From contig CAZUKV010000001.1 of the NCBI GenBank assembly GCA_964621075.1, positions 24,144 through 88,143 on the forward strand: 64,000 nucleotides of DNA, given 5' to 3'. Made by a program: the position numbers and the translations under genes. The notes beneath the pieces were generated by a model. It was not told the DNA's origin. It did no database searches and was given only the letters and a program-made list of their open reading frames with translations. The stretch is from an uncultured bacterium. GTDB lineage: Bacteria; Macinerneyibacteriota; Macinerneyibacteria; Macinerneyibacteriales; Macinerneyibacteriaceae. This document shows, piece by piece, positions 1-64,000 of the stretch (position 1 is the stretch's first letter; every line of letters starts with the position of its first letter).

Positions 1-68
1 AAGAAATTGTACTGATAAAGATTATCTTCTTCTACAATTTTTTTCAATTCAATTAATAACTTTTCCAT
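1..68 (-). CDS. 5' portion of a minus-strand CDS running off the window start (N-terminus MEKLLIELKKIVEEDNLYQYNF...); function unknown
   Basis: ATG at 66-68 (reverse complement) is preceded by a G-rich RBS (GGGGGGA). The frame stays open to the window edge. Confidence 0.3.
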   Translation of the reverse strand, partial: MEKLLIELKKIVEEDNLYQYNF

Positions 69-86
69 TTATTTCCCCCCTATCTT

Positions 87-971
87 TTAAAGCTGTTCTA
101 TATTATACCCTTCAGATTCTAATAAATTAAGAATTCCATTTTCTCCAACCAAATGTCCCGCTCCTACGACAATAAAATGTATTTTATCATCTTCAAAATA
201 TCCTTTAATTTTTCCTACCATTTTTATATTTCTTTCATCAAACAGTTTCATATACACATCTTTTAATTCAGGATTTTCAGATCTCTCCTCAAATATGAAA
301 TTTTTAAATTCTTCTCTTTTACCCTGTTTCCATAATTCAACCATTTTTTTAAATTTATCTTTCTTATCTGTTTCTTTAAGGGAAGATTTTAAAAATTCTA
401 TTCCTGTTTCTCCTGTAAAACTGCTGAGTAATTCCATTTGTAAATCTACAGATTCCAGCTCTTTAATCTCCATGTTTTCTTCTTGAGCTTTAGTTAAGAA
501 ATGAGAATCAATTCCCAGATTAGCTTTAGCTCCTGATTGCATAATATTCAGCTGTTCAATTGTTATTGAAGCCAACCAGGGTTTCATCTGATTAATTTTT
601 GAAAATGGAATATTATATTTAGATATTTTGTTTTTTAACTTATTTAAAAGATCTTTATCTAAAATATCTTCAAGTTTTTTTTCTTTAAAATATCCTTTTT
701 CCAGTGTTAATTTCTGAGCCCTCATTAAATTATCCATTTTTGTTATATCAGCCTCTACAACAAGGAAATCAGATTTCTTAAATGCATCTGTAATACTGCT
801 ATTTAGAGGATAGCTATCTTCACTCATCATATGAACAGAACCAAGAATATAATTAACATTCCCTTCTTTTTCAATTTTCCATAAAAAATTATTAGAATTT
901 ACACTGAATATACAACCAAAAATAAAGATTAAAACAAATAATATACCAAATATTTTTTTTATAATCCTCAT
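87..971 (-). CDS. TraB/GumN family secreted protein
   Basis: N-terminal signal peptide. GSVHMM (G-x-x-H) motif and overall layout are typical of TraB/GumN/PrgY family proteins. Confidence 0.5.
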   Translation of the reverse strand: MRIIKKIFGILFVLIFIFGCIFSVNSNNFLWKIEKEGNVNYILGSVHMMSEDSYPLNSSITDAFKKSDFLVVEADITKMDNLMRAQKLTLEKGYFKEKKLEDILDKDLLNKLKNKISKYNIPFSKINQMKPWLASITIEQLNIMQSGAKANLGIDSHFLTKAQEENMEIKELESVDLQMELLSSFTGETGIEFLKSSLKETDKKDKFKKMVELWKQGKREEFKNFIFEERSENPELKDVYMKLFDERNIKMVGKIKGYFEDDKIHFIVVGAGHLVGENGILNLLESEGYNIEQL

Positions 972-1051
972 ACATTCTCCTTTTTTTTAAAACATTTACA
1001 TTTAAAATTATATAGAATAATCGGGTAATATCAAAGATTATTTTAATTATT

Positions 1052-1705
1052 TCATAAATCTAATTTTTTACTAAAATCTTTTTTTAAAGGTTTAAAACTC
1101 ATTCTGTGATGTGGGGTTGGCCCAAATTTTTCTATTGCTGCGATATGTTCTTTTGTCCCGTACCCCTTATTTTTATTAAACCCATATTTTGGATATTTTT
1201 TTGATAATTTTTTCATGATTCTATCACGAATTACCTTTGCTATTATTGATGCAGCCCCTATTGTGTATGATTTCAAGTCACCTTTGATAATTTTTATAAA
1301 AGGTATATTCTTTATTTTTAAATCCATTGCGTCAGTTAATACTAAACTTCTCCTGGAAATATCATTAGGAAGTTTTTCTATTAACTTATTCATTCCTCTT
1401 AATGTTGAACTATAAATATCAGTTTCATCGATATCTTTAGGGCATATTTCTAAATAGTCCCAGTAAGTATTTTCAGAATTAGTGATTTTTTTATATAAAA
1501 TTTCTCTTTTATTTTCAGGGATATTTTTTGAATCAGTAATCCCTTTTATATGATTATTTTCAGTTCTTCTTGTAACAAATAAAGCTACAAGTAAAGGCCC
1601 AGCAAGAGGACCTCTACCGGCTTCATCCAGACCAACAAGATATTCAATATTCTCATTCAGTCTAAAATATTTCTTGTCAAACTCTATATTTTTTGGCTGA
1701 GCCAT
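1052..1705 (-). CDS. rnhB: Ribonuclease HII
   Basis: GLDEAGRGPLAGPLLVA active-site motif; size of about 217 aa. Confidence 0.9.
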   Translation of the reverse strand: MAQPKNIEFDKKYFRLNENIEYLVGLDEAGRGPLAGPLLVALFVTRRTENNHIKGITDSKNIPENKREILYKKITNSENTYWDYLEICPKDIDETDIYSSTLRGMNKLIEKLPNDISRRSLVLTDAMDLKIKNIPFIKIIKGDLKSYTIGAASIIAKVIRDRIMKKLSKKYPKYGFNKNKGYGTKEHIAAIEKFGPTPHHRMSFKPLKKDFSKKLDL

Positions 1706-1709
1706 TTTT

Positions 1710-2057
1710 TTATTCTTTTTTTTCTTTTAGCCTGGCTTTTTTACCAAATCTTTTTCTCATATAATACAATTTTGATCTTCTAACTTTAGCGTGCTTTTTC
1801 ACTTCAATTTTCTCTATTAAAGGAGAGTTATATATAAATATTCTTTCCACACCTGTATTCCCTGTAATTCTTCTTACTGTAAATGTTTTTCTTACACCAC
1901 TGCCCTTTTTCTTGATAATCAATCCTTCAAAAGGTTGCACTCTAACCTTATCTCCTTCATGAATACGAACATTTACAACTACCGTATCACCAACTCTTAC
2001 TTCAGGTAAATCATCTCTTAAATTTTCATTTTCAATTTGTTTTATAATTTCATCCAT
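1710..2057 (-). CDS. rplS: 50S ribosomal protein L19
   Basis: Canonical L19 sequence (FEGLIIKKKGSG...RRITGNTGVERIF). Sits in the conserved rpsP-KH-rimM-trmD-rplS cluster. Confidence 0.9.
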   Translation of the reverse strand: MDEIIKQIENENLRDDLPEVRVGDTVVVNVRIHEGDKVRVQPFEGLIIKKKGSGVRKTFTVRRITGNTGVERIFIYNSPLIEKIEVKKHAKVRRSKLYYMRKRFGKKARLKEKKE

Positions 2058-2062
2058 ATTAG

Positions 2063-3289
2063 TTACCTCCTATTTCCAAGTAATCTATCAATTATTATTG
2101 ACACTGCACTTCTAACTGATAAATGATTATAATTTGACCCTGCTATCTTTACAGGTTCAAGTTTTATATCAGCTCTGTCAATTACATCCTCAGTTAAGCC
2201 CCATCCTGTACCAAATAGAATTATAATAGGTCTATCATCTTTTTTAACAATTCTCTTCTGTGCTTGTTCATAAGATATATAACCCTTTTCAAACCTGGCA
2301 CTTGTAACCCAAATTTCAGGTTTTTTATTCTCTATAGTTTCAACTCTTTTAATTAATGAATCAATATTTTCTTCTACGCTAACTAAAGATAAAGCCTCTT
2401 TTCTATTTTCATTAAACTCTTTCCCGTAACCTTCTTCCCAATAATTAAGCATTTCTTTTACTATAGCATTTTGTTTAGGAAGAGGTGATACTATTACATA
2501 TTTTTTTAAATTATATGTTTTACATGTTCTTGAAATATCATGTATATCTATTGGTGTAATGGAAGATGATACAATTTCACCACTTTTATCATAAACAGGA
2601 TAATGAACCAATCCCAGATAGATATTATTTTTTAAATCTGGACGTCTTTTTTCGGTAATATTTTTTGATTGATGCTGACGCCATTCTTTAATCTTTTTGT
2701 GATCTCCCGATAGCAATATTTCAGGTACTTCCAAACCTCTAAATTTTCTCGGGCGGGTATACTGTGGATACTCCAAAAAATCATTTTCAAAACTTTCTTC
2801 CTTTTTTGAATTTTGATTCCCCAAAACATCCGGTAATAATCTTGAAATACCATCAATTAAAACCATAGAAGGAATTTCGCCTCCGGAGAGAACATAATCT
2901 CCAATAGATATCTCTCTATCAACTACCATTTGATTCACTCTGTTATCAATTCCTTCATATCTTCCACATATAAGCATTATTTTATCTTTTTCAGATAGCT
3001 CTTTTAATATTTTTTGATTTAACCTCTCACCTTTTGGTGTTAATAATATTTTAAAATGACCCCTGTCAAAGTTATCTACAGCCCTTACAATAGGCCCTGG
3101 TTTCATTATCATGCCCGGACCTCCACCATAAGGATAATCATCAACTCTATTATGTTTATCATTGGCAAAATTTCTAATATCATGGATATCTATATTCAAA
3201 GCTCCTTTTTCTACAGCTCTATTAGGTATGGAATAGCTTAAAGGTGTCTCAAAAATTTCAGGAAAAATAGTTAAAACATCAATTCTCAT
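2063..3289 (-). CDS. trmD: tRNA (guanine37-N1)-methyltransferase TrmD with a C-terminal extension of about 160 aa (SPOUT-like signature)
   Basis: The N-terminal roughly 240 aa is canonical TrmD (MRIDVLTIFPE...YPYGGGPGMIMKPGP). The C-terminal roughly 160 aa is additional and ends with ...NHLSVRSAVSIIIDRLLG, which resembles the C-terminal knot motif of SPOUT methyltransferases. Confidence 0.8.
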   Translation of the reverse strand: MRIDVLTIFPEIFETPLSYSIPNRAVEKGALNIDIHDIRNFANDKHNRVDDYPYGGGPGMIMKPGPIVRAVDNFDRGHFKILLTPKGERLNQKILKELSEKDKIMLICGRYEGIDNRVNQMVVDREISIGDYVLSGGEIPSMVLIDGISRLLPDVLGNQNSKKEESFENDFLEYPQYTRPRKFRGLEVPEILLSGDHKKIKEWRQHQSKNITEKRRPDLKNNIYLGLVHYPVYDKSGEIVSSSITPIDIHDISRTCKTYNLKKYVIVSPLPKQNAIVKEMLNYWEEGYGKEFNENRKEALSLVSVEENIDSLIKRVETIENKKPEIWVTSARFEKGYISYEQAQKRIVKKDDRPIIILFGTGWGLTEDVIDRADIKLEPVKIAGSNYNHLSVRSAVSIIIDRLLGNRR

Positions 3290-3780
3290 AGCATTCCTTC
3301 AATTTTATTAATGGATATTTTATTATCCTTTATACTAACTTTTTCAACAACTTTTTTTATAAAAGGTATTAAAATTTCTTTCCCATTTTCTGTTTCCAAA
3401 AACAAAATATCAGAACTTCCATAGTTGGTTACATTTCTAACTTTACCTAAAAACTCATCACCATAATATACTTCACAATCTATCAATTCATAATAATAAA
3501 AAGAGTCTTTAGATAATGTTTCTAATTCCTCTTTATCAATATAAATATATGTACCCCTGTATTCTTCTGCTTGTTCAATGGAATTTATATTTTCAAATTT
3601 TATTAATATAAATTTATTGCTAATTTTATAACTTTCTGGAACAATCTTTTTAAATTCATCTTTATTAATAAAAAGATTTTTGCTTCGCAGAAATTTAACG
3701 AACTCTTTATCCATGTCAACTTTTAAATATCCATTAATTCCATGGGGTTTAATTATTTTGCCAATCTTAAAATAATTCAT
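3286..3780 (-). CDS. rimM: 16S rRNA processing protein RimM
   Basis: GKIIKPHGINGYLKV N-terminal motif. Conserved position between the KH protein and trmD. Confidence 0.85.
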   Translation of the reverse strand: MNYFKIGKIIKPHGINGYLKVDMDKEFVKFLRSKNLFINKDEFKKIVPESYKISNKFILIKFENINSIEQAEEYRGTYIYIDKEELETLSKDSFYYYELIDCEVYYGDEFLGKVRNVTNYGSSDILFLETENGKEILIPFIKKVVEKVSIKDNKISINKIEGML

Positions 3781-4025
3781 ACAACCTCTAATCTCACTTT
3801 TTTTCCAGTTTTAAATCCTTCCATATGAACTATCTCTTTTAATGCTTTTATCCTTCTTCCTTTAACTCCAATTACAGCACCACGATCATCTTCATTAAGA
3901 GAAATTTTAAATATGATATTGTTTTTATTTTCCTGCATCTCAATATCTACTTCTTCTTCATTTTCTACAAGCTGTTTCACAAAATATTCTACAATATCCT
4001 GCATATTATCTCTTTTTTCTCCCAT
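3777..4025 (-). CDS. KH-domain RNA-binding protein (YlqC-like)
   Basis: IGVKGRRIKALKEIV KH motif. Conserved position between rpsP and rimM. Confidence 0.7.
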   Translation of the reverse strand: MGEKRDNMQDIVEYFVKQLVENEEEVDIEMQENKNNIIFKISLNEDDRGAVIGVKGRRIKALKEIVHMEGFKTGKKVRLEVV

Positions 4026-4027
4026 TG

Positions 4028-4297
4028 TTATTTATTTTTCCTTTCAATGTATTTAGCCCAAATCCCCATCTTCTGTAACAAGTTTTTTGTTGTAGTTGTT
4101 GGTTGGGCGCCATTCTCTAACCACTGCATAACTTTCTCTTCATCAATTTCTACTTTTGATGGATTTGCTTTTGGATCATAAAATCCAATTCTTTCAATCA
4201 TTTTACTATCTCTTGGTTTTCTTGAATCAGAAACTACAACACGATAATAAGGTTGTTTCTTTTTCCCTGTTCTTTTCAATCTAATTTTCACTGCCAT
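4028..4297 (-). CDS. rpsP: 30S ribosomal protein S16
   Basis: [30 protein letters not shown] is canonical S16. Confidence 0.9.
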
Positions 4298-4314
4298 AAA
4301 TACCTCCTGTTAAA

Positions 4315-5628
4315 TTATTTAAACATATTGGGAATATTCATTCCCTTTTTCCCAAATTTTCCACCAATCTGTTTCAACATCTTTTTACTTTTTTTATACC
4401 TTCTCAATAATCTATTTATATCAGCAACTGATCGACCACACCCTTTGGCAATTCTTCTCTTTCTACTGGCCTTAATTATTTTAGGTTTTAATCTCTCTTT
4501 GGGGGTCATCGATTGAATTATTGACTCTACTTTAACAATTTCTTTATCATCTATATCTAAATCCTTGGGCATCCCGGGTATCATTTTCATTATTTTATTT
4601 AAAGGTCCCATTTTTTTTATCATTTTTATTTGGTCTAAAAAATCCTGCAAGGTAAATTGTCCTTTTCTAATTTGATCTTCTAACTTTTTGGCTTCATCTT
4701 CTTTTATAGTTTGTTCTGCTTTTTCAATTAGAGTAAGAACATCTCCCATCCCAAGCATTCTTGAAACAATTCTATCTGGATGGAATTTTTCTATATCTGA
4801 TACTTTTTCTCCTACACCTATATACTTGATGGGTTTTCCAGTTACCATTCTTAAAGAGAGTGCAGATCCTCCTCTTGCATCTCCATCAAGTTTGGTTAAA
4901 ATCACACCATCTATACCAACTTTTTTTTCAAATCCCTCAGCAACATTAACTGCATCCTGTCCTGTCATGGCATCAACTACTAATAATTTTTCATGAGGTT
5001 GAAATTGTTTATTTATCATATCTATTTCTCTCATTAATTCTTCATCAATATGCATTCTTCCAGATGTATCCATTATGATAACATTTGAAAAATACTTTTT
5101 TGCTTCTTTAATTCCATTTCTTATAACTTTTGCAACATCTTTGGTTTTTTTATTAGAATAAACCTGAACATTAATTTCTTCTCCAAGCTGATAAAGCTGT
5201 TCAATAGCTGCAGGTCTTCTCAAATCGGCTCCAATTAAATAAGGTTTCTTGCCTTCATTTTTAAATTTATTTGCCAATTTTGCAGCAGCTGTAGTCTTTC
5301 CAGCACCCTGCAATCCCATTAGCATAATGATAGTGGGACTCGCAGAAAGATCAATTTTTTCCGCCTTACCCATTATATCAATTAATTCATCTTTTACAAT
5401 TTTGATTACCTGTTCAGAAGGTTTTAAACTTTTAAATACTTTTTCTCCCATTGCTTCTTTTTCGACATTTTTAATAAACTTTTTTACAACTCTGTAATTT
5501 ACATCCGCTTCCAAAAGAGCAATTTTGATTTCTCTTAAACTTTTTTTTATGTCATCTTCTTTTAAAACACCTCTTCTACCTAATTTTTTAAAAACCTTCT
5601 CTAACTTGCCGGATAAAGAATCAAACAT
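4315..5628 (-). CDS. ffh: Signal recognition particle protein Ffh
   Basis: N, G and M domains are recognisable (GLQGAGKTT, DTSGR, Met-rich C-terminus). Confidence 0.95.
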   Translation of the reverse strand: MFDSLSGKLEKVFKKLGRRGVLKEDDIKKSLREIKIALLEADVNYRVVKKFIKNVEKEAMGEKVFKSLKPSEQVIKIVKDELIDIMGKAEKIDLSASPTIIMLMGLQGAGKTTAAAKLANKFKNEGKKPYLIGADLRRPAAIEQLYQLGEEINVQVYSNKKTKDVAKVIRNGIKEAKKYFSNVIIMDTSGRMHIDEELMREIDMINKQFQPHEKLLVVDAMTGQDAVNVAEGFEKKVGIDGVILTKLDGDARGGSALSLRMVTGKPIKYIGVGEKVSDIEKFHPDRIVSRMLGMGDVLTLIEKAEQTIKEDEAKKLEDQIRKGQFTLQDFLDQIKMIKKMGPLNKIMKMIPGMPKDLDIDDKEIVKVESIIQSMTPKERLKPKIIKASRKRRIAKGCGRSVADINRLLRRYKKSKKMLKQIGGKFGKKGMNIPNMFK

Positions 5629-5962
5629 AAATACTCCTCAATTTCTTAATTAATTTTTTTACATTTTTTTTATAATTATTATCTTCTTTTAAATTATTAA
5701 TTTGATCCAGAATAGAAAACTGTTGCTTTCTTTTTCTTAATAAGTTAATTTTTTCTTCCAAAGAGATTAGATTGCTTATTGCTGTTTCAATTGCACTTAA
5801 AACAGCCTGTCTCGATATATCAAACTGTTCTGCAATTTCTCCCAGACTCCAATCTTCTAAATAATAAAGTTTAAAATACTCTTTTTGTTTATCAGCTAAA
5901 AGACTGCAGTATATCTCATATAATTCAATCTTATCTTCCCTTGTTAATCCTTCTGATTTCAT
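5621..5962 (-). CDS. ylxM: YlxM/UPF0122 putative HTH protein upstream of ffh
   Basis: About 110 aa with an HTH (LGEIAEQFDISRQAV). Has the conserved 4-8 nt overlap with ffh. Confidence 0.7.
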   Translation of the reverse strand: MKSEGLTREDKIELYEIYCSLLADKQKEYFKLYYLEDWSLGEIAEQFDISRQAVLSAIETAISNLISLEEKINLLRKRKQQFSILDQINNLKEDNNYKKNVKKLIKKLRSIYV

Positions 5963-6019
5963 GGCAAAGAGATAATACCATCTTAGATTAAGGTGTCAAG
6001 GGAAATATCTTAACAGTAC

Positions 6020-6325
6020 TTATTTTCTTCTTAACTCTTTTTTATTATCATGATCCCTTACTATAAAAAACAATATTGCAACTAAACAAAATATAAGAGC
6101 AAAAGGAACCAAAATAGGAATAACTACAGAAAAAACAATTATAACCGGTAAGAAAAGAATGAGCCAGACTAATGAAAAAATTGCCAGTATAAATTTAACT
6201 AAAACATATGCAAGCACTCCAAGAATTAAAAATTTTATAAATCCAACAAATGTGAACGCAATTAAGCCTGGAACTAAAAGATATAAAAAAATAAAACAAA
6301 GTGTTATAATTCCTATTAATCTCAT
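6020..6325 (-). CDS. Small hydrophobic membrane protein, function unknown
   Basis: Three predicted transmembrane segments; no recognisable motif. Confidence 0.35.
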   Translation of the reverse strand: MRLIGIITLCFIFLYLLVPGLIAFTFVGFIKFLILGVLAYVLVKFILAIFSLVWLILFLPVIIVFSVVIPILVPFALIFCLVAILFFIVRDHDNKKELRRK

Positions 6326-6402
6326 AAATCCTCCTTATAATAAAGGACAAATTAGATAAAAAAAATGTTTCAATTCTTTTTTTTTTAATTATAATCAAAT
6401 TC

Positions 6403-7365
6403 ATGAATTTATCAAATATCAAAAAAGAACTGATTAAAGTTTTCAAGGATGGAATTTCGACAACCTACACTCTTTTAAAAATAATGATACCGGTTAGTAT
6501 TATAACAAAAATTCTTAAAATTACAGGAATAATTAATATCATAGGGGCCTTATTATCCCCCCTAATGGAAATTGTTAATCTACCCGGGGAATACGGGCTT
6601 GTATGGGCCACAACTATGATTACTAATATTTATGGTGGTATTATCGTTTTTTTATCACTCTTCAAAAATCACCCTCTTTCGGTTGCTCAGGTTACAATTC
6701 TTTCCTCAATGATGTTAATTGCCCACACTTTTTTAATTGAAAATACAATATGTAAAAAAGCAGGGATTAAATTTTGGGTAATATCTTCCTTTAGATTTAC
6801 AAGTGCTTTTGTTTTAGGGTTTTTACTGAATAATGTATATACCCTCTTTTCTCTCCATGAAAAAAAAGCGAAAGTTCTTTTTGACTCAAATTCTAAAACC
6901 GGAGAAACCACCATAGCCTGGATTCTTAATGAAATTGAAAACTATCTTTATATATTTTTAGTGATATTATCACTTTTATTAATAATATACATATTCAAAA
7001 AAACAGGATTTATTAATATTTTCAATAAGATATTTAATCCTGTATTAAATTTATTTGGAATTAGTAAAAAAGCAACTCCATTGACTGTAATAGGAATGAC
7101 ACTGGGTCTGGCATATGGAGGAGGGTTAATTATTAAAGAGGCAAACTCCGGTCACCTTAGTAAAAAAGATATTTTTTTCTCCCTTATTTTTCTAACCCTC
7201 TCTCACAGTCTTATTGAAGATACTCTTCTGATGCTCACAATAGGAGCTTCAATAACCGGAGTTTTAATCGGAAGACTATTATTTACACTAATTTTAGTTT
7301 CAATAATTGTTAAAATTTTTCAAGGTGTTTCCGAAAAATCTTTTCATAAATATTTTCTCACTTAA
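6403..7365 (+). CDS. Polytopic membrane protein, possibly a nucleoside-recognition (Gate) domain family member (YjiH/SpmA-like)
   Basis: Multiple transmembrane helices. N-terminal region resembles the Gate domain. Weak call. Confidence 0.4.
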   Translation: MNLSNIKKELIKVFKDGISTTYTLLKIMIPVSIITKILKITGIINIIGALLSPLMEIVNLPGEYGLVWATTMITNIYGGIIVFLSLFKNHPLSVAQVTILSSMMLIAHTFLIENTICKKAGIKFWVISSFRFTSAFVLGFLLNNVYTLFSLHEKKAKVLFDSNSKTGETTIAWILNEIENYLYIFLVILSLLLIIYIFKKTGFINIFNKIFNPVLNLFGISKKATPLTVIGMTLGLAYGGGLIIKEANSGHLSKKDIFFSLIFLTLSHSLIEDTLLMLTIGASITGVLIGRLLFTLILVSIIVKIFQGVSEKSFHKYFLT

Positions 7366-7895
7366 CTGATTTTATTATATCCCAATTCAAGTGCCTCAAT
7401 ATTAGTATTATAAGCTTTCTCCGGCAGCACCTCTTTTAAGACTTTTTTAATTGTATCTATAGAAACAACCCCGCTTTTTTTTATTAAAGCACCGATCATA
7501 ATTATATTTGCAAAAAGAGGTTTTTCAAAATTTTCCAAAGATAATTCCGTAGCAGAAATATCAATCATCTCTTTACCTGCTTTTTTTTCAGGCTTAAATA
7601 CAGAACCATCATAGATAACAACCGCGTCTTTAGATAATTTATCCTTGAAAAGCTTTAATCCTGCTTCAGCCATAACAACAAAATAATCCGCTTTTTCTAC
7701 ATGAGGGAAATCTACAAAATCTTTTGCAACAATTACTTCTGCTCTTGTTGTAGTCCCTCTTGATTCAGAGCCATAAGCCTGTGATTGAGCAGAATAAAAA
7801 CCTTCTTTTACAGCACTTCTTGCTAATATATTTGCTGCTAAAATAACTCCCTGGCCACCAATACCTGAAAACATAATTTGTTTCATTTTTCCCAC
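7362..7895 (-). CDS. 2-oxoacid:ferredoxin oxidoreductase gamma subunit (cluster 1)
   Basis: SGIGGQGVILAANILA motif of OFOR gamma subunits. Confidence 0.8.
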   Translation of the reverse strand: MGKMKQIMFSGIGGQGVILAANILARSAVKEGFYSAQSQAYGSESRGTTTRAEVIVAKDFVDFPHVEKADYFVVMAEAGLKLFKDKLSKDAVVIYDGSVFKPEKKAGKEMIDISATELSLENFEKPLFANIIMIGALIKKSGVVSIDTIKKVLKEVLPEKAYNTNIEALELGYNKIS

Positions 7896-7910
7896 TCCCT
7901 TCAGTTCTAC

Positions 7911-8645
7911 TTAAAATTTTCCAATCATTATTTTGTCATTATTGTATTCATCTTTGTAAAATTCACTTTTCTCTTTAAAGTGATCGAGCATTTTCATAGG
8001 GTCTCTCAAATTATTTCTTTTACCATATTGAACAGGACATCCGGTAAGCACATCGAGAAAATAAAACTCGTTACTGTTTATAGCTTCTTTTATAGTTTCT
8101 TTTAATTGTTTTGCATGATACGCAGTATATCTGTAAACATTATCTGCTCCAGCTCCTTTAACAAGTTTTACCAGATCAAAAGGTCTATCTTCATTTCCAA
8201 GAGGTGTTGTCATTGTTTTGGCTCCTTTTGGAGTTGTTGCTGATGCCTGGCCACCTGTCATCCCATAAATATTATTATTACCACAAATAACAGTAATTGG
8301 TAATCTTCTTCTTGCAGCATGAATTAAATGATTTCCTCCAATAGTTGCTAAATCACCATCTCCACTCATTACAACAACCTCAAGATCAGGATTTGCTTTT
8401 TTTACACCAGTAGCATAAGCAATAGCTCTTCCATGAGTGGTATGAAGGGTATCAACATTTAAATGAGGTGAACCAATCCATCCTCCACAACCAATCCCTG
8501 AAACCACTACAAGATTATCCTGATCATAGTTCAGTTCACCTAACGCATTTACAAAAGCATTAAGTAAGATCCCATGTCCACAACCTGGACAAAAAGCAGT
8601 TGGAAAAACTTCTTTTCTTATATATTTTAAATATTCAGTTTTCAT
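7911..8645 (-). CDS. 2-oxoacid:ferredoxin oxidoreductase beta subunit (TPP-binding), cluster 1
   Basis: CPGCGHG...GDGD...GGNH...NNxIYGMTGGQ motifs. Confidence 0.85.
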   Translation of the reverse strand: MKTEYLKYIRKEVFPTAFCPGCGHGILLNAFVNALGELNYDQDNLVVVSGIGCGGWIGSPHLNVDTLHTTHGRAIAYATGVKKANPDLEVVVMSGDGDLATIGGNHLIHAARRRLPITVICGNNNIYGMTGGQASATTPKGAKTMTTPLGNEDRPFDLVKLVKGAGADNVYRYTAYHAKQLKETIKEAINSNEFYFLDVLTGCPVQYGKRNNLRDPMKMLDHFKEKSEFYKDEYNNDKIMIGKF

Positions 8646-8658
8646 TTTTCCTCCTTAA

Positions 8659-9792
8659 TTATATTTTATTAATTATCTCTTCAGGCTCTATAACTTCACC
8701 ATCAGCCCTGTTTACACCAACAACCTGACATTTTACAAATCGTTCAACTTCTCTTCTCAGCTGTCCCAGATTCATTTCGGGAACTACAACTTTTTTAACT
8801 TTTTCTCCAAGTTCCTTTATTTTGTTTACAGGCATTGGCCAAACAGTTTTAAGTCTCAACATCCCTACTTTCTCACCATTATTTCTGGCTCTTTTAACAG
8901 CCTGCAAGCCAGCCCTTGCTGCGAATCCAAAAGAAATAATTAATTTATCCATATCATCGGTATAATATTCTTCATATTCTAATATATCATCAAGATTTTC
9001 GCTTATTTTTAATCTTAAATGATCTACGAGTTTTTCCTGAACTTCTCTATCCTGAGTTTTTCTATATCCATTAGGATCATGTGTGGAACCTGTAACAAGT
9101 AACCTTTCTCCATCTCCGAAAGATGGCATGCTGGGAACTCTTTCTAATGGCTCAAATCCTCCAAATGGAGGAGTATCATTTCCTTTTTTCCTATTGTAAA
9201 CTTCAACTTCTTTTTTTACATTAACAACTTCCCTTAAATGACCGGTTGCCTCTTCCAAAAGAACAATAACCGGTGTTCTATATTTTTCAGCTAAATTAAA
9301 AGCTCTTATAGTTTCATAATAGATCTCTTCTACTCCCCAGGGAGATATAGCTATCATTTCATGTTCGCCATGTGTTCCCCATCTGGCTTGCATTAAATCT
9401 CCCTGTGCTGTTCTTGTTGCCTGTCCGGTAGAAGGACCTGTTCTCTGTACATCAACAACTACAGCAGGCGTTTCTGTCATAATACCAAGTCCCAGATTTT
9501 CCATTTTTAGAGACATCCCAGGCCCTGATGTTGCTGTCATGCTTTTTGCTCCTGTCCATGACGCCCCAATAACAGCACCCATAGCTCCTATTTCATCTTC
9601 CATCTGTACAAAAGTTCTATCTAAATCATTAAATCTTTCAACTATTGTTTCCATAATTTCACTTGCGGGAGTAATAGGATATCCTGCAAAAAAAGTACAG
9701 CCAGCTGCAATAGCACCTCTTGCACAGGCTTCATCTCCCTGCATGAAATATTTACCTTCTTTTAATGGTACTTTATTTATTTCTGTTGCCAT
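8659..9792 (-). CDS. 2-oxoacid:ferredoxin oxidoreductase alpha subunit, cluster 1
   Basis: Length and motifs (GYPITPASE, TATSGPG) of the OFOR alpha subunit. Confidence 0.85.
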   Translation of the reverse strand: MATEINKVPLKEGKYFMQGDEACARGAIAAGCTFFAGYPITPASEIMETIVERFNDLDRTFVQMEDEIGAMGAVIGASWTGAKSMTATSGPGMSLKMENLGLGIMTETPAVVVDVQRTGPSTGQATRTAQGDLMQARWGTHGEHEMIAISPWGVEEIYYETIRAFNLAEKYRTPVIVLLEEATGHLREVVNVKKEVEVYNRKKGNDTPPFGGFEPLERVPSMPSFGDGERLLVTGSTHDPNGYRKTQDREVQEKLVDHLRLKISENLDDILEYEEYYTDDMDKLIISFGFAARAGLQAVKRARNNGEKVGMLRLKTVWPMPVNKIKELGEKVKKVVVPEMNLGQLRREVERFVKCQVVGVNRADGEVIEPEEIINKI

Positions 9793-9793
9793 A

Positions 9794-10024
9794 TTATTCC
9801 TCCTTGCTCTTTATCGTAATTGCAAGATCGGGACAGTGTGTTGAACACTGCATGCACCCAATGCAATCATCTTCTCTAACAGCTTTTACTATTACAGTTC
9901 CTTTATCATTAATCTTGTCAGCTTTTTCAAAAACATTCTTGGGACAAATTTTCTGACAAATATAACATCCCTTGCACCAATCTTCACGTATGATAACCTC
10001 ATAAGACATTTTAACTCCTTTCAT
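9794..10024 (-). CDS. 2-oxoacid:ferredoxin oxidoreductase delta subunit (2x[4Fe-4S] ferredoxin), cluster 1
   Basis: Two CxxCxxCxxxCP motifs in 76 aa. Immediately precedes the alpha subunit (OorD-like position). Confidence 0.8.
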   Translation of the reverse strand: MKGVKMSYEVIIREDWCKGCYICQKICPKNVFEKADKINDKGTVIVKAVREDDCIGCMQCSTHCPDLAITIKSKEE

Positions 10025-10025
10025 A

Positions 10026-11210
10026 CTATATTTTACCTTCTTCTTTAAATTTTTTAATATCCTCCTTAGAATAACCCATTTCTTTCATTATCTCTTCTGT
10101 ATGTTCTCCTAAGAGTGGAGGGTGTCTATCAAATTTAACCGGCGTTTTGCTCATCTTTATTGGACTCCCAACAAGTTTAACTTTATCAGCAGTAGGATGA
10201 TCTACCTCTACAACCATATTTCTGTGTTTGGTCTGAGGGTCGCCGAAAACATCACTAAACTTATTTATTGCTCCTCCAGGTACATCATATTCTTCCATTT
10301 TGTCAATCCAATATTCTTTATCGTTCTGCTTCAAGATCTTTTCAATAGAAGATATTACTTCCTCTCTATTTTCAACTCTTGCACTATTTGTTTTATATTT
10401 TTCATCTGTTTTCCATTCAGGTTTATCAACCATATCACAAAAGCTCAACCATTGTTTATGTGATCCAACAGCAACAATAATATATCCATCTTCAACTTTA
10501 AAAGCCTGATAAGGAACTATTGTTTGATGCTGATTCCCTCTTCGTTTGGGGTTTTCTCCTGTTACCAAATAACTGGAAGCAAGATTTACCAACCAGGAAA
10601 TTTGACTATCTACAAGCGCAACATCTATCATTTGTCCTTCTCCTGTTTTTTCCCTATGGTGTAGGGCTGATAAGATACCAATAACAAGATACAGGGCTGA
10701 AGTTATATCATCTATGGCTACAGGTACTTTCATTGGAGGGCCGTCAGGCTCTCCATTTATACTCATAATTCCGCCCATTGCCTGTGCAAGAACATCAAAC
10801 CCGGGCTTTTCTGATTTCGGTCCAGAAGTTCCAAATCCTGTTATCAACCCATATATTATTTTAGGATTGATTTCTTTTACATCTTCATATGTTAAATTTA
10901 ATTTTTTCAGCGTTTTCATTCTAAAATTGAAAAGAATTATATCCGCCCATTTAATTAATTTTTCTAAAATATCTCTTCCTTTTTTTAGATTTAATGTAAA
11001 ACTTTTTTTGTTTCTGTTAGCGGTGAAATAATATGCTGATTCACCACCTTTAAATGGAGGTCCCCATGCTCTTGTGGTATCTCCAGTCTTGGGCATTTCA
11101 ATTTTTATAATTTCAGCACCCAAATCTCCAAGAATCTGTGATGCAAAAGGACCTGCTAAAACTCTTGATATATCAAGAACCTTTATACCCTCTAAAGATT
11201 TTTTATTCAT
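10026..11210 (-). CDS. Family III CoA-transferase (CaiB/BaiF-type)
   Basis: N-terminal GIKVLDISRVLAGPFASQILGDLGAEIIKIE is diagnostic of family III CoA transferases. Confidence 0.8.
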   Translation of the reverse strand: MNKKSLEGIKVLDISRVLAGPFASQILGDLGAEIIKIEMPKTGDTTRAWGPPFKGGESAYYFTANRNKKSFTLNLKKGRDILEKLIKWADIILFNFRMKTLKKLNLTYEDVKEINPKIIYGLITGFGTSGPKSEKPGFDVLAQAMGGIMSINGEPDGPPMKVPVAIDDITSALYLVIGILSALHHREKTGEGQMIDVALVDSQISWLVNLASSYLVTGENPKRRGNQHQTIVPYQAFKVEDGYIIVAVGSHKQWLSFCDMVDKPEWKTDEKYKTNSARVENREEVISSIEKILKQNDKEYWIDKMEEYDVPGGAINKFSDVFGDPQTKHRNMVVEVDHPTADKVKLVGSPIKMSKTPVKFDRHPPLLGEHTEEIMKEMGYSKEDIKKFKEEGKI

Positions 11211-11211
11211 C

Positions 11212-12771
11212 TTAACCCTCCTTTTTTTTGGTAAGAGGAGTTACAATAACTATTGATAATATACTCAATACCAGTGCCACGTATACTTTATCAATATTCA
11301 TGCCTATAAAATTTGTTATTGCTTCTTTATTTAATACAAAAATTAAAATTCCTAATGTTGAAACAACCAGGGCTGTAATTGCTGCCTGTGGTGTTACCCA
11401 GGTTCCTTTAATTTTTTTATATCCTAAAACAATCCCTAATATCACGACAATTGCTGCTGCCCCTCTAATTCCATAAGTAATATATGCTGCCTCAAGAATT
11501 CCTCCTCTTATAAAAATTGCCATTGGAATTGAAATAATACCAACTGTAATTGTCATTGCTTTAGAAAAACTCAATAATTTTTTATCAGAAGCATTTTTAT
11601 TTATTAATAAATGATAAAAATCCTTAACAAGAATAGTGCTCACTGCAAACATAACCGGAGCAACCGTTGATAAAATTGCAGCTAATATTCCTGCAGCTGC
11701 TAATCCACTTAACCAATCCGGAAGAAACTCTGCATTCATAAGAAGAAAAGGTAGTGTTTCTTTAGCAGATGTCAATTTCTCTAAATTGCCTATTGTTCCT
11801 GTTCTAACTGCTATTCCAAGGGTTGCAACGATAATTCCAAGTGGTGCTATTAAAAGAGCACTTAACATTGCTCCTCTTTTTGCAGTATTTATATCTTTAG
11901 CCGCAAAAACAGGTTGAATTGAAGCCTGAGAAGCAAAACCAGCAAGAATACCTCCTAATAACCATGCAATCATTTTCCCAAACCCCAGAGAAAAAGGATC
12001 CTTATAACTTTTAATCATTTCGCCTGCTTCTTTAATCGTATTTCCTTCTGCGACAAATTGAGAATTCAAATTTTCAAATAATCCTGAAAATCCTCCTACA
12101 TGATTCAATGTAAGAATAAAGACAACAATAATAGTTGAAAACAGTAAAATAATATGCATCAAATTTGTAAATGCTATTGATTTCATTCCACCCTCATATA
12201 CATAGAAAATAACAAATATACCTGAAACAATAATTGCTATGCTGTAAGGACTAAATAAAATAGATTCAAATCCAAACATGGATGATAACACTCCAGAAAA
12301 ACTTCTCAAAAAGGATCCAAATAATTGAGAAACAAGACTTCCAATTGCCTGTAATTGCAAATATGATAAAATTATAAAAGCAACTACAAATGCAAGGGAA
12401 GCAACTATCCTTACATTTTTATTAAATAATTTTTCTAACATTTCTCCTACTGTGTGAACATTATTTTCTCTATAAATTTTTGCTATTGTTAATCCAAATA
12501 AAAACATCCCCAAAGCTGTAGAAACATTATACCAGAGTGGAAATAATCCAGAATTGAATGCTTTTTCAGAAGTTCCAATTGTACTCATTCCACCAAGCCA
12601 TTCACCTACAACAGTAACAGTTACAAGCAGAACACCCATATTCCTTCCAGCAATTAAGAAATCTGAAGAAGATTCTTTTGCTGCAAACTTTTTTACAATT
12701 TTACCTGCAATAGCTAATAAAACAAAATATCCAATAATCACCAATAATTGCACCCAATGCATAATAATCAA
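11212..12771 (-). CDS. Sodium:solute symporter family (SSF) transporter
   Basis: About 13 transmembrane segments. N-terminal ...FLIAGRNMG... is a typical SSF signature. Confidence 0.7.
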   Translation of the reverse strand: MIIMHWVQLLVIIGYFVLLAIAGKIVKKFAAKESSSDFLIAGRNMGVLLVTVTVVGEWLGGMSTIGTSEKAFNSGLFPLWYNVSTALGMFLFGLTIAKIYRENNVHTVGEMLEKLFNKNVRIVASLAFVVAFIILSYLQLQAIGSLVSQLFGSFLRSFSGVLSSMFGFESILFSPYSIAIIVSGIFVIFYVYEGGMKSIAFTNLMHIILLFSTIIVVFILTLNHVGGFSGLFENLNSQFVAEGNTIKEAGEMIKSYKDPFSLGFGKMIAWLLGGILAGFASQASIQPVFAAKDINTAKRGAMLSALLIAPLGIIVATLGIAVRTGTIGNLEKLTSAKETLPFLLMNAEFLPDWLSGLAAAGILAAILSTVAPVMFAVSTILVKDFYHLLINKNASDKKLLSFSKAMTITVGIISIPMAIFIRGGILEAAYITYGIRGAAAIVVILGIVLGYKKIKGTWVTPQAAITALVVSTLGILIFVLNKEAITNFIGMNIDKVYVALVLSILSIVIVTPLTKKKEG

Positions 12772-14105
12772 CCTCCAATTTTACTGATAATAGATGCTGA
12801 AGCTTTTTTTGCTTCGCCCATTGCTTTAATTACAGTAGCTGCACCACTTACAATATCACCTGCAGCCCAAACTTTTTTTAAGCTTGTTTGCATCTTATTA
12901 TCCACAACTATTCTACCCCACCTATCAAATTTTAAATCATTTTCTTTGTTGCTAATCATTTTATTGGGTCTTTGCCCAATAGCTTCTATAAAAATATCTG
13001 TTTTTATTCTAATAAATTCATCTGTGCTATCAATTGCATTTCTCCCATCTTCAGTTTTCCCGACAGTTTTCATCTTTCTAAAAAGAATCTCTTTTATTTT
13101 TCCATTCTTATTTGAAATTATCTCCAAAGGATTTAATAATGTTTTTATATCTATACCTTCTTCTATTGCATGCTTGATCTCTTCATTTCTTGCAGGCATA
13201 TCCTCTCTAAGTCGCCTGTAAACTATTGAAACTTTAGAACCTAATCTTCTTGCAACCCTTGCTGAATCAACAGCCACATTCCCTCCACCAACAATTAAAG
13301 TTCTTTTCCCCTTTTTAATTGGGGTATGATATTCCGGAAACCTGTATGCTTTCATCAAATTAACTCTGGTCAAAAATTCATTAGCAAAATATACCCCTAT
13401 AGCATTCTCACCTTTAATATTTAATTGTCTTGGAAGGCCTGCTCCTACAGATATAAAAATACCATCAAATTTTTCCTGAAGTTCCTCCAAATAGAGCGTT
13501 TTCCCGATTAGATAATTTTTTTTAAATTTAACTCCCATTTTTTTTAACTTATCTATCTCTCTATTAATAATCTCATCGGGAAGTCTAAAATTTGGAATAC
13601 CATATCTTAACACCCCGCCAAATTTATGAAGTGCTTCGAAAATAACTACATCAAACCCATTTTTTATGAGCTCATTAGAAGCTGTAAGTCCAGCAGGGCC
13701 CGATCCCACTACCGCAACTTTTTTATTATTTTTCTTAATTATTCTATTTAATTCTACCGAATAATTATCTGCAACAAACCGTTCCAGCTTTCCAATATTG
13801 ATTGGTGGTTCCAAAATACATTCGGCCTCGCACTGATTTTCCTGTGGACAAACTCTTCCACATATTGCAGGTAAAATATTCTCCTCATTTATAATTTTAT
13901 AAGCTTTTTTGAATTTTTCTTCTTTTATAGCCCTGATAAATCCCGGGATATCCACTTCAACCGGACAACCCTTAATACATAAACCACATTCTTTACATCT
14001 ATTGGCTTCTTTGATAGCTTCTTCTATTCTATATCCTTTATTAACTTCTTTAAAATCTTTAATTCTTATTTTAGGAGATCTTTCTTCAGGCTCTATTCTC
14101 ATCAT
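12768..14105 (-). CDS. NfnB/SudA/GltD-like NADPH-dependent oxidoreductase large subunit (2x[4Fe-4S] + FAD/NAD(P) domains)
   Basis: CKECGLC...CP and CGRVCPQENQCEAEC clusters followed by VAVVGSGPAGL dinucleotide fold. Paired with an NfnA-like subunit upstream. Confidence 0.75.
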   Translation of the reverse strand: MMRIEPEERSPKIRIKDFKEVNKGYRIEEAIKEANRCKECGLCIKGCPVEVDIPGFIRAIKEEKFKKAYKIINEENILPAICGRVCPQENQCEAECILEPPINIGKLERFVADNYSVELNRIIKKNNKKVAVVGSGPAGLTASNELIKNGFDVVIFEALHKFGGVLRYGIPNFRLPDEIINREIDKLKKMGVKFKKNYLIGKTLYLEELQEKFDGIFISVGAGLPRQLNIKGENAIGVYFANEFLTRVNLMKAYRFPEYHTPIKKGKRTLIVGGGNVAVDSARVARRLGSKVSIVYRRLREDMPARNEEIKHAIEEGIDIKTLLNPLEIISNKNGKIKEILFRKMKTVGKTEDGRNAIDSTDEFIRIKTDIFIEAIGQRPNKMISNKENDLKFDRWGRIVVDNKMQTSLKKVWAAGDIVSGAATVIKAMGEAKKASASIISKIGG

Positions 14106-14940
14106 TCATCTCTTTTTCTATTTTTTTTTCTAACTTGCATTCTGAGTTTTCATATTGCCGATTTCTTTTTATTAACTCATCAAAATTAACTTTATAACCA
14201 TCAAAAATAGGACCATCCACACATGTATATTTAATTTCACCGTTATATGACAATCTACACCCTCCGCACATACCCGTACCATCAATCATAATTGTATTCA
14301 AGCTTACAAGAGTTTTTAATTTATATTTTTTTGTATTTTCTACTACTTTTTTCATCATAATTAAAGGACCAACTGCAATGCAGAGATCATATTTTTTTTC
14401 TCTCAACAATTTTTTTAACCTTTTTGTAACAAAACCTTTCTCACCGTATGAACCATCATCTGTCATGCAGTAAAGATTATCTACATACCGTTCTATTTCA
14501 TCTATTAAAATTAAAGAATCTTTATTCTTTGCTCCAATAATTGAATCAATATGCTTTATTTTTTTATTCATAGAAAATTCTTTTATTTTTGGGAATATAG
14601 GTGCAATACCAATCCCGCCGCCAATAAAAAGAATATTTTTAAAATTTTCTTCAGTTTTTACATTATTTCCAAGAGGTCCCAAAATATCGGGAATGATCTC
14701 TTTAGTTTTCATCTCTGATAAAATTTTTGTAGTTAAGCCAACAACCTGAAATATTATTCGGATATTTCCTTTTTTTGGATTTATATCGGCTATAGTCAGA
14801 GGAATTCTTTCTCCCACTTTTTTCACCTTCAATATCAAAAATTGCCCTGCTGAATAGTGGTTTGCTATTTCCGGATTATGAACCCAAAAAGAATATATAT
14901 TTTTACCTAATTTATCTTTAGAAACTATCTGATTTCTCAT
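14086..14940 (-). CDS. NfnA/SudB/PyrK-like FAD + [2Fe-2S] electron-transfer subunit
   Basis: Ferredoxin-NADP reductase-like fold. C-terminal GTGMCGGCR...C cluster. 20-nt overlap with the downstream large subunit. Confidence 0.7.
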   Translation of the reverse strand: MRNQIVSKDKLGKNIYSFWVHNPEIANHYSAGQFLILKVKKVGERIPLTIADINPKKGNIRIIFQVVGLTTKILSEMKTKEIIPDILGPLGNNVKTEENFKNILFIGGGIGIAPIFPKIKEFSMNKKIKHIDSIIGAKNKDSLILIDEIERYVDNLYCMTDDGSYGEKGFVTKRLKKLLREKKYDLCIAVGPLIMMKKVVENTKKYKLKTLVSLNTIMIDGTGMCGGCRLSYNGEIKYTCVDGPIFDGYKVNFDELIKRNRQYENSECKLEKKIEKEMNDENRA

Positions 14941-15000
14941 GGGTTAATAATAATAGAGTTAATATTTATGTCAATTATAATTCATATAGAAAATAAAAAC

Positions 15001-15255
15001 TTAATTTTTTAAAAGATCTAATACTTTTTTCTTAATAATATTTCTTTTCTCGGGAAGTCTAATAACATTTGTACCAAAATAATCCCATCTATCTGTTAAA
15101 TATATGACTGCTCTTTTTTGTTTTGATTTATAATTTAAATCATCTGTTATGCAGAATTTTTTCTCTATTTTTTTAGATATTTTAATATTAGAAAAATATT
15201 TTTTTATATATTTTTTTAAATATTTACTTTCTATTCTAAAATCAATTTCTGCCAT
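15001..15255 (-). CDS. Small hypothetical protein (84 aa)
   Basis: ORF overlapping the end of the IMPase gene by 14 nt (possible coupling). No recognisable motif. Confidence 0.3.
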   Translation of the reverse strand: MAEIDFRIESKYLKKYIKKYFSNIKISKKIEKKFCITDDLNYKSKQKRAVIYLTDRWDYFGTNVIRLPEKRNIIKKKVLDLLKN

Positions 15256-16042
15256 TATATTTCTCCAGATTTGAAATTACTTTTTCATGAATAATGCCAT
15301 TACTTGCAATAATATTATTTGTATTAAAAAGCCATTTTTTCCCATTGAGATCTGTTATCGTTCCTCCTGCCTCTTCAACAAATAATTTTCCTGCAGCCAT
15401 ATCCCATATTTTCAATCCTTCTTCCCAGTAAACATCATATCTCCCCGCTCCTACATAAGCCAAATCCAAAGCAGCAGAACCCAGTCTTCTTATTCCCCTT
15501 GCTTTTAAAGCAAGTTTTTTAAAATTACTTATATTATTATACCCATTTTTCTCTCCTCGATTATAAGAAAATCCAGTTGCAACCATTGCTTTACTTAATT
15601 GTTTCCTTGAAGATACTTTTACCTTCTTTTCATTTAAGAAAGCACCTTGATTTTTTATTGAATGAAAAATTTCGTTCTTTACTGGGTCATAGATAATACC
15701 AAAAACAATTTCATTATCCCATATTAAAGCAATAACAACAGAAAAATGAGGTATTCCAAAAGCGAAGTTATTAGTACCATCAATAGGGTCAATTACCCAG
15801 TACTTACTTATCTCCATAGAATGATTCTTTTTAGTTTCCTCTGCAATGATTGGAATATCATACTGTTTAAGTTGATTTATTATATATTTTTCAGATTTAT
15901 AGTCATAATTTGTCACAAGTTCTCTTGATTTTTTTTCATCAATTTTCTTATTGCCATTATAGAACCCGTCTCTTAATATTTCTCCAGCATTTCTTATTAT
16001 ACCTTTTAATTTATTGAAAACTATTCCTTCAACAATTTCCAT
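15242..16042 (-). CDS. Inositol monophosphatase family protein (SuhB-like)
   Basis: WVIDPIDGTNNF metal-binding motif and a GAAALD-like C-terminal motif. Confidence 0.8.
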   Translation of the reverse strand: MEIVEGIVFNKLKGIIRNAGEILRDGFYNGNKKIDEKKSRELVTNYDYKSEKYIINQLKQYDIPIIAEETKKNHSMEISKYWVIDPIDGTNNFAFGIPHFSVVIALIWDNEIVFGIIYDPVKNEIFHSIKNQGAFLNEKKVKVSSRKQLSKAMVATGFSYNRGEKNGYNNISNFKKLALKARGIRRLGSAALDLAYVGAGRYDVYWEEGLKIWDMAAGKLFVEEAGGTITDLNGKKWLFNTNNIIASNGIIHEKVISNLEKYNGRN

Positions 16043-16149
16043 ACTTCTCCTTTTTTCAATTATAACATTCAGATTTATTATATAAAGTTATATCTAAATA
16101 CTTGCAATATTTAGTATAAATATTATTATTAATTAAGGAGGGATATTTT

Positions 16150-17379
16150 ATGAAAAAAAACTATAGAGGAACTGTAGCAATTTTAACCGGAGGGGGCGAT
16201 ACCTGCGCATTAAATAGAAGCATAGAGGTAATCAAAAATGTTGCATATCTATTAGATTATAAAATTTATGGCATTTATGAAGGCTGGAAAGGTCTTCTGG
16301 ATGATGGTTATATAGTGGATATTTCGGAACAGGATATAAATGGTACAGTTGGCGGATCAATACTTGGTTCCTCCAGAACAAACCCATTCAAAAAAGAAAA
16401 AAATGGAGAAAATCGTATTGATGAACTTTTAAACAATGTGAAAAAGTATGATATAGATATAATAATATCGATAGGTGGAGATGATACCAATGGAGTTTCT
16501 CAAAAATTATATAAAAATTATGGTATTCCTGTAATTGGATTTCCTAAAACTATAGATAATGATGTAAAAACAAAAACAATTTTTACAAACAAAAACGGTA
16601 AAGAGCATGAAGTTTCCCTTTGTCCCGGATTCCCAACTGCAGCTCAAAAAATAATTAAACTTATAAGCAATTTAAGAACTACTGCAATGACCCACAATCG
16701 AATATTTGTTGTAGAAATTATGGGTCGTGATGCCGGATGGCTTCCCTCTGCAGCTGCTTATGGTGGAGCTGACATGGTTCTTATTCCTGAACTTAAAATG
16801 ACAAAAGAAAGAATTGACGATTTTTTGAATAAAGTTGTTGATAAATATCAGGAAAAAGGAGATCTTATAATTGGAGTCTCTGAAGGTGTTAGGTGGTGGA
16901 ATAAAAAAAACAAAAAATGTGACGTAGTGAAAGAGAATTCTATACTTGACGAGTTTGGACATCCCAAACTGGGTGGAATTGCCAGCAAAATTGCTAATAT
17001 TCTTAGAGAGAAGGGTATTGATAACCCCCGATCTCAGGTGGCTGGATATATACCGCGAAGTGGTTTTATATCAGAATATGATAGTCAATTTGCCACAGCA
17101 CTTGGTCAGCAGGTATTAAAAATGATTTTAAATGAAAATTTTGGATATATGCCTACACTTGAAAATGTTCCCTACTACAGAGAAGTAGAGGCTTACAACA
17201 CAAAAATTATTCCTTTATCAGCTATAGAAAATTATGATTTACCCTGTAATTTTTTCTATGATGTGGAAAAATATAATTTAAATGATAACTACATTCAATT
17301 TATTGAAAAAATGATACCGGAAAAACCTTTTATACCTAAAAGAATTGATTATAAAAAAATAAAACCAAAAAATAATTAA
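16150..17379 (+). CDS. pfk: 6-phosphofructokinase, probably pyrophosphate-dependent
   Basis: PFK motifs TGGGDTCALN, GGDDT and PKTIDND. GGDDT (Asp in place of the Gly of the ATP-PFK GGDGS motif) is characteristic of PPi-PFKs. Confidence 0.75.
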   Translation: MKKNYRGTVAILTGGGDTCALNRSIEVIKNVAYLLDYKIYGIYEGWKGLLDDGYIVDISEQDINGTVGGSILGSSRTNPFKKEKNGENRIDELLNNVKKYDIDIIISIGGDDTNGVSQKLYKNYGIPVIGFPKTIDNDVKTKTIFTNKNGKEHEVSLCPGFPTAAQKIIKLISNLRTTAMTHNRIFVVEIMGRDAGWLPSAAAYGGADMVLIPELKMTKERIDDFLNKVVDKYQEKGDLIIGVSEGVRWWNKKNKKCDVVKENSILDEFGHPKLGGIASKIANILREKGIDNPRSQVAGYIPRSGFISEYDSQFATALGQQVLKMILNENFGYMPTLENVPYYREVEAYNTKIIPLSAIENYDLPCNFFYDVEKYNLNDNYIQFIEKMIPEKPFIPKRIDYKKIKPKNN

Positions 17380-18419
17380 TTTGAAGATTGAATTTTAATA
17401 ATTTCGTTTTTTGAATTAACAAGAATATTTTTTCCATTTTTTAAAAAACTTGAATAAATAGAATAGTTACTACCACTTTCAGCATAATTAAAGATTATAT
17501 ATATATTTCCAGGAGTAATATCTTCAAGATTAGATAATTTTTTTAAAAATATAATATCAACAGGTTTCTCGTACCATCCCTTCATCAGGCTTGATTCCAG
17601 AAGATTACTATTAATATTATCCTTTATAAAATTCCTGAGGTTTCCGCCATTATTTACTAAATGCTTCTCAATCTGAAACTTAATTTTTATTAGATTATTA
17701 TACATCTCATTTCTATTATCATGTTTTTGTTCAATTAGGATAAAATGAAGAGCAAATACAATAACAAATATTACAACTGTTCTATAATAAGCAAGATTAA
17801 AATAACGTTTCCTCAATAGGTTAATTAAATATATTAAAAGAATAATAGAAAAAAAACCAAAAAGAAGCCATAAAAAAGTGTTATCATAAATATAGAAATT
17901 TCCTTTTAGAGCATTGTTAAAAAACAAAATTAATTCTTTTATCCCCTGATAAAATACATAAATTATTTTTATTGTTAAAATACCCATTAAGAAAAATAAA
18001 AAGAATGATTTTTCATGTTTTTTTCTTTTAATATCAACCCCACTATCTCTCAAGTATGAAACAAATGAATATATATTATCATATTTATAAGAGGAAAGTG
18101 TTGTTTTTTTAGTTTTATTATTTGTTTTATAAAAAACCTGATAATAATCTCTTCCCCTGCCGCTATATGAAACAAACAAAATATTTTCAATATTATTAAT
18201 CTTGATAACTTTATTGGAGAATAGTTTAGAAACATAGAGATAGTTGCCTAAAATATAAACTTTATGTAAAATTTCTTTTATAAATATTGTAATAAGAATA
18301 ACTGAAATAATTAAAAAAATATGAAAATCAAAGATTATATAAAATGAAATTAGGGAGATTAAAATCAATAAAGCAAACAAAATGAGATATGCTTTATTTA
18401 ATTTTAATCTCCTGTCCAT
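17376..18419 (-). CDS. Polytopic membrane protein, function unknown
   Basis: Several hydrophobic helices; extremely K/N/I/Y-rich; no motif recognised. Confidence 0.35.
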   Translation of the reverse strand: MDRRLKLNKAYLILFALLILISLISFYIIFDFHIFLIISVILITIFIKEILHKVYILGNYLYVSKLFSNKVIKINNIENILFVSYSGRGRDYYQVFYKTNNKTKKTTLSSYKYDNIYSFVSYLRDSGVDIKRKKHEKSFFLFFLMGILTIKIIYVFYQGIKELILFFNNALKGNFYIYDNTFLWLLFGFFSIILLIYLINLLRKRYFNLAYYRTVVIFVIVFALHFILIEQKHDNRNEMYNNLIKIKFQIEKHLVNNGGNLRNFIKDNINSNLLESSLMKGWYEKPVDIIFLKKLSNLEDITPGNIYIIFNYAESGSNYSIYSSFLKNGKNILVNSKNEIIKIQSSN

Positions 18420-18949
18420 TACTTACCTAAATCAAAACCTTTATTAAAGGCTTTTTCATTTAAATCTTCTGTTCCACTTGGAACACTTTTTTTTACTGTT
18501 TTCAGCATCCCTTTTTTAGAAACTTTTTCTGTTACAGCAGTAATATAACCAAGAGAAACAATATTTGCAGATATTTCACTGTCCATAATATCTCTTGATA
18601 TTTTTCCAAAAGAAATTTTATGTAAATTTTTTATATCATAATCTGAAGCATCGACATAATTATCATCAACTAAAACAATTGTATTATCATCAATATGCTT
18701 GATTTGCCTTTCCAAGCCGGACTGACTCATTGCTACTACTAAATTGGCTGTAGTTATCTCGGGATAATCAATTGGATCATTAGATATAATAACATACGCT
18801 TCAGTCATTCCACCTCTTGATTCTGGACCATAGCTCTGAGTCTGGGTGCTATATTTTTTGTCTTCTATTGCAGCCGCTTCAGCTAATATTTTCCCGCTCA
18901 GAATCATTCCCTGACCGCCTGCTCCACTGAAAACTACTTCATAACGCAT
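18419..18949 (-). CDS. korC: 2-oxoglutarate(-type):ferredoxin oxidoreductase gamma subunit (cluster 2)
   Basis: SGAGGQGMILSGKILA gamma-subunit motif. Cluster is adjacent to sucCD. Confidence 0.75.
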   Translation of the reverse strand: MRYEVVFSGAGGQGMILSGKILAEAAAIEDKKYSTQTQSYGPESRGGMTEAYVIISNDPIDYPEITTANLVVAMSQSGLERQIKHIDDNTIVLVDDNYVDASDYDIKNLHKISFGKISRDIMDSEISANIVSLGYITAVTEKVSKKGMLKTVKKSVPSGTEDLNEKAFNKGFDLGK

Positions 18950-18950
18950 A

Positions 18951-19766
18951 TTATTCCTCCTTAGCTTTAGCCATTATTTTTTTATCATATTCTTCAACAT
19001 ATTCAGGTTTAGTTACATTTTTAAATATTCCGGTTATTACTTTATCTTCTAATTCTTCTTCAGATAATTTTTCTGCCTGTTTTTTAGTTATTACACTTTC
19101 CTTAATCCATTCAAACATATCAACAGGAGTTTTCATTTTATTTCTTCTGCCAAATTGAATATGACAGTTCGTAGCTACTTCCACAATAGAAAACCCTTTA
19201 TTAGAAAATGCTTTGAAAATATAATTTTCCATCTGTTTAGGATTAGTTACCGACGCTCTTGCAGCAAATGTAGCACCGGCCCCAATTGCAAGATCCATAA
19301 AATTAAATGAATTATCAATATGACCATATTGAGCAGTTGAAGCAAAATAAGATTTGGGTGTTGTTGGAGAATACTGGCCTCCAGTCATGCCATAAATATT
19401 ATTATTAAATACTATAGCAGTAACGTCAATATTTCTTCTTGCTGCATGAATTAAATGATTTCCTCCAATTGCTCCTGCATCACCATCACCTGTATATACA
19501 ACAACATTTAGTTTTGGTTTTGCCATTTTTATTCCTGTTGCAAAGGCAAGAGCCCTACCATGTAATGTGTGAAGGCTGTTAAAATCGAGATATCCGGTAG
19601 CTCTACTTGAACAACCAATTCCAGATATTGCCATTACATCATCTTTTTTCCATCCCATTTTATCAATAGCCCTAATGGAGCTCTTCAAAATAATACCATT
19701 CCCACATCCAGCACACCATATATGAGGAAATTTATCCTGTCTAATATATTTATTATAATCAAACAT
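18951..19766 (-). CDS. korB: 2-oxoglutarate(-type):ferredoxin oxidoreductase beta subunit (cluster 2)
   Basis: WCAGCGNG...GDGD...GGNH...NNNIYGMTGGQ TPP-binding motifs. Confidence 0.8.
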   Translation of the reverse strand: MFDYNKYIRQDKFPHIWCAGCGNGIILKSSIRAIDKMGWKKDDVMAISGIGCSSRATGYLDFNSLHTLHGRALAFATGIKMAKPKLNVVVYTGDGDAGAIGGNHLIHAARRNIDVTAIVFNNNIYGMTGGQYSPTTPKSYFASTAQYGHIDNSFNFMDLAIGAGATFAARASVTNPKQMENYIFKAFSNKGFSIVEVATNCHIQFGRRNKMKTPVDMFEWIKESVITKKQAEKLSEEELEDKVITGIFKNVTKPEYVEEYDKKIMAKAKEE

Positions 19767-19767
19767 A

Positions 19768-20892
19768 TTACAACACTCCTTTTACTTTCTCAATTATTTC
19801 ATCAGGAGATATTAGTTCACTATTTAACTTATTCAATGAAACAATTTTTTCTTTGTCTACATACTTTTTAGCTTCATCTGCAAGCTGTCCCTTGTTCATT
19901 TCAACTACAACAATATTATCAACTTTATTACCTAATTCTTCTATTCTCTTTCCAGGGAAAGGCCACAATGTAACCGGTCTTAAAAGTCCAGCTTTTACAT
20001 TTTCTTCATTTAGCTTTTTAATTGCCATTTTTGCACTTCTTGCCTGAGTCCCCACAGAAAGAAGTAAGACATCCATATCTTCAGTATTAATTTCTTCATT
20101 TTTTTGGATATCATCAAGATTCTTTTCTATTTTTCTATACATTCTATCAATATTTTTTTGAATATTCTCTCCGCTTACATCAGGAAATCCAGTTTCGTCA
20201 TGAAACAATCCTGTAATATGAAATCTATATCCCTCACCATAATTTGCTGTTATAGGGATATCATTTTCAATATAAAAAGGCTCATAATTATTTTGATCTC
20301 TTTTGATTTTTCTTCTTTCAACAATATTTATTTTTTTATCATCTACAAAAACAGATTCTTTCATGTGCCCGAGTATTTCATCCATCAAAAAAACCACAGG
20401 TTGTCTGTATTTTTCAGCCAAGTTAAAAGCACGTATTACTTCATAATAAATTTCATTTACAGATTCTGGATAGATGGAAATAATAGGATGGTCTCCATGG
20501 GTTCCCCATCTTGCCTGCATCAAATCTCCCTGTGATGGTCCTGTAGGATGACCTGTAGAAGGCCCACCCCTCATAACACTAACTACAACAATAGGGACTT
20601 CTCCCATTATTGCCATACCTAAAGCTTCCTGCATTAATGAAAATCCTGGACCTGAAGTAGCGGTCATTGATTTGGCTCCTGCAAGGGATGCCCCTATAAT
20701 TGAAGCAATAGAAGCTATTTCATCTTCCATTTGAACAAAACGACCTCCAACTTTTGGAAGCTCTACCGAGCATACTTCTGCAACTTCAGATGAAGGTGTA
20801 ATAGGATATCCACCAAAAAATTTCAAGCCAGCTTTAACTGCCCCCAAAGCACATGCTTCATTTCCCTGTAAAAACTTTACTTTTTCAGCCAT
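19768..20892 (-). CDS. korA: 2-oxoglutarate(-type):ferredoxin oxidoreductase alpha subunit (cluster 2)
   Basis: Paralogue of the 8659-9792 alpha subunit (GYPITPSSE, TATSGPG). Confidence 0.8.
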   Translation of the reverse strand: MAEKVKFLQGNEACALGAVKAGLKFFGGYPITPSSEVAEVCSVELPKVGGRFVQMEDEIASIASIIGASLAGAKSMTATSGPGFSLMQEALGMAIMGEVPIVVVSVMRGGPSTGHPTGPSQGDLMQARWGTHGDHPIISIYPESVNEIYYEVIRAFNLAEKYRQPVVFLMDEILGHMKESVFVDDKKINIVERRKIKRDQNNYEPFYIENDIPITANYGEGYRFHITGLFHDETGFPDVSGENIQKNIDRMYRKIEKNLDDIQKNEEINTEDMDVLLLSVGTQARSAKMAIKKLNEENVKAGLLRPVTLWPFPGKRIEELGNKVDNIVVVEMNKGQLADEAKKYVDKEKIVSLNKLNSELISPDEIIEKVKGVL

Positions 20893-20906
20893 TTCAAACC
20901 TCTTTT

Positions 20907-21116
20907 CTATTTTTTTTCTTCAATTTCAATTGCAAAATCCGGACAGATATTTTCACATATCAAACATCCGATACATTTATCTTCAGAGTTAATTTCAACT
21001 TTAAAATTTTCTTCATTTGCCCTAATCGCACCTGTTGGACAATTATTATAACATAGTTTGCAGGACTTACAGTAGTCCGGTTTTATAATAATTTTAAATT
21101 TTTTCTTTCCAGCCAC
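20907..21116 (-). CDS. korD: 2-oxoacid:ferredoxin oxidoreductase delta subunit (ferredoxin), cluster 2
   Basis: Two CxxCxxCxxxCP motifs in 69 aa. Confidence 0.75.
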   Translation of the reverse strand: MAGKKKFKIIIKPDYCKSCKLCYNNCPTGAIRANEENFKVEINSEDKCIGCLICENICPDFAIEIEEKK

Positions 21117-21178
21117 AATTTCCTCCTTATCTCTTTTTACTCAAGTATAGAAATATTTAATTTCATGTAAAGATATTT

Positions 21179-22045
21179 CTATAATTTTTCTTTTAAAATA
21201 TCAGCAATTTGTGTTGGCAATTCTGCTACTTCCACTTTATTATTTTTTAACACTTTAATTTTTTCTGATGCACTTCCTCCGCTTCCTGAAATGATAGCTC
21301 CGGCATGTCCCATTCGCTTACCTTTTGGGGCTGTTTTCCCAGAAATAAATGCAATTACAGGTTTTTGCATATTGTTTTTAATATACTCTGCAGCAATCTG
21401 TTCATCATTTCCTCCAATTTCACCTATCAAAACTACAGCATCAGTTTCATTATCTTTTTCAAATTCTTTTAAACAATCTATAAATTTTGTTCCTATATAA
21501 GGATCTCCTCCTATACCAATTGCAGTAGATTGCCCAAATCCATTAGAAGTTAAATTATAAACAACTTCATAGGTGAGTGTTCCGCTTCTTGAAATAACAC
21601 CAATATTACCTTTCTTGAATATTTTAGCTGGCATGATTCCAAGCTTTGTTTCTCCTGGAGTAATAATGCCAGGACAGTTTGGACCAATCAATCTAACATT
21701 ATTATTTTTTGCATAATTAACTGCCTGTAGCATATCCTTAAATGGTATTCCTTCTGTAATTGTCACAATTGTTTTTATACCAGCATCAACAGCTTCACAT
21801 ATAGCATCTGCTGCAAATTTTGGAGGAATATATAAAATGGAAGCATCTGCACCTGTTTCTTTTACTGCTTTTTTTACAGTACTAAAAACTGGAACATCTT
21901 CTACTTTTTCTCCTTCTTTAAAAGGCGTAACCCCTCCAACAATATTTGTTCCATATTCTATCATTTTTTTTGTATGAAAACTGCCATCCCTACCGGTTAT
22001 ACCCTGCACTATTACTTTTGTATTTTTATCAACAAAGATAGACAT
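21179..22045 (-). CDS. sucD: Succinyl-CoA synthetase alpha subunit
   Basis: VIVQGITG...GxxGxxHT, CoA-binding and His-loop (GHAGAIISG) motifs. Confidence 0.9.
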
Positions 22046-22059
22046 ATATCCTCCTTATT

Positions 22060-23220
22060 TTATTTAATTTTTTCATATACTGATTTTAATTTTTCAACAG
22101 ATTTTTTTAAATCTGTAAAAACTTCATATCCCAGTTTCTTTAATATCTTTTTTCCTTCATCTTCATTGGTTCCTGTTAATCTTATAATTATTGGAACATC
22201 TATCTCTAATTCTTTTAATGCAGTTTTAAATCCATTTGCCACATCATCACATCTTGTAATTCCTCCGAAAACATTTATAAAAATTGCTTTTAATTTTTTA
22301 TTTCTCTTTATATATTTCAATGCATCTATAACTTTTTTAGGGCTGGAGGACCCTCCTATATCTAGAAAATTAGCAGGATTCATTCCATAATGCTTAACAA
22401 TATCCATTGTGGCCATTGCCAGTCCAGCACCATTAACCATACATCCCACATCTCCATCAAGCTGTACAAAACTTAACCCTTTTTCTTTGGCTTCTACTTC
22501 ATATTTCTCATCTTCTGTGATCACTCTATTTTTTTTTATTTCTTCATGTCTAAAAAGAGAATTATCATCAATTTTTATTTTTGCATCCAAAGCTAAAAAA
22601 TCATTTTTTGAGGTAAAAACAAGTGGATTAATTTCAATAAGAGACGTGTCATATTTTTTATATATTGAATAAATTTTGTTAATAAAATCATAGAAATTTT
22701 TATAAAACTTCTTTGCCATATTTAAATGAAGAAATAATTCTCTTACATGGTACTCTTTCAAACCACAGAGGGGATCAACCCATACTTTTTTTATCGCTTC
22801 AGGTTTTTTCTCTGCAATCTCTTCAATTTCAGTTCCTCCTTCAGAAGATATTATAAAAATTAATTTCTGTTTTTCTCTATCTGTTAATAAACTAAAATAA
22901 ATTTCTTTAGAATAATCAACCTGTTCTTCAAAAAGGATGGAATTAATCATCTCTCCTTTATCATCTGTTTGATGAGTTATAAGACGTTTACCCAGTAAAC
23001 TTTTTACAGCTTTTCTGGCACGTTCAACAGAATTTGTTAGTTGAACCCCGCCAGCTTTACCTCTACCTCCAGCTAAAACCTGTGCTTTGGCAACTCCCTT
23101 ACCTTCAAACTTTTCTGCCTGTTTTTTTAATCCTTCTAAATTATAGAAAAGTTTTCCTTTAGGGGTGTTAACACCTTCTTTTTGAAAAATATTTTTTGCT
23201 TGATATTCCATTAATTTCAT
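22060..23220 (-). CDS. sucC: Succinyl-CoA synthetase beta subunit (ATP-grasp)
   Basis: MKLMEYQAK N-terminus and an ATP-grasp domain. Precedes sucD. Confidence 0.9.
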   Translation of the reverse strand: MKLMEYQAKNIFQKEGVNTPKGKLFYNLEGLKKQAEKFEGKGVAKAQVLAGGRGKAGGVQLTNSVERARKAVKSLLGKRLITHQTDDKGEMINSILFEEQVDYSKEIYFSLLTDREKQKLIFIISSEGGTEIEEIAEKKPEAIKKVWVDPLCGLKEYHVRELFLHLNMAKKFYKNFYDFINKIYSIYKKYDTSLIEINPLVFTSKNDFLALDAKIKIDDNSLFRHEEIKKNRVITEDEKYEVEAKEKGLSFVQLDGDVGCMVNGAGLAMATMDIVKHYGMNPANFLDIGGSSSPKKVIDALKYIKRNKKLKAIFINVFGGITRCDDVANGFKTALKELEIDVPIIIRLTGTNEDEGKKILKKLGYEVFTDLKKSVEKLKSVYEKIK

Positions 23221-23223
23221 TAC

Positions 23224-23757
23224 TTACCCTCCCATTTTATAAATATCGTTACCACAAGAATCAACAGCGACTATACTAGGAAAATCTTTTACTTCAATTT
23301 TATAAACAGCTTCTGGACCCAAATCTCGAAAATCAAATTTTTCAATATTAATAATTTTTGATGAAAGATATGCAGCTATCCCGCCAACTGTTATTAAATA
23401 AGTAGATTTATTTTTTTTAAAAGACCTGATAACTTTTTCGCTTCTTTTCCCCTTGCCAATTACACATCTCAACCCTTTAGATAGTAAATACGGGGTATAG
23501 TTATCCATTCTATAACTTGTAGTCGGACCAATAGCAACAGCTCCCGTTTTAGGATTTTTAGGTGAAGGTCCTGCATAAAAAATACAATTTTTTTGAATAT
23601 TAAAAGGAAGCTCTTCTCCCTTTTTTAATTTTTTGACTATTCTTTTATGTGCCTGATCTCTTGCTGTATAAAGCGTACCGCTAATTAAAACCTCTTCTTT
23701 AACCGATAATTTTTCTAATTTATCAATATCTTTTGGTAAAATAATTTTTTTACTCAT
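23224..23757 (-). CDS. Class I fumarate hydratase (Fe-S hydro-lyase) beta subunit; start chosen at the internal Met (MSKKIIL...) that gives an ATGA overlap with the alpha subunit
   Basis: TtdB/FumB C-terminal-domain homology (GTLYTARD, AGPSP, GKGKRS). The annotated longer ORF (to 23829) would overlap the alpha gene by 76 nt. Confidence 0.75.
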   Translation of the reverse strand: MSKKIILPKDIDKLEKLSVKEEVLISGTLYTARDQAHKRIVKKLKKGEELPFNIQKNCIFYAGPSPKNPKTGAVAIGPTTSYRMDNYTPYLLSKGLRCVIGKGKRSEKVIRSFKKNKSTYLITVGGIAAYLSSKIINIEKFDFRDLGPEAVYKIEVKDFPSIVAVDSCGNDIYKMGG

Positions 23758-24593
23758 ATTTTTATCCGACCATGTCTTGCTGAATGACAGTTTATATTCA
23801 ATGCTACTGGCATACTTGCAATGTGACATGGATAAGTTTCAACAAATACATCAAGAACTGTAGTTTTCCCCCCCAGCCCCTGTATCCCAACATAACTTTT
23901 ATTTACTTCATTTTTTATTTTTTTCTCGAATTTTGCAATATTTCTATCCGGGTGTCTTGAACCAACATCTCTTATCAAAGCTTTTTTTGATAAAACAGCA
24001 GAATAATCAAAAGACCCTCCAATTCCAATCCCCAGTATTAGTGGTGGACAGGGATTAGGTCCTGCTTTTTCAACAGAATTAACAATAAATTTAATTATAT
24101 CATTTTTTGAAGCAGAAGGATTAAACATTTTGATCCTACTCATATTTTCACTGCCTCCGCCTTTAGGTAAAAAAACTATTTCAAGTTCATCCCCATCAAC
24201 ATAGTCATAATGAATTATAGCAGGAGTATTTGTTCCCGTATTTTCCCTTTTAAAAGGATCTTTTACAACTGATTTCCTTAAATAATATTTTTCATATACA
24301 TTTTCAACAGCATTATTTAAAGCTTGTTTTAAGCTTCCACCCTGAACAAAAACACCATTTCCAATTTTAACAAAAAAAACACCTATCCCGCTGTCCTGAC
24401 ATAATGGAATTTCCTTTTCTTCAGCTATTTTGCAATTTTTTATTATTAGATTTAATATATTTTTCTGGATACCATCTTCATTTTGCGAACATTTTTTTAT
24501 TTCTTTTTTCAGTTTCTCCGGCAATATAAAATTAGCTTTATATACAATTTTTTCTACTTCATCCTGGATTTTGGAGATACTAATTTTTCTCAT
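23754..24593 (-). CDS. Class I fumarate hydratase (Fe-S hydro-lyase) alpha subunit
   Basis: TtdA/FumA N-terminal-domain homology with Cys ligands (CQDSG, CPP). Confidence 0.8.
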   Translation of the reverse strand: MRKISISKIQDEVEKIVYKANFILPEKLKKEIKKCSQNEDGIQKNILNLIIKNCKIAEEKEIPLCQDSGIGVFFVKIGNGVFVQGGSLKQALNNAVENVYEKYYLRKSVVKDPFKRENTGTNTPAIIHYDYVDGDELEIVFLPKGGGSENMSRIKMFNPSASKNDIIKFIVNSVEKAGPNPCPPLILGIGIGGSFDYSAVLSKKALIRDVGSRHPDRNIAKFEKKIKNEVNKSYVGIQGLGGKTTVLDVFVETYPCHIASMPVALNINCHSARHGRIKI

Positions 24594-24595
24594 AG

Positions 24596-25993
24596 TTAAT
24601 CTTCTCTAAAACTAAGTTTATCAAATCTTCCATATTCTTTATGAAAATGCAATTTTACCTTTCCTGTTGGTCCATTTCTATTCTTGGCAATAATAATATC
24701 AGTTTCATTTCCATCTTCATCTTCATTATAATATCCCTTTCTATAAAGGAATAAAACTATATCAGCATCCTGTTCAATTGCACCCGATTCCCTTAAATCC
24801 GATAATCTTGGTATTTTTTTATCTCTCTGTTCGGTTTTTCTTGAAAGCTGCGAAAGAGCAATAACTGGAACCTTGAATTCCTTGGCTATCTCTTTTAAAT
24901 ATCTTGATATTACCGTAATTTTAGCATTCATTGTATTATAATTTTCACTGGTATTCATTAACTGAAGATAGTCCACGATAACAAGATCTACCGATTTTTT
25001 TGAAATCAATCTTCGTAGTTTAGCTTTCATCTGTATAGGAGTTAATCCTGCAGTATCATCAACAAATATAGGTAATTTATCAAACTGCTTTTCAGTTTCA
25101 TATAATTTATCAAACTCAGATGCTGCTAAAAAACCCTGAAGCGCATCATGCCCTCTTATACTGGAATGCATGAAAAGAAGCCTTTGAGCTATTTCTTCAT
25201 CTGCCATTTCCAGGCTGAAAAAAACAACCCCTTTATTATGATTTAAGGCAACATTTTTTGCAATATTAATAGCAAAAGCAGTCTTTCCCATTGCCGGTCT
25301 TGCTGCTAATATTATCAGCTGCCCCGGTTTGAACCCTCCTGTTTGAGTATCCAGTAAATCATAATCAGTTTTTACATAAGTATCTAAATCGCCGCCTTTT
25401 TCTTTTATTAATTGAATATATTTAACCTGTTCTTGAATAAGTTCATTAATTTGTGCAAAACTTTTTTTTACCTTTTTTTCCTGTGCTATTTCAAATATTT
25501 TCCTTTCTGCATTTTCAAGAACGAAATCAATATCATTAGGATTTGAAACAGTTTTATCATACACTTCATTTAAAGCTTGGAGCAACCTTCTTAAAAGAAA
25601 TTTATTTCTTATTATCTTAATATATTCATCATAATTTATAAAAGTAGTTGCATTTTCCTGTATTTCCTGAATATATTTCATTCCGCCAGCTACTTCCAAT
25701 AAATCTTTGTCTTTTAAAGTATATCCCTCAGGTGTTTCTTTTAACCCTTTTAAAAAATCTTTTACTACTATAGCATCTATTCCATCACTTTGATTATTGA
25801 TTAGTTTTTTTATAGCATAAAAAATAATCTGATGTTCTCGTTTTTTAAAAATTTTTATATTATTGGATAACTCTGCAAGCACCCGATTAATTTCTTCATT
25901 ATTAAGGAAAAGTGCTCCCAGAAGAGCACTTTCCGCTTCTAAATCATAAAGCTCAATATTAGATAAATTGGTTTTATTTTTATAACCACTCAT
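24596..25993 (-). CDS. dnaB: Replicative DNA helicase DnaB
   Basis: N-terminal DnaB domain (ESALLGALF) and RecA-like domain with Walker A ARPAMGKT. Confidence 0.9.
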   Translation of the reverse strand: MSGYKNKTNLSNIELYDLEAESALLGALFLNNEEINRVLAELSNNIKIFKKREHQIIFYAIKKLINNQSDGIDAIVVKDFLKGLKETPEGYTLKDKDLLEVAGGMKYIQEIQENATTFINYDEYIKIIRNKFLLRRLLQALNEVYDKTVSNPNDIDFVLENAERKIFEIAQEKKVKKSFAQINELIQEQVKYIQLIKEKGGDLDTYVKTDYDLLDTQTGGFKPGQLIILAARPAMGKTAFAINIAKNVALNHNKGVVFFSLEMADEEIAQRLLFMHSSIRGHDALQGFLAASEFDKLYETEKQFDKLPIFVDDTAGLTPIQMKAKLRRLISKKSVDLVIVDYLQLMNTSENYNTMNAKITVISRYLKEIAKEFKVPVIALSQLSRKTEQRDKKIPRLSDLRESGAIEQDADIVLFLYRKGYYNEDEDGNETDIIIAKNRNGPTGKVKLHFHKEYGRFDKLSFRED

Positions 25994-26697
25994 TACTCTT
26001 TTTCTTTATCTTGCTCTTTTTCTTCATCCTTTTTCTTAGATTTCTCCGTTTTTTCTTCTGTTTCTACTTCTTTTTTAGATTCATCATCTTTTTTTTCTTC
26101 TTCATTTTTTTCTACCTTTTCTTCTTCTCTTTTTTCTTTTTCTTCTTTTTCTTCTTTTTCTTCTTTTTCTTTTTTATCTTTTTTTTCTTCTGTTTTATCT
26201 TGTTCTTGAGACTTTTCATTTTCTTTTTCTTCTACTTCATCTTCTTCTGACTCAACAACTAAAGAAAAATTAGCTTCAAATCCCTGTGCAAATTTTATTT
26301 TAACATCATACTCGCCAACGGTACTTATGTGTTTTTCAAGAACAATATATTTCCTGTCAATTTCTACATCTTCCTGTTTTTTTAATGCATCTTCGATATC
26401 CTGTGTAGTAACAGTACCAAAAAGTCTTCCCTGTTCACCTGTTTTTTGTTCAACAACGATCTTTTTTCCTTTAACAGCATCTAATTTCTCCTGGTAAACA
26501 GATTCTTCTCTTTGGATTTTATTTTTCTGTAATTCTAATAAATTTTCCACCATCTTTTTTGTTTTTTTGTTATATGGAAGGGCTAATCCATTTGGAATTA
26601 AATAATTTCTTGCATATCCATCTTTTACTTCTACAATTTCACCCTTCTCTCCAAGATTTGACATATTTTCTTTAAGTACTATTTTCATGATTACCAC
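25993..26697 (-). CDS. rplI: 50S ribosomal protein L9 with a C-terminal K/E-rich low-complexity tail of about 85 aa
   Basis: The N-terminal 150 aa is canonical L9 (MKIVLKENMSNLGEKGEIVEVKDGYARNYLIP). It is followed by EEKKDKKEKEEKEEKEEKEKREEEK... Confidence 0.8.
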   Translation of the reverse strand: MVIMKIVLKENMSNLGEKGEIVEVKDGYARNYLIPNGLALPYNKKTKKMVENLLELQKNKIQREESVYQEKLDAVKGKKIVVEQKTGEQGRLFGTVTTQDIEDALKKQEDVEIDRKYIVLEKHISTVGEYDVKIKFAQGFEANFSLVVESEEDEVEEKENEKSQEQDKTEEKKDKKEKEEKEEKEEKEKREEEKVEKNEEEKKDDESKKEVETEEKTEKSKKKDEEKEQDKEKE

Positions 26698-26948
26698 CTT
26701 CTATTTCTTTTACTTCTGTAATAATCAACTTTAAATGGTAGAAGTCCTATCATTCTTGCTCTTTTAATCTCACGAGTCACTTTTCTCTGATGTTTTGCAC
26801 ATGCCCCTGAACGATTTCTTGATTTTATTTTTCCTCTTTCAGTCATGAAATATTTTAAAACTTCTGGTTTTTTATATGTTACATCCTTAATGTCTATATC
26901 ACCCTTGCAAATTTTGCAGGGTCTTCTTTTATAATATTTAAAAGCCAT
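26691..26948 (-). CDS. rpsR: 30S ribosomal protein S18
   Basis: Canonical S18 (CKICKGDIDIKDVTYKKPEVLKYFMTERGKI). Confidence 0.9.
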   Translation of the reverse strand: MAFKYYKRRPCKICKGDIDIKDVTYKKPEVLKYFMTERGKIKSRNRSGACAKHQRKVTREIKRARMIGLLPFKVDYYRSKRNRRW

Positions 26949-26962
26949 TTATTCCTCCTTCT

Positions 26963-27412
26963 CTAAAATGGAATGTCATCATCCTCATCATATAGTTCTT
27001 CATTTACATCATCAATTTCCTGTTTAATTTGTTTTTTTCTTTCATTTTTGTTAACAAAAGGATTTTCATCATTATCCCTGGAGTAATTTCCGGAAGAACC
27101 ACTGCCTGTAGAAAGGAACTGTACATTAAAAGCAACTATTTCTGTTTTATATCTATTCTCGCCCTTATACTCATATTTACTTTTTTTCAATTTTCCTTCA
27201 ACTAAAACGGGTCTTCCCTTAGATAAGTACTTGCCACAATTTTCTGCTACTTTACCCCAAACAACTACATCAAGATAATTCACATTTTCAGTATAATAAT
27301 CATTTACTGCAACAGTAAAGTTCGCAACAGATTTCCCCGAATTGGTTTGTCTTAATTCAGGATCTCTTACCAGATTACCACCAATTATTACTTTATTAAA
27401 AGATACTGCCAT
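26963..27412 (-). CDS. ssb: Single-stranded DNA-binding protein
   Basis: OB-fold SSB sequence with an acidic C-terminal DDDIPF tail. Confidence 0.9.
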   Translation of the reverse strand: MAVSFNKVIIGGNLVRDPELRQTNSGKSVANFTVAVNDYYTENVNYLDVVVWGKVAENCGKYLSKGRPVLVEGKLKKSKYEYKGENRYKTEIVAFNVQFLSTGSGSSGNYSRDNDENPFVNKNERKKQIKQEIDDVNEELYDEDDDIPF

Positions 27413-27416
27413 AATA

Positions 27417-27707
27417 TTATCCTTTTCTTACTATAATAGTTCTTATGATATCTTCTGATAGATTATAATATTCATTTAAATCATCAAGAATCTTACTATT
27501 TCCGTCAAATTCTATTAAATAGTAGTAAGCTTCTGATTCATTTTTAATATCATAAGCTAATTGTTTTTTTCCCCAATTGTCCTCTTCATTTATTGATCCA
27601 TCATTATTTAAAATTATATCTTTGACTTCGCTGATAATTTTTTCTCTTTCTTCAGAATCAATACTGGGACGCTTAAGAAATACAGTTTCATATTTTTTCA
27701 TAGACAC
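27417..27707 (-). CDS. rpsF: 30S ribosomal protein S6
   Basis: MKKYETVFLKRPSIDSEE... S6 fold. Conserved rpsF-ssb-rpsR-rplI order. Confidence 0.85.
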   Translation of the reverse strand: MSMKKYETVFLKRPSIDSEEREKIISEVKDIILNNDGSINEEDNWGKKQLAYDIKNESEAYYYLIEFDGNSKILDDLNEYYNLSEDIIRTIIVRKG

Positions 27708-27751
27708 CTCCTCTGGCTTAAACAGTTTTCACACCTCAGTGAAAACAGGGG

Positions 27752-28063
27752 TTATTTTTTAGTTTTAAAGACCTTATTATTTATTTCTTTTATTTTTTTA
27801 TTAAACCGATCAGGGTTCTCTTCTAATAATTCTACTCCAATTTCTTCAAATTTTTTTCTGGTAATAATTTTATCTTCAAATATTTTTTTTATTTTTTTAT
27901 CTTTTTTTTGTTTAGAAATATCTTCATCATTATTAATTTTCAATATTTCTTCATAAATCTTAAAATATTTTTCCTTGCTATCTGGTTGTTTTGCATCAGT
28001 TTTACAACCCATCAAAATAAAAAATAATAAAAAAATAACAAAATAATAAAAAATCTTTCTCAT
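27752..28063 (-). CDS. Small lipoprotein, function unknown
   Basis: Signal peptide with lipobox LMGC. K/E-rich mature part. Confidence 0.4.
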   Translation of the reverse strand: MRKIFYYFVIFLLFFILMGCKTDAKQPDSKEKYFKIYEEILKINNDEDISKQKKDKKIKKIFEDKIITRKKFEEIGVELLEENPDRFNKKIKEINNKVFKTKK

Positions 28064-28129
28064 TTCTATGAGATAATCATAATATATTATAAAATAGTGT
28101 CAACATAGAAATAAAAAAAAATATACAGC

Positions 28130-28158
28130 TTGACATTTAATTTTTTTTTTGCTAAATT
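28130..28158 (+). promoter_or_regulatory. Putative sigma70-type promoter of rpsT (TTGACA-N17-TAAATT)
   Basis: TTGACA at 28130-28135, 17-nt spacer, TAAATT at 28153-28158. AAGGAGG RBS lies 6 nt upstream of the ATG. Confidence 0.4.
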
Positions 28159-28184
28159 CAACCACATAAAAAGGAGGTGTTGTT

Positions 28185-28448
28185 ATGCCAAATATAAAAC
28201 AACAAAAAAAGAGGCTTAGAAAAGATAAAGAACTTTATAAAAAAAATAAAAGTATAAAAACCAAAGTAAAAAATGCTAAAAAGAAAGTTTTAAATTCAAA
28301 AAACTACGAAGAAGCTTCTAAAAATTTAAAAAGATTTTACGAAGTAATGGATAAAGCAGTAAAAAAAGGGTACTATCATAAAAATAAAGCTGCAAGAAAC
28401 AAATCACAACTTGCTAAACACGTAAACTCTCTAAAAGAAGAGAAATAA
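28185..28448 (+). CDS. rpsT: 30S ribosomal protein S20
   Basis: Canonical S20 (MPNIKQQKKRLRKDKE...). Confidence 0.9.
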   Translation: MPNIKQQKKRLRKDKELYKKNKSIKTKVKNAKKKVLNSKNYEEASKNLKRFYEVMDKAVKKGYYHKNKAARNKSQLAKHVNSLKEEK

Positions 28449-28450
28449 AT

Positions 28451-28490
28451 AGGAAGAAACATAATCTTCCTTTTCTCTTTTTTTTATTCT
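28451..28490 (+). terminator. Rho-independent terminator after rpsT
   Basis: AGGAAGA-aacataa-TCTTCCT hairpin followed by TTTCTCTTTTTTTTATT. Confidence 0.6.
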
Positions 28491-28541
28491 ATAAGAAATT
28501 GAACGGTGGAAAATAAAGAAGAATTTTATATTTTATTTTAA

Positions 28542-29597
28542 TTATTTTCTTTTAGTTATATATTTTAAACCAAGTGTTGCTTCACCGGAGAAATCCATTT
28601 CTCCAGCTTTTTTAACAATATCTGAATACATTTCATTATAAATACTTTTTACAGTTTCTGCTGAATTGTTTGTTCTTGTAGTTTCAAAAATAAAATCCAA
28701 AATTTCATTCATTCCCTCGAGAATTGATTCAGTTTCGAGTCCCTCTACCCACTCGATCTTGTCTGTATTAACTCTATGACTCTGTTTTGAAAAATAAACA
28801 TCTTCCATGTCAGGGAATATAGCTCTCAATTCATCAATTTTATCTTCAATTTCTGAATAGCTAATTTGAATATTTTCATCTGACAATTCCAAATAATCAA
28901 GAAACATATTTATAGCTTCTGTTACCAGCCCTACTGCATTATGAGGTACAGGATATTTTTTCTTTTTTCTTTTAAAAAAGAAATTTAATATTTTTTTTGT
29001 TCCTTTTATTCCTGATTTTTCTATTTTCTCTTTTCTTTTCTGAATCTTTTCTTCTTCACTCATCTTTATATCAATAAGATTAGCTTTTTTATATGAAACA
29101 AGCATCTTGCTTGCTTCAATTCTATCCAATCCACTTTTTTCAATTACTTCATTTACAGTTCTTTTCCCGTTAATCAAGGATAGCAACTTTAAATCTTCAT
29201 TGCTGAGATTGATTTTATCAATATTACTGTCTTCTTCATTTACAAGTTCTAATATGGCATCATAATCTTCTATGGATTTCTTTATTTCAGTTATTTCATC
29301 AACCCGTCTTGCTGCTTCTAATATTAGATTCTGCCAGTCCAGGTTTATTTGTTTAGAAGGCGGTTCATCTCCAACCAAAAATTCAAATTCTCCTTTTTGC
29401 CAGGAAAACATGCTATAAACTGCATTCTCATTCTTAATATCTTCATTCTTTGCATATACAATAGCACCATTATCAAAATATATTTTACCTTTTCTGCCCG
29501 CGTGATTTATCTGCAGACAACCGGATCTTTTTCCCAAACCTAACAACTGGAATAAATCTGCAAGAGAAAAATCTGAGAGATTCCCTTCCAGGGACAT
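28542..29597 (-). CDS. PATAN (DUF4388) domain protein, last gene of the mglA module
   Basis: N-terminal GNLSDFSLADLFQLLGLGKRSGCL matches the PATAN/DUF4388 signature (G-L-x-x-F-x-L-x-D-L-L-Q-L-L). The remainder is unassigned. Confidence 0.6.
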   Translation of the reverse strand: MSLEGNLSDFSLADLFQLLGLGKRSGCLQINHAGRKGKIYFDNGAIVYAKNEDIKNENAVYSMFSWQKGEFEFLVGDEPPSKQINLDWQNLILEAARRVDEITEIKKSIEDYDAILELVNEEDSNIDKINLSNEDLKLLSLINGKRTVNEVIEKSGLDRIEASKMLVSYKKANLIDIKMSEEEKIQKRKEKIEKSGIKGTKKILNFFFKRKKKKYPVPHNAVGLVTEAINMFLDYLELSDENIQISYSEIEDKIDELRAIFPDMEDVYFSKQSHRVNTDKIEWVEGLETESILEGMNEILDFIFETTRTNNSAETVKSIYNEMYSDIVKKAGEMDFSGEATLGLKYITKRK

Positions 29598-29619
29598 AAT
29601 TCCTCCTTAATTTATAATT

Positions 29620-30099
29620 CTAAAGATCTTTTAACAAATTATTTATTTCTTCGCTCAATGTCTTTTTGACATTATTTATTGGCTTTTCTTCAATTTTACT
29701 GATCTGTTTTAATAATGTTTCAAGTTTATCAATAGTTTTTTTAGTTTCTTTTTGAAGTACTCCCAAGACTGTTTTTTCACCAAAAATAGTTACAAGCAGA
29801 TATTTTTCTCCAACCCTATTTATATCTATACTCTCTTTTTTGCCTTTGTGAAACATTACAGTAAACTTATTATCATTCATCATTCTTGCAAGTGCAGCAG
29901 TAGCAGCAAAATGACTTGCACTTAAAGAAGCAAGATCAACAGTATTAATATCACCTGTATATCCTGCTGCGGATATAAGATTTCCATTTATATCCACCAA
30001 AAAACAACATTTAGAGGAAGTTTCCCATATAAGATGTGATAAGATATCTTCTATTTTACCTTTAATCTTTTCATTAATATTCATATTATCTTCCCTCAC
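29620..30099 (-). CDS. Roadblock/LC7 domain protein, MglB paralogue (MglC-like position)
   Basis: Roadblock fold (CFLVDINGNLISAAG...DLASLSASHFAATAALARMM). Overlaps the mglA 3' end by 14 nt. Confidence 0.7.
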   Translation of the reverse strand: MREDNMNINEKIKGKIEDILSHLIWETSSKCCFLVDINGNLISAAGYTGDINTVDLASLSASHFAATAALARMMNDNKFTVMFHKGKKESIDINRVGEKYLLVTIFGEKTVLGVLQKETKKTIDKLETLLKQISKIEEKPINNVKKTLSEEINNLLKDL

Positions 30100-30673
30100 T
30101 TACCGATTTTAAAACCAATTTGCTTATTGCTTTTAAAGTATCAAACACCCCAATACCTTCAATTGCGATTGATTCAAATGAGAGATAATTATCTTTATTT
30201 AATTTTTCATCTAAAGTATCAGCATCCATCACATTAGGCAAATCCATTTTGTTATATTGAAGAACTAAAGGAATACTATCGGGATCTATATTTTGAGATT
30301 TTAAATTAACATTCAAATTTTTATAACTTTCAATGTTATCCTCAAGTCTTTCTTTCTGTGAATCAGCTACAAAAATTATTCCATCTGCACCTTTTAGAAT
30401 CAAACGCCTACTCGCATCATAATGAACCTGACCAGGAACTGTATATAAATGAAATCTTGTTTTAAAGCCCTGCACCTGCCCCAAATTCAATGGCAAAAAA
30501 TCAAAAAATAATGTCCTATCTGTTTCAGTTGCTAAAGATACCAGTTTGCCACGTGCATCTGCATCAATTTGTTTATAAACATATTTAATATTTGTAGTTT
30601 TACCCCCCAGTCCAGGACCATAATAAACTATTTTGCAATTAATTTCTCTTGATGCATAATTTATTAATGACAT
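30086..30673 (-). CDS. mglA: Ras-like small GTPase MglA
   Basis: Near-colinear with Myxococcus MglA as recalled from memory: INCKIVYYGPGLGGKTTN, TETDRTLFFDFLPL, FHLYTVPGQVHYDASR. Confidence 0.85.
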   Translation of the reverse strand: MSLINYASREINCKIVYYGPGLGGKTTNIKYVYKQIDADARGKLVSLATETDRTLFFDFLPLNLGQVQGFKTRFHLYTVPGQVHYDASRRLILKGADGIIFVADSQKERLEDNIESYKNLNVNLKSQNIDPDSIPLVLQYNKMDLPNVMDADTLDEKLNKDNYLSFESIAIEGIGVFDTLKAISKLVLKSVSEGR

Positions 30674-30693
30674 ACACCCTCCTTAAAGGAATT

Positions 30694-31191
30694 CTATTTA
30701 TCTTTAAAAAGATTATCTATTTCATCATCCAAAGATTTTGAAAAAGATTCATCAAATTTTGCTGTACCTTCTGATTTAGATTTTTCACTAAGTTCTTTTA
30801 ATAGTTTAACAAGTTCTTTTCTGCTTTTTTTCATCTCAAGCCGTACCAGCCCTAAAGAGGTTAGATCGGTTTTAAAAACAATAACCATAATAATATTTTG
30901 AGCAACAATAGATATATGTATGCTCTCTGTATCCCCTTCATGAAAAAGAACTGTAAACTCTTCTTCTCCAATTAATTTTGCCAGTTCACTTGTTGCGGCA
31001 AAATTACCCGCTGAAAGAGAAGCAAATGCAGCAGAATCAACTGTTTCCATATCTCCACGCATTCCTATTAATTGTCCACTTTTATCAACAAGAAAAGCAC
31101 ATTCAGCAGTTGACCTTTCAAGGAGATCATCAAGTACTTCATTGATTTGGTTAAACCCATCTTCAGGAATTATTAATCCATCTTTTGACAT
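30694..31191 (-). CDS. mglB: MglB (Roadblock/LC7 GTPase-activating protein of MglA)
   Basis: CAFLVDKSGQLIG...SLSAGNFAATSELAKLIGEEEF...SLGLVRLEMKK and a C-terminal DDEIDNLF tail, as in Myxococcus MglB. Confidence 0.8.
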   Translation of the reverse strand: MSKDGLIIPEDGFNQINEVLDDLLERSTAECAFLVDKSGQLIGMRGDMETVDSAAFASLSAGNFAATSELAKLIGEEEFTVLFHEGDTESIHISIVAQNIIMVIVFKTDLTSLGLVRLEMKKSRKELVKLLKELSEKSKSEGTAKFDESFSKSLDDEIDNLFKDK

Positions 31192-31208
31192 ATAAACCTC
31201 CTAATTAC

Positions 31209-31250
31209 TCTAATTATTATATAATTTAAACCCCTATATGTCAATTAAAA
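31209..31250 (-). promoter_or_regulatory. Near-consensus sigma70 promoter for the mglB-mglA-mglB2-PATAN operon (TTGACA-N17-TATAAT on the minus strand)
   Basis: The minus strand reads TTGACA (plus 31244-31239), tataggggtttaaatta, TATAAT (plus 31221-31216), about 25 nt upstream of the mglB ATG at 31191. Confidence 0.55.
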
Positions 31251-31350
31251 ATTATTTTACAAACTAAATGATTGATATTTGCTTTTTAAATTAAATATTC
31301 AGCATAATTTTTGCTTTTAAATTAACAATTTAAACCCATAAATTTTTAAT

Positions 31351-32319
31351 TTAATTGACCTTATTTTCTTTTTTTATATTGTATTTTTTTATTAATTTTG
31401 ATAAATATGAAGGCTCAATTTCCATCTCTTCGGCTGTCTTTTTTTGATTCCAGTTATTTTTATTTAATTTACTCAACAAGTATTCTTTTCTAAATTTTTC
31501 TACTGCTTTTTTATATGACATATTTATAAATTTAGTTTTTTCTTCTTCTGTATATATATTTAAATTTCTCACATGTGGTTTAACATCGCCAATAGTTATT
31601 TCTTTACTATTTTTTAAAAATATACTAATTCTTTTTAAATTATTTATTAGTTCTCTAACATTTCCATACCAGGGTTGTTCTTTAAGAAAATTATATACCT
31701 TTTTATCAATTTCAGGTAGAAAACCAAATTCTTTTTTAAAAAAATAATCAACTAATTCGGGAATATCTTTTTTTCTTTCCCTGAGAGGTGGAATAAATAT
31801 TGAAATAACATTCAACCTATAGAACAAATCTTCTCTGAATTTCTTTTTTCTTATCATTTTTTTTAAATCACGATTTGTTGAGGTAATAAACCTAACATCT
31901 ATATCAATCTGTTTATTTCCTCCCAATCTATGAAAAGATTTTTCCTGTATTACTCTTAACAATTTTACCTGTAAATTTAATGATAACTCTCCAATTTCAT
32001 CAAGGAAAAGACTCCCATTGTTTGCAGCTTCCAGTTTGCCAGGTTTTTGCTTTTTAGCTCCTGTAAAGGCTCCTTGTTCATAACCAAATAATTCTGATTC
32101 CATTAAATTAGCGGGAATTGCTCCTGCATTAATTGGCACGAATTTTTCATTTTTCCTTCTACTCAAATAATGAATCCAATGCGCTACTACCTCTTTACCA
32201 ACACCTGTTTCGCCCTGAATTAGAACTGTAACATCATATTTTGAAATTTTAGCAATCTTCTTTCTAATTTCTTTAACCGAAGTAGAAACTCCACTCAAAG
32301 GAATAGGTTCTTTTTTCAT
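31351..32319 (-). CDS. Sigma54-dependent transcriptional activator (AAA+ plus C-terminal HTH) lacking an N-terminal regulatory domain (PspF/HrpR-like layout)
   Basis: Walker A GETGVGKE, the sigma54-contact GAFTGA motif (ESELFGYEQGAFTGA), an arginine finger, and a Fis-type HTH at the C-terminus. The protein begins directly with the AAA+ domain. Confidence 0.8.
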   Translation of the reverse strand: MKKEPIPLSGVSTSVKEIRKKIAKISKYDVTVLIQGETGVGKEVVAHWIHYLSRRKNEKFVPINAGAIPANLMESELFGYEQGAFTGAKKQKPGKLEAANNGSLFLDEIGELSLNLQVKLLRVIQEKSFHRLGGNKQIDIDVRFITSTNRDLKKMIRKKKFREDLFYRLNVISIFIPPLRERKKDIPELVDYFFKKEFGFLPEIDKKVYNFLKEQPWYGNVRELINNLKRISIFLKNSKEITIGDVKPHVRNLNIYTEEEKTKFINMSYKKAVEKFRKEYLLSKLNKNNWNQKKTAEEMEIEPSYLSKLIKKYNIKKENKVN

Positions 32320-32370
32320 TGTATTACTCCAGGGAGGGTTTAAAACCCTCCCGTAATTTAATTTAAAAAT

Positions 32371-33366
32371 TTATATTATTTTTGAAATATCACTTTCAAG
32401 AATTTTTGTTAGCAGGTCAATTGTATTTTGCACATCATCTTTTGATAATACTTCTGAAACAGAATGAATATATCTTGTTGGTATGGATAAAACACCAGCT
32501 AAAATACCGGATTTTGTAAGATTAATAGCACCAGCATCTGTACCACCGTACTGTAAAACTTCTAATTGATATTTTATTTTATTTTTTTCTGCTACTTTAA
32601 TAAAAAAATCTTTAACCTTCTTGGGAACAAGAACAGATCTATCTTTTACTTTTATAGCAACTCCATTCCTCAATTTCATGGGCATTTTCTTTGCTTCAGG
32701 GGTATCTGCACTTCCAGTAACATCTATTGCTATACCCAGATCAGGATCAAGATTATATGCTGATGCTTTTGCTCCTCTTAAACCTACTTCTTCCTGGGAT
32801 GTAAAAACAAAATATATTTCGTTATCCGTTTTTTTAAGCTTCTCTGCTGCTTTTATAGCTACAGCACAACCCACCCTATCATCCATGGATTTAGCTACAT
32901 AAAGATCATTTAATTCATCAAAATTATTAACAAAAGCACCAAAAAATCCTTCTCCAAGCATTTCTCTTGCTTCTTTTTTACTTTTAGCACCAATATCAAT
33001 ATATAATTTATCAAACTCAATTTCAGATAATTTTTTTACCGGCTCAATTCCTACAACTCCTTTAACTCCATTTTCAAAAATTACCCTCTGATAAATACAT
33101 CTTACAGGGGATACTCCTCCAACAGGAGAAAAACGCAAAAATCCATTTTTTGTTACATGTGTAGTTATTATACCAATCTCATCCATATGAGAAGCTACCA
33201 TTATTTTTGGACCTTTACCTTTTTTAATACAAATTAGATTCCCCATGGAGTCTTCTTTTATTTCATCTACGTGATTTTCCATTTTTTTTGTTATAATTTC
33301 TCTAATTTTATCCTCCCGGCCTGAAGGACCAAATGTTTCAACAACTTCTTTAATTAGCTTTTTCAT
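32371..33366 (-). CDS. M42 family (TET/FrvX-like) aminopeptidase, paralogue 3
   Basis: M42 metal ligands (HMDEIG...DDR...EEVG). Third of three tandem paralogues. Confidence 0.8.
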   Translation of the reverse strand: MKKLIKEVVETFGPSGREDKIREIITKKMENHVDEIKEDSMGNLICIKKGKGPKIMVASHMDEIGIITTHVTKNGFLRFSPVGGVSPVRCIYQRVIFENGVKGVVGIEPVKKLSEIEFDKLYIDIGAKSKKEAREMLGEGFFGAFVNNFDELNDLYVAKSMDDRVGCAVAIKAAEKLKKTDNEIYFVFTSQEEVGLRGAKASAYNLDPDLGIAIDVTGSADTPEAKKMPMKLRNGVAIKVKDRSVLVPKKVKDFFIKVAEKNKIKYQLEVLQYGGTDAGAINLTKSGILAGVLSIPTRYIHSVSEVLSKDDVQNTIDLLTKILESDISKII

Positions 33367-34403
33367 AAGACCTCCTTAAAATTTTTCAATCCATTTATTG
33401 CTAAATTTGCTGTATTTTTGTAATCTTCAAGAGCCATAATACCTCTTGGGGCATGAATATATCTAACCGGAGTAGATATTACAATAGATGGGATTCCTCC
33501 TTTAGTATGGATAACACCTATATCGGTCCCACCAGTTACACTCCTCTTATATTGATATGGAATATTATTTTTTTCAGCTGTTCTTTCAAAATGCTCTTTT
33601 AACTTTCTAAAGCCAATGGTTGTTCTATCCATAACTGTTATTGAAGGCCCCTTTCTCATTTGAGTTGATGGTGATTGATCCCTTTTTTCAGGATCAGGAA
33701 CATCCCCAGCAGTAGTTCCCTCAAAAGCAATAACATAATCTGGTTTTTCCCTTTCGGCTAAAACCGAAGCTCCTCTAAGCCCAACTTCTTCCTGCACTGT
33801 AAAAACTGCAATAATATCTACAGGATAATGCTGATCATCTTCAAGCCCCCTCAATATCTCCGTTATAATTCCACAACCAGCACGATCATCGAAAGCTTTA
33901 CCGAAAAGTACATCCTCCTGCATCTCAAATTTAGTATTAAAGGTTGCATAATCCCCTTTACTTATGTAGGATTTTGCTTTTTTTTGATTTTTAGCTCCAA
34001 TATCTATATACAATTTCTGCATGGGAATAGGTTTTTTCCATTCACTCCTGTTCTGCAGATGAATTGGTTTGGCTCCAAGTACTCCTGGAATTTTATCCTT
34101 CCCAATTAAAACTCTTTTGGATACCAGGATTCTTGGATCTATCCCCCCCACTCTTCTAAAATGTAAAAATCCATTTTTGGTAACACCATCTATCATAAAG
34201 CCTATTTCATCCATATGTGCAATGACCATAACTTTTTTTGCATTTTTTTCGCCACACTTTTTATATCCATAGAGATTTCCCATGAAATCTGTTTTTATGC
34301 TATCAACATTATCTTTTAGTGATTCTTTTATTACTTCTCTAATCTCATCTTCATATCCTGAAACACCAAATGCATTTGAATATTTTTCTAATAGATCAAT
34401 CAA
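33363..34403 (-). CDS. M42 family aminopeptidase, paralogue 2
   Basis: HMDEIGFMI, DDRAGC and QEEVGLRG motifs. 4-nt overlaps with its neighbours. Confidence 0.8.
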   Translation of the reverse strand: MIDLLEKYSNAFGVSGYEDEIREVIKESLKDNVDSIKTDFMGNLYGYKKCGEKNAKKVMVIAHMDEIGFMIDGVTKNGFLHFRRVGGIDPRILVSKRVLIGKDKIPGVLGAKPIHLQNRSEWKKPIPMQKLYIDIGAKNQKKAKSYISKGDYATFNTKFEMQEDVLFGKAFDDRAGCGIITEILRGLEDDQHYPVDIIAVFTVQEEVGLRGASVLAEREKPDYVIAFEGTTAGDVPDPEKRDQSPSTQMRKGPSITVMDRTTIGFRKLKEHFERTAEKNNIPYQYKRSVTGGTDIGVIHTKGGIPSIVISTPVRYIHAPRGIMALEDYKNTANLAINGLKNFKEVL

Positions 34404-35443
34404 TGCTCTACCTCCTTATAATATTTGTCCACTTCAGATACAAATAGGGCTAATATCTTCGCCATTCTCTTTATATCCTTTAAGTTAAGAGTTTCAACGG
34501 TAGTATGCATGTATCTTAATGGAATCCCCATCTGTATAACGGGAACACCTTCTCCTGAAATTTGAAATGAATAAGCATCAGTTCCACCGGGTCTTGGTAT
34601 AAAAGTTTCCTGATATTTTATTTCCCAGTTTTCTGCCAGTTTTTTTATCTTATCTGTTAATCCAGGATGGAAGTTAGGTCCCATTGCGATGGTCCCTCCA
34701 TTCCCAAGTTTAACAACTTCATATTTATTTGATCCTGGTGAAAATCCAAATGTTACATCTATAACAACTCCAACATTTGGTTTAATTTCATAAGCCGACA
34801 TTGCTGCACCTCTAACACCAACTTCCTCCTGACATGTTCCAACCATATAAACATCCCAGTTGTGTTTTAAATTACTCAACACTTTCAGTACTTCTATTAA
34901 TACTAAAACACCCGCTCTATTATCCATGGCCTGTGAAGCATAACAATCATCTTTTAATTTAACACAGCTTGTATCAAAAATTATTGAATCCCCGATGGAT
35001 ACATTCTCTTTTATAAAATCTGCCTTGAGTCCTGTATCAATATATAAATCATCCAGAGGTGTAACTTTCTTTCTATCTTTAGGTTTTTGCAAATGAGGAG
35101 GAACACTTCCAATGATTCCTTTGATCTTCTCTTTCCCCTGAATTTCTACATTTTGCCCCAGCAAAACTCTGGGATCATGTCCCCCAATTGGAACAAAATA
35201 AATAAATCCATTTTTATCAATTTTATTTACCATTAAACCAATTTGATCAAGATGAGATGCAAACATGATTTTTCCGTTAGATTTTGCACCCTTTTTAATT
35301 CCATACACATTATTAAACTTGTCAATATATGCTTCATCAGAATATTGTGAAAAAAATTTTCTTATGACCTCCGCAGCTTCAAATTCATCACCTGAAATGC
35401 CAGATGACTCAGTTAACGATCTTAATATCTCTCTTGTGCTCAA
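34400..35443 (-). CDS. M42 family aminopeptidase, paralogue 1
   Basis: HLDQIGLMV, DNRAG and QEEVGVRG motifs. Confidence 0.8.
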   Translation of the reverse strand: MSTREILRSLTESSGISGDEFEAAEVIRKFFSQYSDEAYIDKFNNVYGIKKGAKSNGKIMFASHLDQIGLMVNKIDKNGFIYFVPIGGHDPRVLLGQNVEIQGKEKIKGIIGSVPPHLQKPKDRKKVTPLDDLYIDTGLKADFIKENVSIGDSIIFDTSCVKLKDDCYASQAMDNRAGVLVLIEVLKVLSNLKHNWDVYMVGTCQEEVGVRGAAMSAYEIKPNVGVVIDVTFGFSPGSNKYEVVKLGNGGTIAMGPNFHPGLTDKIKKLAENWEIKYQETFIPRPGGTDAYSFQISGEGVPVIQMGIPLRYMHTTVETLNLKDIKRMAKILALFVSEVDKYYKEVEH

Positions 35444-35473
35444 TTAGTTACCTCCTTTCAAAACAATAACAAC

Positions 35474-35501
35474 TTGACACTTAATATATTTTATTTATAA
35501 T
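35474..35501 (+). promoter_or_regulatory. Putative sigma70 promoter of the TPR gene (TTGACA-N16-TATAAT)
   Basis: TTGACA at 35474-35479 and TATAAT at 35496-35501. GGGGAGG RBS precedes the ATG at 35551. The -35 context AACTTGACACTTAAT also occurs in the 61-bp repeat. Confidence 0.45.
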
Positions 35502-35550
35502 ATTCAACATGTCAAGATTATAAACTTTAATTATTAAGGGGAGGTCTTAA

Positions 35551-36486
35551 ATGTTAAAAAATTTTTGGGTTATAGTTATAATATTTACACTCACTTTTGC
35601 TGCAGTAGCTAATGATGCATCAAAACTATTTAATGAAGGAAAAAAATTGTTTGAACAAAAAAAATATCAGGAAGCTGCTAATAAATTTGTAAAAGCTTCT
35701 TTAGCTGATAAGAAACACGTAAAATCACGGATAGCACTTGCAAAAAGTTATATGGCAATGAATAAGTTTCAGAAAGCAGTTGCACCTTTAAAAGAAATTA
35801 TAAATATCGAACCTAACAACGAAACTGCTCTTGAATTACTGATTCAAACTTACTACAATTTGAAAAATTATACAGAAGTTGTTAATTATGGAAAAAAATA
35901 TAAACAGATTGCTAAAAACCCAACAAATACTGCATATTATCTTCTGGGAAATAGCTATTACAATTTAAAATCCTGGGCACAATCTTTAAATGCTTATAAA
36001 AAAGCTGTATCATTAGATGGCAAGGATTACAAGTCTTTATATAAAATAGGAAAAATTAATTATATGGCTAAAAAATATCCTAAAGCTTTAGAATATTTTG
36101 AAAAATCAGGAAAAATAAACAGCAATTATATTTATACCTTTTACTACAAAGGACTTGCTTACTATAAACAAAAAAATTATTCAGAGGCAGCTAAAGCTTT
36201 TGAACAGACAACAAAAATCAAACCTAATTTCACCAAAGGATATTACTTTCTAATGATAACAAATATTAAAAGAGAAAATTATCAGGATACTGTAAAATAT
36301 GGAACACAGTTATTAAAATATCAAAAAAATGCTAAGAACTACTATTATATTGGAATTGCTTATGACAAATTGAATCAGCCTAAAACAGCTTATAATTATT
36401 TCAATAAAGGGGCTGCTTATTCCGGTAAATTTGCTGAAAGATGCGCAAAATACGCTAAATATTTAAAAAGTTCTAAACTTAAGTAA
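35551..36486 (+). CDS. Secreted TPR-repeat protein
   Basis: Signal peptide plus about 8 TPR-like repeats (recurrent A-x-x-Y/F...G-x-Y...A periodicity). Confidence 0.6.
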   Translation: MLKNFWVIVIIFTLTFAAVANDASKLFNEGKKLFEQKKYQEAANKFVKASLADKKHVKSRIALAKSYMAMNKFQKAVAPLKEIINIEPNNETALELLIQTYYNLKNYTEVVNYGKKYKQIAKNPTNTAYYLLGNSYYNLKSWAQSLNAYKKAVSLDGKDYKSLYKIGKINYMAKKYPKALEYFEKSGKINSNYIYTFYYKGLAYYKQKNYSEAAKAFEQTTKIKPNFTKGYYFLMITNIKRENYQDTVKYGTQLLKYQKNAKNYYYIGIAYDKLNQPKTAYNYFNKGAAYSGKFAERCAKYAKYLKSSKLK

Positions 36487-36499
36487 TCTTTATTTAAAT

Positions 36500-36537
36500 G
36501 GGTAAATAGATATATCTATTTACCCAATCTTTTTTTT
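36500..36537. terminator. Rho-independent terminator (possibly bidirectional) between the TPR gene and the convergent sigma-factor gene
   Basis: GGGTAAATAG-atatat-CTATTTACCC hairpin followed by a T run. Confidence 0.55.
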
Positions 36538-36809
36538 ATAATTCTAAAATTAGAAGAATAACTTTATCTAATTTATTATAATAATTCAGACAAATATTAT
36601 CTATTTTTAACAAAATATTACTAAAAAAAAACATAAAATTTTTGAAAAATTAATTTTTAAAGAAATCTATTATCTTTTAATATTTAATTATTTTAAACAA
36701 TCCTTAAAAAAATCAAATTTCACTAATATCCAAATCATCAATCACGTTTTCCTAAAAGAAAATATTCAGAAAAATTTTGTGAAATTATATTCTGACAAGA
36801 AAGTATCCT

Positions 36810-37415
36810 TTAATACCTGGTATATTTAATATATTTATCAATCATTTTTTTTAATTTTTTTCTGGCACGGTATAATCTACTCTTAACCTGAGAGATTGTT
36901 AGATTTAATTCAGATGCTACCTCTTTATATTTTTTCCCTTCAAAAGCCACTTTTTCAAGAATATTTTGATAATGATCCGGGAGCTCATCAATTGCCATTT
37001 TTACTTTTCTTTTAAGCTCCTTTAATTCGACTTTTTCATCCATAGTTTTTTTATCTGCTTTTTCAAATTTATCCATGGGATTTTCAATATTTTTAAATTT
37101 TTTCCTCTTTTCCTTTTCCCTAAGGTACATCCTTCCTTCATTTTTAACAATTACATACAACCATGATGTAAATTTAGAATTCTCTTTAAATTGATCAATC
37201 TTTTTATAAACTTTTAGAAAAGAGTTTTGAACTATTTCTTCAATTATATTTTCTTCTCTTGAAAAACTGTATGCAAGTTTGCGAACAAAGGTACGATATC
37301 TTTCAAAAATAACTTCAAATGCCTTTATATCTCCATCTTTCATAAGATGAATTAATTTAATATCCTCGAATTCTTTATAATTTTTGCCCATATTTATTAA
37401 AAACCCTTTCAACAT
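36810..37415 (-). CDS. ECF-type sigma-70 family RNA polymerase sigma factor (the true start may be the internal Met at about 37391)
   Basis: Region 2 (FLKVYKKIDQF...FTSWLYVIVKN) and region 4 HTH (YKEVASELNLTISQVKSRLYRARKKLK). Confidence 0.7.
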   Translation of the reverse strand: MLKGFLINMGKNYKEFEDIKLIHLMKDGDIKAFEVIFERYRTFVRKLAYSFSREENIIEEIVQNSFLKVYKKIDQFKENSKFTSWLYVIVKNEGRMYLREKEKRKKFKNIENPMDKFEKADKKTMDEKVELKELKRKVKMAIDELPDHYQNILEKVAFEGKKYKEVASELNLTISQVKSRLYRARKKLKKMIDKYIKYTRY

Positions 37416-38682
37416 CTGTCATTAAATAAAAAGAACCATGTATTAAAATTACATCCTCTTTACTGGATTTTTCAAGGGAAAACTTGAAGGCTTCCTCAAA
37501 GTTTTTAAAAGTTCCAAATGGATTACAATATTCTATCATCTCATCAATATTAGCACTTCTAAAAGAACTATTTTCTGTCAGAATAACCTTGGTATTGTAA
37601 TTTTTTTCAATTTGCAGCATTTTTTTTATCTTTTTCCCTGAAGAATATGACACAACAGAGTATATCTTTCTATTCTGAAACTCTCTCTTTAATGTTTTAA
37701 AAAGCGCTTTTACAGATTCAGGTGTATGCGCCACATCCAGTATTACTGTTCTTTCTAGTAATTTTTTTTTCTGAATCCTTCCTTTTAAAACCGTATTATT
37801 TATTGCATTTAATGATTTTTGGATATCTAACTCCGGAAGTATCTGCATCAATCCATAAAAAGCGGATACTGAGTTCAACTTTTGATGTTTTCCCAACATT
37901 TTCATATTTATTTTCCCCAGCTGTTTTTCATTAAAATATATTTTGTTTTCTTTTATATAAAAATCTTTTCCATATATAAAAATAGGAGAGCTTTCACTTT
38001 CAGCTATTTTGTTAAAGATTTCAACTGATACTTTATACCTCTGTTTATTAACAACAACAGGAGTCCTTTTTTTTATTATTCCACCTTTCTCTTTGGAAAT
38101 TGATTCTATTGTAGTCCCTAAAATGTTTGTGTGCTCATAATCAATTAGTGATATAATGGAAAGTTCAGGTGAAATAACATTTGTAGCATCCAGTCGTCCC
38201 CCCAAACCAACTTCATATACTGCAAAGTCTACATTTTTATCATTGAAATAGAGAAAACTTAAAAGTGTTATTAATTCAAAAAAAGTTCTATATTTTTTTT
38301 CCATTTTATTTTTATTAATTTTATTTTTAATCATTTCCGTATAATAGGCAAAATCATTTTTGGATATTTTTTCCCCATTTAAACTAATACGCTCTCTTAC
38401 ATCTACAAGATGTGGAGAAGTAAATGTCCCCACACTATAACCATTAGACATTAAAATATTTTTTATAAATTCTACTGTTGAGCCTTTCCCCTTGCTTCCA
38501 GCTACATGAATAGTTTTAAATTTATTTTGAGGGTTATCAAAATTTTTAAGAAGAGTTTTAAATTTTTTTAAATTGTAATTCTCTTCCGTATAATCAACAT
38601 TTTTTTTCTTCTCATAATTTATAAATGAATTTAAAAATTTATTTGCTTTTTTATAATTAAAATCAATCATAATTTTATCCAA
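37375..38682 (-). CDS. folC: Folylpolyglutamate synthase / dihydrofolate synthase
   Basis: Mur-ligase P-loop HVAGSKGKGST and FTSPHLVDVRERI. Confidence 0.8.
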   Translation of the reverse strand: MDKIMIDFNYKKANKFLNSFINYEKKKNVDYTEENYNLKKFKTLLKNFDNPQNKFKTIHVAGSKGKGSTVEFIKNILMSNGYSVGTFTSPHLVDVRERISLNGEKISKNDFAYYTEMIKNKINKNKMEKKYRTFFELITLLSFLYFNDKNVDFAVYEVGLGGRLDATNVISPELSIISLIDYEHTNILGTTIESISKEKGGIIKKRTPVVVNKQRYKVSVEIFNKIAESESSPIFIYGKDFYIKENKIYFNEKQLGKINMKMLGKHQKLNSVSAFYGLMQILPELDIQKSLNAINNTVLKGRIQKKKLLERTVILDVAHTPESVKALFKTLKREFQNRKIYSVVSYSSGKKIKKMLQIEKNYNTKVILTENSSFRSANIDEMIEYCNPFGTFKNFEEAFKFSLEKSSKEDVILIHGSFYLMTDVERVFNKYGQKL

Positions 38683-39802
38683 ACATTTTTAATATTTTCT
38701 CAATAATACTTGTCATATTATAATATTTGTACTCTGCAAGCCTTCCAATAAAATAGACATTATCCAGATTTTTGATTATATTTAAATACCTATTATACTT
38801 TTTTTCATTTCTCTTTCTTGGAATGGGATAATATGGGATATCTCCTCTTTTAATATCACAACTTGAAGGATATTCTTTAACTATTGTAGTAAAAACATTT
38901 TTTTGTTCTGTTAAATGTTTAAATTCAGTTATCCTGGTAAAATCATAATTATTTGGATAATTAATTACCCCCTTATTTTGATAATATTCTCTATTAAAAT
39001 TAACAAATTTAAATTTCAAAGATCTATAAGGCAATTGTCCAAATTTAAAATCAAAAAAATAATCAACAGGACCTGTATAAAATAATTTCTTTACTTTTTG
39101 ATTTTTAAAGAAAAATTCATCATTTCCATTTTTTCTAATTACTGATTTATAATCAGTATTTAATAACAGTTCAATATTTTTATGGTTTAACATATTATTA
39201 AACATATATGTATATCCTTTATCAGGCATAACCTGATACTTGTCAAAAAAATATCTATTATCTTTTGAAATATTAACAGGAACCCTTGAAGTTACCTCTT
39301 TCTTTAATTCCTCTGGTGATAGTGCCCACTGTTTTTTGGTATAATTCTTGAAAATTTTATTATAGATATACGCTCCAAGTTCATTTAGTCTTTTATCTTT
39401 ACTCTTTTTTAAATCCCAGATTGTTATTTTAGTATTATATCCAAAATTATCTACTAATTTTTTTATATATATTTTTGAAAGATACTCTGGAAATATTTTT
39501 TTTATTGAATTTATATTAAAGGGAACGGGAATGTAATGATTATCAACAAAAGCAAGAACTTCATGATTATAAATATGCCAGTCTGTATATTTACTCAAAA
39601 AATTAAAAACTTTCTTTGAATTAGTATGAAAAATATGGGGGCCATATTTATGTATTAATATACCATTTATATCATAAAAATCATGAGCCTGCCCTCCAAT
39701 ATGGTCTCTTTTTTCTATGACCAAAACTTTCTCATCTTCCTCTGCAAGTAATCGGGCAATTGTGCATCCTGCAACTCCAGCCCCTACTACAATATTTTTC
39801 AT
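38675..39802 (-). CDS. glf: UDP-galactopyranose mutase
   Basis: N-terminal FAD fold IVVGAGVAGCTIA and Glf-typical motifs (IHKYGPHIFHT, YNxKQW, YYPI). Confidence 0.8.
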   Translation of the reverse strand: MKNIVVGAGVAGCTIARLLAEEDEKVLVIEKRDHIGGQAHDFYDINGILIHKYGPHIFHTNSKKVFNFLSKYTDWHIYNHEVLAFVDNHYIPVPFNINSIKKIFPEYLSKIYIKKLVDNFGYNTKITIWDLKKSKDKRLNELGAYIYNKIFKNYTKKQWALSPEELKKEVTSRVPVNISKDNRYFFDKYQVMPDKGYTYMFNNMLNHKNIELLLNTDYKSVIRKNGNDEFFFKNQKVKKLFYTGPVDYFFDFKFGQLPYRSLKFKFVNFNREYYQNKGVINYPNNYDFTRITEFKHLTEQKNVFTTIVKEYPSSCDIKRGDIPYYPIPRKRNEKKYNRYLNIIKNLDNVYFIGRLAEYKYYNMTSIIEKILKMFG

Positions 39803-39830
39803 TTTTTAATTTGTCTCCTTTATTATAGTG

Positions 39831-41519
39831 TTAATTAATTTTAATTGACAATAACGTCATGTCATCATCACGTGGAGTTTCTTTTGCAAATTTTTGCAAG
39901 TTTTTTAAACTATTTTTAACTATCTGTGTTGAATTTCTTTTTTTAGATTTATAGATATTATTTAACAATCTTTTCTCTCCATACTCTTCATTTGATTCAT
40001 TCATTCGTTCAACTACTCCATCCGTGTACATGAAAAATAAATCCCCTTTATCAAAATCAATGGTTCTTATTTCCAAAGATTTCTTAAAATCGTTTCCCCC
40101 ACTCAAATTCAAACCAATACCTCTGCTCTTAACATATTTAACTTCATCCATACTGGAATTATAATATATTGGTTCATTATGGCCACATCTTATCCATTTA
40201 AATTTCTTCTTTTTAATATCTAATATTCCAATAATTGCAGTAACAAAGAGAGATCTTTCCTTGGTTGTTCTTAAATAATTATTGATTGATAAAACTATAT
40301 CCATTAAATTTTCATTTTTGGAAAATGTTGAATTTAAAAATCCTTTCAATTCACTTACTATTAATGCTGAAGGTAAACCCTTACCACTAATATCACCAAT
40401 TATCACACCCAATTTATTTTTGTTCTTAAATTTAAGAAGATCATAATAATCTCCGCCAACCTCTCTTGCGGCTAAATATGCTGCTTTAATATCAATATTT
40501 TCAATAGGATAATGTCTTTTAGGAAGCAACTTCATTTGAATTCTTTTAGCAATATCTAAATCTCTCTTTAACTTTTCTTTTTCAAGTGTGTCTGAAATAT
40601 TTTGAAAAGATATCAAAGCACTAATAAGTGATTTCCTTTTTTTATCATCATAAAATTTTTGTAAACTTTCCTCCATTAAAACAAATGGAACAATATTAAA
40701 TCTTATATATTTTTTATTATACCAGAATTGAACAACCTGTGATTCAAAATTCTTGAAAGCTTTTTTTAAAGCTCCCTGCATTATTTTTAATTGTTTTTTT
40801 GATAAATATTTTTTTATATCAATTAAATATTCATTTCTGTGTTCACAATCTTTCTTGTTACAGTAAAAACATAACCCCATTCTTGAACAAACCATTGAAC
40901 TTTTAGCTGGCATATCAAGCAATTTTCTTCCTGAAGAATTAACATTCGCAAGCAATTTTTCATCTACTACCATTAATCCAAAAGGAGTTTCTTCATAAAT
41001 AGCTGAACTTATATTTACATAAGATTTCAGTTCTTTAATTGCCTGAAATCTTATTAAATATTGATTTAACAATAACCCCATTAAAACAATTTTTTCTTCA
41101 CCAATAGCATTTTTCGTATTGAAATTAATATTTATTAAATCCTGTACTTCTGTAAAAACTTTTCTATTTCCTATCCCGGGTTCAATTTTTAATATAGCTT
41201 TCAATGGAATAAAAATCGAAGTATCAGCATTCAATTTTTGATATAATTCTTTACATTGTTTATCTTTACTGCAGTTTAAAGAATAAAAGATTTCTTTGCT
41301 GGAAACATAAGTATTTATGTATTTTTCCATCCACTTTTCAATTTCAAAATCATCTTTTTTGATACCATAAGAAAGACATTTGCTATGATCCATATCAAAT
41401 AATATCATTGAATCAATATGAAAAATTTTTTTTAAAACTTCATACACATCCTTAAAATAATAATATGCTTCATCATTATAAACAATTTTAAATCTTGAAA
41501 AAAACTCAAGTTTCTTCAT
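39831..41519 (-). CDS. PP2C-family (SpoIIE/RsbU-like) Ser/Thr phosphatase with an N-terminal GAF-like sensor region and a Cys/His cluster
   Basis: C-terminal PP2C motifs EVGGDYYD, GDISGKG and YTDGVVE. The N-terminal roughly 330 aa includes CSRMGLCFYCNKKDCEH. Confidence 0.7.
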   Translation of the reverse strand: MKKLEFFSRFKIVYNDEAYYYFKDVYEVLKKIFHIDSMILFDMDHSKCLSYGIKKDDFEIEKWMEKYINTYVSSKEIFYSLNCSKDKQCKELYQKLNADTSIFIPLKAILKIEPGIGNRKVFTEVQDLININFNTKNAIGEEKIVLMGLLLNQYLIRFQAIKELKSYVNISSAIYEETPFGLMVVDEKLLANVNSSGRKLLDMPAKSSMVCSRMGLCFYCNKKDCEHRNEYLIDIKKYLSKKQLKIMQGALKKAFKNFESQVVQFWYNKKYIRFNIVPFVLMEESLQKFYDDKKRKSLISALISFQNISDTLEKEKLKRDLDIAKRIQMKLLPKRHYPIENIDIKAAYLAAREVGGDYYDLLKFKNKNKLGVIIGDISGKGLPSALIVSELKGFLNSTFSKNENLMDIVLSINNYLRTTKERSLFVTAIIGILDIKKKKFKWIRCGHNEPIYYNSSMDEVKYVKSRGIGLNLSGGNDFKKSLEIRTIDFDKGDLFFMYTDGVVERMNESNEEYGEKRLLNNIYKSKKRNSTQIVKNSLKNLQKFAKETPRDDDMTLLSIKIN

Positions 41520-41977
41520 TAAGAATCCTTCAAGGTTTCTTTGAAAAATTCTCTAATTCTATTATCCGCTAATCTTAACCGTCCTATCATTTCATAGAGA
41601 AATGATTTATAAATTTTATATTCAATTTCTTTATTTTCTTTTATAATCCTGTTAAAGTCAGATTTAAGTAGAACTAAAACTTCTACATCTGTAACAGCAA
41701 TAGCTGATGCGAATCTTTTAGAATCCTTGTTTTCTAAAACTCCTACCTCCCCAAAAAAATCACCTCTGTGAAGATTTAATACATTTTGCTTTTTGTCTTC
41801 TTTAACATTTTTGTATATTTCTACATCTCCTTTATCAATAAAAAATATTGCATCAATACTATCTCCTTCTTCAAATATCAATGTGTCTTTAGCAATTTTT
41901 TTTAAAAATATTCTTTCTTTAACAATATCCACCTCTTTTTCATTTAAATCAGAAAAAAGATAATAATCTCTAATCAT
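41519..41977 (-). CDS. Single-domain cyclic-nucleotide-binding (CAP effector domain) protein
   Basis: cNMP-binding signature FGEVGVL...RFASAIA. No DNA-binding domain. Confidence 0.7.
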   Translation of the reverse strand: MIRDYYLFSDLNEKEVDIVKERIFLKKIAKDTLIFEEGDSIDAIFFIDKGDVEIYKNVKEDKKQNVLNLHRGDFFGEVGVLENKDSKRFASAIAVTDVEVLVLLKSDFNRIIKENKEIEYKIYKSFLYEMIGRLRLADNRIREFFKETLKDS

Positions 41978-41978
41978 A

Positions 41979-42443
41979 TCAACCTTCCATACCCATTAAA
42001 TAAAAAGAATTTAACTTGCTGCTTGTATCTTTAATTCGCAAATTTATTTTTTTTACAATATTTTTTAAAATAATGTTTGAATATTCAGATTTTTTATCTA
42101 TTAATTTTTTAAAATTTCTTTCTTTAATTTTTAATAAAATTGCACCTTTTCTTGCTTTTGCAGTTGCACTTCTTGTCCCCTTATCAAGCACGGACATCTC
42201 TCCAAAAAAATCACTCTTTTTCAGTACAGCGATTCCTTCCTGTCCTATGGAATCTATCTCTAAAATTATACTTACAATCCCATCTCCTATTAGATAAAGA
42301 CTATCTCCATATGAACCTTCTTTAAATAAAATCTCATCTTCCTCAAAATTTAATTTTTGAAAATATTCAATTATCTTGGGCAAATAAGAAATCGGAACAT
42401 TTTTGAAAAGAGAATTTTGTTTTAATATTTGAATTTTTTCCAT
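41979..42443 (-). CDS. Single-domain cyclic-nucleotide-binding protein (paralogue)
   Basis: FGEMSVLDKGTRSATAKA cNMP-binding signature. Confidence 0.7.
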   Translation of the reverse strand: MEKIQILKQNSLFKNVPISYLPKIIEYFQKLNFEEDEILFKEGSYGDSLYLIGDGIVSIILEIDSIGQEGIAVLKKSDFFGEMSVLDKGTRSATAKARKGAILLKIKERNFKKLIDKKSEYSNIILKNIVKKINLRIKDTSSKLNSFYLMGMEG

Positions 42444-43198
42444 ATACTCTCCTTATGCCTTTTAATATTAGATAATGTATTATAATCTGTCAAATCAAAC
42501 TTAAGAGGTGTTATAGAAATATAGTTCTCATATAATGCTCTGTCATCACTATTAGGATTTTTATCCATTGAAAAATCACCTTTATACCAGTAATAACTTT
42601 TTCCCATTGGATCCTTTCTTTCATCAAGCTCGGTATCATAGAAACTTTTACCCTGTTGGGTGAATTTTACACCTTCAATTTTAGATTTTTCAACATTGGG
42701 ATAATTGATATTTAAAAGATACTTTGGTTTATCAAAATTTGACATTTCCCATTTTTTTAAAAATTCAACTATGAAATCTCCAATATCCTCAAGAAATTCT
42801 CCTTCAAAAGATGTGGAAACAGCTATAGAAGGAATTCCTGCTAAATAGCCTTCTGCTGCTGCAGAGACAGTTCCAGAATATAATATATTGTTAGATGTAT
42901 TGTAACCCTTATTTATTCCAGAAAGAACACAATCAAATGTTGTATCTTTTTCCAGGTATGAAAGAGCAACTTTAACCGAATCCGCTGGGGTCCCCTCAAC
43001 AGCCCATCCCGAAAATCCATCTTTTCTCTTTATTTTGACAAATCTGAAAGGTTGAAATAATGTAATTGAATGGCTAACTGCTGATTGTTCATTTAATGGA
43101 GCAACAATTTTAACATTGTGTTCTGTTTTTAATTTCTCCCAAAGAACAAAAATACCCTCTGAAAATATACCATCATCATTGGCAAGAAGAAGATTCAT
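42422..43198 (-). CDS. surE: 5'/3'-nucleotidase SurE
   Basis: MNLLLANDDGI N-terminal motif and the SurE fold. Confidence 0.85.
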   Translation of the reverse strand: MNLLLANDDGIFSEGIFVLWEKLKTEHNVKIVAPLNEQSAVSHSITLFQPFRFVKIKRKDGFSGWAVEGTPADSVKVALSYLEKDTTFDCVLSGINKGYNTSNNILYSGTVSAAAEGYLAGIPSIAVSTSFEGEFLEDIGDFIVEFLKKWEMSNFDKPKYLLNINYPNVEKSKIEGVKFTQQGKSFYDTELDERKDPMGKSYYWYKGDFSMDKNPNSDDRALYENYISITPLKFDLTDYNTLSNIKRHKESIWKKFKY

Positions 43199-43200
43199 AA

Positions 43201-43956
43201 TTATTCAATCAATCCATCTTTCTTCTTATTCCAAATAACCCAGTTACTCTTTTCATCTTCTGCTTTTTCATCTATCTCTTCTAAACTTACAACTTCTCCA
43301 TCCTCCACCCTAAGAGCCATCATTTGATCAACAATAACTACCCACTCTTCCATTGAAACTTCTTTTGGTCCCTCAACTTCTCTTGGACCTTCAACTTCAG
43401 TTGGTTTTTTAATCATTGGTTTATCTTCTTTTCCCTCGCCTTTTTTCTTTCGATTTTTCACTTTCACATTTCCTTTATAAACTTTTATAAGAGCACCATT
43501 TTCTAAAGAGTTTATCCGAAATATTGTTCCAACAACTGAAGTAGAAACAGAAGTGGAGCCAAACTCAAAAACTTCAGATTCATTTTCTTTATTAACATTT
43601 CCCCATATTTCTCCTTCTTCAACCTCTATTTCAGTAATTAGTTGGTTTTCCTTTTCTTCGTACAGTTTAACCATATTAACCATAGTTTTAGGAGCAAGTC
43701 TGATTTTTGTTCCTCTTAACAGAGAGATTTCAGCAAAAGACTCAGGGAGGGTTCTTAAAACATCATTGCTCTTTACATCCATTTGTAATTTTGCTTTCAA
43801 CCAATTAAAATTTTCAACATTTCTTTTTTGAGCACTGCCTTCAAGAGCAGAAATCACTCCCTTTTTCTCAATTTCTCCACCTATATTAAAAAAAATAGTT
43901 ATTATAAAATAGAACACTAAAAATTTTTTCACAATTACCTCCAATTTTTTTATCAA
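43201..43956 (-). CDS. Secreted or membrane-anchored protein with a FecR-like domain and a Glu/Lys/Pro-rich C-terminal region; function unknown
   Basis: N-terminal hydrophobic segment. Middle region resembles the FecR sensor fold. Weak call. Confidence 0.3.
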   Translation of the reverse strand: MIKKLEVIVKKFLVFYFIITIFFNIGGEIEKKGVISALEGSAQKRNVENFNWLKAKLQMDVKSNDVLRTLPESFAEISLLRGTKIRLAPKTMVNMVKLYEEKENQLITEIEVEEGEIWGNVNKENESEVFEFGSTSVSTSVVGTIFRINSLENGALIKVYKGNVKVKNRKKKGEGKEDKPMIKKPTEVEGPREVEGPKEVSMEEWVVIVDQMMALRVEDGEVVSLEEIDEKAEDEKSNWVIWNKKKDGLIE

Positions 43957-44196
43957 TAATATTAATTATAAATTAATAAAAAGAATTTTTCAAGTATATA
44001 TACCTATATATACTATTTGTATCAACTTATTTGACATATTGATAAAAACAAAATACAATTTCCAGCTTAATATTCTCATCTTACCCTCTAAATAGATATT
44101 ATCATCAAAAGAGAACTTGTATTAACATTTTTTAGATATTTAACGATAATTTTGATTTATTATCGTTATCTTTTAGATTAAAACATCAATTTAAGA

Positions 44197-45111
44197 TTAA
44201 TAATATTCTTTTATCTTATGAGCTAAATCATATATATAAGAGATATTTTGAAACATTTCTTCCTTATATCCTGATATAAATAGCGGAACAGGATTTTTCG
44301 TATGTCCGGGAATACTTAAATCTTCTATATTTCCGTGGTCAGAAACTAATATAAGGGTATCCTTATTAAAATGGAAGTTGTCAAGAAGGGTTTTAAAAAA
44401 TTCTTCTAAATCACTTAAAACTTCTAAGGCTTTATCTTCATCTTTTTTATGTCCTATCATATCTGTCTTAAAATATTCAAAAAGTGTAAAGTCATTCTTT
44501 CCTGAAATTTCCAATAAATTATGTGCCCCATCAGAGGGTGTAATCAATGGGATTTTCTCTAATAAATTTTTATTATAGTAGGCTTCATATTCAGGAATAA
44601 ATTTTTCAATTTTCTTAAGAAATTTATTATCTTTCCTATCTATTAAACTGAGGTTTGTTATATCATGATACACTGCTTTTCCTTTTATTATTTTATCCAA
44701 CCCACGAACCTTTTTTTCTATTTCTATGGTCATATATGATGTTGCGGATAAAAATCTGCTTTTTTTTAATATTTCTAAATTATCTATTATATAACCATTT
44801 GCAAAGGTGAATTTCTTATTATTATCTCTCAAATATTTGAATATTGATTTTTCTTTTAGCAGCTTTTTCAGAAGTTTATTTGGAAAACCTTCTTTGTGAG
44901 AGCCATTAATCGCCGAAGCATTCAATCCTGTAAAAATTGAAGTCTGTCCCGTAGCACTTTGAGGAACTCCTTTTATGCCCATTACAGGATCAACAGGTTC
45001 AGCTTCTTCAAATAATAATTTTCTTAAAACTGGTAAATTTTCAGCAAAAAAAGGATTGTTTTCTTTTTTACTTCTAATGCCCATTCCATCCACGAATATA
45101 AATAAAATCAT
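44197..45111 (-). CDS. Alkaline-phosphatase-superfamily metalloenzyme (cofactor-independent phosphoglycerate mutase / phosphopentomutase-like)
   Basis: N-terminal FVDGMG and C-terminal LVSDHGN metal-binding motifs of the 'metalloenzyme' domain. Confidence 0.55.
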   Translation of the reverse strand: MILFIFVDGMGIRSKKENNPFFAENLPVLRKLLFEEAEPVDPVMGIKGVPQSATGQTSIFTGLNASAINGSHKEGFPNKLLKKLLKEKSIFKYLRDNNKKFTFANGYIIDNLEILKKSRFLSATSYMTIEIEKKVRGLDKIIKGKAVYHDITNLSLIDRKDNKFLKKIEKFIPEYEAYYNKNLLEKIPLITPSDGAHNLLEISGKNDFTLFEYFKTDMIGHKKDEDKALEVLSDLEEFFKTLLDNFHFNKDTLILVSDHGNIEDLSIPGHTKNPVPLFISGYKEEMFQNISYIYDLAHKIKEYY

Positions 45112-45115
45112 TTGC

Positions 45116-45703
45116 CTACCCTTTAATTATAAAATAAAAAAACCCCCATTTATTAAAAGTAAGTGTAGGAGCTAAAAAATATTTTTTAAATTTTCTTAAA
45201 CTAACCATTATTATTTTATTATTCCATCGTGGATCATATATATATAATTTATTTTTTGAATATCCAACTATTAAACTAAAATGCCCTTGAAATGTTCGGT
45301 CTATTTTTTTTTCAGGATACCAATTAAAAAAAACCGGATATCCATCGTTTAAATAACTTTTGATTAGATTAATATTTTTCTTATACAAATTATTACTGAG
45401 GATAGCTCTACTTTTATATCCATAGTTGTATCTATATTCAATATTATAGCCTTTTTCTTTTAATTTTCTTAAAATTTCAAGGCTGTATGCTCCTCTTTTT
45501 ACTTTTTTTAAATCAAATATTTTATTGTGAACATAATCCTGGTTATATTTTTCCCCAATTTTTTCAAGCATAATAGCAACTACAGTTTCTCCGCAAAAAT
45601 CTTTTTTCTGTTTTATTGGATTATAGTCTAAAAATAAAGAAAGTGAAAAAATGTTGCTAATCAAAATTAGAAAATATAAAATTAATATTAATTTCTTTTG
45701 CAT
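45116..45703 (-). CDS. Secreted papain-like (C39-like) cysteine peptidase domain protein
   Basis: Signal peptide. Candidate catalytic Cys (FCGETV) and His (GHFSLIVGY) at the spacing seen in C39-like domains. Weak call. Confidence 0.35.
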   Translation of the reverse strand: MQKKLILILYFLILISNIFSLSLFLDYNPIKQKKDFCGETVVAIMLEKIGEKYNQDYVHNKIFDLKKVKRGAYSLEILRKLKEKGYNIEYRYNYGYKSRAILSNNLYKKNINLIKSYLNDGYPVFFNWYPEKKIDRTFQGHFSLIVGYSKNKLYIYDPRWNNKIIMVSLRKFKKYFLAPTLTFNKWGFFYFIIKG

Positions 45704-46584
45704 ACGAGACTTTTTTTATCAACCCCAATTTTATCAGCAATAACAGAACATTTAGCCATTAGTAAAAAAAACAAGTTTTTATTTTTTTCTTCGCTAAGAG
45801 ATTCAAAATTGCCCTGTCCTTTTGCAATAATAACATCAGAATCATTAAAAATTTCTTGATATTTTTCGGTTACATTATCCATTATAGTACCGGGAGCATT
45901 ATCCCCATTAGAGATAAGTTCTGCATAATTATCCATTCCAACCTGTAAGCCATCTTCCATTGTTATATCATTTATTACTGGATATCCTCTAACACCATAG
46001 TAGTATTTATTTATTTGTGGAAATCTTTTTTTTAAAACCCTAATAAAAATTTTGTCAAAAACAATCTCCCCACAATTATCTCCAATAATCATAACAGAGG
46101 AACTTTCTCTCAAATACTTTTTCAATAAATTACTATCATCAACTTTTAATGATTTTTTTTCAATATCATCTATTGTATTAAAAACTTCTTCTTCTTTTAA
46201 AGAGTGCTTTACTCCAAAATCAATTATATTTCCTGAAATTACCATCTTGACTAAATATTTAAAATTTTTTTTATCCAATTTTTTATAGAGATCTTTCTCC
46301 ATTTCAAGAATTTTCTCGTTGTAATATTTTTTTTTCTTTTTGTAGGGATCTTCGGTATTAATTAATTTATATATTACAGGATATATTCTTTTTGCAAGAT
46401 GTGGCGGGGTGTTTTTATTATAATCAATATCTTTTAAAATGGTTAAAATTTTTTTTATCATTTCTTCAATATCCTTGTTTTTCAAATTGCTATCTTCAGC
46501 TAAATTTAAAGCCTGGTTGATAAAACATGGAACACACTTAAAAGTTGTTTTCATTTTCACTCCTATCCTTTTATTATTACTCAC
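45688..46584 (-). CDS. DUF89 family protein (ARMT1-like damage-control phosphatase)
   Basis: N-terminal CVPCF motif plus GDNCGE and KGQGNFE motifs characteristic of DUF89. Confidence 0.65.
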   Translation of the reverse strand: MSNNKRIGVKMKTTFKCVPCFINQALNLAEDSNLKNKDIEEMIKKILTILKDIDYNKNTPPHLAKRIYPVIYKLINTEDPYKKKKKYYNEKILEMEKDLYKKLDKKNFKYLVKMVISGNIIDFGVKHSLKEEEVFNTIDDIEKKSLKVDDSNLLKKYLRESSSVMIIGDNCGEIVFDKIFIRVLKKRFPQINKYYYGVRGYPVINDITMEDGLQVGMDNYAELISNGDNAPGTIMDNVTEKYQEIFNDSDVIIAKGQGNFESLSEEKNKNLFFLLMAKCSVIADKIGVDKKSLVCKRN

Positions 46585-46594
46585 CAGGTAAATA

Positions 46595-47362
46595 TTATAT
46601 AATTTTTTTCAGAAAGGCAAGAACTCCATCAATATTTTGAAAACTATATGAACTAAAAGAAGATTCTTTACCCTTAGGAGATATATAAATTGATTTAAAT
46701 CCTCTTTTGGATAATGGTATAATATCATTATCCTCATCATTCCCAATTATTAAACAATTTTTGTTTTTTACCGACAAATAATTTAATTTTTTTTCAAGTA
46801 ACTCATATATTTGAGGGTCGGGTTTTGAAATGCCAATTTTATAAGAAAAAAAAACCAAATCAGAATTAAAATAATAATCAAAAGAACGTTCTAAAAAATC
46901 ATTTAATATTCGTTTTGTATAAAATTGAGCATTTGACATTATTCCCTGGTATAAATTTTTTGACCTTATATAGTTTAAAATCTTTTCTACATTCTTTCCA
47001 ATCTCTACGGGATTGACTGCTTTTTCAAAAATAATTGCTATTTTTTCCAGCGTAGCTCTTCTAAAATTTTTTTGAAACTTTTTTTTCATAAATATATCCC
47101 ATAGTTTAATTATATTAATTTCTGGACTTATTATATTTTCATTCTTTTTTTTCTTTCTTTTTTGTAATTCTTTAACAAGATTTCTGTATAATTTTTCGCC
47201 CTTATCGGGGTCAATTTCAAGATTTAAAAAATCACCAATCCGCTGAAACCCTTTTTTAAATTTTGAATATTTCCCAGGATCAACAGGAATCTCCATATTA
47301 GCAGAATAGAGAATAGTACCATAAATATCCCAGATAACAGCTTCAACCTTCATATTATCCAA
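46595..47362 (-). CDS. HAD-superfamily hydrolase (candidate glycosyl-3-phosphoglycerate phosphatase)
   Basis: HAD motif I AVIWDIYGTIL and a C-terminal GNDEDND motif IV-like segment. Confidence 0.65.
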   Translation of the reverse strand: MDNMKVEAVIWDIYGTILYSANMEIPVDPGKYSKFKKGFQRIGDFLNLEIDPDKGEKLYRNLVKELQKRKKKKNENIISPEINIIKLWDIFMKKKFQKNFRRATLEKIAIIFEKAVNPVEIGKNVEKILNYIRSKNLYQGIMSNAQFYTKRILNDFLERSFDYYFNSDLVFFSYKIGISKPDPQIYELLEKKLNYLSVKNKNCLIIGNDEDNDIIPLSKRGFKSIYISPKGKESSFSSYSFQNIDGVLAFLKKII

Positions 47363-48608
47363 AAATAGTTCTTATTATCTGTTTTAAATTATATTTTAAT
47401 ACATCATAAGAAAAATATTTTTTACCAATCCTGTAATTATTTTCAACCATCTTTTTTCTGTAATTTTTATCTTCTAAAACCTTTTTTACTTTTTCAACAT
47501 TTTTATCCGTCAGATAATCATTCATTGAAATTGTGTTAAATCCCTTGGGTTCAATATCCTTTATATATATACTGTATCGATTAACAAGTATTGGTTTTTT
47601 GAACAATATTGCTTCTAAAAAAGCATTTCCAAAACCTTCAAAAGATGAAGGATAGGTAACAAAATCAGCATGAGGATAAACATCCCATAGAGTATATATT
47701 CTTTCCCAATTTTTTCTATACTTGTTTGGTTTATGAAGTTTGTTATTAATATAATAAACATCAATACCTTCCCTTTTTGCATAATCAATTATCCAGTTAT
47801 AATAATCCAAACCTTCATCTGAAGAGGAATGTGTAATCACCAGTTTAATCTTATCATTATCCAATCTTCGAACAAGATCAATTGAGTGTTCTATTCCTTT
47901 ACGAGCCACAATTCTTGTTGGTTGTAAAAAAATAATATCATCATCTTTAAAATCAAAATCTTTTTTAAAATTGGCTCTTTTTTCTTTATCAATATTAATC
48001 TCTCTATCAAAATTTATAACATTAGGAATAATTTTAGAAGCTATCCCTCTTCTGGCAGCAAGCTGCTGCTGGGCGATAGAATTAATAACTACATGATGAA
48101 TAAAAGGGAGATTTGGAGGAAATGACATTGATAGATAATCCTGGAAAGCATTAATTAGATAACGCCTTCTCTCCCAGGCAAAATCGTGATGGTGCCCTAT
48201 TGTTGGAATTCCTCTTTCAATAATAACTTCTGTTAACGCTAACCCCAGAGGTATATTCATTGGAATACTCAGAGCATTTTCCACAATAACTAAATCAATT
48301 TTATACTTATCCAAAAAAATATTTAATCTAATTTTTAATAATTCTTTTATCTCATCTATTTTTTTTGTCATTTCAGGAGGTCTAATTTTAGTTGACTGTA
48401 ATTTATCATTAATACTTTTTATTTCAGGATGCTTAAAAAAAGCTTTTTCACATAAATAGCTTTTTGATGAAGGCTTTTCCAGCTCTCCTGCAAACCAGTA
48501 TATCCTATGCCCGAACTGTTTTAAAACATCAGCCCATTTATCAGCCTCAAGTGAAACACCATCAAGTCCTGCAAATCGCGTACCAATAAAACCAATATTT
48601 AATTCCAA
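47355..48608 (-). CDS. GT4-type glycosyltransferase (GT-B fold)
   Basis: C-terminal GT4 hallmark EGFGNAFLEA (E-x7-E region) and the N-terminal domain of GT-B glycosyltransferases. Confidence 0.6.
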   Translation of the reverse strand: MELNIGFIGTRFAGLDGVSLEADKWADVLKQFGHRIYWFAGELEKPSSKSYLCEKAFFKHPEIKSINDKLQSTKIRPPEMTKKIDEIKELLKIRLNIFLDKYKIDLVIVENALSIPMNIPLGLALTEVIIERGIPTIGHHHDFAWERRRYLINAFQDYLSMSFPPNLPFIHHVVINSIAQQQLAARRGIASKIIPNVINFDREINIDKEKRANFKKDFDFKDDDIIFLQPTRIVARKGIEHSIDLVRRLDNDKIKLVITHSSSDEGLDYYNWIIDYAKREGIDVYYINNKLHKPNKYRKNWERIYTLWDVYPHADFVTYPSSFEGFGNAFLEAILFKKPILVNRYSIYIKDIEPKGFNTISMNDYLTDKNVEKVKKVLEDKNYRKKMVENNYRIGKKYFSYDVLKYNLKQIIRTIFG

Positions 48609-48621
48609 AATACCCTCCTAA

Positions 48622-50106
48622 TTAATAATTTAACAATAATCTATAATATTCTATTTTTAAAAAAGATTTCAAAATTGATTTATCAATTTTTTTATCACGT
48701 TGTTTCTTAACAGCTTCATTATCTTCTTTTATTTTCATGACTATATCCTTAATTCTTTGGGTGTTTTTTTTCAATGAAAAATTGTCTAATTCAACTCCCT
48801 GTTTTAAGTATCCACTTGATAATTTTCGAATGTTTTTTTCTATTTCGCTATTTAATTCTTTAATTTCTGCGAAATTTTCCTTATTTAAAATTTTCCACTG
48901 GTTTTCAACATCAAGGTAGGAGAAATCAACTATATTTTTATCAATTTTTTTATATATGTCTTCTTTTAGGATCTCTTTTCCTCTTTTGTTTAAATCAATC
49001 ATATTGAGATAATTTTTATATTTTTTAATTACATCATCTTTCATCCTATCATCTAATTTAATATTTAAAGAACTGTAATAACTGTATTTGGGAATATTTT
49101 TGAAATCTTGAACGATATCAATCTCTCTAACATAAAAATTTTTATTATATTTTTTTGATTCTAAAAATATCAGGCCAAAACCCTCCAGAACGGATGAAGA
49201 AAAAAACAAATCACAACCACGAATAAGATTATTATAAATTCCTTTATATTTTTTTGATACTGACCAGATACCCCTGATTTTATTTTTTTTGAAAACATCT
49301 TTTACAATTTTTTCATATTTTTTTTCTTTTCGAGAATTCGAAGGAAGCGTAACAAAAAGAAAACTTTTTTCTACAATAATATTTATTAATGCCGCTTCGA
49401 GGATATTTTTCCTTCTTATAGTTCGAACAGGATATAGCAGTAATAAATCATCGTTTCTTATTAAACATCTATCTTCAATTTTATTGATAATTTTTTTTCT
49501 TTCTTCCTGTTTTTTAAAATTTTCTTTTTTTGTATTAATGGCATTTGGAAGATAAAATATTTTTGTCTCAGGAATTCCAGCCTGTAATAATCTTTTTAAA
49601 TCCCCTTTATTAATTGTAATATAGTAAATATTTTTATCTACTGGATATAAAGAATTGGAAATATATTTATTTAAAAATGAAAGATTGTTAATTCTACCAC
49701 ATTCGGGAAAATCATGAATTTGAAACAATATTTTCATATTTTGTTCAAGAGCAAGTTCAATAATTGCCTCTGTAAATGGAGGATTTTTACCCAGATTATA
49801 GTTATGAACCCAAATAATAGAATCAAAATCAATATAATTCAACAAATAGTTTTTTATTTCTGATTTATAAGAATAAAAACTTTCTTGCGTAAGCTCATTT
49901 TTATATAAATATTTTAATTCAGGTACATCATGAAATTTAATATTTTCTTTATTTAGAAGATCTTGAATACCTTCTATCCCCATTTTTTTTGATCCATAAA
50001 GATGGATTTCATATTCACTAAATAATGAATTAGAAATATTTTTAATTACACTCGTAACCCCACCTTTTATATAATGATAGTGTATAATTGAAACTTTCTT
50101 TTTCAT
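48622..50106 (-). CDS. Large GT-B glycosyltransferase-like protein (GT4-like core, EGFGLIFLES)
   Basis: HYHYIKGGV N-terminus and a C-terminal EGFG motif. The roughly 200-aa C-terminal extension is uncharacterised. Confidence 0.5.
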   Translation of the reverse strand: MKKKVSIIHYHYIKGGVTSVIKNISNSLFSEYEIHLYGSKKMGIEGIQDLLNKENIKFHDVPELKYLYKNELTQESFYSYKSEIKNYLLNYIDFDSIIWVHNYNLGKNPPFTEAIIELALEQNMKILFQIHDFPECGRINNLSFLNKYISNSLYPVDKNIYYITINKGDLKRLLQAGIPETKIFYLPNAINTKKENFKKQEERKKIINKIEDRCLIRNDDLLLLYPVRTIRRKNILEAALINIIVEKSFLFVTLPSNSRKEKKYEKIVKDVFKKNKIRGIWSVSKKYKGIYNNLIRGCDLFFSSSVLEGFGLIFLESKKYNKNFYVREIDIVQDFKNIPKYSYYSSLNIKLDDRMKDDVIKKYKNYLNMIDLNKRGKEILKEDIYKKIDKNIVDFSYLDVENQWKILNKENFAEIKELNSEIEKNIRKLSSGYLKQGVELDNFSLKKNTQRIKDIVMKIKEDNEAVKKQRDKKIDKSILKSFLKIEYYRLLLNY

Positions 50107-50112
50107 TTATTT

Positions 50113-51090
50113 TTACCTTTTTTCCCTGTTAAATTTTAATCTATATTCTGGAATCTTTATCATTGGAGGCCTTTCTATTTTCATAATTTTTGTTTTTTTC
50201 ATAATATGATCGCCTTCTCTTAATTCAATACTTACATGATCCTCATTCATATCAGTTTTTAATTTAATTTTATTATTTTTATCCAATCTATCCAAAGCTG
50301 TTTTTAATAAAGCAAAAGCCATTTTGCTTAAAGCCTGGATATTCTGATTGCGATGGATCCTCATGTCAAGATCCACCTGCCCGATTTTATCTATACCATA
50401 ATTTTCATAAATATCAATTAAATGAGCCGTTTCAACCCCATATCCAACAGCAAAAGATAATTTTTCAAGCAAATCTCTTCTTCCTGCATATTCTCCGCTC
50501 AAAGGCTGAATTATTGTTGCTAATTCAGGATAAAAAGTTGAAAACATCGGCCTGGTCTGAATTTCAGTAACCCTTCCTCCACCGGACGGCTGAAATGATT
50601 TTTTGCCGGTTATTGGTCTTTCATAAAAAGCCTTTACATAAGATAAATTATCATTTGTGAGAAGCGCTCCTACAAGACCATAAACAAATTTAGGATGTAT
50701 GTTGTCTATATCAGCATCTATCCAAACTATTATATCTCCATCAAGAACATAAAGACTTTTCCATAAATTTTCCCCCTTACCCTTATAAAATCCATATTTG
50801 GGGAGGATATTTTTTGAAGTATAAACTTTTGCCCCGTATTCATTTGCTATTTCTCTGGTTTTATCTTTGGAGCCTGAATCAATAACTACAATTTCATCAA
50901 GCAAGGGAAATTTATCCATTAATTCATTCTTTATAATTAAAACTTCTTTTCCTATTGTTTTTTCTTCATTGAGTGTTGGGAAAGCAAGTGAAATTTTCAA
51001 ATTCTTTTTCTCTTTTAATTTTACAAGTTTGTTTATATCCTTGAATTTTTCATGATGGAATGTTGATTTTAAAATTTTTTTACTGCTCAT
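50113..51090 (-). CDS. gpgS: Glucosyl-3-phosphoglycerate synthase family (GpgS/MpgS-like, GT81) glycosyltransferase
   Basis: Colinear similarity to mycobacterial GpgS as recalled from memory: GKGENLWKSL, WIDADIDNIHPKFVYGLVGALL, VKAFYERP, GGGRVTE, QPLSGEYAG, GYGVE, QVDLDMRIHRNQ. Confidence 0.8.
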   Translation of the reverse strand: MSSKKILKSTFHHEKFKDINKLVKLKEKKNLKISLAFPTLNEEKTIGKEVLIIKNELMDKFPLLDEIVVIDSGSKDKTREIANEYGAKVYTSKNILPKYGFYKGKGENLWKSLYVLDGDIIVWIDADIDNIHPKFVYGLVGALLTNDNLSYVKAFYERPITGKKSFQPSGGGRVTEIQTRPMFSTFYPELATIIQPLSGEYAGRRDLLEKLSFAVGYGVETAHLIDIYENYGIDKIGQVDLDMRIHRNQNIQALSKMAFALLKTALDRLDKNNKIKLKTDMNEDHVSIELREGDHIMKKTKIMKIERPPMIKIPEYRLKFNREKR

Positions 51091-52250
51091 TCTTCCTCTT
51101 TCTTTTCAAAAAAAGATATTCCTTTTTTTAAAACCTTTAATACCTGTTTAATGCCAACAATTATTGAATCTTTAGTTATATACTCATCATCTATCTTAAT
51201 TTGTCCTTCTGCTATACCCAAAGATACTGTTGGTATATTTTTCTGAAGTAAAACAGCTGCTTCATCTCTTATAACTTTTAAAGAAGACTCAATAGAATAT
51301 TGCTTATGAATTTTAATAATTTCATCAATGAAAGGATGATTTGCCATAAAATAATTTGCTGAAGAATGTCCGACTAATTCCAGCTGTATTTTTGTATCCA
51401 GTTCCCTTGACATTTTATTAATTGTAGAAGTTAATATTTGATTTTCATATTCAAGATACTGGCTTTTTCTGCTCAAAAGTTCCAGCTTCATAACCCCTTC
51501 ACTGGGAACTGCTTCAACTTTAGATTTTGATTTAATATCAATGATATTAATGAAAGTACATGATTTTTCAGGCCACCCAATGCTTTTTAAGCGAGCTCCA
51601 ATCTCTGTTAAAATATCCATTGCAGATAATTTATTTGGACAATCACAAATATTTATCAAATCAATAGGTTTGGTTTTTACCCAGATCTTATAAAGATATT
51701 TTCCAAGCGATTTGTACCCAATATCTCCAAGAGATATACTATCAATATCAAGTGCAAAAACAATATCATCATTACAATTAGATAAAAAATAATTTAAGGT
51801 TTTAAAATTTTCTTCGATGTTAGAAAAATCCAAAAATAAGAAAATAATATTATATTTAAATTCAATTTTATACTTAAATAAAAAATCAATTAAATTTAAA
51901 ACAGCAGTTACTTTTAAAGAATTATCAATTATCCCCCTTCCATGCATCTTATCCTTATCCAGCTGTATTAACCTGTCAACCCTGGAAATCTTTTTTAAAT
52001 TCATAGGGACCATTACCAGGACTGATTTCTTTGTTAAACTGGGAGAGTGAAAATATTCTACCATGATATTTCCCACATCATCTCTTTCTATCTTGGGAAC
52101 CTCCATTTCATGCAGCCTATTAATTATAAATTCCTTATGAGAATCAGGATTATCGCTCGAAAATGGTAGCTGGTTATAAAGTATTGTATCTGTTAGAATA
52201 TTTTCTTTTAAATCTTTAATATCATTTATCTTGCTTTCAAAATCATCCAT
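51087..52250 (-). CDS. Divergent M20/M28-like zinc-peptidase homologue (possibly non-catalytic), first gene of the operon
   Basis: HGRGIIDN resembles the M20 GRGxxDxKG motif. The other metal ligands are not obvious. AGGAGA RBS. Confidence 0.4.
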   Translation of the reverse strand: MDDFESKINDIKDLKENILTDTILYNQLPFSSDNPDSHKEFIINRLHEMEVPKIERDDVGNIMVEYFHSPSLTKKSVLVMVPMNLKKISRVDRLIQLDKDKMHGRGIIDNSLKVTAVLNLIDFLFKYKIEFKYNIIFLFLDFSNIEENFKTLNYFLSNCNDDIVFALDIDSISLGDIGYKSLGKYLYKIWVKTKPIDLINICDCPNKLSAMDILTEIGARLKSIGWPEKSCTFINIIDIKSKSKVEAVPSEGVMKLELLSRKSQYLEYENQILTSTINKMSRELDTKIQLELVGHSSANYFMANHPFIDEIIKIHKQYSIESSLKVIRDEAAVLLQKNIPTVSLGIAEGQIKIDDEYITKDSIIVGIKQVLKVLKKGISFFEKKEEE

Positions 52251-52279
52251 TATTTCTCCTAACCTATTTATATATAATA

Positions 52280-52307
52280 ATTATATAATTCTCAATTGAT
52301 ATTTCAA
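52280..52307 (-). promoter_or_regulatory. Putative sigma70 promoter (TTGAAA-N16-TATAAT on the minus strand) for the 52250 to 44197 operon; -35 lies inside repeat copy 1
   Basis: Minus strand: TTGAAA (plus 52307-52302), 16-nt spacer, TATAAT (plus 52285-52280). The ATG is at 52250. Confidence 0.5.
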
Positions 52308-52359
52308 CACTTTATATACCAGGTTTTTAGATTAAAAACTTGACACTTAATTAGAATAT
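52299..52359. repeat. 61-bp perfect repeat, copy 1 (contains palindrome GTTTTTA-N3-TAAAAAC at 52323-52339)
   Basis: Identical to 55067-55127: ATATTTCAACACTTTATATACCAGGTTTTTAGATTAAAAACTTGACACTTAATTAGAATAT. Confidence 0.9.
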
Positions 52360-52382
52360 AAGAAATTATCTTCTATCATTTG

Positions 52383-53000
52383 TTATAATTGTTTAATAAA
52401 ATCAAAAAAATCATCAATAGGATTCACTTGATAGTTATCTTTTTTATATAAATTAATAATTTTTTTAGATTTGTTATCAACTAGTAAGAGAATAGGACCA
52501 GTGTAAATTTTATTTTTTTTGAACCATTTGTACCTATCACAGTAATATACTTCTTTTTTTATGAAATATTTATTTTTCTTTATTTTCATATTTATTTTAT
52601 TATAACCAATTATTAAAACCTTAACATTTTTAAAATCTAAAATATTTAAATACTTTACCATTTCATGAATACACTGTCCGCAATAAGATTTAGGAATTAC
52701 CATTACTAATAAATACTGATAGATAGGTCTCTCACAATAAATGAAAGTATCATCTTTTAGTCTTTTAAACTTAGAAAAGTTTAATTTTCTCCCTAATAAC
52801 TGATATCTATCTTTTTGATACTTATATCTTTTTTTGTAAAAATTTTTATAAATTTTTAGTTTTTTATTCTTTTTGTAAAAATAAAGTAATAGCATAAATA
52901 AACAAAGAACAATTACAACCTTTGATAAATTACTCATGCATAAATATTTTCCGCTTGATATTTTCAACAAATAAATCGAGCTCAAAATTATAAAATTCAT
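52383..53000 (-). CDS. Membrane-anchored/secreted protein with a CxxC motif (thioredoxin-like?), function unknown
   Basis: N-terminal hydrophobic segment. YCGQCIHEM CxxC. Paralogous in layout to 52930-53508. Confidence 0.3.
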   Translation of the reverse strand: MNFIILSSIYLLKISSGKYLCMSNLSKVVIVLCLFMLLLYFYKKNKKLKIYKNFYKKRYKYQKDRYQLLGRKLNFSKFKRLKDDTFIYCERPIYQYLLVMVIPKSYCGQCIHEMVKYLNILDFKNVKVLIIGYNKINMKIKKNKYFIKKEVYYCDRYKWFKKNKIYTGPILLLVDNKSKKIINLYKKDNYQVNPIDDFFDFIKQL

Positions 53001-53508
53001 TATTTTCCCTAATTACTAAATCTATAACATTATTTGATAATTTATCATACAATAAAAATACTGGACCTGTTTTTATGCCATTATTTTTTAGCAATCCATT
53101 CTTCTTTAACAAAAAAGAAGGATACTTTTTTCCTGTTAAAATAAAAGATTCTCCAACATTTTCTCGAAACTTAATTATTGCAACTTCTTTTGAAATAATA
53201 CTACTGATTTTTTGTCTAAAATCAAAAAGACATGAATTGCAATTTAATTTTGATAATAATACAAATAAAATATACCTTTTATTTATATTAGAATAACAAA
53301 AATGATCACTTCTTTTTTCAGGAGTATATCTTATATAATTAAATTTTTTTCTGGTTTCAAAAATTTTAACTAATTTAAACTCTTTCAATATTAAATTTTT
53401 ATAATCAGCAGTAAGATTTTGTGTTTTTTGTTTTTTACAACCCCCAATAAATAAAATACCAAAAACTATAGACATAAAAAATGTTTTTACATATATTTTT
53501 TTTTTCAT
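52930..53508 (-). CDS. Lipoprotein with a CxxC motif (thioredoxin-like?), function unknown
   Basis: Signal peptide with lipobox (IGGC). NCNSCLF CxxC. Similar size and layout to the downstream gene. Confidence 0.3.
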   Translation of the reverse strand: MKKKIYVKTFFMSIVFGILFIGGCKKQKTQNLTADYKNLILKEFKLVKIFETRKKFNYIRYTPEKRSDHFCYSNINKRYILFVLLSKLNCNSCLFDFRQKISSIISKEVAIIKFRENVGESFILTGKKYPSFLLKKNGLLKNNGIKTGPVFLLYDKLSNNVIDLVIRENNEFYNFELDLFVENIKRKIFMHE

Positions 53509-54572
53509 TGTTTATCCTTGAGAAATTCATATGTTTTTATAACGACTGTATTATCATTTTTTGTTAATCTATCAGGAATAAAAGTTTTCAATATCCCATC
53601 TAAATTATAACTTACCTCTACTTCCCTATAAAACTTTTCGTTTTCTTTAAAAGATTTTTTTTCTTTTAACTTTTTAATTAATTTACCATTTATATCCACT
53701 ATTATTTTTTTATCTATCAACATCAAACTTCCCTCTTTGTTAAAATATATTGGAGTTTTGTAGTAATTTTTTTCTATATGAGAATTGATTTCTCTTAAAA
53801 AATTACCATTAAGATCATATACATCTATAGATTTTTCACATTTTGCATTTTTGAAAGGATCTTTGCTTAACGCTTTAGAACTTGTATGCCATACTTCATT
53901 TGCAATATAGATCCTATCATTTTTCAACACTGATGGTTCCCAGGCAACATATGAAGTATGTTTAAATTTATCATATTTATTAATTATCTTGAAATTTTTA
54001 TCAAGAATAAAATTCTTATAATTCCCTTTATAATTACTATTGTTAAAAGTATAAATTCTATTATTAACAAAAGTCATTTGACTTAAACCAGACATACTCT
54101 CATACATTAGCAAAAACGACTTCAAATGTTTGATTTTTTTGCTTTCTATTTTGTAAATATTAAATCTATTTAAAACAATATCATAAGTTAAAATTTTATT
54201 TTTACTCAAAAACAAAAAATCTGAAATAGACAGAAAATCTCCTGGTCCTTTTCCTCTATCCCCAGCTTTTCCAATAAATTTACCGTTTTGTTTATTAAAA
54301 ATATACACTGATGTATAATTACCTCTTGCTAATAGTCCAATATACTTGTTATTTATTTTCAAACTAATGATATTCCCTAATCCAAACTCTAAGTATAGAA
54401 TATACTTATTTTGTAATGTAAAAAGATTCGTAAAATTTTCTGATTTTTTTATTCTTTTCAAATCTTTTTTTCTTATTGATACTCGATCTAACAATTTTTT
54501 TTCTTTCCTACAACTAAAATTAAAACCAAGAATTGCAACAAGACAACATAATAGAAAAATTTTTTTGTACAT
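53505..54572 (-). CDS. Lipoprotein, possibly a beta-propeller, function unknown
   Basis: Lipobox (FSC). Repeated ...Y...D/N...G... segments suggestive of beta-propeller blades. Weak call. Confidence 0.3.
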   Translation of the reverse strand: MYKKIFLLCCLVAILGFNFSCRKEKKLLDRVSIRKKDLKRIKKSENFTNLFTLQNKYILYLEFGLGNIISLKINNKYIGLLARGNYTSVYIFNKQNGKFIGKAGDRGKGPGDFLSISDFLFLSKNKILTYDIVLNRFNIYKIESKKIKHLKSFLLMYESMSGLSQMTFVNNRIYTFNNSNYKGNYKNFILDKNFKIINKYDKFKHTSYVAWEPSVLKNDRIYIANEVWHTSSKALSKDPFKNAKCEKSIDVYDLNGNFLREINSHIEKNYYKTPIYFNKEGSLMLIDKKIIVDINGKLIKKLKEKKSFKENEKFYREVEVSYNLDGILKTFIPDRLTKNDNTVVIKTYEFLKDKQ

Positions 54573-54630
54573 AAGAAATCCTTTTCTGTTAATATATTTA
54601 ATTCAAAGGGGGAATCATTTTACATAATAT

Positions 54631-54939
54631 TTACCAGCACTGGAATGTTACATCACATTCTTTCATGTTTCCTTCATAACAATAATTCATTTTCCCAGTC
54701 CTTATAATTTCACTTCCATCCGGTGTCACTTCGATAACAACACAAGACATATATCCTAATTTATAAAAATCTCCAAATGCATCTCTTATACCCTGCCCAG
54801 AGCTTCCGCCTGGAAGCTCACCAGACACCCCATCTATTATCTCAATAAGTCTTCTGTTAGGAGATGTCTGGGCTTTAATAAGAGATAAACAAAAAAACAT
54901 AAAAAAAATCAATAATATAATAAATATTTTTTTATTCAT
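54631..54939 (-). CDS. Small secreted Cys-rich protein (102-aa precursor, mature form about 80 aa)
   Basis: Signal peptide ending ...LIKA. Five Cys in the mature part (C-terminal ...CYEGNMKECDVTFQCW). Confidence 0.5.
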   Translation of the reverse strand: MNKKIFIILLIFFMFFCLSLIKAQTSPNRRLIEIIDGVSGELPGGSSGQGIRDAFGDFYKLGYMSCVVIEVTPDGSEIIRTGKMNYCYEGNMKECDVTFQCW

Positions 54940-55046
54940 AACAACTCCTTTATAATTAAACTATATATTCACAGAATTCCCCCTACTATAATAATATAAC
55001 AAAAAAAAAAAATACAACATCTATTTTTTTAATTATAATTTTTGGT

Positions 55047-55075
55047 ATTATAAAAAAGTTATTATTATATTTCAA
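55047..55075 (-). promoter_or_regulatory. Putative sigma70 promoter (TTGAAA-N17-TATAAT on the minus strand) for the Cys-rich peptide gene; -35 lies inside repeat copy 2
   Basis: Minus strand: TTGAAA (plus 55075-55070), 17-nt spacer, TATAAT (plus 55052-55047). Same architecture as copy 1. Confidence 0.45.
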
Positions 55076-55127
55076 CACTTTATATACCAGGTTTTTAGAT
55101 TAAAAACTTGACACTTAATTAGAATAT
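55067..55127. repeat. 61-bp perfect repeat, copy 2, in the divergent intergenic region between the Cys-rich peptide gene and HU
   Basis: Identical to 52299-52359, including the 7-3-7 palindrome. Confidence 0.9.
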
Positions 55128-55192
55128 GTTAATCTTTTTTTCAGACATTACTATCTTATTAGTATTTAACAACATAACTTGCAGGAGGAATA

Positions 55193-55468
55193 ATGACAAA
55201 GAATGATTTGAGTGAAAAAATATGGAATAGATATGAAGAACTTACAAAAAAAGAATCAAAGGAAATTATTGACCTTTTGATGAAAGAAATAAAAAATGCT
55301 TTGAAAAATAATGATAGTGTGGAATTGAGGGGATTTGGTACTTTCAAAACAAAAATTAGAAAAGCCCGTACAGCAAGAAACCCGCATACAGGGGAACAAA
55401 TTGAAGTTCCAAGAAAAAAAGTTCCTTATTTTAAACCCTCACCGAAATTTAAAGAAAAAGTGAATTAA
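55193..55468 (+). CDS. HU/IHF family DNA-binding protein
   Basis: ELRGFGTFKTKIRKARTARNPHTGEQIEVP is a canonical HU arm. Confidence 0.85.
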   Translation: MTKNDLSEKIWNRYEELTKKESKEIIDLLMKEIKNALKNNDSVELRGFGTFKTKIRKARTARNPHTGEQIEVPRKKVPYFKPSPKFKEKVN

Positions 55469-55479
55469 GGAGGTGTAGT

Positions 55480-55575
55480 ATGAGCTCTGTAAAGAAAAAA
55501 AGAAAAAAGAAAATGAACAAACATAAAAGGAAAAAAAGATCAAGAAAAAACAGGCATAAGAAAAAGAAAAAATAA
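55480..55575 (+). CDS. 31-aa extremely basic Lys/Arg-rich peptide (MSSVKKKRKKKMNKHKRKKRSRKNRHKKKKK), apparently co-transcribed with HU
   Basis: AAGGAGG RBS 6-7 nt upstream of the ATG and only 11 nt after the HU stop. Followed by a strong terminator. Not in the ORF track because it is short. Confidence 0.45.
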   Translation: MSSVKKKRKKKMNKHKRKKRSRKNRHKKKKK

Positions 55576-55597
55576 ATAATCAACCTTATATAAATAT

Positions 55598-55635
55598 AAA
55601 ACACCCAAAATTTTTTGGGTGTTTTCCTATTTTTG
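55598..55635 (+). terminator. Rho-independent terminator after the HU-basic peptide unit
   Basis: AACACCCAAAA-tt-TTTTGGGTGTT hairpin followed by TTCCTATTTTTG. Confidence 0.7.
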
Positions 55636-55684
55636 TTAATATTCCTTGCAATAACAATTTTTTTGTATTATATTTTACCTGATT

Positions 55685-57085
55685 ATGAATAATTATACTT
55701 TAATTTACAAAGATAATAAAAATAATTATACAATACCCCTTTTACTTTCCAAACATAATTATGATTTTAGTACTACATATTCAGAAGAATATCTAATTGA
55801 AAATGCAAAAAATAACAAATTGGTTATTATGGACCTATCAACTTTCAATCATAAAAAATTATCAATTCTGGAAGAAATAATTAACAATGATATTTCTATA
55901 ATTATAGTCGCTGATAAAATATCAAATGAGAACTTAAAAAAACTTATAAAATACAAAATAAAATACTATTTTGATCGACCATTTAATGAAAAAGAATTTA
56001 TTTCAACAATAAAAAAATCCTTTTCAGAAATAAAATTAAAAAATAAAAATGAACAACTGGTAAATAAATTAAAAGAAAAAATAAACAAGTTTCAACTATT
56101 AAATAAAACTTCTAAAATGATCAATTCAAAACTCGACATAAACATTATTCTGAAAAAATTAATGAAAAATATTGGCGATATTGTAGATGCTGAAGCCTGG
56201 ACATTGTTCAGTTATAATAAAGAAACAAATAAGTTAATATTTAAGTATGTTGTAGGTGAAAAATCAGAACAATTACTCGGAAAATCATTAAATGTAGACC
56301 AGGGAATTGTTGGATGGGCAGCTTCAAATCAAGAAAGTATACTTGTAAAAAATGTTAATAAAGATAGTAGATTTTATAAATATTTTGATAAAAAAACAAA
56401 TTTTAAAACCAAAAGTTTAATCTGTGTACCAATTATTTATAGAAATGAACTTCTTGGAGTAGTTGAAGTTGTAAACAAAAAACACGGACGATCATTTACT
56501 GAGGAAGATCTAAATATTATGGAAATTCTTGTAGATAATGCTGCCATCGCTATAAAAAACTCATATCTACTTGAACAAATTTATCAAATTACCCTTAAAG
56601 ACCATCTTACCGATTTATATAACTTTCGGAAACTAAATAATATAATTGACAAAAACTATAAGAATAAAAAACCCTTCGCTTTAATTTTCATGGATTTAGA
56701 TGACTTTAAAAAAGTTAATGATAACTTCGGTCATGATTATGGTAGCAAAGCTTTAATTGAATTTTCAGAAATATTGAAAACTATTATAGATAATAATGAT
56801 TATGCTTTTAGATATGGTGGGGATGAATTTATTGTCATTTTAGAAGATAGAGATCTAAATTTAGCCATCGATTTCGCCAAAACAATTTTAAAAAAAGTTA
56901 AAAACCATACATTTTTAAAAAAAGATAATCTTCAGGTTAAATTAACTTTAAGTGTAGGAATTTCACATTATCCGCTAATATCTAAAAAGAAAAAAGATAT
57001 CTTAACTCAAGCTGACCAGGCTATGTATAAAGTAAAAAAAAGAAAAAAAGATAATTATGCAATTTTTGGAAAACCAATCAATTAA
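55685..57085 (+). CDS. GGDEF diguanylate cyclase with N-terminal receiver-like and central GAF domains
   Basis: GGDEF domain (RYGGDEFIVIL, FMDLDDFKKVND). GAF-like segment around GIVGWAASNQESILV. Confidence 0.8.
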   Translation: MNNYTLIYKDNKNNYTIPLLLSKHNYDFSTTYSEEYLIENAKNNKLVIMDLSTFNHKKLSILEEIINNDISIIIVADKISNENLKKLIKYKIKYYFDRPFNEKEFISTIKKSFSEIKLKNKNEQLVNKLKEKINKFQLLNKTSKMINSKLDINIILKKLMKNIGDIVDAEAWTLFSYNKETNKLIFKYVVGEKSEQLLGKSLNVDQGIVGWAASNQESILVKNVNKDSRFYKYFDKKTNFKTKSLICVPIIYRNELLGVVEVVNKKHGRSFTEEDLNIMEILVDNAAIAIKNSYLLEQIYQITLKDHLTDLYNFRKLNNIIDKNYKNKKPFALIFMDLDDFKKVNDNFGHDYGSKALIEFSEILKTIIDNNDYAFRYGGDEFIVILEDRDLNLAIDFAKTILKKVKNHTFLKKDNLQVKLTLSVGISHYPLISKKKKDILTQADQAMYKVKKRKKDNYAIFGKPIN

Positions 57086-57133
57086 ACATTGACAAATGGT
57101 ATTGAAAATTTTAAAATCTTTTTTGTCAGTTGA

Positions 57134-57208
57134 ACGGGGTGTAGCGCAGTCCGGCAGCGCACATGCATGGGGTGCATGGTGTCGGAGGTTCAAATCCTCT
57201 CACCCCGA
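57134..57208 (+). tRNA. tRNA-Pro (anticodon GGG); coordinates +/-2 nt
   Basis: Cloverleaf: acceptor CGGGGTG/CACCCCG, D arm GCGC-AGTCCGGCA-GCGC, anticodon arm CATGC-AT GGG GT-GCATG, T arm GGAGG-TTCAAAT-CCTCT, discriminator A. G37 follows anticodon GGG. Confidence 0.8.
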
Positions 57209-57237
57209 TTTTTATAATGAATGCGGGGGTACAATTT

Positions 57238-57417
57238 ATGAAAAAAGAAAAATTGAAAAGAATTGATGAATTATGGCATAAACAAAAAACAGAAGGTCTA
57301 ACGGATGAAGAAAAAAAAGAACAACAAAAATTAAGAAAAGAATATTTGAAATCTATTAAAGGAAATTTAAAGGCTCAGCTGGAAAATATAAAAAATATAA
57401 GAGAATCAAAGAATTAA
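57238..57417 (+). CDS. UPF0291/DUF896 family small protein (YnzC-like), start trimmed to the Met after the tRNA
   Basis: MKKEKLKRIDELWHKQKTEGLTDEEKKEQQKLRKEYLKSIKGNLKAQLENI resembles the Bacillus YnzC family. The longer ORF (57163) overlaps the tRNA. Confidence 0.55.
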   Translation: MKKEKLKRIDELWHKQKTEGLTDEEKKEQQKLRKEYLKSIKGNLKAQLENIKNIRESKN

Positions 57418-57420
57418 GTT

Positions 57421-58179
57421 ATGAAAAAACTTAGGAAATCTTTCATAAAAAAAACACTGGAAGTATATTACAGTCAAACAATAACTTCTATGAAAACAAC
57501 CATATTGCAGGAAGAAGAAAATAAATTTATATATAAAATAAAAATAAAACTTGGCAATAATGATACTAAATATTTAAGATTAAAATATTACGATAAAAAA
57601 CATAAACCTTTTGAATGGAGTTATTATAAAAATAATAGTTTCACCAGTATTTTTTTACCCAAATTCATATTTGGTTCAAGACTAAAAAACAATAATTATC
57701 TTTATTTTTTAGAAGATTTTCCAAAAAGATATCATATAACCAAAATAGATAAAAAAAGATTAAATATCCTGAATAAAGGTTTTAACTTTTTTAGAAATTT
57801 AAAAGAAGAAGAAGAAAACTGCAGCAAATTTGATAATTTCAAATCTCATTTGAAAACTCAAAATCAAACCTCGCTAATTGGATTTTTGGATAATAATGAT
57901 ATTAAGAAATTCTCTGAATTAACTCCAATTTTTTTTAAAAATACTATTTTTTTAAAAAAGGATGCGATAATATTTTTGGATTTAAATTCATCAATCAAAC
58001 ACATTACTGGTTTCACCTACTGGTGGTTAAATGAAAATTATTCTTTCAATGAAATTAGTTTTGAAGATTACATCGCTTCAACATGTGAAGATTTGTTAAA
58101 TGTTAAAGAGATCAATAAAATAAAAAAACTAAGTCATAAAGAATATTTATACCAAAAAAAATATTATGAAAAAAAATAA
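57421..58179 (+). CDS. Hypothetical protein (possibly a kinase-like fold)
   Basis: IIFLDLNSSIKHITGF vaguely resembles the catalytic-loop region of phosphotransferases. Weak call. Confidence 0.3.
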   Translation: MKKLRKSFIKKTLEVYYSQTITSMKTTILQEEENKFIYKIKIKLGNNDTKYLRLKYYDKKHKPFEWSYYKNNSFTSIFLPKFIFGSRLKNNNYLYFLEDFPKRYHITKIDKKRLNILNKGFNFFRNLKEEEENCSKFDNFKSHLKTQNQTSLIGFLDNNDIKKFSELTPIFFKNTIFLKKDAIIFLDLNSSIKHITGFTYWWLNENYSFNEISFEDYIASTCEDLLNVKEINKIKKLSHKEYLYQKKYYEKK

Positions 58180-59323
58180 CTATTTAAATTATAATTTTAA
58201 AAACCCTCTTGTTTCTAAAGTTTTTACAGTGGCAAAAAAAGTGAATATAAAAGTTTATATTGTTGGAGGCGCAGTAAGAGATATTTTTCTTAATACGGAT
58301 TCTTTTAATGATATTGATTTTATTTACAGCGGTAAAATTGAAAAACTTCTAAAAGAACTTAATAAAAAAATCTCTTATAAAAAAGTAGAGTTTGAAAGAG
58401 ATAACCTGCAAATAAAAAGATTATGTTTTAATAATTTTATTCTTGATTTCCAAAATATTTTTAAAAACAATTTAAAAAAAGATCTCTCAAGAAGAGATTT
58501 TACCATTAACTCAATAGCTTTGGAAAAAATAGGAAAAGATAAATTTAAAATCATTGATTATTTCAATGGGCAGAAAGATCTCAAAGACAAAAAAATTCAA
58601 CCTGTTTCGAAAAAAAGTTTTAAAACAGACCCATTAAGAATCCTGAGACTATTTAGATTTGCTCAAAATTTAAATTTAAGGTACTCACAAAAAACACTTA
58701 AACAGGTTAAAGAACAACTCCCTGCATTATCAAAAATTTCAGAAGAAAGAATAAAAGAAGAATTAATAAAAATATTTTCTAATTTTGAAAATTCAATTTT
58801 TAAAGATATGTCAAAATTAAATATCTTTAAACACCTCTTTGGTGAAAAATCAAATATCTCATATTCACCTATTGATTTTGTTCAAAAAAATTATTTAAAT
58901 AACTTAATAAGAATTTTTGACATAAATAAAAAAGTTTTTCGCCTTCCAGATATTTTATCTAAATTAACCTTTTCAAAAAAAGATGTAAAAAAAGTGACAG
59001 TAATTCATAAGATGTTAGAGGATCAAAATAATGAGATCCCCCAGGATGATTTTATAAAAAAATATATGAATTTAAATGAAACTTTTCTTTATAATTCACA
59101 AAAATATTTTTCATTTTATTATAATAGTTCCATAATAGAAAAATGGCTGAATAAGATATTAAAAAATTACAGATTTATATTAGATGGTAATTGGGTTATG
59201 AAAAAATTTAATGTTACTGGAGAAAATCTTGGCAAACTAATCAATCAATTACATTTCTTGCAGATAAAATATAATATAAGAAAGAAAGAAAACCTTATGG
59301 AAAAATACTACCATTTAAACTAA
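58166..59323 (+). CDS. tRNA nucleotidyltransferase / poly(A) polymerase family protein (CCA-adding enzyme-like)
   Basis: Pol-beta-like head domain: VYIVGGAVRD, DIDF, RRDFTINSIAL. Confidence 0.75.
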   Translation: MKKNNYLNYNFKNPLVSKVFTVAKKVNIKVYIVGGAVRDIFLNTDSFNDIDFIYSGKIEKLLKELNKKISYKKVEFERDNLQIKRLCFNNFILDFQNIFKNNLKKDLSRRDFTINSIALEKIGKDKFKIIDYFNGQKDLKDKKIQPVSKKSFKTDPLRILRLFRFAQNLNLRYSQKTLKQVKEQLPALSKISEERIKEELIKIFSNFENSIFKDMSKLNIFKHLFGEKSNISYSPIDFVQKNYLNNLIRIFDINKKVFRLPDILSKLTFSKKDVKKVTVIHKMLEDQNNEIPQDDFIKKYMNLNETFLYNSQKYFSFYYNSSIIEKWLNKILKNYRFILDGNWVMKKFNVTGENLGKLINQLHFLQIKYNIRKKENLMEKYYHLN

Positions 59324-59383
59324 TTTATTGTCTTTGACAAATAATTAAATAATGATAAATTATAAATAAATAGAAAGGATATA

Positions 59384-60271
59384 ATGAATATTAAAAATTA
59401 TTTAAAATCAAAAAAAGATGAAATTGATAAATATTTAGAATCCATTATGCCTTCAGAAAATAAATACCCCTCTGAATTCCACAAAGCAATGAATTATACT
59501 CTTTTTGCAGGTGGAAAACGCATTAGACCTATTCTATGTATAGCAGCCTATTCTATTTTTAAAAAAGATTACAAAAAATGTTTCCCTTATGCTTCTGCAC
59601 TGGAAATCATCCATACATATTCACTTATCCATGATGACTTACCTGCAATGGACAATGATACAGTTAGAAGGGGAAAACCTTCTAACCATATTGTTTTTGG
59701 AGAAGCGAAAGCTATTCTTGCTGCAGATGCTCTTTTAACTTTCGCCTTTGAAACTATGTCAGGTGTTTCTAATATAAAACCTAAAATCGTTCAGAAAGCA
59801 ATTCACAATATCTCAAAAGCCAGCGGCTATTCCGGTATTGTTGGAGGACAATTTGTTGATATTGATAAAGAAGGACAGAATGAAGATATTGATATCCCAA
59901 CTCTTGAATATATACACACTCATAAAACGGGAGAATTGTTAAAAGCATCCGTAACAACAGGAGCAATTCTTGCAGATGCAACAGATGAAGAATATAAACA
60001 CATAAATAATTTCGGAAAATGGCTCGGATTAACCTTTCAAATAATAGATGATATTCTCGATGAAATCGGAGACGAAAATAAATTAGGTAAAAAAATTGGA
60101 CAGGACTCAATTAATAACAAATTTACATATCCTGCTATATATGGAATAAAAAAATCAAAAGAAATTGCAAAAAAATATACTCAAAAAAGTATTTCATTTT
60201 TAGAACAAATTGATAAGGATACTTCAATTTTAGAAAATATATCTAACTTTTTATTAAAAAGAACTTATTAA
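59384..60271 (+). CDS. ispA: Polyprenyl diphosphate synthase (farnesyl/geranylgeranyl diphosphate synthase)
   Basis: First Asp-rich motif LIHDDLPAMDNDTVRRGKP and second Asp-rich motif IIDDILD. Confidence 0.85.
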   Translation: MNIKNYLKSKKDEIDKYLESIMPSENKYPSEFHKAMNYTLFAGGKRIRPILCIAAYSIFKKDYKKCFPYASALEIIHTYSLIHDDLPAMDNDTVRRGKPSNHIVFGEAKAILAADALLTFAFETMSGVSNIKPKIVQKAIHNISKASGYSGIVGGQFVDIDKEGQNEDIDIPTLEYIHTHKTGELLKASVTTGAILADATDEEYKHINNFGKWLGLTFQIIDDILDEIGDENKLGKKIGQDSINNKFTYPAIYGIKKSKEIAKKYTQKSISFLEQIDKDTSILENISNFLLKRTY

Positions 60272-60936
60272 TGGCAAAAAACCGTATTTTAATAATTATT
60301 CCTATTTATAATTGTTACAGCTATTTTTTAAAAATGATACCCCTTTTAAAACAACTTCCATATGACAAATTAATTGTTGATGATGGATCTGAAAAAATCC
60401 CTAAAAAAATTTTTAAATTAACAAATTTTCAAATCATAAAACATACCCGAAATAAAGGTAAAGGAGAAGCTTTAAAAACCGGATTTAGATATGCAAATAA
60501 TAATAATTATTCTGGTGTTTTTACAATCGATGGAGACAATCAGCATGACCCAATGGATATAAGTAATTTTGTTCCACATTTAGATAAATTTGATCTCATT
60601 GTGGGAAAAAGGAATTTTAAATCAAAAAAAATGCCTTTAATCAGAAAAACGTCGAATTATCTTACTTCAAAAATATTATCAAAAATATTAAATTACAAAA
60701 TTGAAGATGCCCAATCAGGTTACAGATATATTAATATTAAAATTTTAAAAAACATTTCTCTTGAAACAAGTAATTATGATTTAGAAAATGAATTATTAAT
60801 AAAAGCAATAAAAAATAATTATAGGGTTGGTTTTATTCCTGTAAAAACAATATATAATAAAAGCAAGAGCAATATTAGAGGTTTTAAAGATACATTTAAA
60901 TTTTTAAAAACTGTGGTGAAATATGGTTTCAAATAA
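60271..60936 (+). CDS. GT2 family glycosyltransferase
   Basis: N-terminal LIIIPIYN...VDDGS and DGD motifs (GT-A fold). Confidence 0.65.
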   Translation: MAKNRILIIIPIYNCYSYFLKMIPLLKQLPYDKLIVDDGSEKIPKKIFKLTNFQIIKHTRNKGKGEALKTGFRYANNNNYSGVFTIDGDNQHDPMDISNFVPHLDKFDLIVGKRNFKSKKMPLIRKTSNYLTSKILSKILNYKIEDAQSGYRYINIKILKNISLETSNYDLENELLIKAIKNNYRVGFIPVKTIYNKSKSNIRGFKDTFKFLKTVVKYGFK

Positions 60937-61576
60937 TTATTCAATTTCCAGAGAAAAAATGGTTGAACAGCAATTAAAAGGAAGAGGAATAAGTAATGAA
61001 TTAATACTTGATGCGTTTAGAAAGATTCCCCGTGAAAAATTTGTTCCGGAATCTATGAAACATAATGCATATAAAGATACTCCTCTTCCAATTGGAAATG
61101 ATCAAACAATATCTCAACCATATATTATAGCTCGCATGATTCAATTATTAAACTTATCCGGAAATGAAAAAGTTCTGGAAATAGGAACAGGCTCGGGCTA
61201 CCAAACTGCAATATTATGTAAATGCGCTCATATTGTATATTCTATAGAAAGAATAAAAAAATTCACAAAAAAAGCACGGAAAATATTAGATAGAATTGGT
61301 TGCTATAAAGCACATTTAATAACAAAAGACGGTACTCTTGGATATCCTGAAAAAGCACCTTTTGATAGAATAATTATTTCTGCCTCCGGGCCGGAAATCC
61401 CTCAACCACTGATAGATCAACTTGCAATGGATGGAGTTATTGTAGGCCCTGTCGGAGGATCTTTTTTTCAAAATCTCATTGTTTTAAAAAAAACAGACAC
61501 CGGAATAAAAAAAGAAAAGAAGGATGGATGCAGATTTGTACCTTTAATAGGCCGAGAGGGTTGGAAAGAAAAATAA
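60923..61576 (+). CDS. pcm: Protein-L-isoaspartate O-methyltransferase
   Basis: Pcm motifs (TISQPYIIARM, LEIGTGSGYQTA, and LxxxGxxVxPVG near the C-terminus). Confidence 0.85.
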   Translation: MVSNNYSISREKMVEQQLKGRGISNELILDAFRKIPREKFVPESMKHNAYKDTPLPIGNDQTISQPYIIARMIQLLNLSGNEKVLEIGTGSGYQTAILCKCAHIVYSIERIKKFTKKARKILDRIGCYKAHLITKDGTLGYPEKAPFDRIIISASGPEIPQPLIDQLAMDGVIVGPVGGSFFQNLIVLKKTDTGIKKEKKDGCRFVPLIGREGWKEK

Positions 61577-61632
61577 ATTGACAAGTATTTATATATTTTA
61601 TATTCTTAAATATATAATTTAAGGAGGCTTCG

Positions 61633-62685
61633 ATGTTAGAAAATAAAAGAAAAACCTTTAAAGATTTTAACAATTTTCATAAATATTATACTTATTTAAG
61701 AAAAGATAAAAATTTAAAAGATTTTAACTACAATACCCTATTAAAACATACCCATCCTATAAACCAAAAAGCACGTAAACAATATCAAACTTATAAGATT
61801 AAGTTACTTGAAAAAATAAAAAATAGATTAAAAAAAGAATTTGATAATTCTTTAGTAGACAGACAAATCAAAAAGGAATATTTTTTTGATGAAGACCCTT
61901 TAGATTTTAAGATTGAAAAGAAACCCGCTTCAATATTTGATTTAAAAGACAAAGCTACTAATTTTTATACTCAAATTTTAAAACTTGCTAAAAATAAATT
62001 TAATATAAGAAATTTCGATAAATGCCCTGTTTGTAAGGGGAAAAATAGAATTTTTCTTAAAGAACAGTATAATAACAGGGAATCTCTTGTACTTTGTCCA
62101 CATCTCTATAATAAAATTATTCCTACAACAAATATAAAAAAACGTTTTAAAGATAAGGGTTATTCTGATTTTATGGTAGAAGAAGAAAATCAAACTGCTT
62201 ACAATGCTTTAAAAGAATATAAAGAAAATTTCGACATCGTTTTAAATAATGGGGAAAGTTTATTATTAATAGGAGATGTGGGGACTGGAAAAACTCATCT
62301 TGCTATAGCAACAATACTGGATTTGACATACAAACCAACTTTTTATTATTATAAACTTATAAGTAAAAAATATATTAGTCTGCCAATATTTTTAAATGAT
62401 TTAAAAACTTCAAAAGATGAAAGATTATTAAAATACTATTCTGAATCTACTTTTCTTGTTATTGATGATTTGGGAATTGAAAATTTAAACAACTGGGCAA
62501 GAGAAAAAGTCTTTACACTTGTAAATAAAAGGTATCAATCAAAATTACCAACTCTTTTTATTTCTGATCTATCTCCTGTAGAACTTGTAGAGAAACTTGA
62601 TAAAAGAATAATGTCAAGATTACATGAAATGGCAAGAGGTGTGGTTATTGGCGGAGAAGATAAAAGAAAACAATTAGAATTTTAA
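61633..62685 (+). CDS. DnaI/DnaC-like AAA+ helicase-loader protein with an N-terminal Cys/His zinc-binding segment
   Basis: Walker A GDVGTGKTHL and Walker B LVIDDLG. N-terminal CPVCKGK...LCPHLY. Confidence 0.65.
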   Translation: MLENKRKTFKDFNNFHKYYTYLRKDKNLKDFNYNTLLKHTHPINQKARKQYQTYKIKLLEKIKNRLKKEFDNSLVDRQIKKEYFFDEDPLDFKIEKKPASIFDLKDKATNFYTQILKLAKNKFNIRNFDKCPVCKGKNRIFLKEQYNNRESLVLCPHLYNKIIPTTNIKKRFKDKGYSDFMVEEENQTAYNALKEYKENFDIVLNNGESLLLIGDVGTGKTHLAIATILDLTYKPTFYYYKLISKKYISLPIFLNDLKTSKDERLLKYYSESTFLVIDDLGIENLNNWAREKVFTLVNKRYQSKLPTLFISDLSPVELVEKLDKRIMSRLHEMARGVVIGGEDKRKQLEF

Positions 62686-63857
62686 GATTGTTTTTTTTGA
62701 TAATATTTTACAATTTCCCAGAAAAAATTTATACCGGTTTCAATTATTGAATCAGGAAAATCATAGTAAGGATTATGAAGATTAGGCTGATTTGCTCCAG
62801 AACCTATTCCAATTAAAACCCCTTTATAATTATTTAAAAAAACACCAAAATCTTCTGACCAGCTAAAACTATTATTCAATTTTTGAAAATCAAAATCCTT
62901 TTTTTTACAAATATATCTCAGATCTCTAATAACCCCCCTATCATTATGAGTTGAAAGAAATTTTTCCTTGTACTCATATTTCACCTGAAACTTCTTGGTA
63001 TTTATAATTTCTGAAACTAATTTTTTAATTTTAGAAATTATCTCTTTTAAAATAAAATCTTTATCAGCTCTTATAGTTAAATATATTTCAGCATTTCCAG
63101 GAGTAATCCCAAAATTTTTATCTCCCATTTGTAAATGAACTAAAGTAATCATCGATGATTTATTATTTTGAATAATTTTTTTTCTCATTTTTTTATATTT
63201 AAATATAAAATCTGTTAATACTTTTTCTGGAGAATTTGCTTTTTCAGGTTCAGCTGCATGTGCTGTTTTACCTGAGAACTTAATAATCATCCCAACAGAA
63301 GCTTTTGCAAAAACTCCTTTTTTTAATAATATTTTTGATTTTTTATACCCGGGGATATTATGATATGCAAAAACATATTCGGGATCCAATTTACTGAAGG
63401 ATGAATCTTTAATAACATTTTTAGCTCCCATACCAATTTCCTCAGCCGGTTGAAATAAAAGAGTAATTTTAGAATAAAACTTTCTTTTGTCAGAGATAAA
63501 AGCACCAAAACCGGATAAAATAGCCATGTGTCCATCATGCCCGCACATATGTGAAATATTTTCTTTTGAAGATTGATATTCAAGATCATTATTTTCAGAA
63601 ATATTTACAGCATCGAGATCTGCCCTAAAGAGTAATTCAGGCCCAGTAGCTTTCCCTTTAAATATTACTATAACTCCGTATCCCCCAACATTATTAATAA
63701 TTTTATCAGGATTATATTTTTTCAAAAAATTTATAATTCGAAGGGCTGTATCTTTCTCATTATTTGATGTATCAGGATATCTGTGAAGAAGATGCCTGAA
63801 ATTTATAACTTGATCTAACAATTCTTCTTTCATCTGCATGTCCAAAAAGTTAGTCAT
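62682..63857 (-). CDS. M20D family amidohydrolase (aminoacylase / hippurate hydrolase-like)
   Basis: MCGHDGH metal-binding motif and M20 dimerisation-domain layout. Confidence 0.8.
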   Translation of the reverse strand: MTNFLDMQMKEELLDQVINFRHLLHRYPDTSNNEKDTALRIINFLKKYNPDKIINNVGGYGVIVIFKGKATGPELLFRADLDAVNISENNDLEYQSSKENISHMCGHDGHMAILSGFGAFISDKRKFYSKITLLFQPAEEIGMGAKNVIKDSSFSKLDPEYVFAYHNIPGYKKSKILLKKGVFAKASVGMIIKFSGKTAHAAEPEKANSPEKVLTDFIFKYKKMRKKIIQNNKSSMITLVHLQMGDKNFGITPGNAEIYLTIRADKDFILKEIISKIKKLVSEIINTKKFQVKYEYKEKFLSTHNDRGVIRDLRYICKKKDFDFQKLNNSFSWSEDFGVFLNNYKGVLIGIGSGANQPNLHNPYYDFPDSIIETGINFFWEIVKYYQKKQS

Positions 63858-64000
63858 ATTTATAAAAAATTAATTTATTATTAAAATCCGGTACCACTAA
63901 AAGCTTTTGGCTATTTATTATACCAAAATCTGCCGATTTATGTGGTAACTTTTTTTTAACTATCTTATCTCCGCTTTTTTTAAATAATTTTCCTCCCCAG

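Follow-up and report, generated by a model that had tools for sequence, protein, structure and literature searches.

Does a perfect intergenic repeat mark a regulatory site shared by the genes beside it, or can it be the footprint of something else? The question is raised by two identical direct copies of a 61-nt sequence, here called R, in the window, i.e., the whole 64,000-nt stretch of DNA from an uncultured bacterium that was analyzed here. An earlier note on this DNA took the two copies for the upstream and -35 regions of two separate promoters that had converged on one architecture, with a palindrome inside R as the site of a regulator shared by an operon and a gene for a secreted Cys-rich protein. 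The repeat itself was confirmed, perfect over 61 nt and at the positions in Table 1. The likeness of the two promoters is, however, a matter of duplication rather than convergence, and the copies flank a 2.7-kb insertion that varies among strains. This four-gene block is present in some strains, present in a very different version in others, and missing in most. We consider it probable that the R copies are the duplicated core of one two-way promoter, bracketing the removable block; evidence of a shared regulator they are not.

Table 1. Features of the locus, in window coordinates
Feature	Position	Strand	Remarks
Eight-gene operon at copy 1	44197-52250	-	from ORF spacing and Pfam/NCBIfam matches
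GpgS-operon promoter (predicted)	52280-52307	-	-35 TTGAAA at 52302-52307, in R; 16-nt spacer; -10 TATAAT at 52280-52285, outside R
R copy 1	52299-52359	.	direct copy of 61 nt; block gene 4 on one side, M20-like-GpgS operon on the other; sharp edges
Hypervariable 4-nt spot of R	52318-52321 (copy 2 equivalent, 55086-55089)		ACCA, AACT, or TAGT among strains
7-3-7 palindrome, copy 1	52323-52339	.	between the two -35 boxes
Strain-variable four-gene block	52360-55066	-	2,707 bp; absent in 10 contigs, diverged variant in L001
Block gene 4	52383-53000	-	205-aa membrane-anchored CxxC protein; 195 aa with TTG start at 52970
Block gene 3	52930-53508	-	192-aa lipoprotein-like CxxC protein; invariant CxxC and G-P..D motifs
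Block gene 2	53505-54572	-	355-aa lipoprotein-like 6-bladed beta-propeller (DUF5128); Pfam PF17170, E = 2e-11
Block gene 1	54631-54939	-	102-aa secreted protein; signal peptide, four invariant Cys
Candidate block promoter, variant 1 only	55047-55075	-	-35 TTGAAA in R copy 2; 17-nt spacer; TATAAT from the block end
R copy 2	55067-55127	.	direct copy of 61 nt; block gene 1 on one side, hup on the other
7-3-7 palindrome, copy 2	55091-55107	.
hup promoter (predicted)	55108-55135	+	-35 TTGACA at 55108-55113, inside R; 16-nt spacer with TG at 55127-55128; TAATCT at 55130-55135, outside R
hup at copy 2	55193-55468	+	91-aa HU/IHF-family gene

Repeat R and the three states of the site

The sequences on either side of the two copies are unrelated, the 5' ends of the adjacent genes included, and a search for residual similarity beyond the 61-mer around both copies found none. 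Matches to one or the other half of R with up to three mismatches occur in the window only at these two places (0 expected from shuffles), and R was not found in approximately 100 kb of related loci other than at the orthologous site. An exact-pattern search with the R core drew a blank in genome, metagenome, and viral collections; the scanned metagenome set evidently lacks the short JGI contigs in which R does occur. These scans added no member to the proposed regulon, and they did not show the widely scattered selfish repeat that had been named as the refuting case. That R is a dispersed selfish element (MITE- or REP-like), or its duplication an assembly artifact, can hardly be credited. R is indeed short, AT-rich, and hairpin-containing, but there are only two copies in 64 kb, the exact-match scans were empty, R is single-copy and syntenic in the alleles without the block, and the filled structure was assembled independently in contig L011 (k = 141, longer than the repeat), which runs from the block across copy 1 to the operon, and in L001, a 120-kb scaffold.

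The state without the block is directly observed. In ten metagenome contigs, position 52359 is joined to 55067 through exactly one R. The ten were drawn from seven or more assemblies, and among them are contigs built at k = 141 and one NCBI metagenome-assembled genome (MAG), although several accessions may be reassemblies of the same samples, so that the independent observations are fewer than the contigs. Identity of the empty-site flanks to the window reaches 100% (no differences in L007 and L010; one difference in 3.9 kb in L002/L003), and filled and empty alleles occur together within single assemblies (L011 and L003 in ERZ27257089; L012 and L010 in 3300007537). Judged from the contigs, the empty single-copy arrangement is the commonest allele in the sampled populations.

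Two filled states complete the set of three. Variant 1 is carried by the window and by contigs L011 to L013, and variant 2 is carried by L001, in which the flanks are about 97.5% (96.6 to 100%) identical to the window and the block only 44 to 76% identical (65 to 76% in the nucleotide comparison of the two block variants), the break in identity sitting exactly at the inner edges of R. The contrast in age is equally plain in synonymous divergence between the window and L001, with dS values of 0.76 to 1.15 in the block genes versus 0.06 to 0.14 in the flanking genes. Protein-based scans for further block variants gave remote matches (28 to 37%, over partial lengths) or none, and no contig is on record for P0003, a 46% variant (SRR6056297). 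Two other readings of the divergence pattern were rejected. A recombination breakpoint at R in the empty alleles L004 and L006 does not fit, as divergence begins 200 to 400 nt to the right of R. The raised divergence beside copy 1 in L001 is shared by the empty alleles L021 and L022 and is therefore not linked to the block, which disposes of hitchhiking by a block-linked flank.

The two copies match within a genome even where they differ between genomes. In L001 they agree over all 64 nt, and both depart from the window pair by the same three substitutions. The left edge of the duplication is the same in both block variants, and the right edges lie no more than 3 nt apart. Strains carry R in three types, each with an intact palindrome. 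Next to the palindrome is a hypervariable 4-nt spot, at which contigs L011 to L013 terminate exactly.

Sequences from three related lineages could be compared. In two of them, L016 (“Candidatus Mcinerneyibacterium aminivorans”) and L017, the M20-like gene of the operon and hup are divergent neighbors with neither block nor repeat; the sequence of the third (L023) breaks off 61 nt upstream of that M20-like gene and shows no neighbor there. The M20-like gene and hup thus flank the site in the window, in L001, in the 10 empty contigs, and in both of these relatives. No match for the genus name was found in the literature.

Promoters on either side of the repeat

The operon at copy 1 comprises genes for an M20-like protein, GpgS, a 494-aa protein, a GT1 and a HAD protein, ARMT1-like and C39-like proteins, and a metalloenzyme. 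Both minus-strand promoters described earlier are there to be read, TTGAAA-16-TATAAT (52307 to 52280) and TTGAAA-17-TATAAT (55075 to 55047), and they are the two best matches in the region, at 11 of 12 positions each. Promoter-like matches as such are at chance density in this AT-rich region (29 found versus 30.1 expected), and the two sides fare differently when other genomes are considered. On the operon side, TTGAAA-16-TATAAT/TATACT recurs 29 to 31 nt from the ATG in four species-level lineages in which the spacer sequences differ, giving a predicted promoter that looks real. On the block side, copy 2 of L001 has TTGAAA followed by TTTATA, and a promoter scan found none there. Hence, of the claim that R supplies the -35 box of two promoters, the part concerning the GpgS operon stands and the part concerning the block fails in variant 2.

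A third promoter lies on the other strand. The suggestion that copy 2 could also affect HU was well founded: R holds the TTGACA -35 box of a conserved extended -10 promoter, TTGACA-13-TGnTAnnnT, which L016, L017, and the window species all keep upstream of hup. Each edge of R cuts through a -35/-10 spacer, one that of the operon promoter and the other that of the hup promoter. We infer from this conservation that both promoters are active. R would accordingly be the central core of a native back-to-back divergent promoter region, with the operon -35 box on its left, the hup -35 box on its right, and 32 bp between them.

The alternative that gave rise to this analysis is that one dimeric regulator binds the palindrome at about -60, so that the operon and the gene for the secreted protein would make up a small regulon. 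The palindrome, GTTTTTA-GAT-TAAAAAC, was found as described, starting at 52323 and 55091. Both window copies place TTGAAA 16 to 17 nt from TATAAT, the operon promoter is conserved across species, and the palindrome survives in all three R types, all of which would suit a shared operator. However, that 17 nt are kept among strains ~97% identical to one another is almost uninformative, and in the orthologous promoter regions of L016 and L017 the place of the palindrome is taken by TTTTTTATAAAGTGC. The comparison of orthologous intergenic regions called for earlier thus upheld the operon and hup promoters but not the palindrome. Perfect 7-3-7 palindromes are also not unusual in the window (19 versus 12.8 ± 3.5 in shuffles), and the hairpin folds weakly (-4.4 kcal/mol; z = -1.66). 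Neither the window nor the scanned collections yielded a third site, the block-side -10 box is missing in variant 2, and the insertion and duplication polymorphism already explains the repeat. The class I activator or operator site has therefore lost its footing, and with it the proposed co-regulation, which we regard as very unlikely.

A 15-mer, AACTTGACACTTAAT, had been reported as a third, partial occurrence of the -35 context at 35471 to 35485. It is present, but it matches the hup-facing side of R rather than a minus-strand promoter context: it is the -35 context of an ordinary plus-strand promoter, TTGACA-16-TATAAT, predicted for the gene at 35551. Being a generic -35 context in the opposite promoter orientation, it counts against the regulon. 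A near copy of the 15-mer, which likewise matches the hup-facing side of R, precedes a gene that by its N-terminal translation resembles rpsT, for ribosomal protein S20.

Two other roles for this DNA were considered and rejected. A replication origin at the 55-kb strand switch finds no support in E. coli-type DnaA boxes, which do not cluster (29 versus 24 expected, zero in the 52- to 55.2-kb region), and a terminator reading of the hairpin fails, as there is no terminator-like site at R and the stem is weak.

Genes of the block and its proposed gain and loss

The secreted Cys-rich gene is real, but it is not a single-gene unit as had been thought; it is the first gene of the tightly packed four-gene block. 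Its protein is represented by just two variants among 5.8e9 proteins, and a protein search with the product of block gene 2 found only three relatives. Block gene 3 is a distant paralog of block gene 4. A profile search found no solved structure matching the CxxC proteins of the block, and AlphaFold (AF2) models were of low confidence, with pLDDT values of 59 for the 102-aa protein and 39 for the 192-aa protein, the latter model being unusable. None of the four proteins matched a recombinase, and the block matched no defense-system model. Pfam annotation revealed no recombinase, integrase, or transposase in the block or within 10 kb on either side. Local alignment of the block ends gave no significant terminal inverted repeats (P = 0.31 and 0.37); in-register comparison gave marginal inverted similarity (P = 0.035 and 0.024), which we did not find convincing as such repeats.

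We propose that in some strains an accessory block of 2.7 kb lies inside the divergent promoter region, flanked by a duplicate of its core (61 nt in the window and 64 nt in L001). The duplication of the core spares both neighbors: the operon promoter is complete at copy 1, and the hup promoter is complete at copy 2. For the window variant, copy 2 may in addition lend an outward -35 box to the block; use of the duplicated -35 box by the block is doubtful in variant 2. The two copies could serve as substrates for recombination, and a crossover between them would delete the block precisely and regenerate the single-copy ancestral arrangement. Loss of the block by such recombination between the R copies, and its gain or swapping by homologous recombination (flank or Campbell type), are what we infer from the alleles. 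On this view, the block would have two or more ancient alleles, far apart in sequence, that come and go or replace each other in a genomic background that is young and shared. Identity of the copies within a genome, combined with ancient block alleles, requires either ongoing homogenization or a fresh duplication at each insertion.

A site-specific mechanism would also fit the edges shared by the two variants and the symmetry of the 64-nt repeat about the palindrome. In one version, the R copies are attL and attR, and a recombinase encoded elsewhere excises the block as a circle with one R and integrates either variant at a single R. Much of the evidence is compatible with this reading: identical direct repeats surround the block and one copy marks the empty site, two very different variants share their left edge and nearly share (within 3 nt) their right edge, the copies within each genome always match, the 64-nt repeat of L001 runs from -32 to +31 around the palindrome center, the hypervariable spot adjoins the palindrome, and the block ends show the marginal inverted similarity just described. 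On the other hand, integrase and recombinase genes are absent from the block and from the 10 kb to either side. No contig on record contains a circular or tandem block-R-block junction, a look-up through the last block gene returning L011 only, and neither the window nor the scans of genome, metagenome, and viral collections showed another R copy or R-flanked cassette. The core sites of tyrosine recombinases have an overlap region of 6 to 8 bp, for which the 3-nt loop of the palindrome is unfit. The palindrome is, moreover, statistically ordinary, and promoter geometry explains the edges of R equally well. We therefore hold this version to be rather unlikely.

In another version, which we rate as a still more tentative and quite unlikely possibility, the block is a recombinase-free or trans-mobilized cassette that duplicates a target of ~64 bp centered on the palindrome, with old alleles circulating through this one site and the 4-nt spot acting as a scar or a specificity determinant. 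If this were true, insertion would automatically leave the promoters of both neighbors intact and hand one to the cargo.

Returning to the duplicated core of a two-way promoter, the locus offers a clean natural example, in a candidate phylum without cultured members, of an accessory cassette that sits within a bidirectional promoter and disables neither neighbor. It is the duplication of the core that would make the insertion both harmless to the neighbors and precisely reversible. That the cassette alleles far predate their genomic background suggests that alternative versions of a secreted-protein module have been maintained or exchanged over the long term. Old alternative alleles are a typical pattern of loci involved in cell-cell interactions. 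For annotation, the lesson is that a perfect intergenic repeat that looks like a regulatory site in common may instead record a polymorphism in gene content, and co-regulation should not be inferred from R.

Comparison with known systems

Elements with dedicated mobility functions resemble the block only in part. A transposon or insertion sequence was rejected, since the duplication measures 61 to 64 nt compared with target-site duplications of 2 to 15 bp and there are neither transposase genes nor significant terminal inverted repeats. An integron gene cassette was rejected as well, there being no integrase nearby and the flanking sites being identical direct repeats rather than attI and attC. 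In Campbell-type integration, the element carries a copy of the target sequence and integration regenerates the target; prophages regenerate the ends of tRNA genes in this way. The block resembles such integrative elements in its attL/attR-like identical direct repeats, its single-copy empty site, and the regeneration of an interrupted function. In contrast to them, no integrase, circular form, or other integration event was detected in the material described above, and the target is the core of a promoter, not the end of a gene.

Closer parallels are found among strain-variable islands. The minimal mobile elements (MMEs) of Neisseria, as defined in PMC3082526 citing Snyder et al., share with our locus conserved genes on both sides (in our case hup and the M20-like gene), whole-gene cassettes that differ or are missing from strain to strain, an absence of mobility genes, and a sharp jump in divergence at the cassette borders. 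The definition as quoted there requires no repeat, whereas the cassette described here is bracketed by an exact 61- to 64-nt duplication of a promoter core. The host here, moreover, is an uncultured relative of “Ca. Mcinerneyibacteriota.” MMEs are incorporated by homologous recombination in the flanks, which for the block is a candidate route. In group B Streptococcus (GBS), pilus island PI-1 lies between conserved genes with direct repeats flanking it, and PI-2a and PI-2b are alternatives at one site (PMC4074840). Like these, the block is an island flanked by direct repeats, present or absent, with alternative variants at one site, and it encodes secreted or surface proteins. It is smaller than the GBS islands (2.7 kb versus 16 kb), lacks remnants of transposable elements, and has a repeat that is itself promoter DNA predicted to serve the neighboring genes.

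The repeat also invites comparison with putative mobile promoters (PMPs). As defined by Matus-Garcia et al. (2012, PMC3488235), these are sequences that precede nonhomologous genes and, over 50 nt or more, show an identity of 80% or higher; most PMP families consist of a pair, and the members are often identical. R likewise forms a two-member family, identical over more than 50 nt, with promoter elements and upstream of nonhomologous genes: it extends over 61 nt at 100% identity (thresholds, >50 nt and ≥80%), and the coding sequences do not align. Promoter function for both genes is predicted with differing conservation, the operon side in four lineages and the block side in variant 1 only. 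Measured from the block gene, R copy 2 occupies -128 to -188, for the most part beyond the -50 to -150 interval of the PMP study (PMC3488235). Unlike PMPs, the duplication is tied to a specific polymorphic insertion and covers the core of a bidirectional promoter. Among these systems, the block is an ordinary kind of strain-variable gene island.

Filled and empty alleles of a repeat-flanked block

As the earlier note had reported, two perfect 61-nt direct copies of R (ATATTTCAACACTTTATATACCAGGTTTTTAGATTAAAAACTTGACACTTAATTAGAATAT) are present in the window. They enclose four tightly packed genes, with unrelated sequence on either side of both copies and no residual similarity beyond the edges of R in a shuffle test. 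Further copies of either half of R (≤3 mismatches) were absent from the window (0 expected). The block resembles a module built around a secreted protein with disulfide bonds, comprising the four-Cys protein, a propeller lipoprotein, and two CxxC proteins with sequences suggestive of a thioredoxin-like fold. Among 5.8e9 database proteins these four are almost unique to the window's species, the propeller having 3 relatives and the small protein 2.

Features of the repeat locus and of its surroundings (window coordinates unless a contig is named)
Feature	Location	Strand	Details
Operon	44197-52250	minus	eight genes, M20-like/GpgS
R copy 1	52299-52359		operon side
R copy 2	55067-55127		hup side
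Palindrome starts	52323; 55091		7-3-7
R positions 20-23	52318-52321; 55086-55089; L001 7053-7056, 9894-9897; L021/L022 intergenic		hypervariable 4-nt spot
Block proteins	52383-54939	minus	between R copies
Secreted protein, four Cys		minus	102 aa
DUF5128 six-bladed beta-propeller		minus	355 aa; Pfam E = 2e-11
CxxC protein		minus	192 aa; distant paralog of the 205-aa protein
CxxC protein		minus	205 aa; distant paralog of the 192-aa protein
Block-end pairs compared	52360-52379 and 55047-55066; L001 7098-7117 and 9855-9874
hup	55193-55468	plus	HU/IHF family
Empty-site contigs	L002-4, L006-10, L021, L022
Promoter separation, related lineages	L016 8073-8841; L017 6459-6811		~660 bp; ~250 bp; non-coding
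Strand and GC/AT skew switch	about 55000-56000		operon/hup divergent region
Hairpin	55598-55625		12-bp stem
tRNA-Pro(GGG)	57135-57208
DUF896 ORF call	57163-57417		84 aa
AAA+ gene	61633-62685		350 aa, DnaA/IstB-like
Paralogous gene sets	8226-9741; 19353-20868		11,127 bp apart
CTT/TTC-rich repeat	25981-26254		within ORF 25993-26697 (minus)

Contigs carrying this locus were gathered from public assemblies by look-up of the neighbouring HU protein and then of the M20-like homolog. In ten of them, 52359 is joined straight to 55067 via exactly one R. These empty-site contigs include assemblies with k = 141, exceeding the repeat length, and one NCBI MAG; the flanks of several are 100% identical to the window, and L002 and L003 show one difference in 3.9 kb. 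L007, a JGI contig, mismatches the window over positions 1-153 at the contig start, a possible rearrangement or chimeric contig end, and is 100% identical over the remainder. Contig L011 and the empty L003 stem from one assembly; L011 extends from the block across copy 1 to the operon and is 100% identical to the window from 55086 to 52241. Assembly 3300007537 also yields both a filled contig (L012) and an empty one (L010). Therefore, filled and empty alleles coexist. Because reads from one sample may have been re-assembled under several accessions, independent observations are fewer than contigs. There are at least three distinct empty haplotypes.

The nearest genomes, L016 (Ca. Mcinerneyibacterium aminivorans) and the MAG L017, belong to the candidate phylum named Ca. 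Macinerneyibacteriota at NCBI, and their GpgS is ~80% identical. In both, the M20-like gene lies next to hup and divergent from it, and neither has block homologs or the repeat; the empty arrangement is therefore ancestral, the block having been inserted in the lineage of the window's species.

The repeat as a predicted promoter core

The minus-strand TTGAAA-16/17-TATAAT pairs described in the earlier note are the top two promoter-like matches of the region. Four species-level lineages have the operon promoter (TTGAAA-16-TATAAT/TATACT) at 29-31 nt from the M20-like ATG, with differing spacer sequences, and three keep the hup promoter (TTGACA-13-TGnTAnnnT, with a 16-nt spacer and an extended -10). 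Both -35 hexamers fall within R, 32 bp apart, and each edge of R cuts through one of the two -35/-10 spacers; R thus reads as the putative core of two promoters set back to back. After duplication, copy 1 with the left flank is predicted to serve as the operon promoter and copy 2 with the right flank as the hup promoter. The outward TTGAAA of copy 2 is paired with a block-supplied TATAAT solely in the window variant; in the second block variant, on scaffold L001, TTTATA stands at that place and a promoter scan reports no block-side promoter. In L016 and L017 the promoters are separated by DNA with no ORF of >36 aa, and the intergenic region has therefore been compacted in the window lineage.

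The 15-mer at 35471, an exact match that the earlier note had listed as a third partial occurrence of the -35 context, is the -35 context of an ordinary plus-strand promoter (gene at 35551), as is a near match at 28127, where the following gene looks like rpsT from its N-terminal translation. Both resemble the hup-facing side of R, not the minus-strand promoters proposed in the note.

The palindrome inside R, proposed as the operator of a dimeric regulator, does exist and is preserved in each of the three R types, which is little informative among ~97% identical strains. L016 and L017 carry TTTTTTATAAAGTGC in its place. Perfect 7-3-7 palindromes are common by chance (19 in the window versus 12.8 +/- 3.5 in shuffles), this one folds as single-stranded DNA at just -4.4 kcal/mol (z = -1.66), and nothing at R scores as terminator-like. 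Beyond the palindrome's own existence, nothing here speaks for an operator or a regulon.

Among strains, R varies at positions 20-23 (ACCA, AACT, or TAGT) and 51 and is otherwise invariant. Beside the types of the window and of L001, a third R type occurs in two empty alleles, L021 and L022. The 4-nt spot lies directly 5' of the palindrome, where ACCA lengthens the hairpin stem to 10 bp. Template switching at a quasi-palindrome, or a scar left by recombination, may be its origin. Three filled contigs from three assemblies (L011-L013) all terminate at R position 20, as expected if assembly graphs branch at a polymorphic spot.

Divergence of the block and its proposed gain and loss

L001, a 120-kb scaffold with flanks 96.6-100% identical to the window, carries a four-gene block at the same site that is just 44-76% identical; the drop in identity coincides precisely with the inner R edges. 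Because dS is far higher in the four block genes (0.76-1.15) than in seven flanking genes (0.06-0.14), the two blocks are either alleles of great age or imports from a diverged lineage, set in a shared background that is young. This synonymous divergence rules out mere fast protein evolution; the CxxC pair has a dN/dS of ~0.5, the remaining two proteins one of 0.15-0.22. R differs at 3/61 positions between the window and L001, matching the age of the flanks, and the L001 copies are mutually identical over 64 nt, with the same three substitutions in each. In L001, divergence is raised beside copy 1, where the M20-like gene has its 5' end (p = 9e-7). The same segment is variable in the empty L021 and L022, which have seven variants in common with L001, so that it bears no trace of block transfer.

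The best-supported mechanism is insertion with duplication, expression of both neighbours, and precise deletion between the copies. A single such architecture would set the accessory block within a bidirectional promoter; expression of both neighbours would be kept by the duplicated core, and a crossover between the 61-64-nt copies would excise the block exactly, yielding the common empty allele. Deletion between direct repeats of this length is well established, both RecA dependent and by replication slippage. The match between the copies of each genome may arise because both are refreshed repeatedly from the majority single-copy allele, each being contiguous with one flank, or because the duplication is made anew at each insertion. 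Gain or swap of the block could follow from Campbell-type integration of an excised circle or from homologous recombination in the flanks, the latter being the mode of incorporation by which minimal mobile elements are defined (PMC3082526).

Site-specific recombination would also account for duplication edges common to both variants, a 64-nt version of R symmetric about the palindrome, and the hypervariable spot beside it. Also in its favour is a marginal in-register inverted likeness of the two block ends (12/20 and 13/20; p = 0.035 and 0.024, composition-preserving shuffles), though local alignment gives no significance and the end sequences are not conserved between variants. Yet the block and +/-10 kb around it hold no recombinase, the contigs retrieved include no circular junction, and scans for the exact R core in genome, metagenome, and viral collections, like the window, gave no other R site. 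We consider this route unlikely.

Surroundings and known systems

Nearly all genes lie on the minus strand over 0-55 kb and on the plus strand over 55-62.7 kb, and the AAA+ gene is 6.5 kb to the right of the switch, an origin-like pattern; DnaA boxes of the E. coli consensus do not cluster. The perfect hairpin downstream of hup (AAAACACCCAAAA/TTTTGGGTGTTTT) receives a terminator score on both strands. The tRNA gene overlaps the 5' part of the DUF896 ORF, which probably starts downstream of it, since a 59-aa version is called in other assemblies. Elsewhere, two diverged gene sets, ~75% identical in nucleotides over several segments, look like an old segmental duplication of a multigene unit, and a low-complexity, tandem-like repeat would encode a Lys/Glu-rich repetitive segment.

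For the repeat locus, a documented gene-content polymorphism takes the place of the regulatory interpretation. Tests for a transposon, an integron cassette, a dispersed repeat, and an integrase-borne element were each negative. [quoted passage not shown] What is distinctive here is that the flanking repeat is itself a duplicated, predicted bidirectional promoter core.

Follow-up and report, generated by a model that had tools for sequence, protein, structure and literature searches.

The window analyzed here, the whole 64,000-nucleotide stretch of DNA, belongs to a MAG of Candidatus Mcinerneyibacterium, an uncultivated, salt-loving bacterium. Four open reading frames (ORFs), all on the minus strand and in the same direction, span positions 54939–52383. 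The ORF list confirms the four genes that the initial annotation had placed there; the order given in its title was reversed, the peptide gene being the first. This gene (54631..54939, minus strand) has AGGAG 6–7 nt 5′ of its ATG and encodes a precursor of 102 aa. It is followed on the same strand by the genes of a propeller lipoprotein (53505..54572; 355 aa, NHL-type, DUF5128), CxxC-A (52930..53508; a thioredoxin-like lipoprotein of 192 aa with CNSC) and CxxC-B (52383..52937; a membrane-anchored thioredoxin-like protein with CGQC, 184 aa from the revised start). These are genuine genes and not chance ORFs, as judged from conspecific orthologues with dN/dS of 0.15–0.52 and from the same gene order, which is kept in unrelated contigs.

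The peptide precursor starts with MNKK and a hydrophobic core of ~15 residues (residues 7–21, mean Kyte-Doolittle hydropathy 3.2) and ends in ...CYEGNMKECDVTFQCW. A strong Sec-type signal is predicted for this N-terminus, in agreement with the signal peptide annotated initially. Five cysteines had also been reported; the precursor does contain five, but the mature part has only four (C66, C87, C95 and C101), since C17 lies inside the signal peptide, at a position that is not conserved. The cysteine spacings are kept at ~20–21, 8 and 4–6 and are common to the window peptide and the same-position peptides of three other contigs (L016, L017 and L018), and the four-Cys core often has Cys-Trp at its end. 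A profile of four peptides from these contigs ranked the window peptide first among 805 six-frame ORFs of the window (E=0.0015). The homology statistics are weak (E=0.0015 and 0.025), and the relationship rests additionally on position and cysteine spacing. The approximate mature window peptide (residues 26–102) has a pI of ~4.5 and a net charge of −4. Mature peptides are acidic in seven of eight cases (pI 4.2–5.0, net charge −2 to −6), the exception being the L009a peptide (pI 6.7, net charge 0). Neither the Pfam/NCBIfam families nor the NVEALA model matched the window peptide.

The propeller-like fold proposed for the 355-aa protein could be specified by Pfam and the family profile as an NHL-type DUF5128 beta-propeller. 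Pfam DUF5128 covers residues 63–217 (44 bits vs. a cutoff of 22.9, E=2e-11) and is on record for the propeller homologues in L009, L017 and L018. The propeller family profile matches NHL domains in the PDB at 1e-17 to 1e-11 overall (Thin 2.4e-17, TRIM71 1e-15), those of Thin, TRIM71, TRIM2 and Brat across several blades, and B. fragilis BF0058 (PDB 4raa) at E=1.9e-8. A profile of only three alleles, the third of which (P0006, 46% identity) is on record without a contig, matched TRIM2 at E=1.9e-4. The lipobox FNFSC ends at residue 21. GKGPG and D131 are invariant across nine propeller homologues, which share no conserved Cys. AlphaFold gave a low-confidence, poor model (pLDDT 53.7; residues 265–355 below 50) that is all-beta; its fold matches are propellers only, at TM-scores of just 0.3–0.5, and include the Bacteroides surface lipoproteins BT1954 (B12-binding) and BT2095. 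In word-indexed searches, the peptide, CxxC-A and propeller queries matched nothing beyond themselves and alleles from the same species, and a metagenome scan with the propeller alignment yielded three distant fragments only.

The two proteins of ~190 aa encoded downstream are indeed paralogous (25% identity over 101 aa, E=1e-5) and carry a single CxxC each, CNSC in CxxC-A and CGQC in CxxC-B. Three lipoproteins had been claimed for the block: the propeller and CxxC-A (FIGGC; with a 4-nt overlap between its gene start and the propeller stop) have a lipobox, and CxxC-B has a transmembrane helix instead. The start of the CxxC-B gene, previously set at 53000, was moved to the ATG at 52937, because the resulting 8-nt overlap with the preceding stop is also present in the conspecific contig L005 and because this start agrees with the N-termini of 17/17 family representatives. 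The AlphaFold model of CxxC-B (pLDDT 91.6) consists of a helix (3–47) followed by a thioredoxin fold, with C86 and C89 at the N-terminus of helix 87–99 and G147-P148 ahead of strand 149–154; according to this model, the protein is anchored by its N-terminal transmembrane helix.

CxxC and G-P (putative cis-Pro) are the sole invariant residues of the CxxC family, C86, C89 and G147-P148 being the same in 19 sequences. In the match of the family profile to ResA (E=3.5e-5), CxxC aligns to CEPC and G-P to the Pro of ResA. Foldseek with CxxC-B retrieved FetE, ResA, TlpA, CcmG, SdbA and StoA (probability 1.00, target-normalised TM-scores 0.55–0.72). The fold evidence was obtained on CxxC-B; CxxC-A is covered by paralogy, and its CxxC and G-P fit the invariant columns of the family. 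Thus AlphaFold, Foldseek and the family profile bear out the suggested thioredoxin-like fold, of the TlpA/ResA/CcmG type, and the claim that recognisable catalytic motifs are lacking does not hold for this pair, in which the invariant CxxC and G-P correspond to the active site of ResA. The family is small (17 representatives among 1.84 billion proteins). Neither window CxxC protein matches the Pfam/NCBIfam thioredoxin-family models, even at E≤1; among their relatives, 7/18 match AhpC-TSA (best 1.1e-5) and 3/18 Redoxin. Adeno_IVa2, SUa-2TM and poxin (E ~0.03), retrieved in single-sequence searches of Pfam, NCBIfam and the PDB with the CxxC proteins, were dropped as noise once ResA/TlpA had emerged from the family profile and the structure.

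The repeat reported upstream was confirmed; it is direct, perfect and 61 bp long (0 matches expected by chance). Its copy 2 (55067..55127, minus strand) lies 5′ of the peptide gene and forms the upstream border of a cassette; copy 1 (52299..52359, minus strand) lies 5′ of the M20-like/glycosyltransferase operon and forms the downstream border. Both copies end in TTGAAA, with TATAAT 16–17 nt further on. The cassette promoter-like site (55047..55075, minus strand) includes the −35 TTGAAA in the repeat, a 17-nt spacer and the −10 TATAAT outside it; it agrees with 11/12 consensus positions and is a consensus match only. At copy 1 the corresponding elements are TTGAAA at 52307–52302 and TATAAT at 52285–52280. 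The two best promoter-like sites of 52100–55700 occupy these equivalent places at the two copies, the total number of such sites in the region being not above chance. A search for terminator-like sites in the stretch from the CxxC-B stop to copy 1 gave none, the repeat has no folding advantage over shuffled sequence (z=0.04), the full repeat had no match in a metagenome scan, and an Rfam search of 52000–55800 detected no riboswitch or leader RNA 5′ of the peptide gene. A regulator shared with the glycoside operon, as first proposed, is plausible given one promoter-like site per copy, but that proposal missed the role of the repeat as a cassette border. Since the repeat is the exact border of a cassette that is present, absent or replaced, it may be a recombination footprint as much as a regulatory device.

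Three states occur at this site in conspecific genomes whose flanks are 97–98% identical: the allele of the window, a deeply diverged allele and no block. The diverged allele is found in L005, to which the flanks are 94–100% identical at the nucleotide level; from repeat copy 2 on, identity drops from ~98% to the 61–84% of the block. The dS is 0.78–1.15 in the block vs. 0.06–0.14 in the flanks, and none of the four genes reaches a dN/dS of 1. Since dS is raised tenfold too, the divergence is attributable to allele age or import and not to fast protein evolution alone. The peptide is the best conserved of the four products (72% identity, dN/dS 0.15; last 30 residues nearly identical). The two membrane-tethered thioredoxin-like proteins have the highest dN/dS, about 0.5, and diverge most, CxxC-A retaining CNSC at 45% identity. 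Seven contigs, all of them short-read assemblies, equal the window minus exactly 52360–55127, with one repeat copy left. Direct repeats at both borders and the single-copy empty site identify the block as a cassette (islet), which has no recombinase of its own (none of the four products is recombinase-like in Pfam or NCBIfam) and is not inserted at a tRNA gene. Scans of genome contigs with the propeller alignment and the M20-like neighbour gave no match; apparently, the GTDB representatives do not include this species.

At least five other loci show the same order of peptide, propeller and thioredoxin-like protein, two of them in the same species (L007 and L017), and the genomes have several paralogous modules each. 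The L017 module encodes proteins of 87, 358 and 200 aa in this order; another module is present in L016, L018 has two in tandem, and that of L009–L011 comprises two each of the peptide and the propeller. In L007 and L018, the module genes include one for a membrane protein with glutaredoxin-like and DsbD_2 (CcdA-like) parts. Outside the thioredoxin-like proteins, only the four cysteines of the peptide are conserved. The co-travelling genes and the cysteine pattern strengthen the proposed link between redox proteins and peptide; the former may act on the latter.

The gene set was not described in curated families or the searchable literature, which makes no mention of DUF5128, NVEALA or Mcinerneyibacterium. 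The block has no transporter gene, and Pfam and NCBIfam detected no recognisable immunity family in it. A CcdA-like gene was not found by tblastn in the block or the whole 64 kb. A stand-alone C39-like (C39_2) peptidase gene lies at 45116–45703, ~7 kb downstream of the block. An anti-phage defence system was considered and rejected: the PADLOC models had no match to the four block proteins at E≤0.1.

The best sequence and structure matches of the CxxC proteins are TlpA, ResA and CcmG (DsbE), with which they share the thioredoxin fold, CxxC at the N-terminal end of helix alpha1, the putative cis-Pro loop and an N-terminal membrane or lipid anchor. The electrons in those systems come from CcdA/DsbD, and a DsbD_2 protein occurs in the paralogous modules here. 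In contrast to them, the active-site dipeptides of the window proteins (GQ and NS) are without Pro, and the context is a secreted peptide and an NHL propeller, not cytochrome c maturation or copper-protein assembly. Thioredoxin-like and NHL folds also stand side by side in NHLRC2, plant SOQ1 and their prokaryotic homologues, where they are fused and the propeller is six-bladed. The cleft between the two domains of NHLRC2 holds a CxxC-type motif and is the presumed binding site of a partner (PMC6107167). In the window, however, the two folds are encoded by separate genes, the motifs are CGQC/CNSC vs. CC(I/V)NC (PMC6107167), the DUF5128 propeller has negligible similarity to NHLRC2 (E=0.14), and a dedicated peptide gene adjoins the pair, whereas the study of NHLRC2 detected no conserved gene neighbours in bacteria (PMC6107167).

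The window propeller passes the Pfam threshold of DUF5128 (PF17170), a family of exported six-bladed propellers such as BF0058, and shares their lipoprotein-type N-terminus; the family is found mainly in Bacteroidota, unlike the different candidate phylum studied here. We know of no function for DUF5128. In Bacteroides, its genes adjoin small ‘NVEALA’ proteins. The methylamine dehydrogenase cluster also combines a small Cys-rich exported product (MauA), a beta-propeller (MauB) and a membrane-anchored CxxC protein (MauD), which is thioredoxin-like and needed for making the small subunit MauA. MauB, however, is a seven-bladed propeller outside the NHL type, MauA contains 12 Cys as well as a tryptophan-derived quinone, the product of the dihaem MauG, and the window block is without a haem protein, MauE or an amine-oxidation context. 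Membership in the quinone-cofactor enzymes (methylamine dehydrogenase, quinohaemoprotein amine dehydrogenase), considered for the combination of a Cys/Trp-rich small subunit with a propeller, was rejected, since haem, radical-SAM and flavoprotein genes are all missing from the block.

The explanation we favour, with confidence about evenly balanced, is that the block is a dedicated envelope module which folds the peptide oxidatively and is carried as an exchangeable cassette. The first gene would give rise to a Sec-exported acidic peptide of ~78 residues with four Cys at fixed spacing. Its two disulfides could be formed or isomerised outside the cytoplasm by the two TlpA/ResA-type oxidoreductases, one a lipoprotein and the other held by its transmembrane helix. 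These enzymes probably cooperate with the NHL-type propeller lipoprotein, which, by analogy with the thioredoxin-like/NHL cleft of NHLRC2/SOQ1, may bind the peptide and serve as its scaffold, its chaperone or a stable partner. Electrons for isomerisation could derive from the glutaredoxin-like/DsbD_2 protein of a paralogous module of the same species. Transcription of the cassette could proceed from its own copy of the 61-bp promoter element, which also precedes the adjacent glycosyltransferase operon, and recombination at the repeat or close to it would account for gain, loss and replacement of the cassette in the population. On the other side, a two-disulfide peptide might do without dedicated enzymes.

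Several other functions could be assigned to the same genes. Dedicated thiol-disulfide oxidoreductases are known from class II bacteriocin clusters (PedC of pediocin PA-1, thermophilin), in which, as in the block, an exported Cys peptide lies beside a CxxC accessory protein and the loci vary between strains (PMC4919988, PMC10059821). The block could accordingly be read as a bacteriocin or toxin locus with an antimicrobial peptide, PedC-like accessory proteins and the propeller as immunity protein, its variation reflecting strain competition. The deep allelic divergence and presence/absence among conspecific genomes, the multiple paralogous modules per genome and the nearby C39-like gene agree with such a locus. 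The peptide, however, has a Sec-type signal and not a double-glycine leader, the block is without the ABC/C39 exporter of class II clusters and without a recognisable immunity gene, and the propeller is an obligatory partner. Pore-forming bacteriocins are mostly cationic, the reverse of the acidity seen in 7/8 mature peptides. The peptide is moreover the most conserved product, the opposite of toxin diversification, and the bacteriocin or toxin idea, raised in the initial annotation without specific support from the present data, appears unlikely. The conservation of the peptide core, near-identical between alleles of which the thioredoxin-like proteins are the most different part, argues against a peptide signal with a propeller receptor, where the alleles would be specificity groups under balancing selection. 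Old alleles (dS ~1) within ~98% identical genomes do form the pattern of pherotype loci, e.g., agr and comCD. NHL propellers are typically interaction domains (PMC6107167). Yet components of signal transduction, such as a kinase or regulator, are absent from the block, and a signalling role is distinctly improbable.

A variable surface-protein cassette, in which surface-exposed lipoproteins would be diversified and lost under phage or predator pressure, with the peptide and thioredoxin-like proteins serving only its assembly, would account for the three site states, for the dN/dS peak (~0.5) in membrane-tethered proteins and for the resemblance of the low-confidence propeller model to BT1954 and BT2095. 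The constant presence of a four-Cys peptide is left unexplained by it, and dN/dS is below 1 for the four genes while dS is also tenfold up, which makes this explanation rather unlikely. TlpA-like proteins often have broad roles, the thioredoxin-like/NHL pairing is widespread, and substrates of NHLRC2/SOQ1 homologues are not neighbour-encoded peptides (PMC6107167); the pair could therefore serve many damaged proteins in general envelope redox repair, with the small ORF as a passenger. But a signal-bearing small ORF with the same Cys spacing lies 5′ of the propeller in five independent loci and is under purifying selection, and conspecific presence/absence is ill-suited to a housekeeping function. 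General repair is very unlikely.

The recurring module joins three families, new four-Cys secreted peptides, DUF5128 propellers and a small divergent TlpA-like branch, and yields a testable hypothesis for DUF5128. The thioredoxin-like/NHL pairing, fused in NHLRC2/SOQ1, is here divided between separate genes with a likely substrate next door, which could help to explain what this pairing does in general. A bolder proposal, to which little probability is given, is that the DUF5128 propeller and the thioredoxin-like protein constitute the catalytic or templating part of an unrecognised extracytoplasmic maturation of Sec-exported peptides, installing a defined cross-link pattern (disulfides or possibly other Cys-based links) in the four-Cys core. 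If so, this would be the first function for DUF5128, which has many members in Bacteroidota, and the products would represent a new class of periplasm-matured ribosomal peptides encoded on exchangeable cassettes. The 2.8-kb cassette itself, with ancient alleles and an empty state between identical promoter-bearing 61-bp repeats, illustrates how uncultivated populations of a candidate phylum shuffle envelope functions without dedicated mobility genes.

Phase variation via the A10 tract at the CxxC-A start was also considered, one contig (L004) having A9. With A9, translation from an ATG further upstream would still yield the same lipoprotein; hence, the tract is not an on/off switch. An Rfam match to rimP outside the block (E=0.65) was dismissed as chance. 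The only tRNA gene, tRNA-Pro (57135–57208), is located 2 kb from the block.

Four co-directional genes on the minus strand make up the block at 54939–52383, as described in the initial annotation: a 102-aa peptide precursor (54939–54631), a 355-aa propeller protein (54572–53505), CxxC-A (192 aa, motif CNSC; 53508–52930) and CxxC-B (184 aa, motif CGQC; 52937–52383). The last two are indeed paralogues (25% identity over 101 residues, E = 1e-5). The start codon of CxxC-B was corrected; judging from the sequence it is most likely ATG 52937, because the resulting 8-nt overlap with the upstream stop codon is also found in L005, a conspecific scaffold of 120 kb, and because the N-termini of all family members match. 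With this start, CxxC-B lacks a lipobox and carries a transmembrane helix at its N-terminus. Therefore two of the three lipoproteins claimed earlier remain, the propeller (FNFSC) and CxxC-A (FIGGC), and they are accompanied by one membrane-anchored protein.

The block is bordered on both sides by a perfect 61-bp direct repeat (55067–55127 and 52299–52359, 2768 bp apart). Between the window and L005 the flanking proteins are 97–100% identical, and the block proteins are 72, 66, 45 and 43% identical (peptide, propeller, CxxC-A and CxxC-B, respectively). In 200-nt bins, nucleotide identity is 94–100% for nearly all flanking bins and 61–84% for the block; both bins holding a repeat are intermediate (88%), which places the shift in identity precisely at the repeats. 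Synonymous divergence (dS) is 0.78–1.15 in the block and 0.06–0.14 in the flanks. The lowest dN/dS belongs to the peptide (0.15), followed by the propeller (0.22); the thioredoxin-like (Trx-like) proteins reach 0.51 and 0.52. Fast evolution alone thus does not account for the alleles, which are old or imported and have stayed functional. The 61-bp element is duplicated in L005 as well, where both copies carry the same three substitutions relative to the window; the repeat copies thus stay alike within each genome.

Seven further contigs, which come from NCBI assembly GCA_035312085.1, ENA MEGAHIT assemblies and four JGI metagenomes, run from the HU gene through a single repeat copy into the M20-like gene, the spacer being 174 bp, and all seven equal the window minus 52360–55127, base for base. 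Both forms were obtained from each of two samples: in JGI 3300007537/SRR5468419, L027 lacks the block and L002 carries it; in ERZ27257105, L021 lacks it and L004 carries it. Together with the diverged L005 block, the block-less contigs, as assembled, thus give at least three states of the locus: allele 1 (the window), allele 2 (L005) and empty. Neither a recombinase gene among the four block products (Pfam, NCBIfam) nor a tRNA gene at the block border was found. Loss of the cassette likely proceeds via homologous recombination between the repeats, and its replacement via homologous recombination in the flanks.

For the two genes nearest the cassette on its downstream side (window 51087–52250, L005 12683–13846), dS is 0.12–0.14, compared with 0.06–0.08 for genes further away, and the M20-like gene shows just 94% identity at its 5' end. 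This suggests that the recombination tract that swapped the cassette reached into the downstream operon. Three block-bearing contigs from three different assemblers (L001, L002 and L003) begin at the same base, window 55086, 20 nt short of where repeat copy 2 ends. A k-mer effect would not explain the common start, because it should differ between assemblers; read heterogeneity at this point may be reflected instead.

The repeats could also carry promoter elements. In an AT-rich region whose total number of promoter-like sites is no higher than in shuffled sequence, the two best sigma-70-like sites within 52100–55700 (11 of 12 positions each) each place their -35 element, TTGAAA, in one of the repeat copies, at its promoter-proximal end; the -10 element, TATAAT, lies 16–17 nt downstream in unique DNA. 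No terminator-like site was found between the cassette and the downstream operon, and the common control of both via the repeat, put forward in the initial annotation, would be a reasonable reading of these sites. The 5' leader of the peptide gene contains a long T tract (T12 in the window, 55001–55012; T15 in L005 and in another contig, L006), followed after about 17 nt by a G5/G6 run (window about 54978–54982; tract and run in L005 about 9924–9959). Both are retained, whereas identity in the DNA around them has dropped to about 70%, and the T tract has the same length in all three contigs of the window allele.

Relatives of CxxC-B are rare: an exhaustive search of 1.84 billion proteins returned only 17 cluster representatives, 173–202 aa long bar one 70-aa fragment. 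In the family alignment, which takes in CxxC-A, only C-x-x-C and G-P are invariant, initiator Met aside. The family profile matches Bacillus ResA in the PDB (E = 3.5e-5), with CxxC placed on CEPC and G-P on the cis-Pro loop. The earlier statement that recognisable catalytic motifs are lacking therefore fails for the CxxC proteins, whose invariant residues match the ResA active site. The AlphaFold model of CxxC-B, built with the family alignment (pLDDT 91.6, pTM 0.81), consists of a single long helix (3–47, transmembrane/stalk) and a thioredoxin fold in which CxxC opens helix 87–99. Foldseek matches this model in the PDB to FetE, ResA, TlpA, CcmG, SdbA, StoA and Etrx1, all membrane-associated or extracytoplasmic thiol-disulfide oxidoreductases, and then to peroxiredoxins. 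For CxxC-B, profile and model thus bear out the suggested thioredoxin-like character of the CxxC partners. Among single family members, 7 of 18 match AhpC-TSA and 3 match Redoxin in Pfam; window CxxC-A and CxxC-B match neither. A single-sequence resemblance of CxxC-A (52930–53508) to poxvirus poxin/B2 (E about 0.03) was judged to be chance, because the family profile and structure indicate a thioredoxin fold. An A10 tract lies directly 3' of the CxxC-A start codon (53496–53505) and is A9 in one metagenome contig, L004 (about 1103–1115). In the A9 frame, an ATG further upstream, inside the propeller gene, again gives the same lipoprotein, now with an extended N-terminus; the variant is thus predicted to be tolerated and not to switch CxxC-A off, or it could be an assembly error.

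The propeller-like character of the 355-aa protein was confirmed by Pfam DUF5128, "6-bladed beta-propeller" (44 bits, threshold 22.9), and by a nine-member profile, which matches the NHL-repeat domains of Thin (2.4e-17), TRIM71 (1e-15), TRIM2 (2e-14) and Brat (7e-11) as well as the Bacteroides fragilis exported protein BF0058 (4raa, 1.9e-8). The AlphaFold model, made from three sequences only, is poor (pLDDT 53.7) and would support no more than the description "all-beta, resembles propellers". A third propeller allele (P0006) is 46% identical. GKGPG and one Asp are common to the propellers of the modules, and no Cys is conserved in them.

In the peptide precursor, MNKK is followed by a strongly hydrophobic core, and cleavage could plausibly occur at IKA|Q; residues 26–102, approximately the mature part, are acidic (pI about 4.5). 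The five Cys reported earlier are present in the precursor, but only four (66, 87, 95 and 101) belong to the mature part; the fifth is a signal-peptide residue whose position is not conserved. No curated family in Pfam or NCBIfam matches the window peptide.

The gene order small ORF, propeller, Trx-like protein recurs outside the window locus in modules located via contigs of distant CxxC-B relatives. In L017, the small ORF, the DUF5128 protein and the Trx-like protein measure 87, 358 and 200 aa; L018 has two modules in tandem (86/342/198 and 87/340/200 aa); L016 runs from the last part of one module into the first part of the following one; and in L009–L011 a single Trx-like protein is accompanied by two small ORFs and two propellers. 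The small ORFs of all modules have a signal-type N-terminus, and the mature part is acidic in seven of eight (pI 4.2–5.0; near neutral, pI 6.7, in L009a). Five share the spacing C-x(9-20)-C-x(7-8)-C-x(3-5)-C near the C-terminus, and several have Cys-Trp at or near it. With a profile of four peptides from outside the window locus, the window peptide ranks first of 805 six-frame ORFs (E = 0.0015; E = 0.025 with only the C-terminal 45 residues). Sequence evidence that the module peptides are homologous is thus weak, albeit consistent.

The modules of L007 and L018 also hold a protein of about 353 aa in which a glutaredoxin-like CxxC domain at the N-terminus is combined with a DsbD_2 (CcdA-like) membrane domain (Pfam, 28.6 bits in L007, cutoff 24.9); the two proteins are 40% identical. 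A CcdA-like membrane protein is the usual electron supplier for ResA/TlpA-type proteins, and no such gene lies within the 64-kb window. The neighbour proteins of L007 and L017 fall into clusters of at least 90% identity with proteins of the same NCBI Mcinerneyibacterium MAG; therefore the species has at least three paralogous modules, and a CcdA-like partner is available in its genome. In L007, a locus of the same species as the window, the CcdA-bearing module is directly followed by two TldD/PmbA-family genes (region 3223–5968). This protease family is known from the maturation of a peptide, microcin B17, and a link between these genes and the Cys peptides is possible.

The proposed mechanism starts from the established folds, anchors and co-occurrence of the module genes. 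The peptide would be exported by Sec. The two tethered TlpA/ResA-like enzymes would form or correct its two disulfides, drawing electrons for isomerisation from the CcdA-like protein of a paralogous module. We infer that the peptide is the substrate of the Trx-like proteins, since in the absence of conserved Cys in the propellers its four Cys are the only conserved candidate, and that the NHL-type propeller lipoprotein binds it as scaffold, chaperone or final partner. Precedent for such binding is provided by NHLRC2 and SOQ1, in which conserved residues and a CxxC-type motif line the Trx-like/NHL cleft interface (PMC6107167).

Alternative explanations differ on the final role of the peptide module. 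A bacteriocin with its immunity locus could be considered, since dedicated oxidoreductases occur in bacteriocin clusters (PMC4919988, PMC10059821); however, the module peptides are acidic, exporter and immunity genes are missing and the peptide core is highly conserved between alleles, all of which speaks against a classical bacteriocin, and this role is improbable. The block could also encode variable surface proteins, which is rated below the bacteriocin, or a pherotype-like signal, rated lower again; a general redox-repair unit is the least probable of the four. The parts of the module are of known kinds (TlpA-like oxidoreductase, NHL/DUF5128 propeller), and the peptide represents a putative family absent from Pfam and NCBIfam. 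Neither curated libraries nor the searchable literature describe the three-gene module, and at this locus the behaviour as a cassette flanked by promoter-bearing repeats is new.

The G+C content of the window is about 27%, and its strand skew is strong. The HU (HMA68886.1) and SurE (HMA68455.1) proteins of the window exactly match those of a Candidatus Mcinerneyibacterium MAG; this genus is placed in the candidate phylum Macinerneyibacteriota. On the other flank of the block from the HU gene, the minus-strand operon under repeat copy 1 (45116–52250) begins with the M20-like gene and a GT2/glucosyl- or mannosyl-3-phosphoglycerate-synthase-like protein, and further encodes two GT1/GT4 glycosyltransferases, a HAD hydrolase, an ARMT1-like phosphatase, a stand-alone C39_2 peptidase and a metalloenzyme-superfamily protein. 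The gene set resembles a pathway that yields a glycosylated compatible solute, as would suit a halophile; among its products the C39-like peptidase is the unusual one. The HU gene (55193–55468, plus strand) is divergent from the block, and between it and a GAF-GGDEF gene a hairpin with a 12-bp stem and T runs on both sides (55598–55625) looks like a bidirectional terminator.

Follow-up and report, generated by a model that had tools for sequence, protein, structure and literature searches.

A probable bS22-family ribosomal protein gene, left unannotated behind an HU/IHF-family gene in a relative of Candidatus Mcinerneyibacterium

We describe a 31-codon micro-ORF that is, in all likelihood, a translated gene of the bS22 ribosomal protein family and the second cistron of a two-gene transcript with an HU/IHF-family gene. 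It lies in a 64,000-nucleotide stretch of DNA from an uncultured bacterium, which we refer to as the window. Judging by its residue order, the encoded peptide is very probably an unannotated and previously unlisted member of a known ribosomal protein family rather than a new type of nucleoid peptide. The host, whose G+C content is 28%, is related to Candidatus Mcinerneyibacterium, a genus that NCBI taxonomy places in a candidate phylum and for which a literature search on the genus name found nothing.

In bacteria, the protein bS22 corresponds to the domain with which mitochondrial mS38 (AURKAIP1/Cox24) ends at its C-terminus. This polycationic helix has ~30 residues, and its contact with the 23S rRNA constitutes an extra intersubunit bridge. 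In mycobacterial, Flavobacterium, Porphyromonas and Borrelia ribosomes, bS22 occupies a pocket formed by h2, h27, h44 and h45 and contacts the 23S rRNA (PMC10618245, PMC7797042, PMC12123416, PMC10081302), and eukaryotic eL41, a polycationic helix of ~25 aa, sits in the equivalent rRNA pocket (PMC10618245, PMC10081302). The Borrelia protein was unannotated and was found only through its cryo-EM density, and the authors of that structure predicted further annotation gaps of this kind (PMC10618245). Standard mass spectrometry in Borrelia had detected all the other ribosomal proteins but missed bS22.

Results

A micro-ORF with its own Shine-Dalgarno sequence lies between an HU/IHF-family gene and an intrinsic terminator

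The locus comprises the following features.

55108-55135, + strand: candidate promoter of the predicted HU-bS22 operon, with -35 TTGACA at 55108-55113, a 16-nt spacer and an extended -10 TGtTAATCT at 55127-55135
55183-55188, + strand: Shine-Dalgarno sequence of the HU gene, AGGAGG, 4 nt 5' of the ATG at 55193 and conserved in relatives
55193-55468, + strand: gene for an HU/IHF-family DNA-binding protein of 91 aa (PF00216)
55467-55475, + strand: Shine-Dalgarno sequence of the micro-ORF, AAGGAGGTG, overlapping the HU stop codon
55480-55575, + strand: micro-ORF of 31 codons, probable bS22 family, encoding MSSVKKKRKKKMNKHKRKKRSRKNRHKKKKK
55598-55635, + strand: intrinsic terminator, a hairpin at 55598-55625 of 12 pairs with a 4-nt loop, followed by the T-rich tail CCTATTTTTG

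The protein encoded by the upstream gene matched the Pfam model PF00216 (Bac_DNA_binding) over residues 1-91 with 112 bits against a cut-off of 22.4. Its best NCBIfam matches were IHF-beta and IHF-alpha, at 86-91 bits and under their cut-offs. As neither the IHF nor the HU equivalog cut-offs were reached, we name the gene at the level of the HU/IHF family, with its subtype undecided, and write HU for short.

The HU gene ends in TAA (55466-55468), and the ATG of the micro-ORF follows 11 nt past this stop codon at 55480. Re-reading the DNA returned exactly the same 31 residues, at the same coordinates, that a sequence-only reading of the window had proposed; that reading had counted 25 Lys, Arg or His residues among the 31, a figure that we correct to 23 (74%). 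The GGAGG core of AAGGAGGTG is spaced 6 nt from the ATG, and the whole Shine-Dalgarno sequence is identical across all seven same-species contigs. Within the window, which has a G+C content of 28.4%, AAGGAGG occurs 20 times, where we estimate from the base composition that ~2 chance occurrences would be expected, and for 15 of the 20 an ORF of at least 80 aa starts 3-11 nt further on. The sequence AAGGAGGT occurs five times, four of them ahead of long ORFs and the fifth ahead of the micro-ORF. Since a 5-mer Shine-Dalgarno core is present for about half of the ORFs of at least 150 aa in the window, the organism uses Shine-Dalgarno-led initiation.

The terminator begins 22 nt beyond the stop codon of the micro-ORF. 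Its predicted fold has a dG of -15.1 kcal/mol (z = -3.9 versus shuffles), a scan for terminator-like sites found 2 against 0.2 expected, and the sole difference among strains is a 1-nt deletion in the loop. We therefore confirm the 12-bp hairpin and agree with the sequence-only reading that its position directly after the micro-ORF is suggestive, and we likewise judge sound its argument that a strong ribosome binding site at optimal spacing speaks for translation. Owing to its symmetry, the hairpin scores as a terminator on the minus strand as well; there is no converging minus-strand gene.

At the other end of the locus, CTTGACA and ATATGTTA stand unchanged in the window and in three sister loci that have otherwise diverged from it (L001, L002 and L016, described below), and from this conservation we infer a promoter upstream of HU and the micro-ORF. 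The candidate has a weak -10 hexamer in the window, and the site was absent from the consensus scan list.

The encoded peptide resembles bS22 and mS38

When the peptide was run with phmmer against every chain sequence in the PDB (E <= 10), it matched six chains, and all six were bS22, mS38 or DUF1713 proteins. The best match was Flavobacterium johnsoniae bS22 (7jil_5; E = 0.004), and matches were also obtained with Borrelia burgdorferi bS22 (8fmw_V; E = 0.022) and with 9i5v_10 (E = 0.023), a 30-aa "AURKAIP1/COX24 domain-containing protein" that we take to be the bS22 (30 aa) of the P. gingivalis ribosome paper. The remaining matches were two mitochondrial mS38 chains and one DUF1713 chain. Over their aligned parts, the peptide and the Bacteroidota/Borrelia proteins (F. 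johnsoniae Fjoh_1533, 7JIL; P. gingivalis, 9I5V; B. burgdorferi bb0822, 8FMW) are 63-64% identical. Like the peptide, these proteins are short and strongly basic (28-31 aa, about 60-75% Lys/Arg), and they have the C-terminal motif HKRKK[RK]-x3-NRHKK(KK) in common with it. They too were unannotated or labelled "hypothetical" until cryo-EM maps were obtained. The N-terminal half of the peptide sets it apart from them: it carries SVKKKRKKKMNKHK, the canonical mS38/COX24_C motif, whose 14 residues are identical to residues 112-125 of a plant mS38 (6xyw_BB).

We also compared the peptide with the family models. PF08213 (COX24_C) aligned over positions 1-30 of 33 with 22.0 bits (E = 1.6e-4), 1 bit short of its gathering score of 23. 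The NCBIfam model NF047430 (ribo_bS22) gave 9.3 bits (E = 1.2) against a curated cut-off of 34, and for this reason we do not file the peptide under that equivalog. These cut-offs do not define the structural family, however, because proven bS22 proteins fail them as well: the Flavobacterium, 9i5v and Borrelia proteins, taken over the portions that had aligned in the PDB search, scored 0, 8.4 and 0 bits, respectively, on PF08213, and the same portions obtained no score on NF047430. COX24_C fits the window peptide far better than it fits these proven Bacteroidota/Borrelia proteins. As a control, mycobacterial bS22 scored 46.2 bits on PF08213 and 62.6 bits on NF047430; the M. smegmatis sequence used is validated solely by these two scores. 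Both models thus cover the actinobacterial/mitochondrial sequence type only, and NF047430 recognises just the actinobacterial one.

In length and basicity (31 aa, 74%) the peptide falls within the bS22 range that we applied, which asks for at least about 60% Lys/Arg and for the 28-33 aa that the published members of the family span (PMC10618245, PMC7797042, PMC10081302). Its mass is 3.9 kDa, and trypsin would destroy it. A single-sequence AlphaFold2 model gave a single helix over residues 3-30 with no bend and a mean pLDDT of 96.4, a result that agrees with the published proteins but is weakly discriminating, and a Foldseek search of this single-helix model against the PDB returned 0 matches. 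A phmmer search of 1.84 billion representative proteins with the peptide also returned 0 matches, as expected for a query of 31 biased residues in so large a search space. An artificial tandem duplicate of the peptide yielded 8000 word candidates, with no match at E <= 0.01.

The similarity lies in residue order rather than in charge alone

The sequence-only reading had conceded that an ORF could arise by chance in so A-rich a tract. In that case the micro-ORF would be untranslated and functionless, and its likeness to bS22 would be an artefact of Lys/Arg composition. The tract is indeed 68% A, the curated family cut-offs were not reached, no orthologue was found in relatives at the loci examined, and the window offers an instance of a strongly basic ORF that arose purely by chance. 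This second ORF (26112-26219, - strand; 35 aa, poly-Lys, MKSLKNKIKQKKKKIKKKKKKKKKKKKKKKEKKKR) results when the Glu/Lys-rich tail encoded in the L9 gene is read out of frame. It has no Shine-Dalgarno sequence, no Pfam match at E <= 10 and no PDB match; it is a chance ORF, and it served as our negative control. Because an alternative frame of L9 also yields a poly-Lys ORF, basic composition alone is no evidence for a gene. When the window was simulated 100 times with a third-order Markov model, 0 ORFs of at least 25 aa with at least 60% Lys, Arg or His were obtained, and the real window has two.

The L9 gene itself (25993-26697, - strand; PF01281 and PF03948) has an extra low-complexity, Glu/Lys-rich C-terminal tail of about 85 residues. 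It forms part of the conserved cluster ssb - rpsR (S18) - rplI (L9) - dnaB at 24596-27412 on the minus strand, about 28 kb from the bS22 ORF and on the other strand from it.

Composition was controlled for by shuffling the residues of the peptide and repeating both ungapped and gapped BLOSUM62 local alignments, with 1000-2000 shuffles per comparison. At most 1 of the 1000-2000 shuffles reached the observed bS22/mS38 score in any comparison, and 0 of 1000-2000 were as good against the PDB-derived bS22 chains. The z scores were 9.1-9.6 for Flavobacterium bS22, 7.5-7.8 for 9i5v, 6.7-7.0 for Borrelia bS22, 6.6-7.0 for mS38 and 5.1-5.3 for M. smegmatis bS22. By the same measure, the similarity to eL41 is unconvincing (z = 2.3; 63/2000 shuffles as good). 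Nine composition-matched shuffles searched against Pfam gave no match at E <= 10. Since neither the shuffles nor the poly-Lys control match as the peptide does, the similarity to bS22 and mS38 resides in residue order and not just in charge, which supports the possibility that the sequence-only reading had placed second, that of an unrecognised small ribosomal protein.

The surroundings of the micro-ORF argue against a chance origin as well. Only the proposed frame is open across the tract, with stops in the other two forward frames; the Shine-Dalgarno sequence is perfect and properly spaced, and its motif is a marker of gene starts in this genome; a terminator follows immediately downstream; and the length is exactly within the bS22 range. 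With the shuffle controls, these features make it very improbable that the micro-ORF is a chance ORF.

Behind HU, the micro-ORF was found in one species only and is missed by gene callers

Scans with the HU protein gave 9 loci from genomes and 21 from metagenomes, and the micro-ORF was found solely in same-species contigs. The exact HU protein is present on 11 contigs. On the six of these that were listed (ENA, NCBI, Logan, JGI), no gene was called between HU and its downstream neighbour in 6/6, in keeping with the original description of the micro-ORF as unannotated, and an exact look-up of the peptide in a collection of 15 billion proteins found it absent. Its shortness explains why gene callers have missed it. 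The peptide is identical on seven same-species contigs (L010-L015 and L035). Among L010-L015 and the window the ORF has two substitutions, both synonymous (AGG to AGA) and too few for dN/dS, and its long A-runs show no indels, as would be consistent with a gene.

The closest HU orthologues (79-81% identity) are encoded by two MAGs, of which one belongs to Candidatus Mcinerneyibacterium aminivorans (L002) and the other is L001, and by a metagenome contig (L016). The window and these sisters share the order glycosyltransferase, M20-like peptidase, HU, GAF-GGDEF protein and tRNA-Pro. They differ in the slot between HU and GGDEF, which in all three sisters contains a gene for a 160-aa Metallophos_2 phosphoesterase and in the window contains the Shine-Dalgarno sequence, the micro-ORF and the terminator; the micro-ORF is absent from the syntenic position of all three. 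A basic micro-ORF behind HU was found on same-species contigs only and at none of 29 HU-related loci of other taxa. Beyond the three sisters, 26 such loci were covered, including Thermotogota, Syntrophaceae and Spirochaetota. A further bS22-like motif was found neither in the rest of the window nor in any of the fetched loci.

The phosphoesterase gene occupies 3288-3770 in L001, 3306-3789 in L002 and about 2790-3300 in L016. Its ATG overlaps the HU stop codon in L001 (ATGA), and in L002 a frameshift at a C-run (about 3505-3512) breaks it in two, which probably reflects faulty assembly. We considered whether the micro-ORF might be a remnant of this gene and rejected the idea, as tblastn found no match in the 64-kb window and alignment of the slot DNA gave no clear similarity. 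The HU proteins of the sisters end 4-5 residues later (...VNNSQLK, ...VNGNDQ) than that of the window (...KVN; window 55443-55468, L001 3251-3291, L002 3251-3288), so that synteny breaks off precisely where the HU gene of the window stops. On the other side of HU, four minus-strand genes (205, 192, 355 and 102 aa; 52383-54939) separate the candidate HU promoter from the gene for the M20-like peptidase. Pfam identified few or no domains in them, one being a DUF5128 six-bladed beta-propeller. They are absent from L001, L002 and L016, where the peptidase and HU genes adjoin, and the block looks like a lineage-specific insertion beside the HU operon.

The sequence-only reading had favoured a protamine- or H1-like peptide tied to HU. 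Such a polycation would be made stoichiometrically with HU and would neutralise or compact DNA, possibly beside a ribosomal role. A charge as extreme as that of the peptide would bind any nucleic acid, and the 11-nt gap, the overlap of Shine-Dalgarno sequence and stop codon, and the shared terminator suggest that the micro-ORF is co-transcribed with, and probably translationally coupled to, the HU/IHF gene. However, it is a ribosomal protein family that the peptide matches, in residue order and not just in composition, and no protamine, H1 or other DNA-binding family was matched in Pfam, NCBIfam or the PDB. The linkage to HU is moreover limited to one species: the three closest relatives have the Metallophos_2 gene in its place, and 0/29 of the HU-related loci from other taxa have a basic micro-ORF there. 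That the linkage is not conserved argues against a dedicated HU partner or nucleoid role and for incidental co-expression, and we regard a DNA counter-ion made alongside HU as very unlikely.

It is more improbable still, to the point of being negligible, that the micro-ORF, a small ORF between two genes, is a leader peptide or uORF of the downstream GGDEF gene or, given that cationic peptides can be antimicrobial, a secreted or toxic peptide, as a strong terminator stands between it and the GGDEF gene, a separate promoter-like site (55646-55674) precedes the latter and has an equivalent even in those relatives from whose locus the micro-ORF is missing, the peptide has no signal peptide and no hydrophobic segment, and neither role would explain the specific similarity to bS22.

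The GGDEF gene is followed immediately by one for tRNA-Pro(GGG) (57135-57208, + strand). The longest-ORF call of a DUF896 gene (57163-57417, + strand; 84 aa) overlaps this tRNA; a version of 58-59 aa starting from 57241 matches DUF896 fully and is the one called on some contigs.

The peptide combines features of two bS22 sequence types

The Bacteroidota/Borrelia proteins on the one hand and the mS38/mycobacterial proteins on the other are not significantly similar to each other in a composition-controlled test (z = -0.9 to 1.4), whereas the window peptide is similar to both groups. Its N-terminal half (residues 1-16) strongly resembles mS38 (z = 8.6), followed by M. smegmatis bS22 (z = 4.6), and is only weakly similar to the N-termini of the Bacteroidota/Borrelia proteins (z about 3). 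The C-terminal half (residues 15-31) resembles the Bacteroidota/Borrelia proteins (z = 5.4-7.6), unlike the tails of mS38 and mycobacterial bS22. By its HKRKKR-x3-NRHKKKK tail, the predicted peptide is of the Bacteroidota/Borrelia type, while keeping the COX24_C motif at its N-terminus.

The two groups also differ from the peptide in other respects. Mitochondrial mS38 (AURKAIP1/yeast Cox24; PF08213, formerly DUF1713) is a protein of 110-500 aa with the domain at its C-terminus, whereas the peptide is the domain standing alone, and beyond HK the tails of the two differ (C-terminal halves, z = -0.6). Actinobacterial bS22 (M. smegmatis MSMEG_0945, M. tuberculosis Rv0550B) is also stand-alone, ~33 aa long and polycationic, and it too comes from a bacterium that uses Shine-Dalgarno sequences; its N-terminal half is similar to that of the peptide, but its C-terminal tail is unrelated. 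Compared with the Bacteroidota/Borrelia genes, the micro-ORF starts with ATG behind a strong Shine-Dalgarno sequence, whereas Borrelia bS22 starts with GUG and the Bacteroidota genes are without a Shine-Dalgarno sequence. The host phyla differ as well, a candidate phylum here versus Bacteroidota and Borrelia, and ribosome binding has been seen in the latter, whereas the assignment here is made from sequence.

Whether the bS22 types descend from a common ancestor or have converged was left open, with convergence speculated upon, for P. gingivalis (PMC12123416). The mosaic peptide suggests, with modest support, that mS38 and both bacterial types of bS22 go back to one ancestor. As the two strong similarities cover largely different halves of the peptide, the mosaic is not a strict argument from transitive homology. 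We put forward only tentatively, and with more doubt than confidence, that the peptide may be an evolutionary intermediate between the two bS22 types.

Discussion

The arrangement of signals at this locus suggests how the gene could work. A bicistronic HU-bS22 mRNA would run from the conserved candidate promoter upstream to the hairpin at 55598-55625, and the micro-ORF would be translated from its own strong Shine-Dalgarno sequence. Since this sequence overlaps the HU stop codon, ribosomes could either load de novo or reinitiate after translating HU. By homology, the product would be incorporated into the 30S subunit, where it would insert into the 16S rRNA pocket of h2, h27, h44 and h45 near the decoding centre and would contact the 23S rRNA. 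There are no rRNA genes in the window. The place of the micro-ORF behind HU most likely just lends a ribosomal component a strong, growth-linked promoter.

Assignment of the micro-ORF to bS22 would fill an annotation gap, as none of the gene calls made for this organism includes this probable gene for a ribosomal protein. The assignment would also extend bS22 past the Actinobacteria, Bacteroidota and Borrelia of the solved structures cited here to a candidate phylum related to Candidatus Mcinerneyibacterium. The find holds no surprise for ribosome specialists, as the Borrelia structure paper explicitly foresaw such cases (PMC10618245). As the host uses Shine-Dalgarno-led initiation, it would add to the argument made by mycobacteria that bS22 is not tied to Shine-Dalgarno-independent initiation. 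In the ribosome, bS22 adjoins the aminoglycoside site in h44 (PMC10081302), and its presence or absence is therefore relevant when properties of ribosomes are inferred from genomes.

If the tentative reading of the peptide as an intermediate were true, both bS22 types and mS38 would share descent rather than having arisen by convergence. The family would then be old and widespread, and it would have been systematically missed by gene callers, including in candidate phyla and in bacteria that use Shine-Dalgarno sequences.
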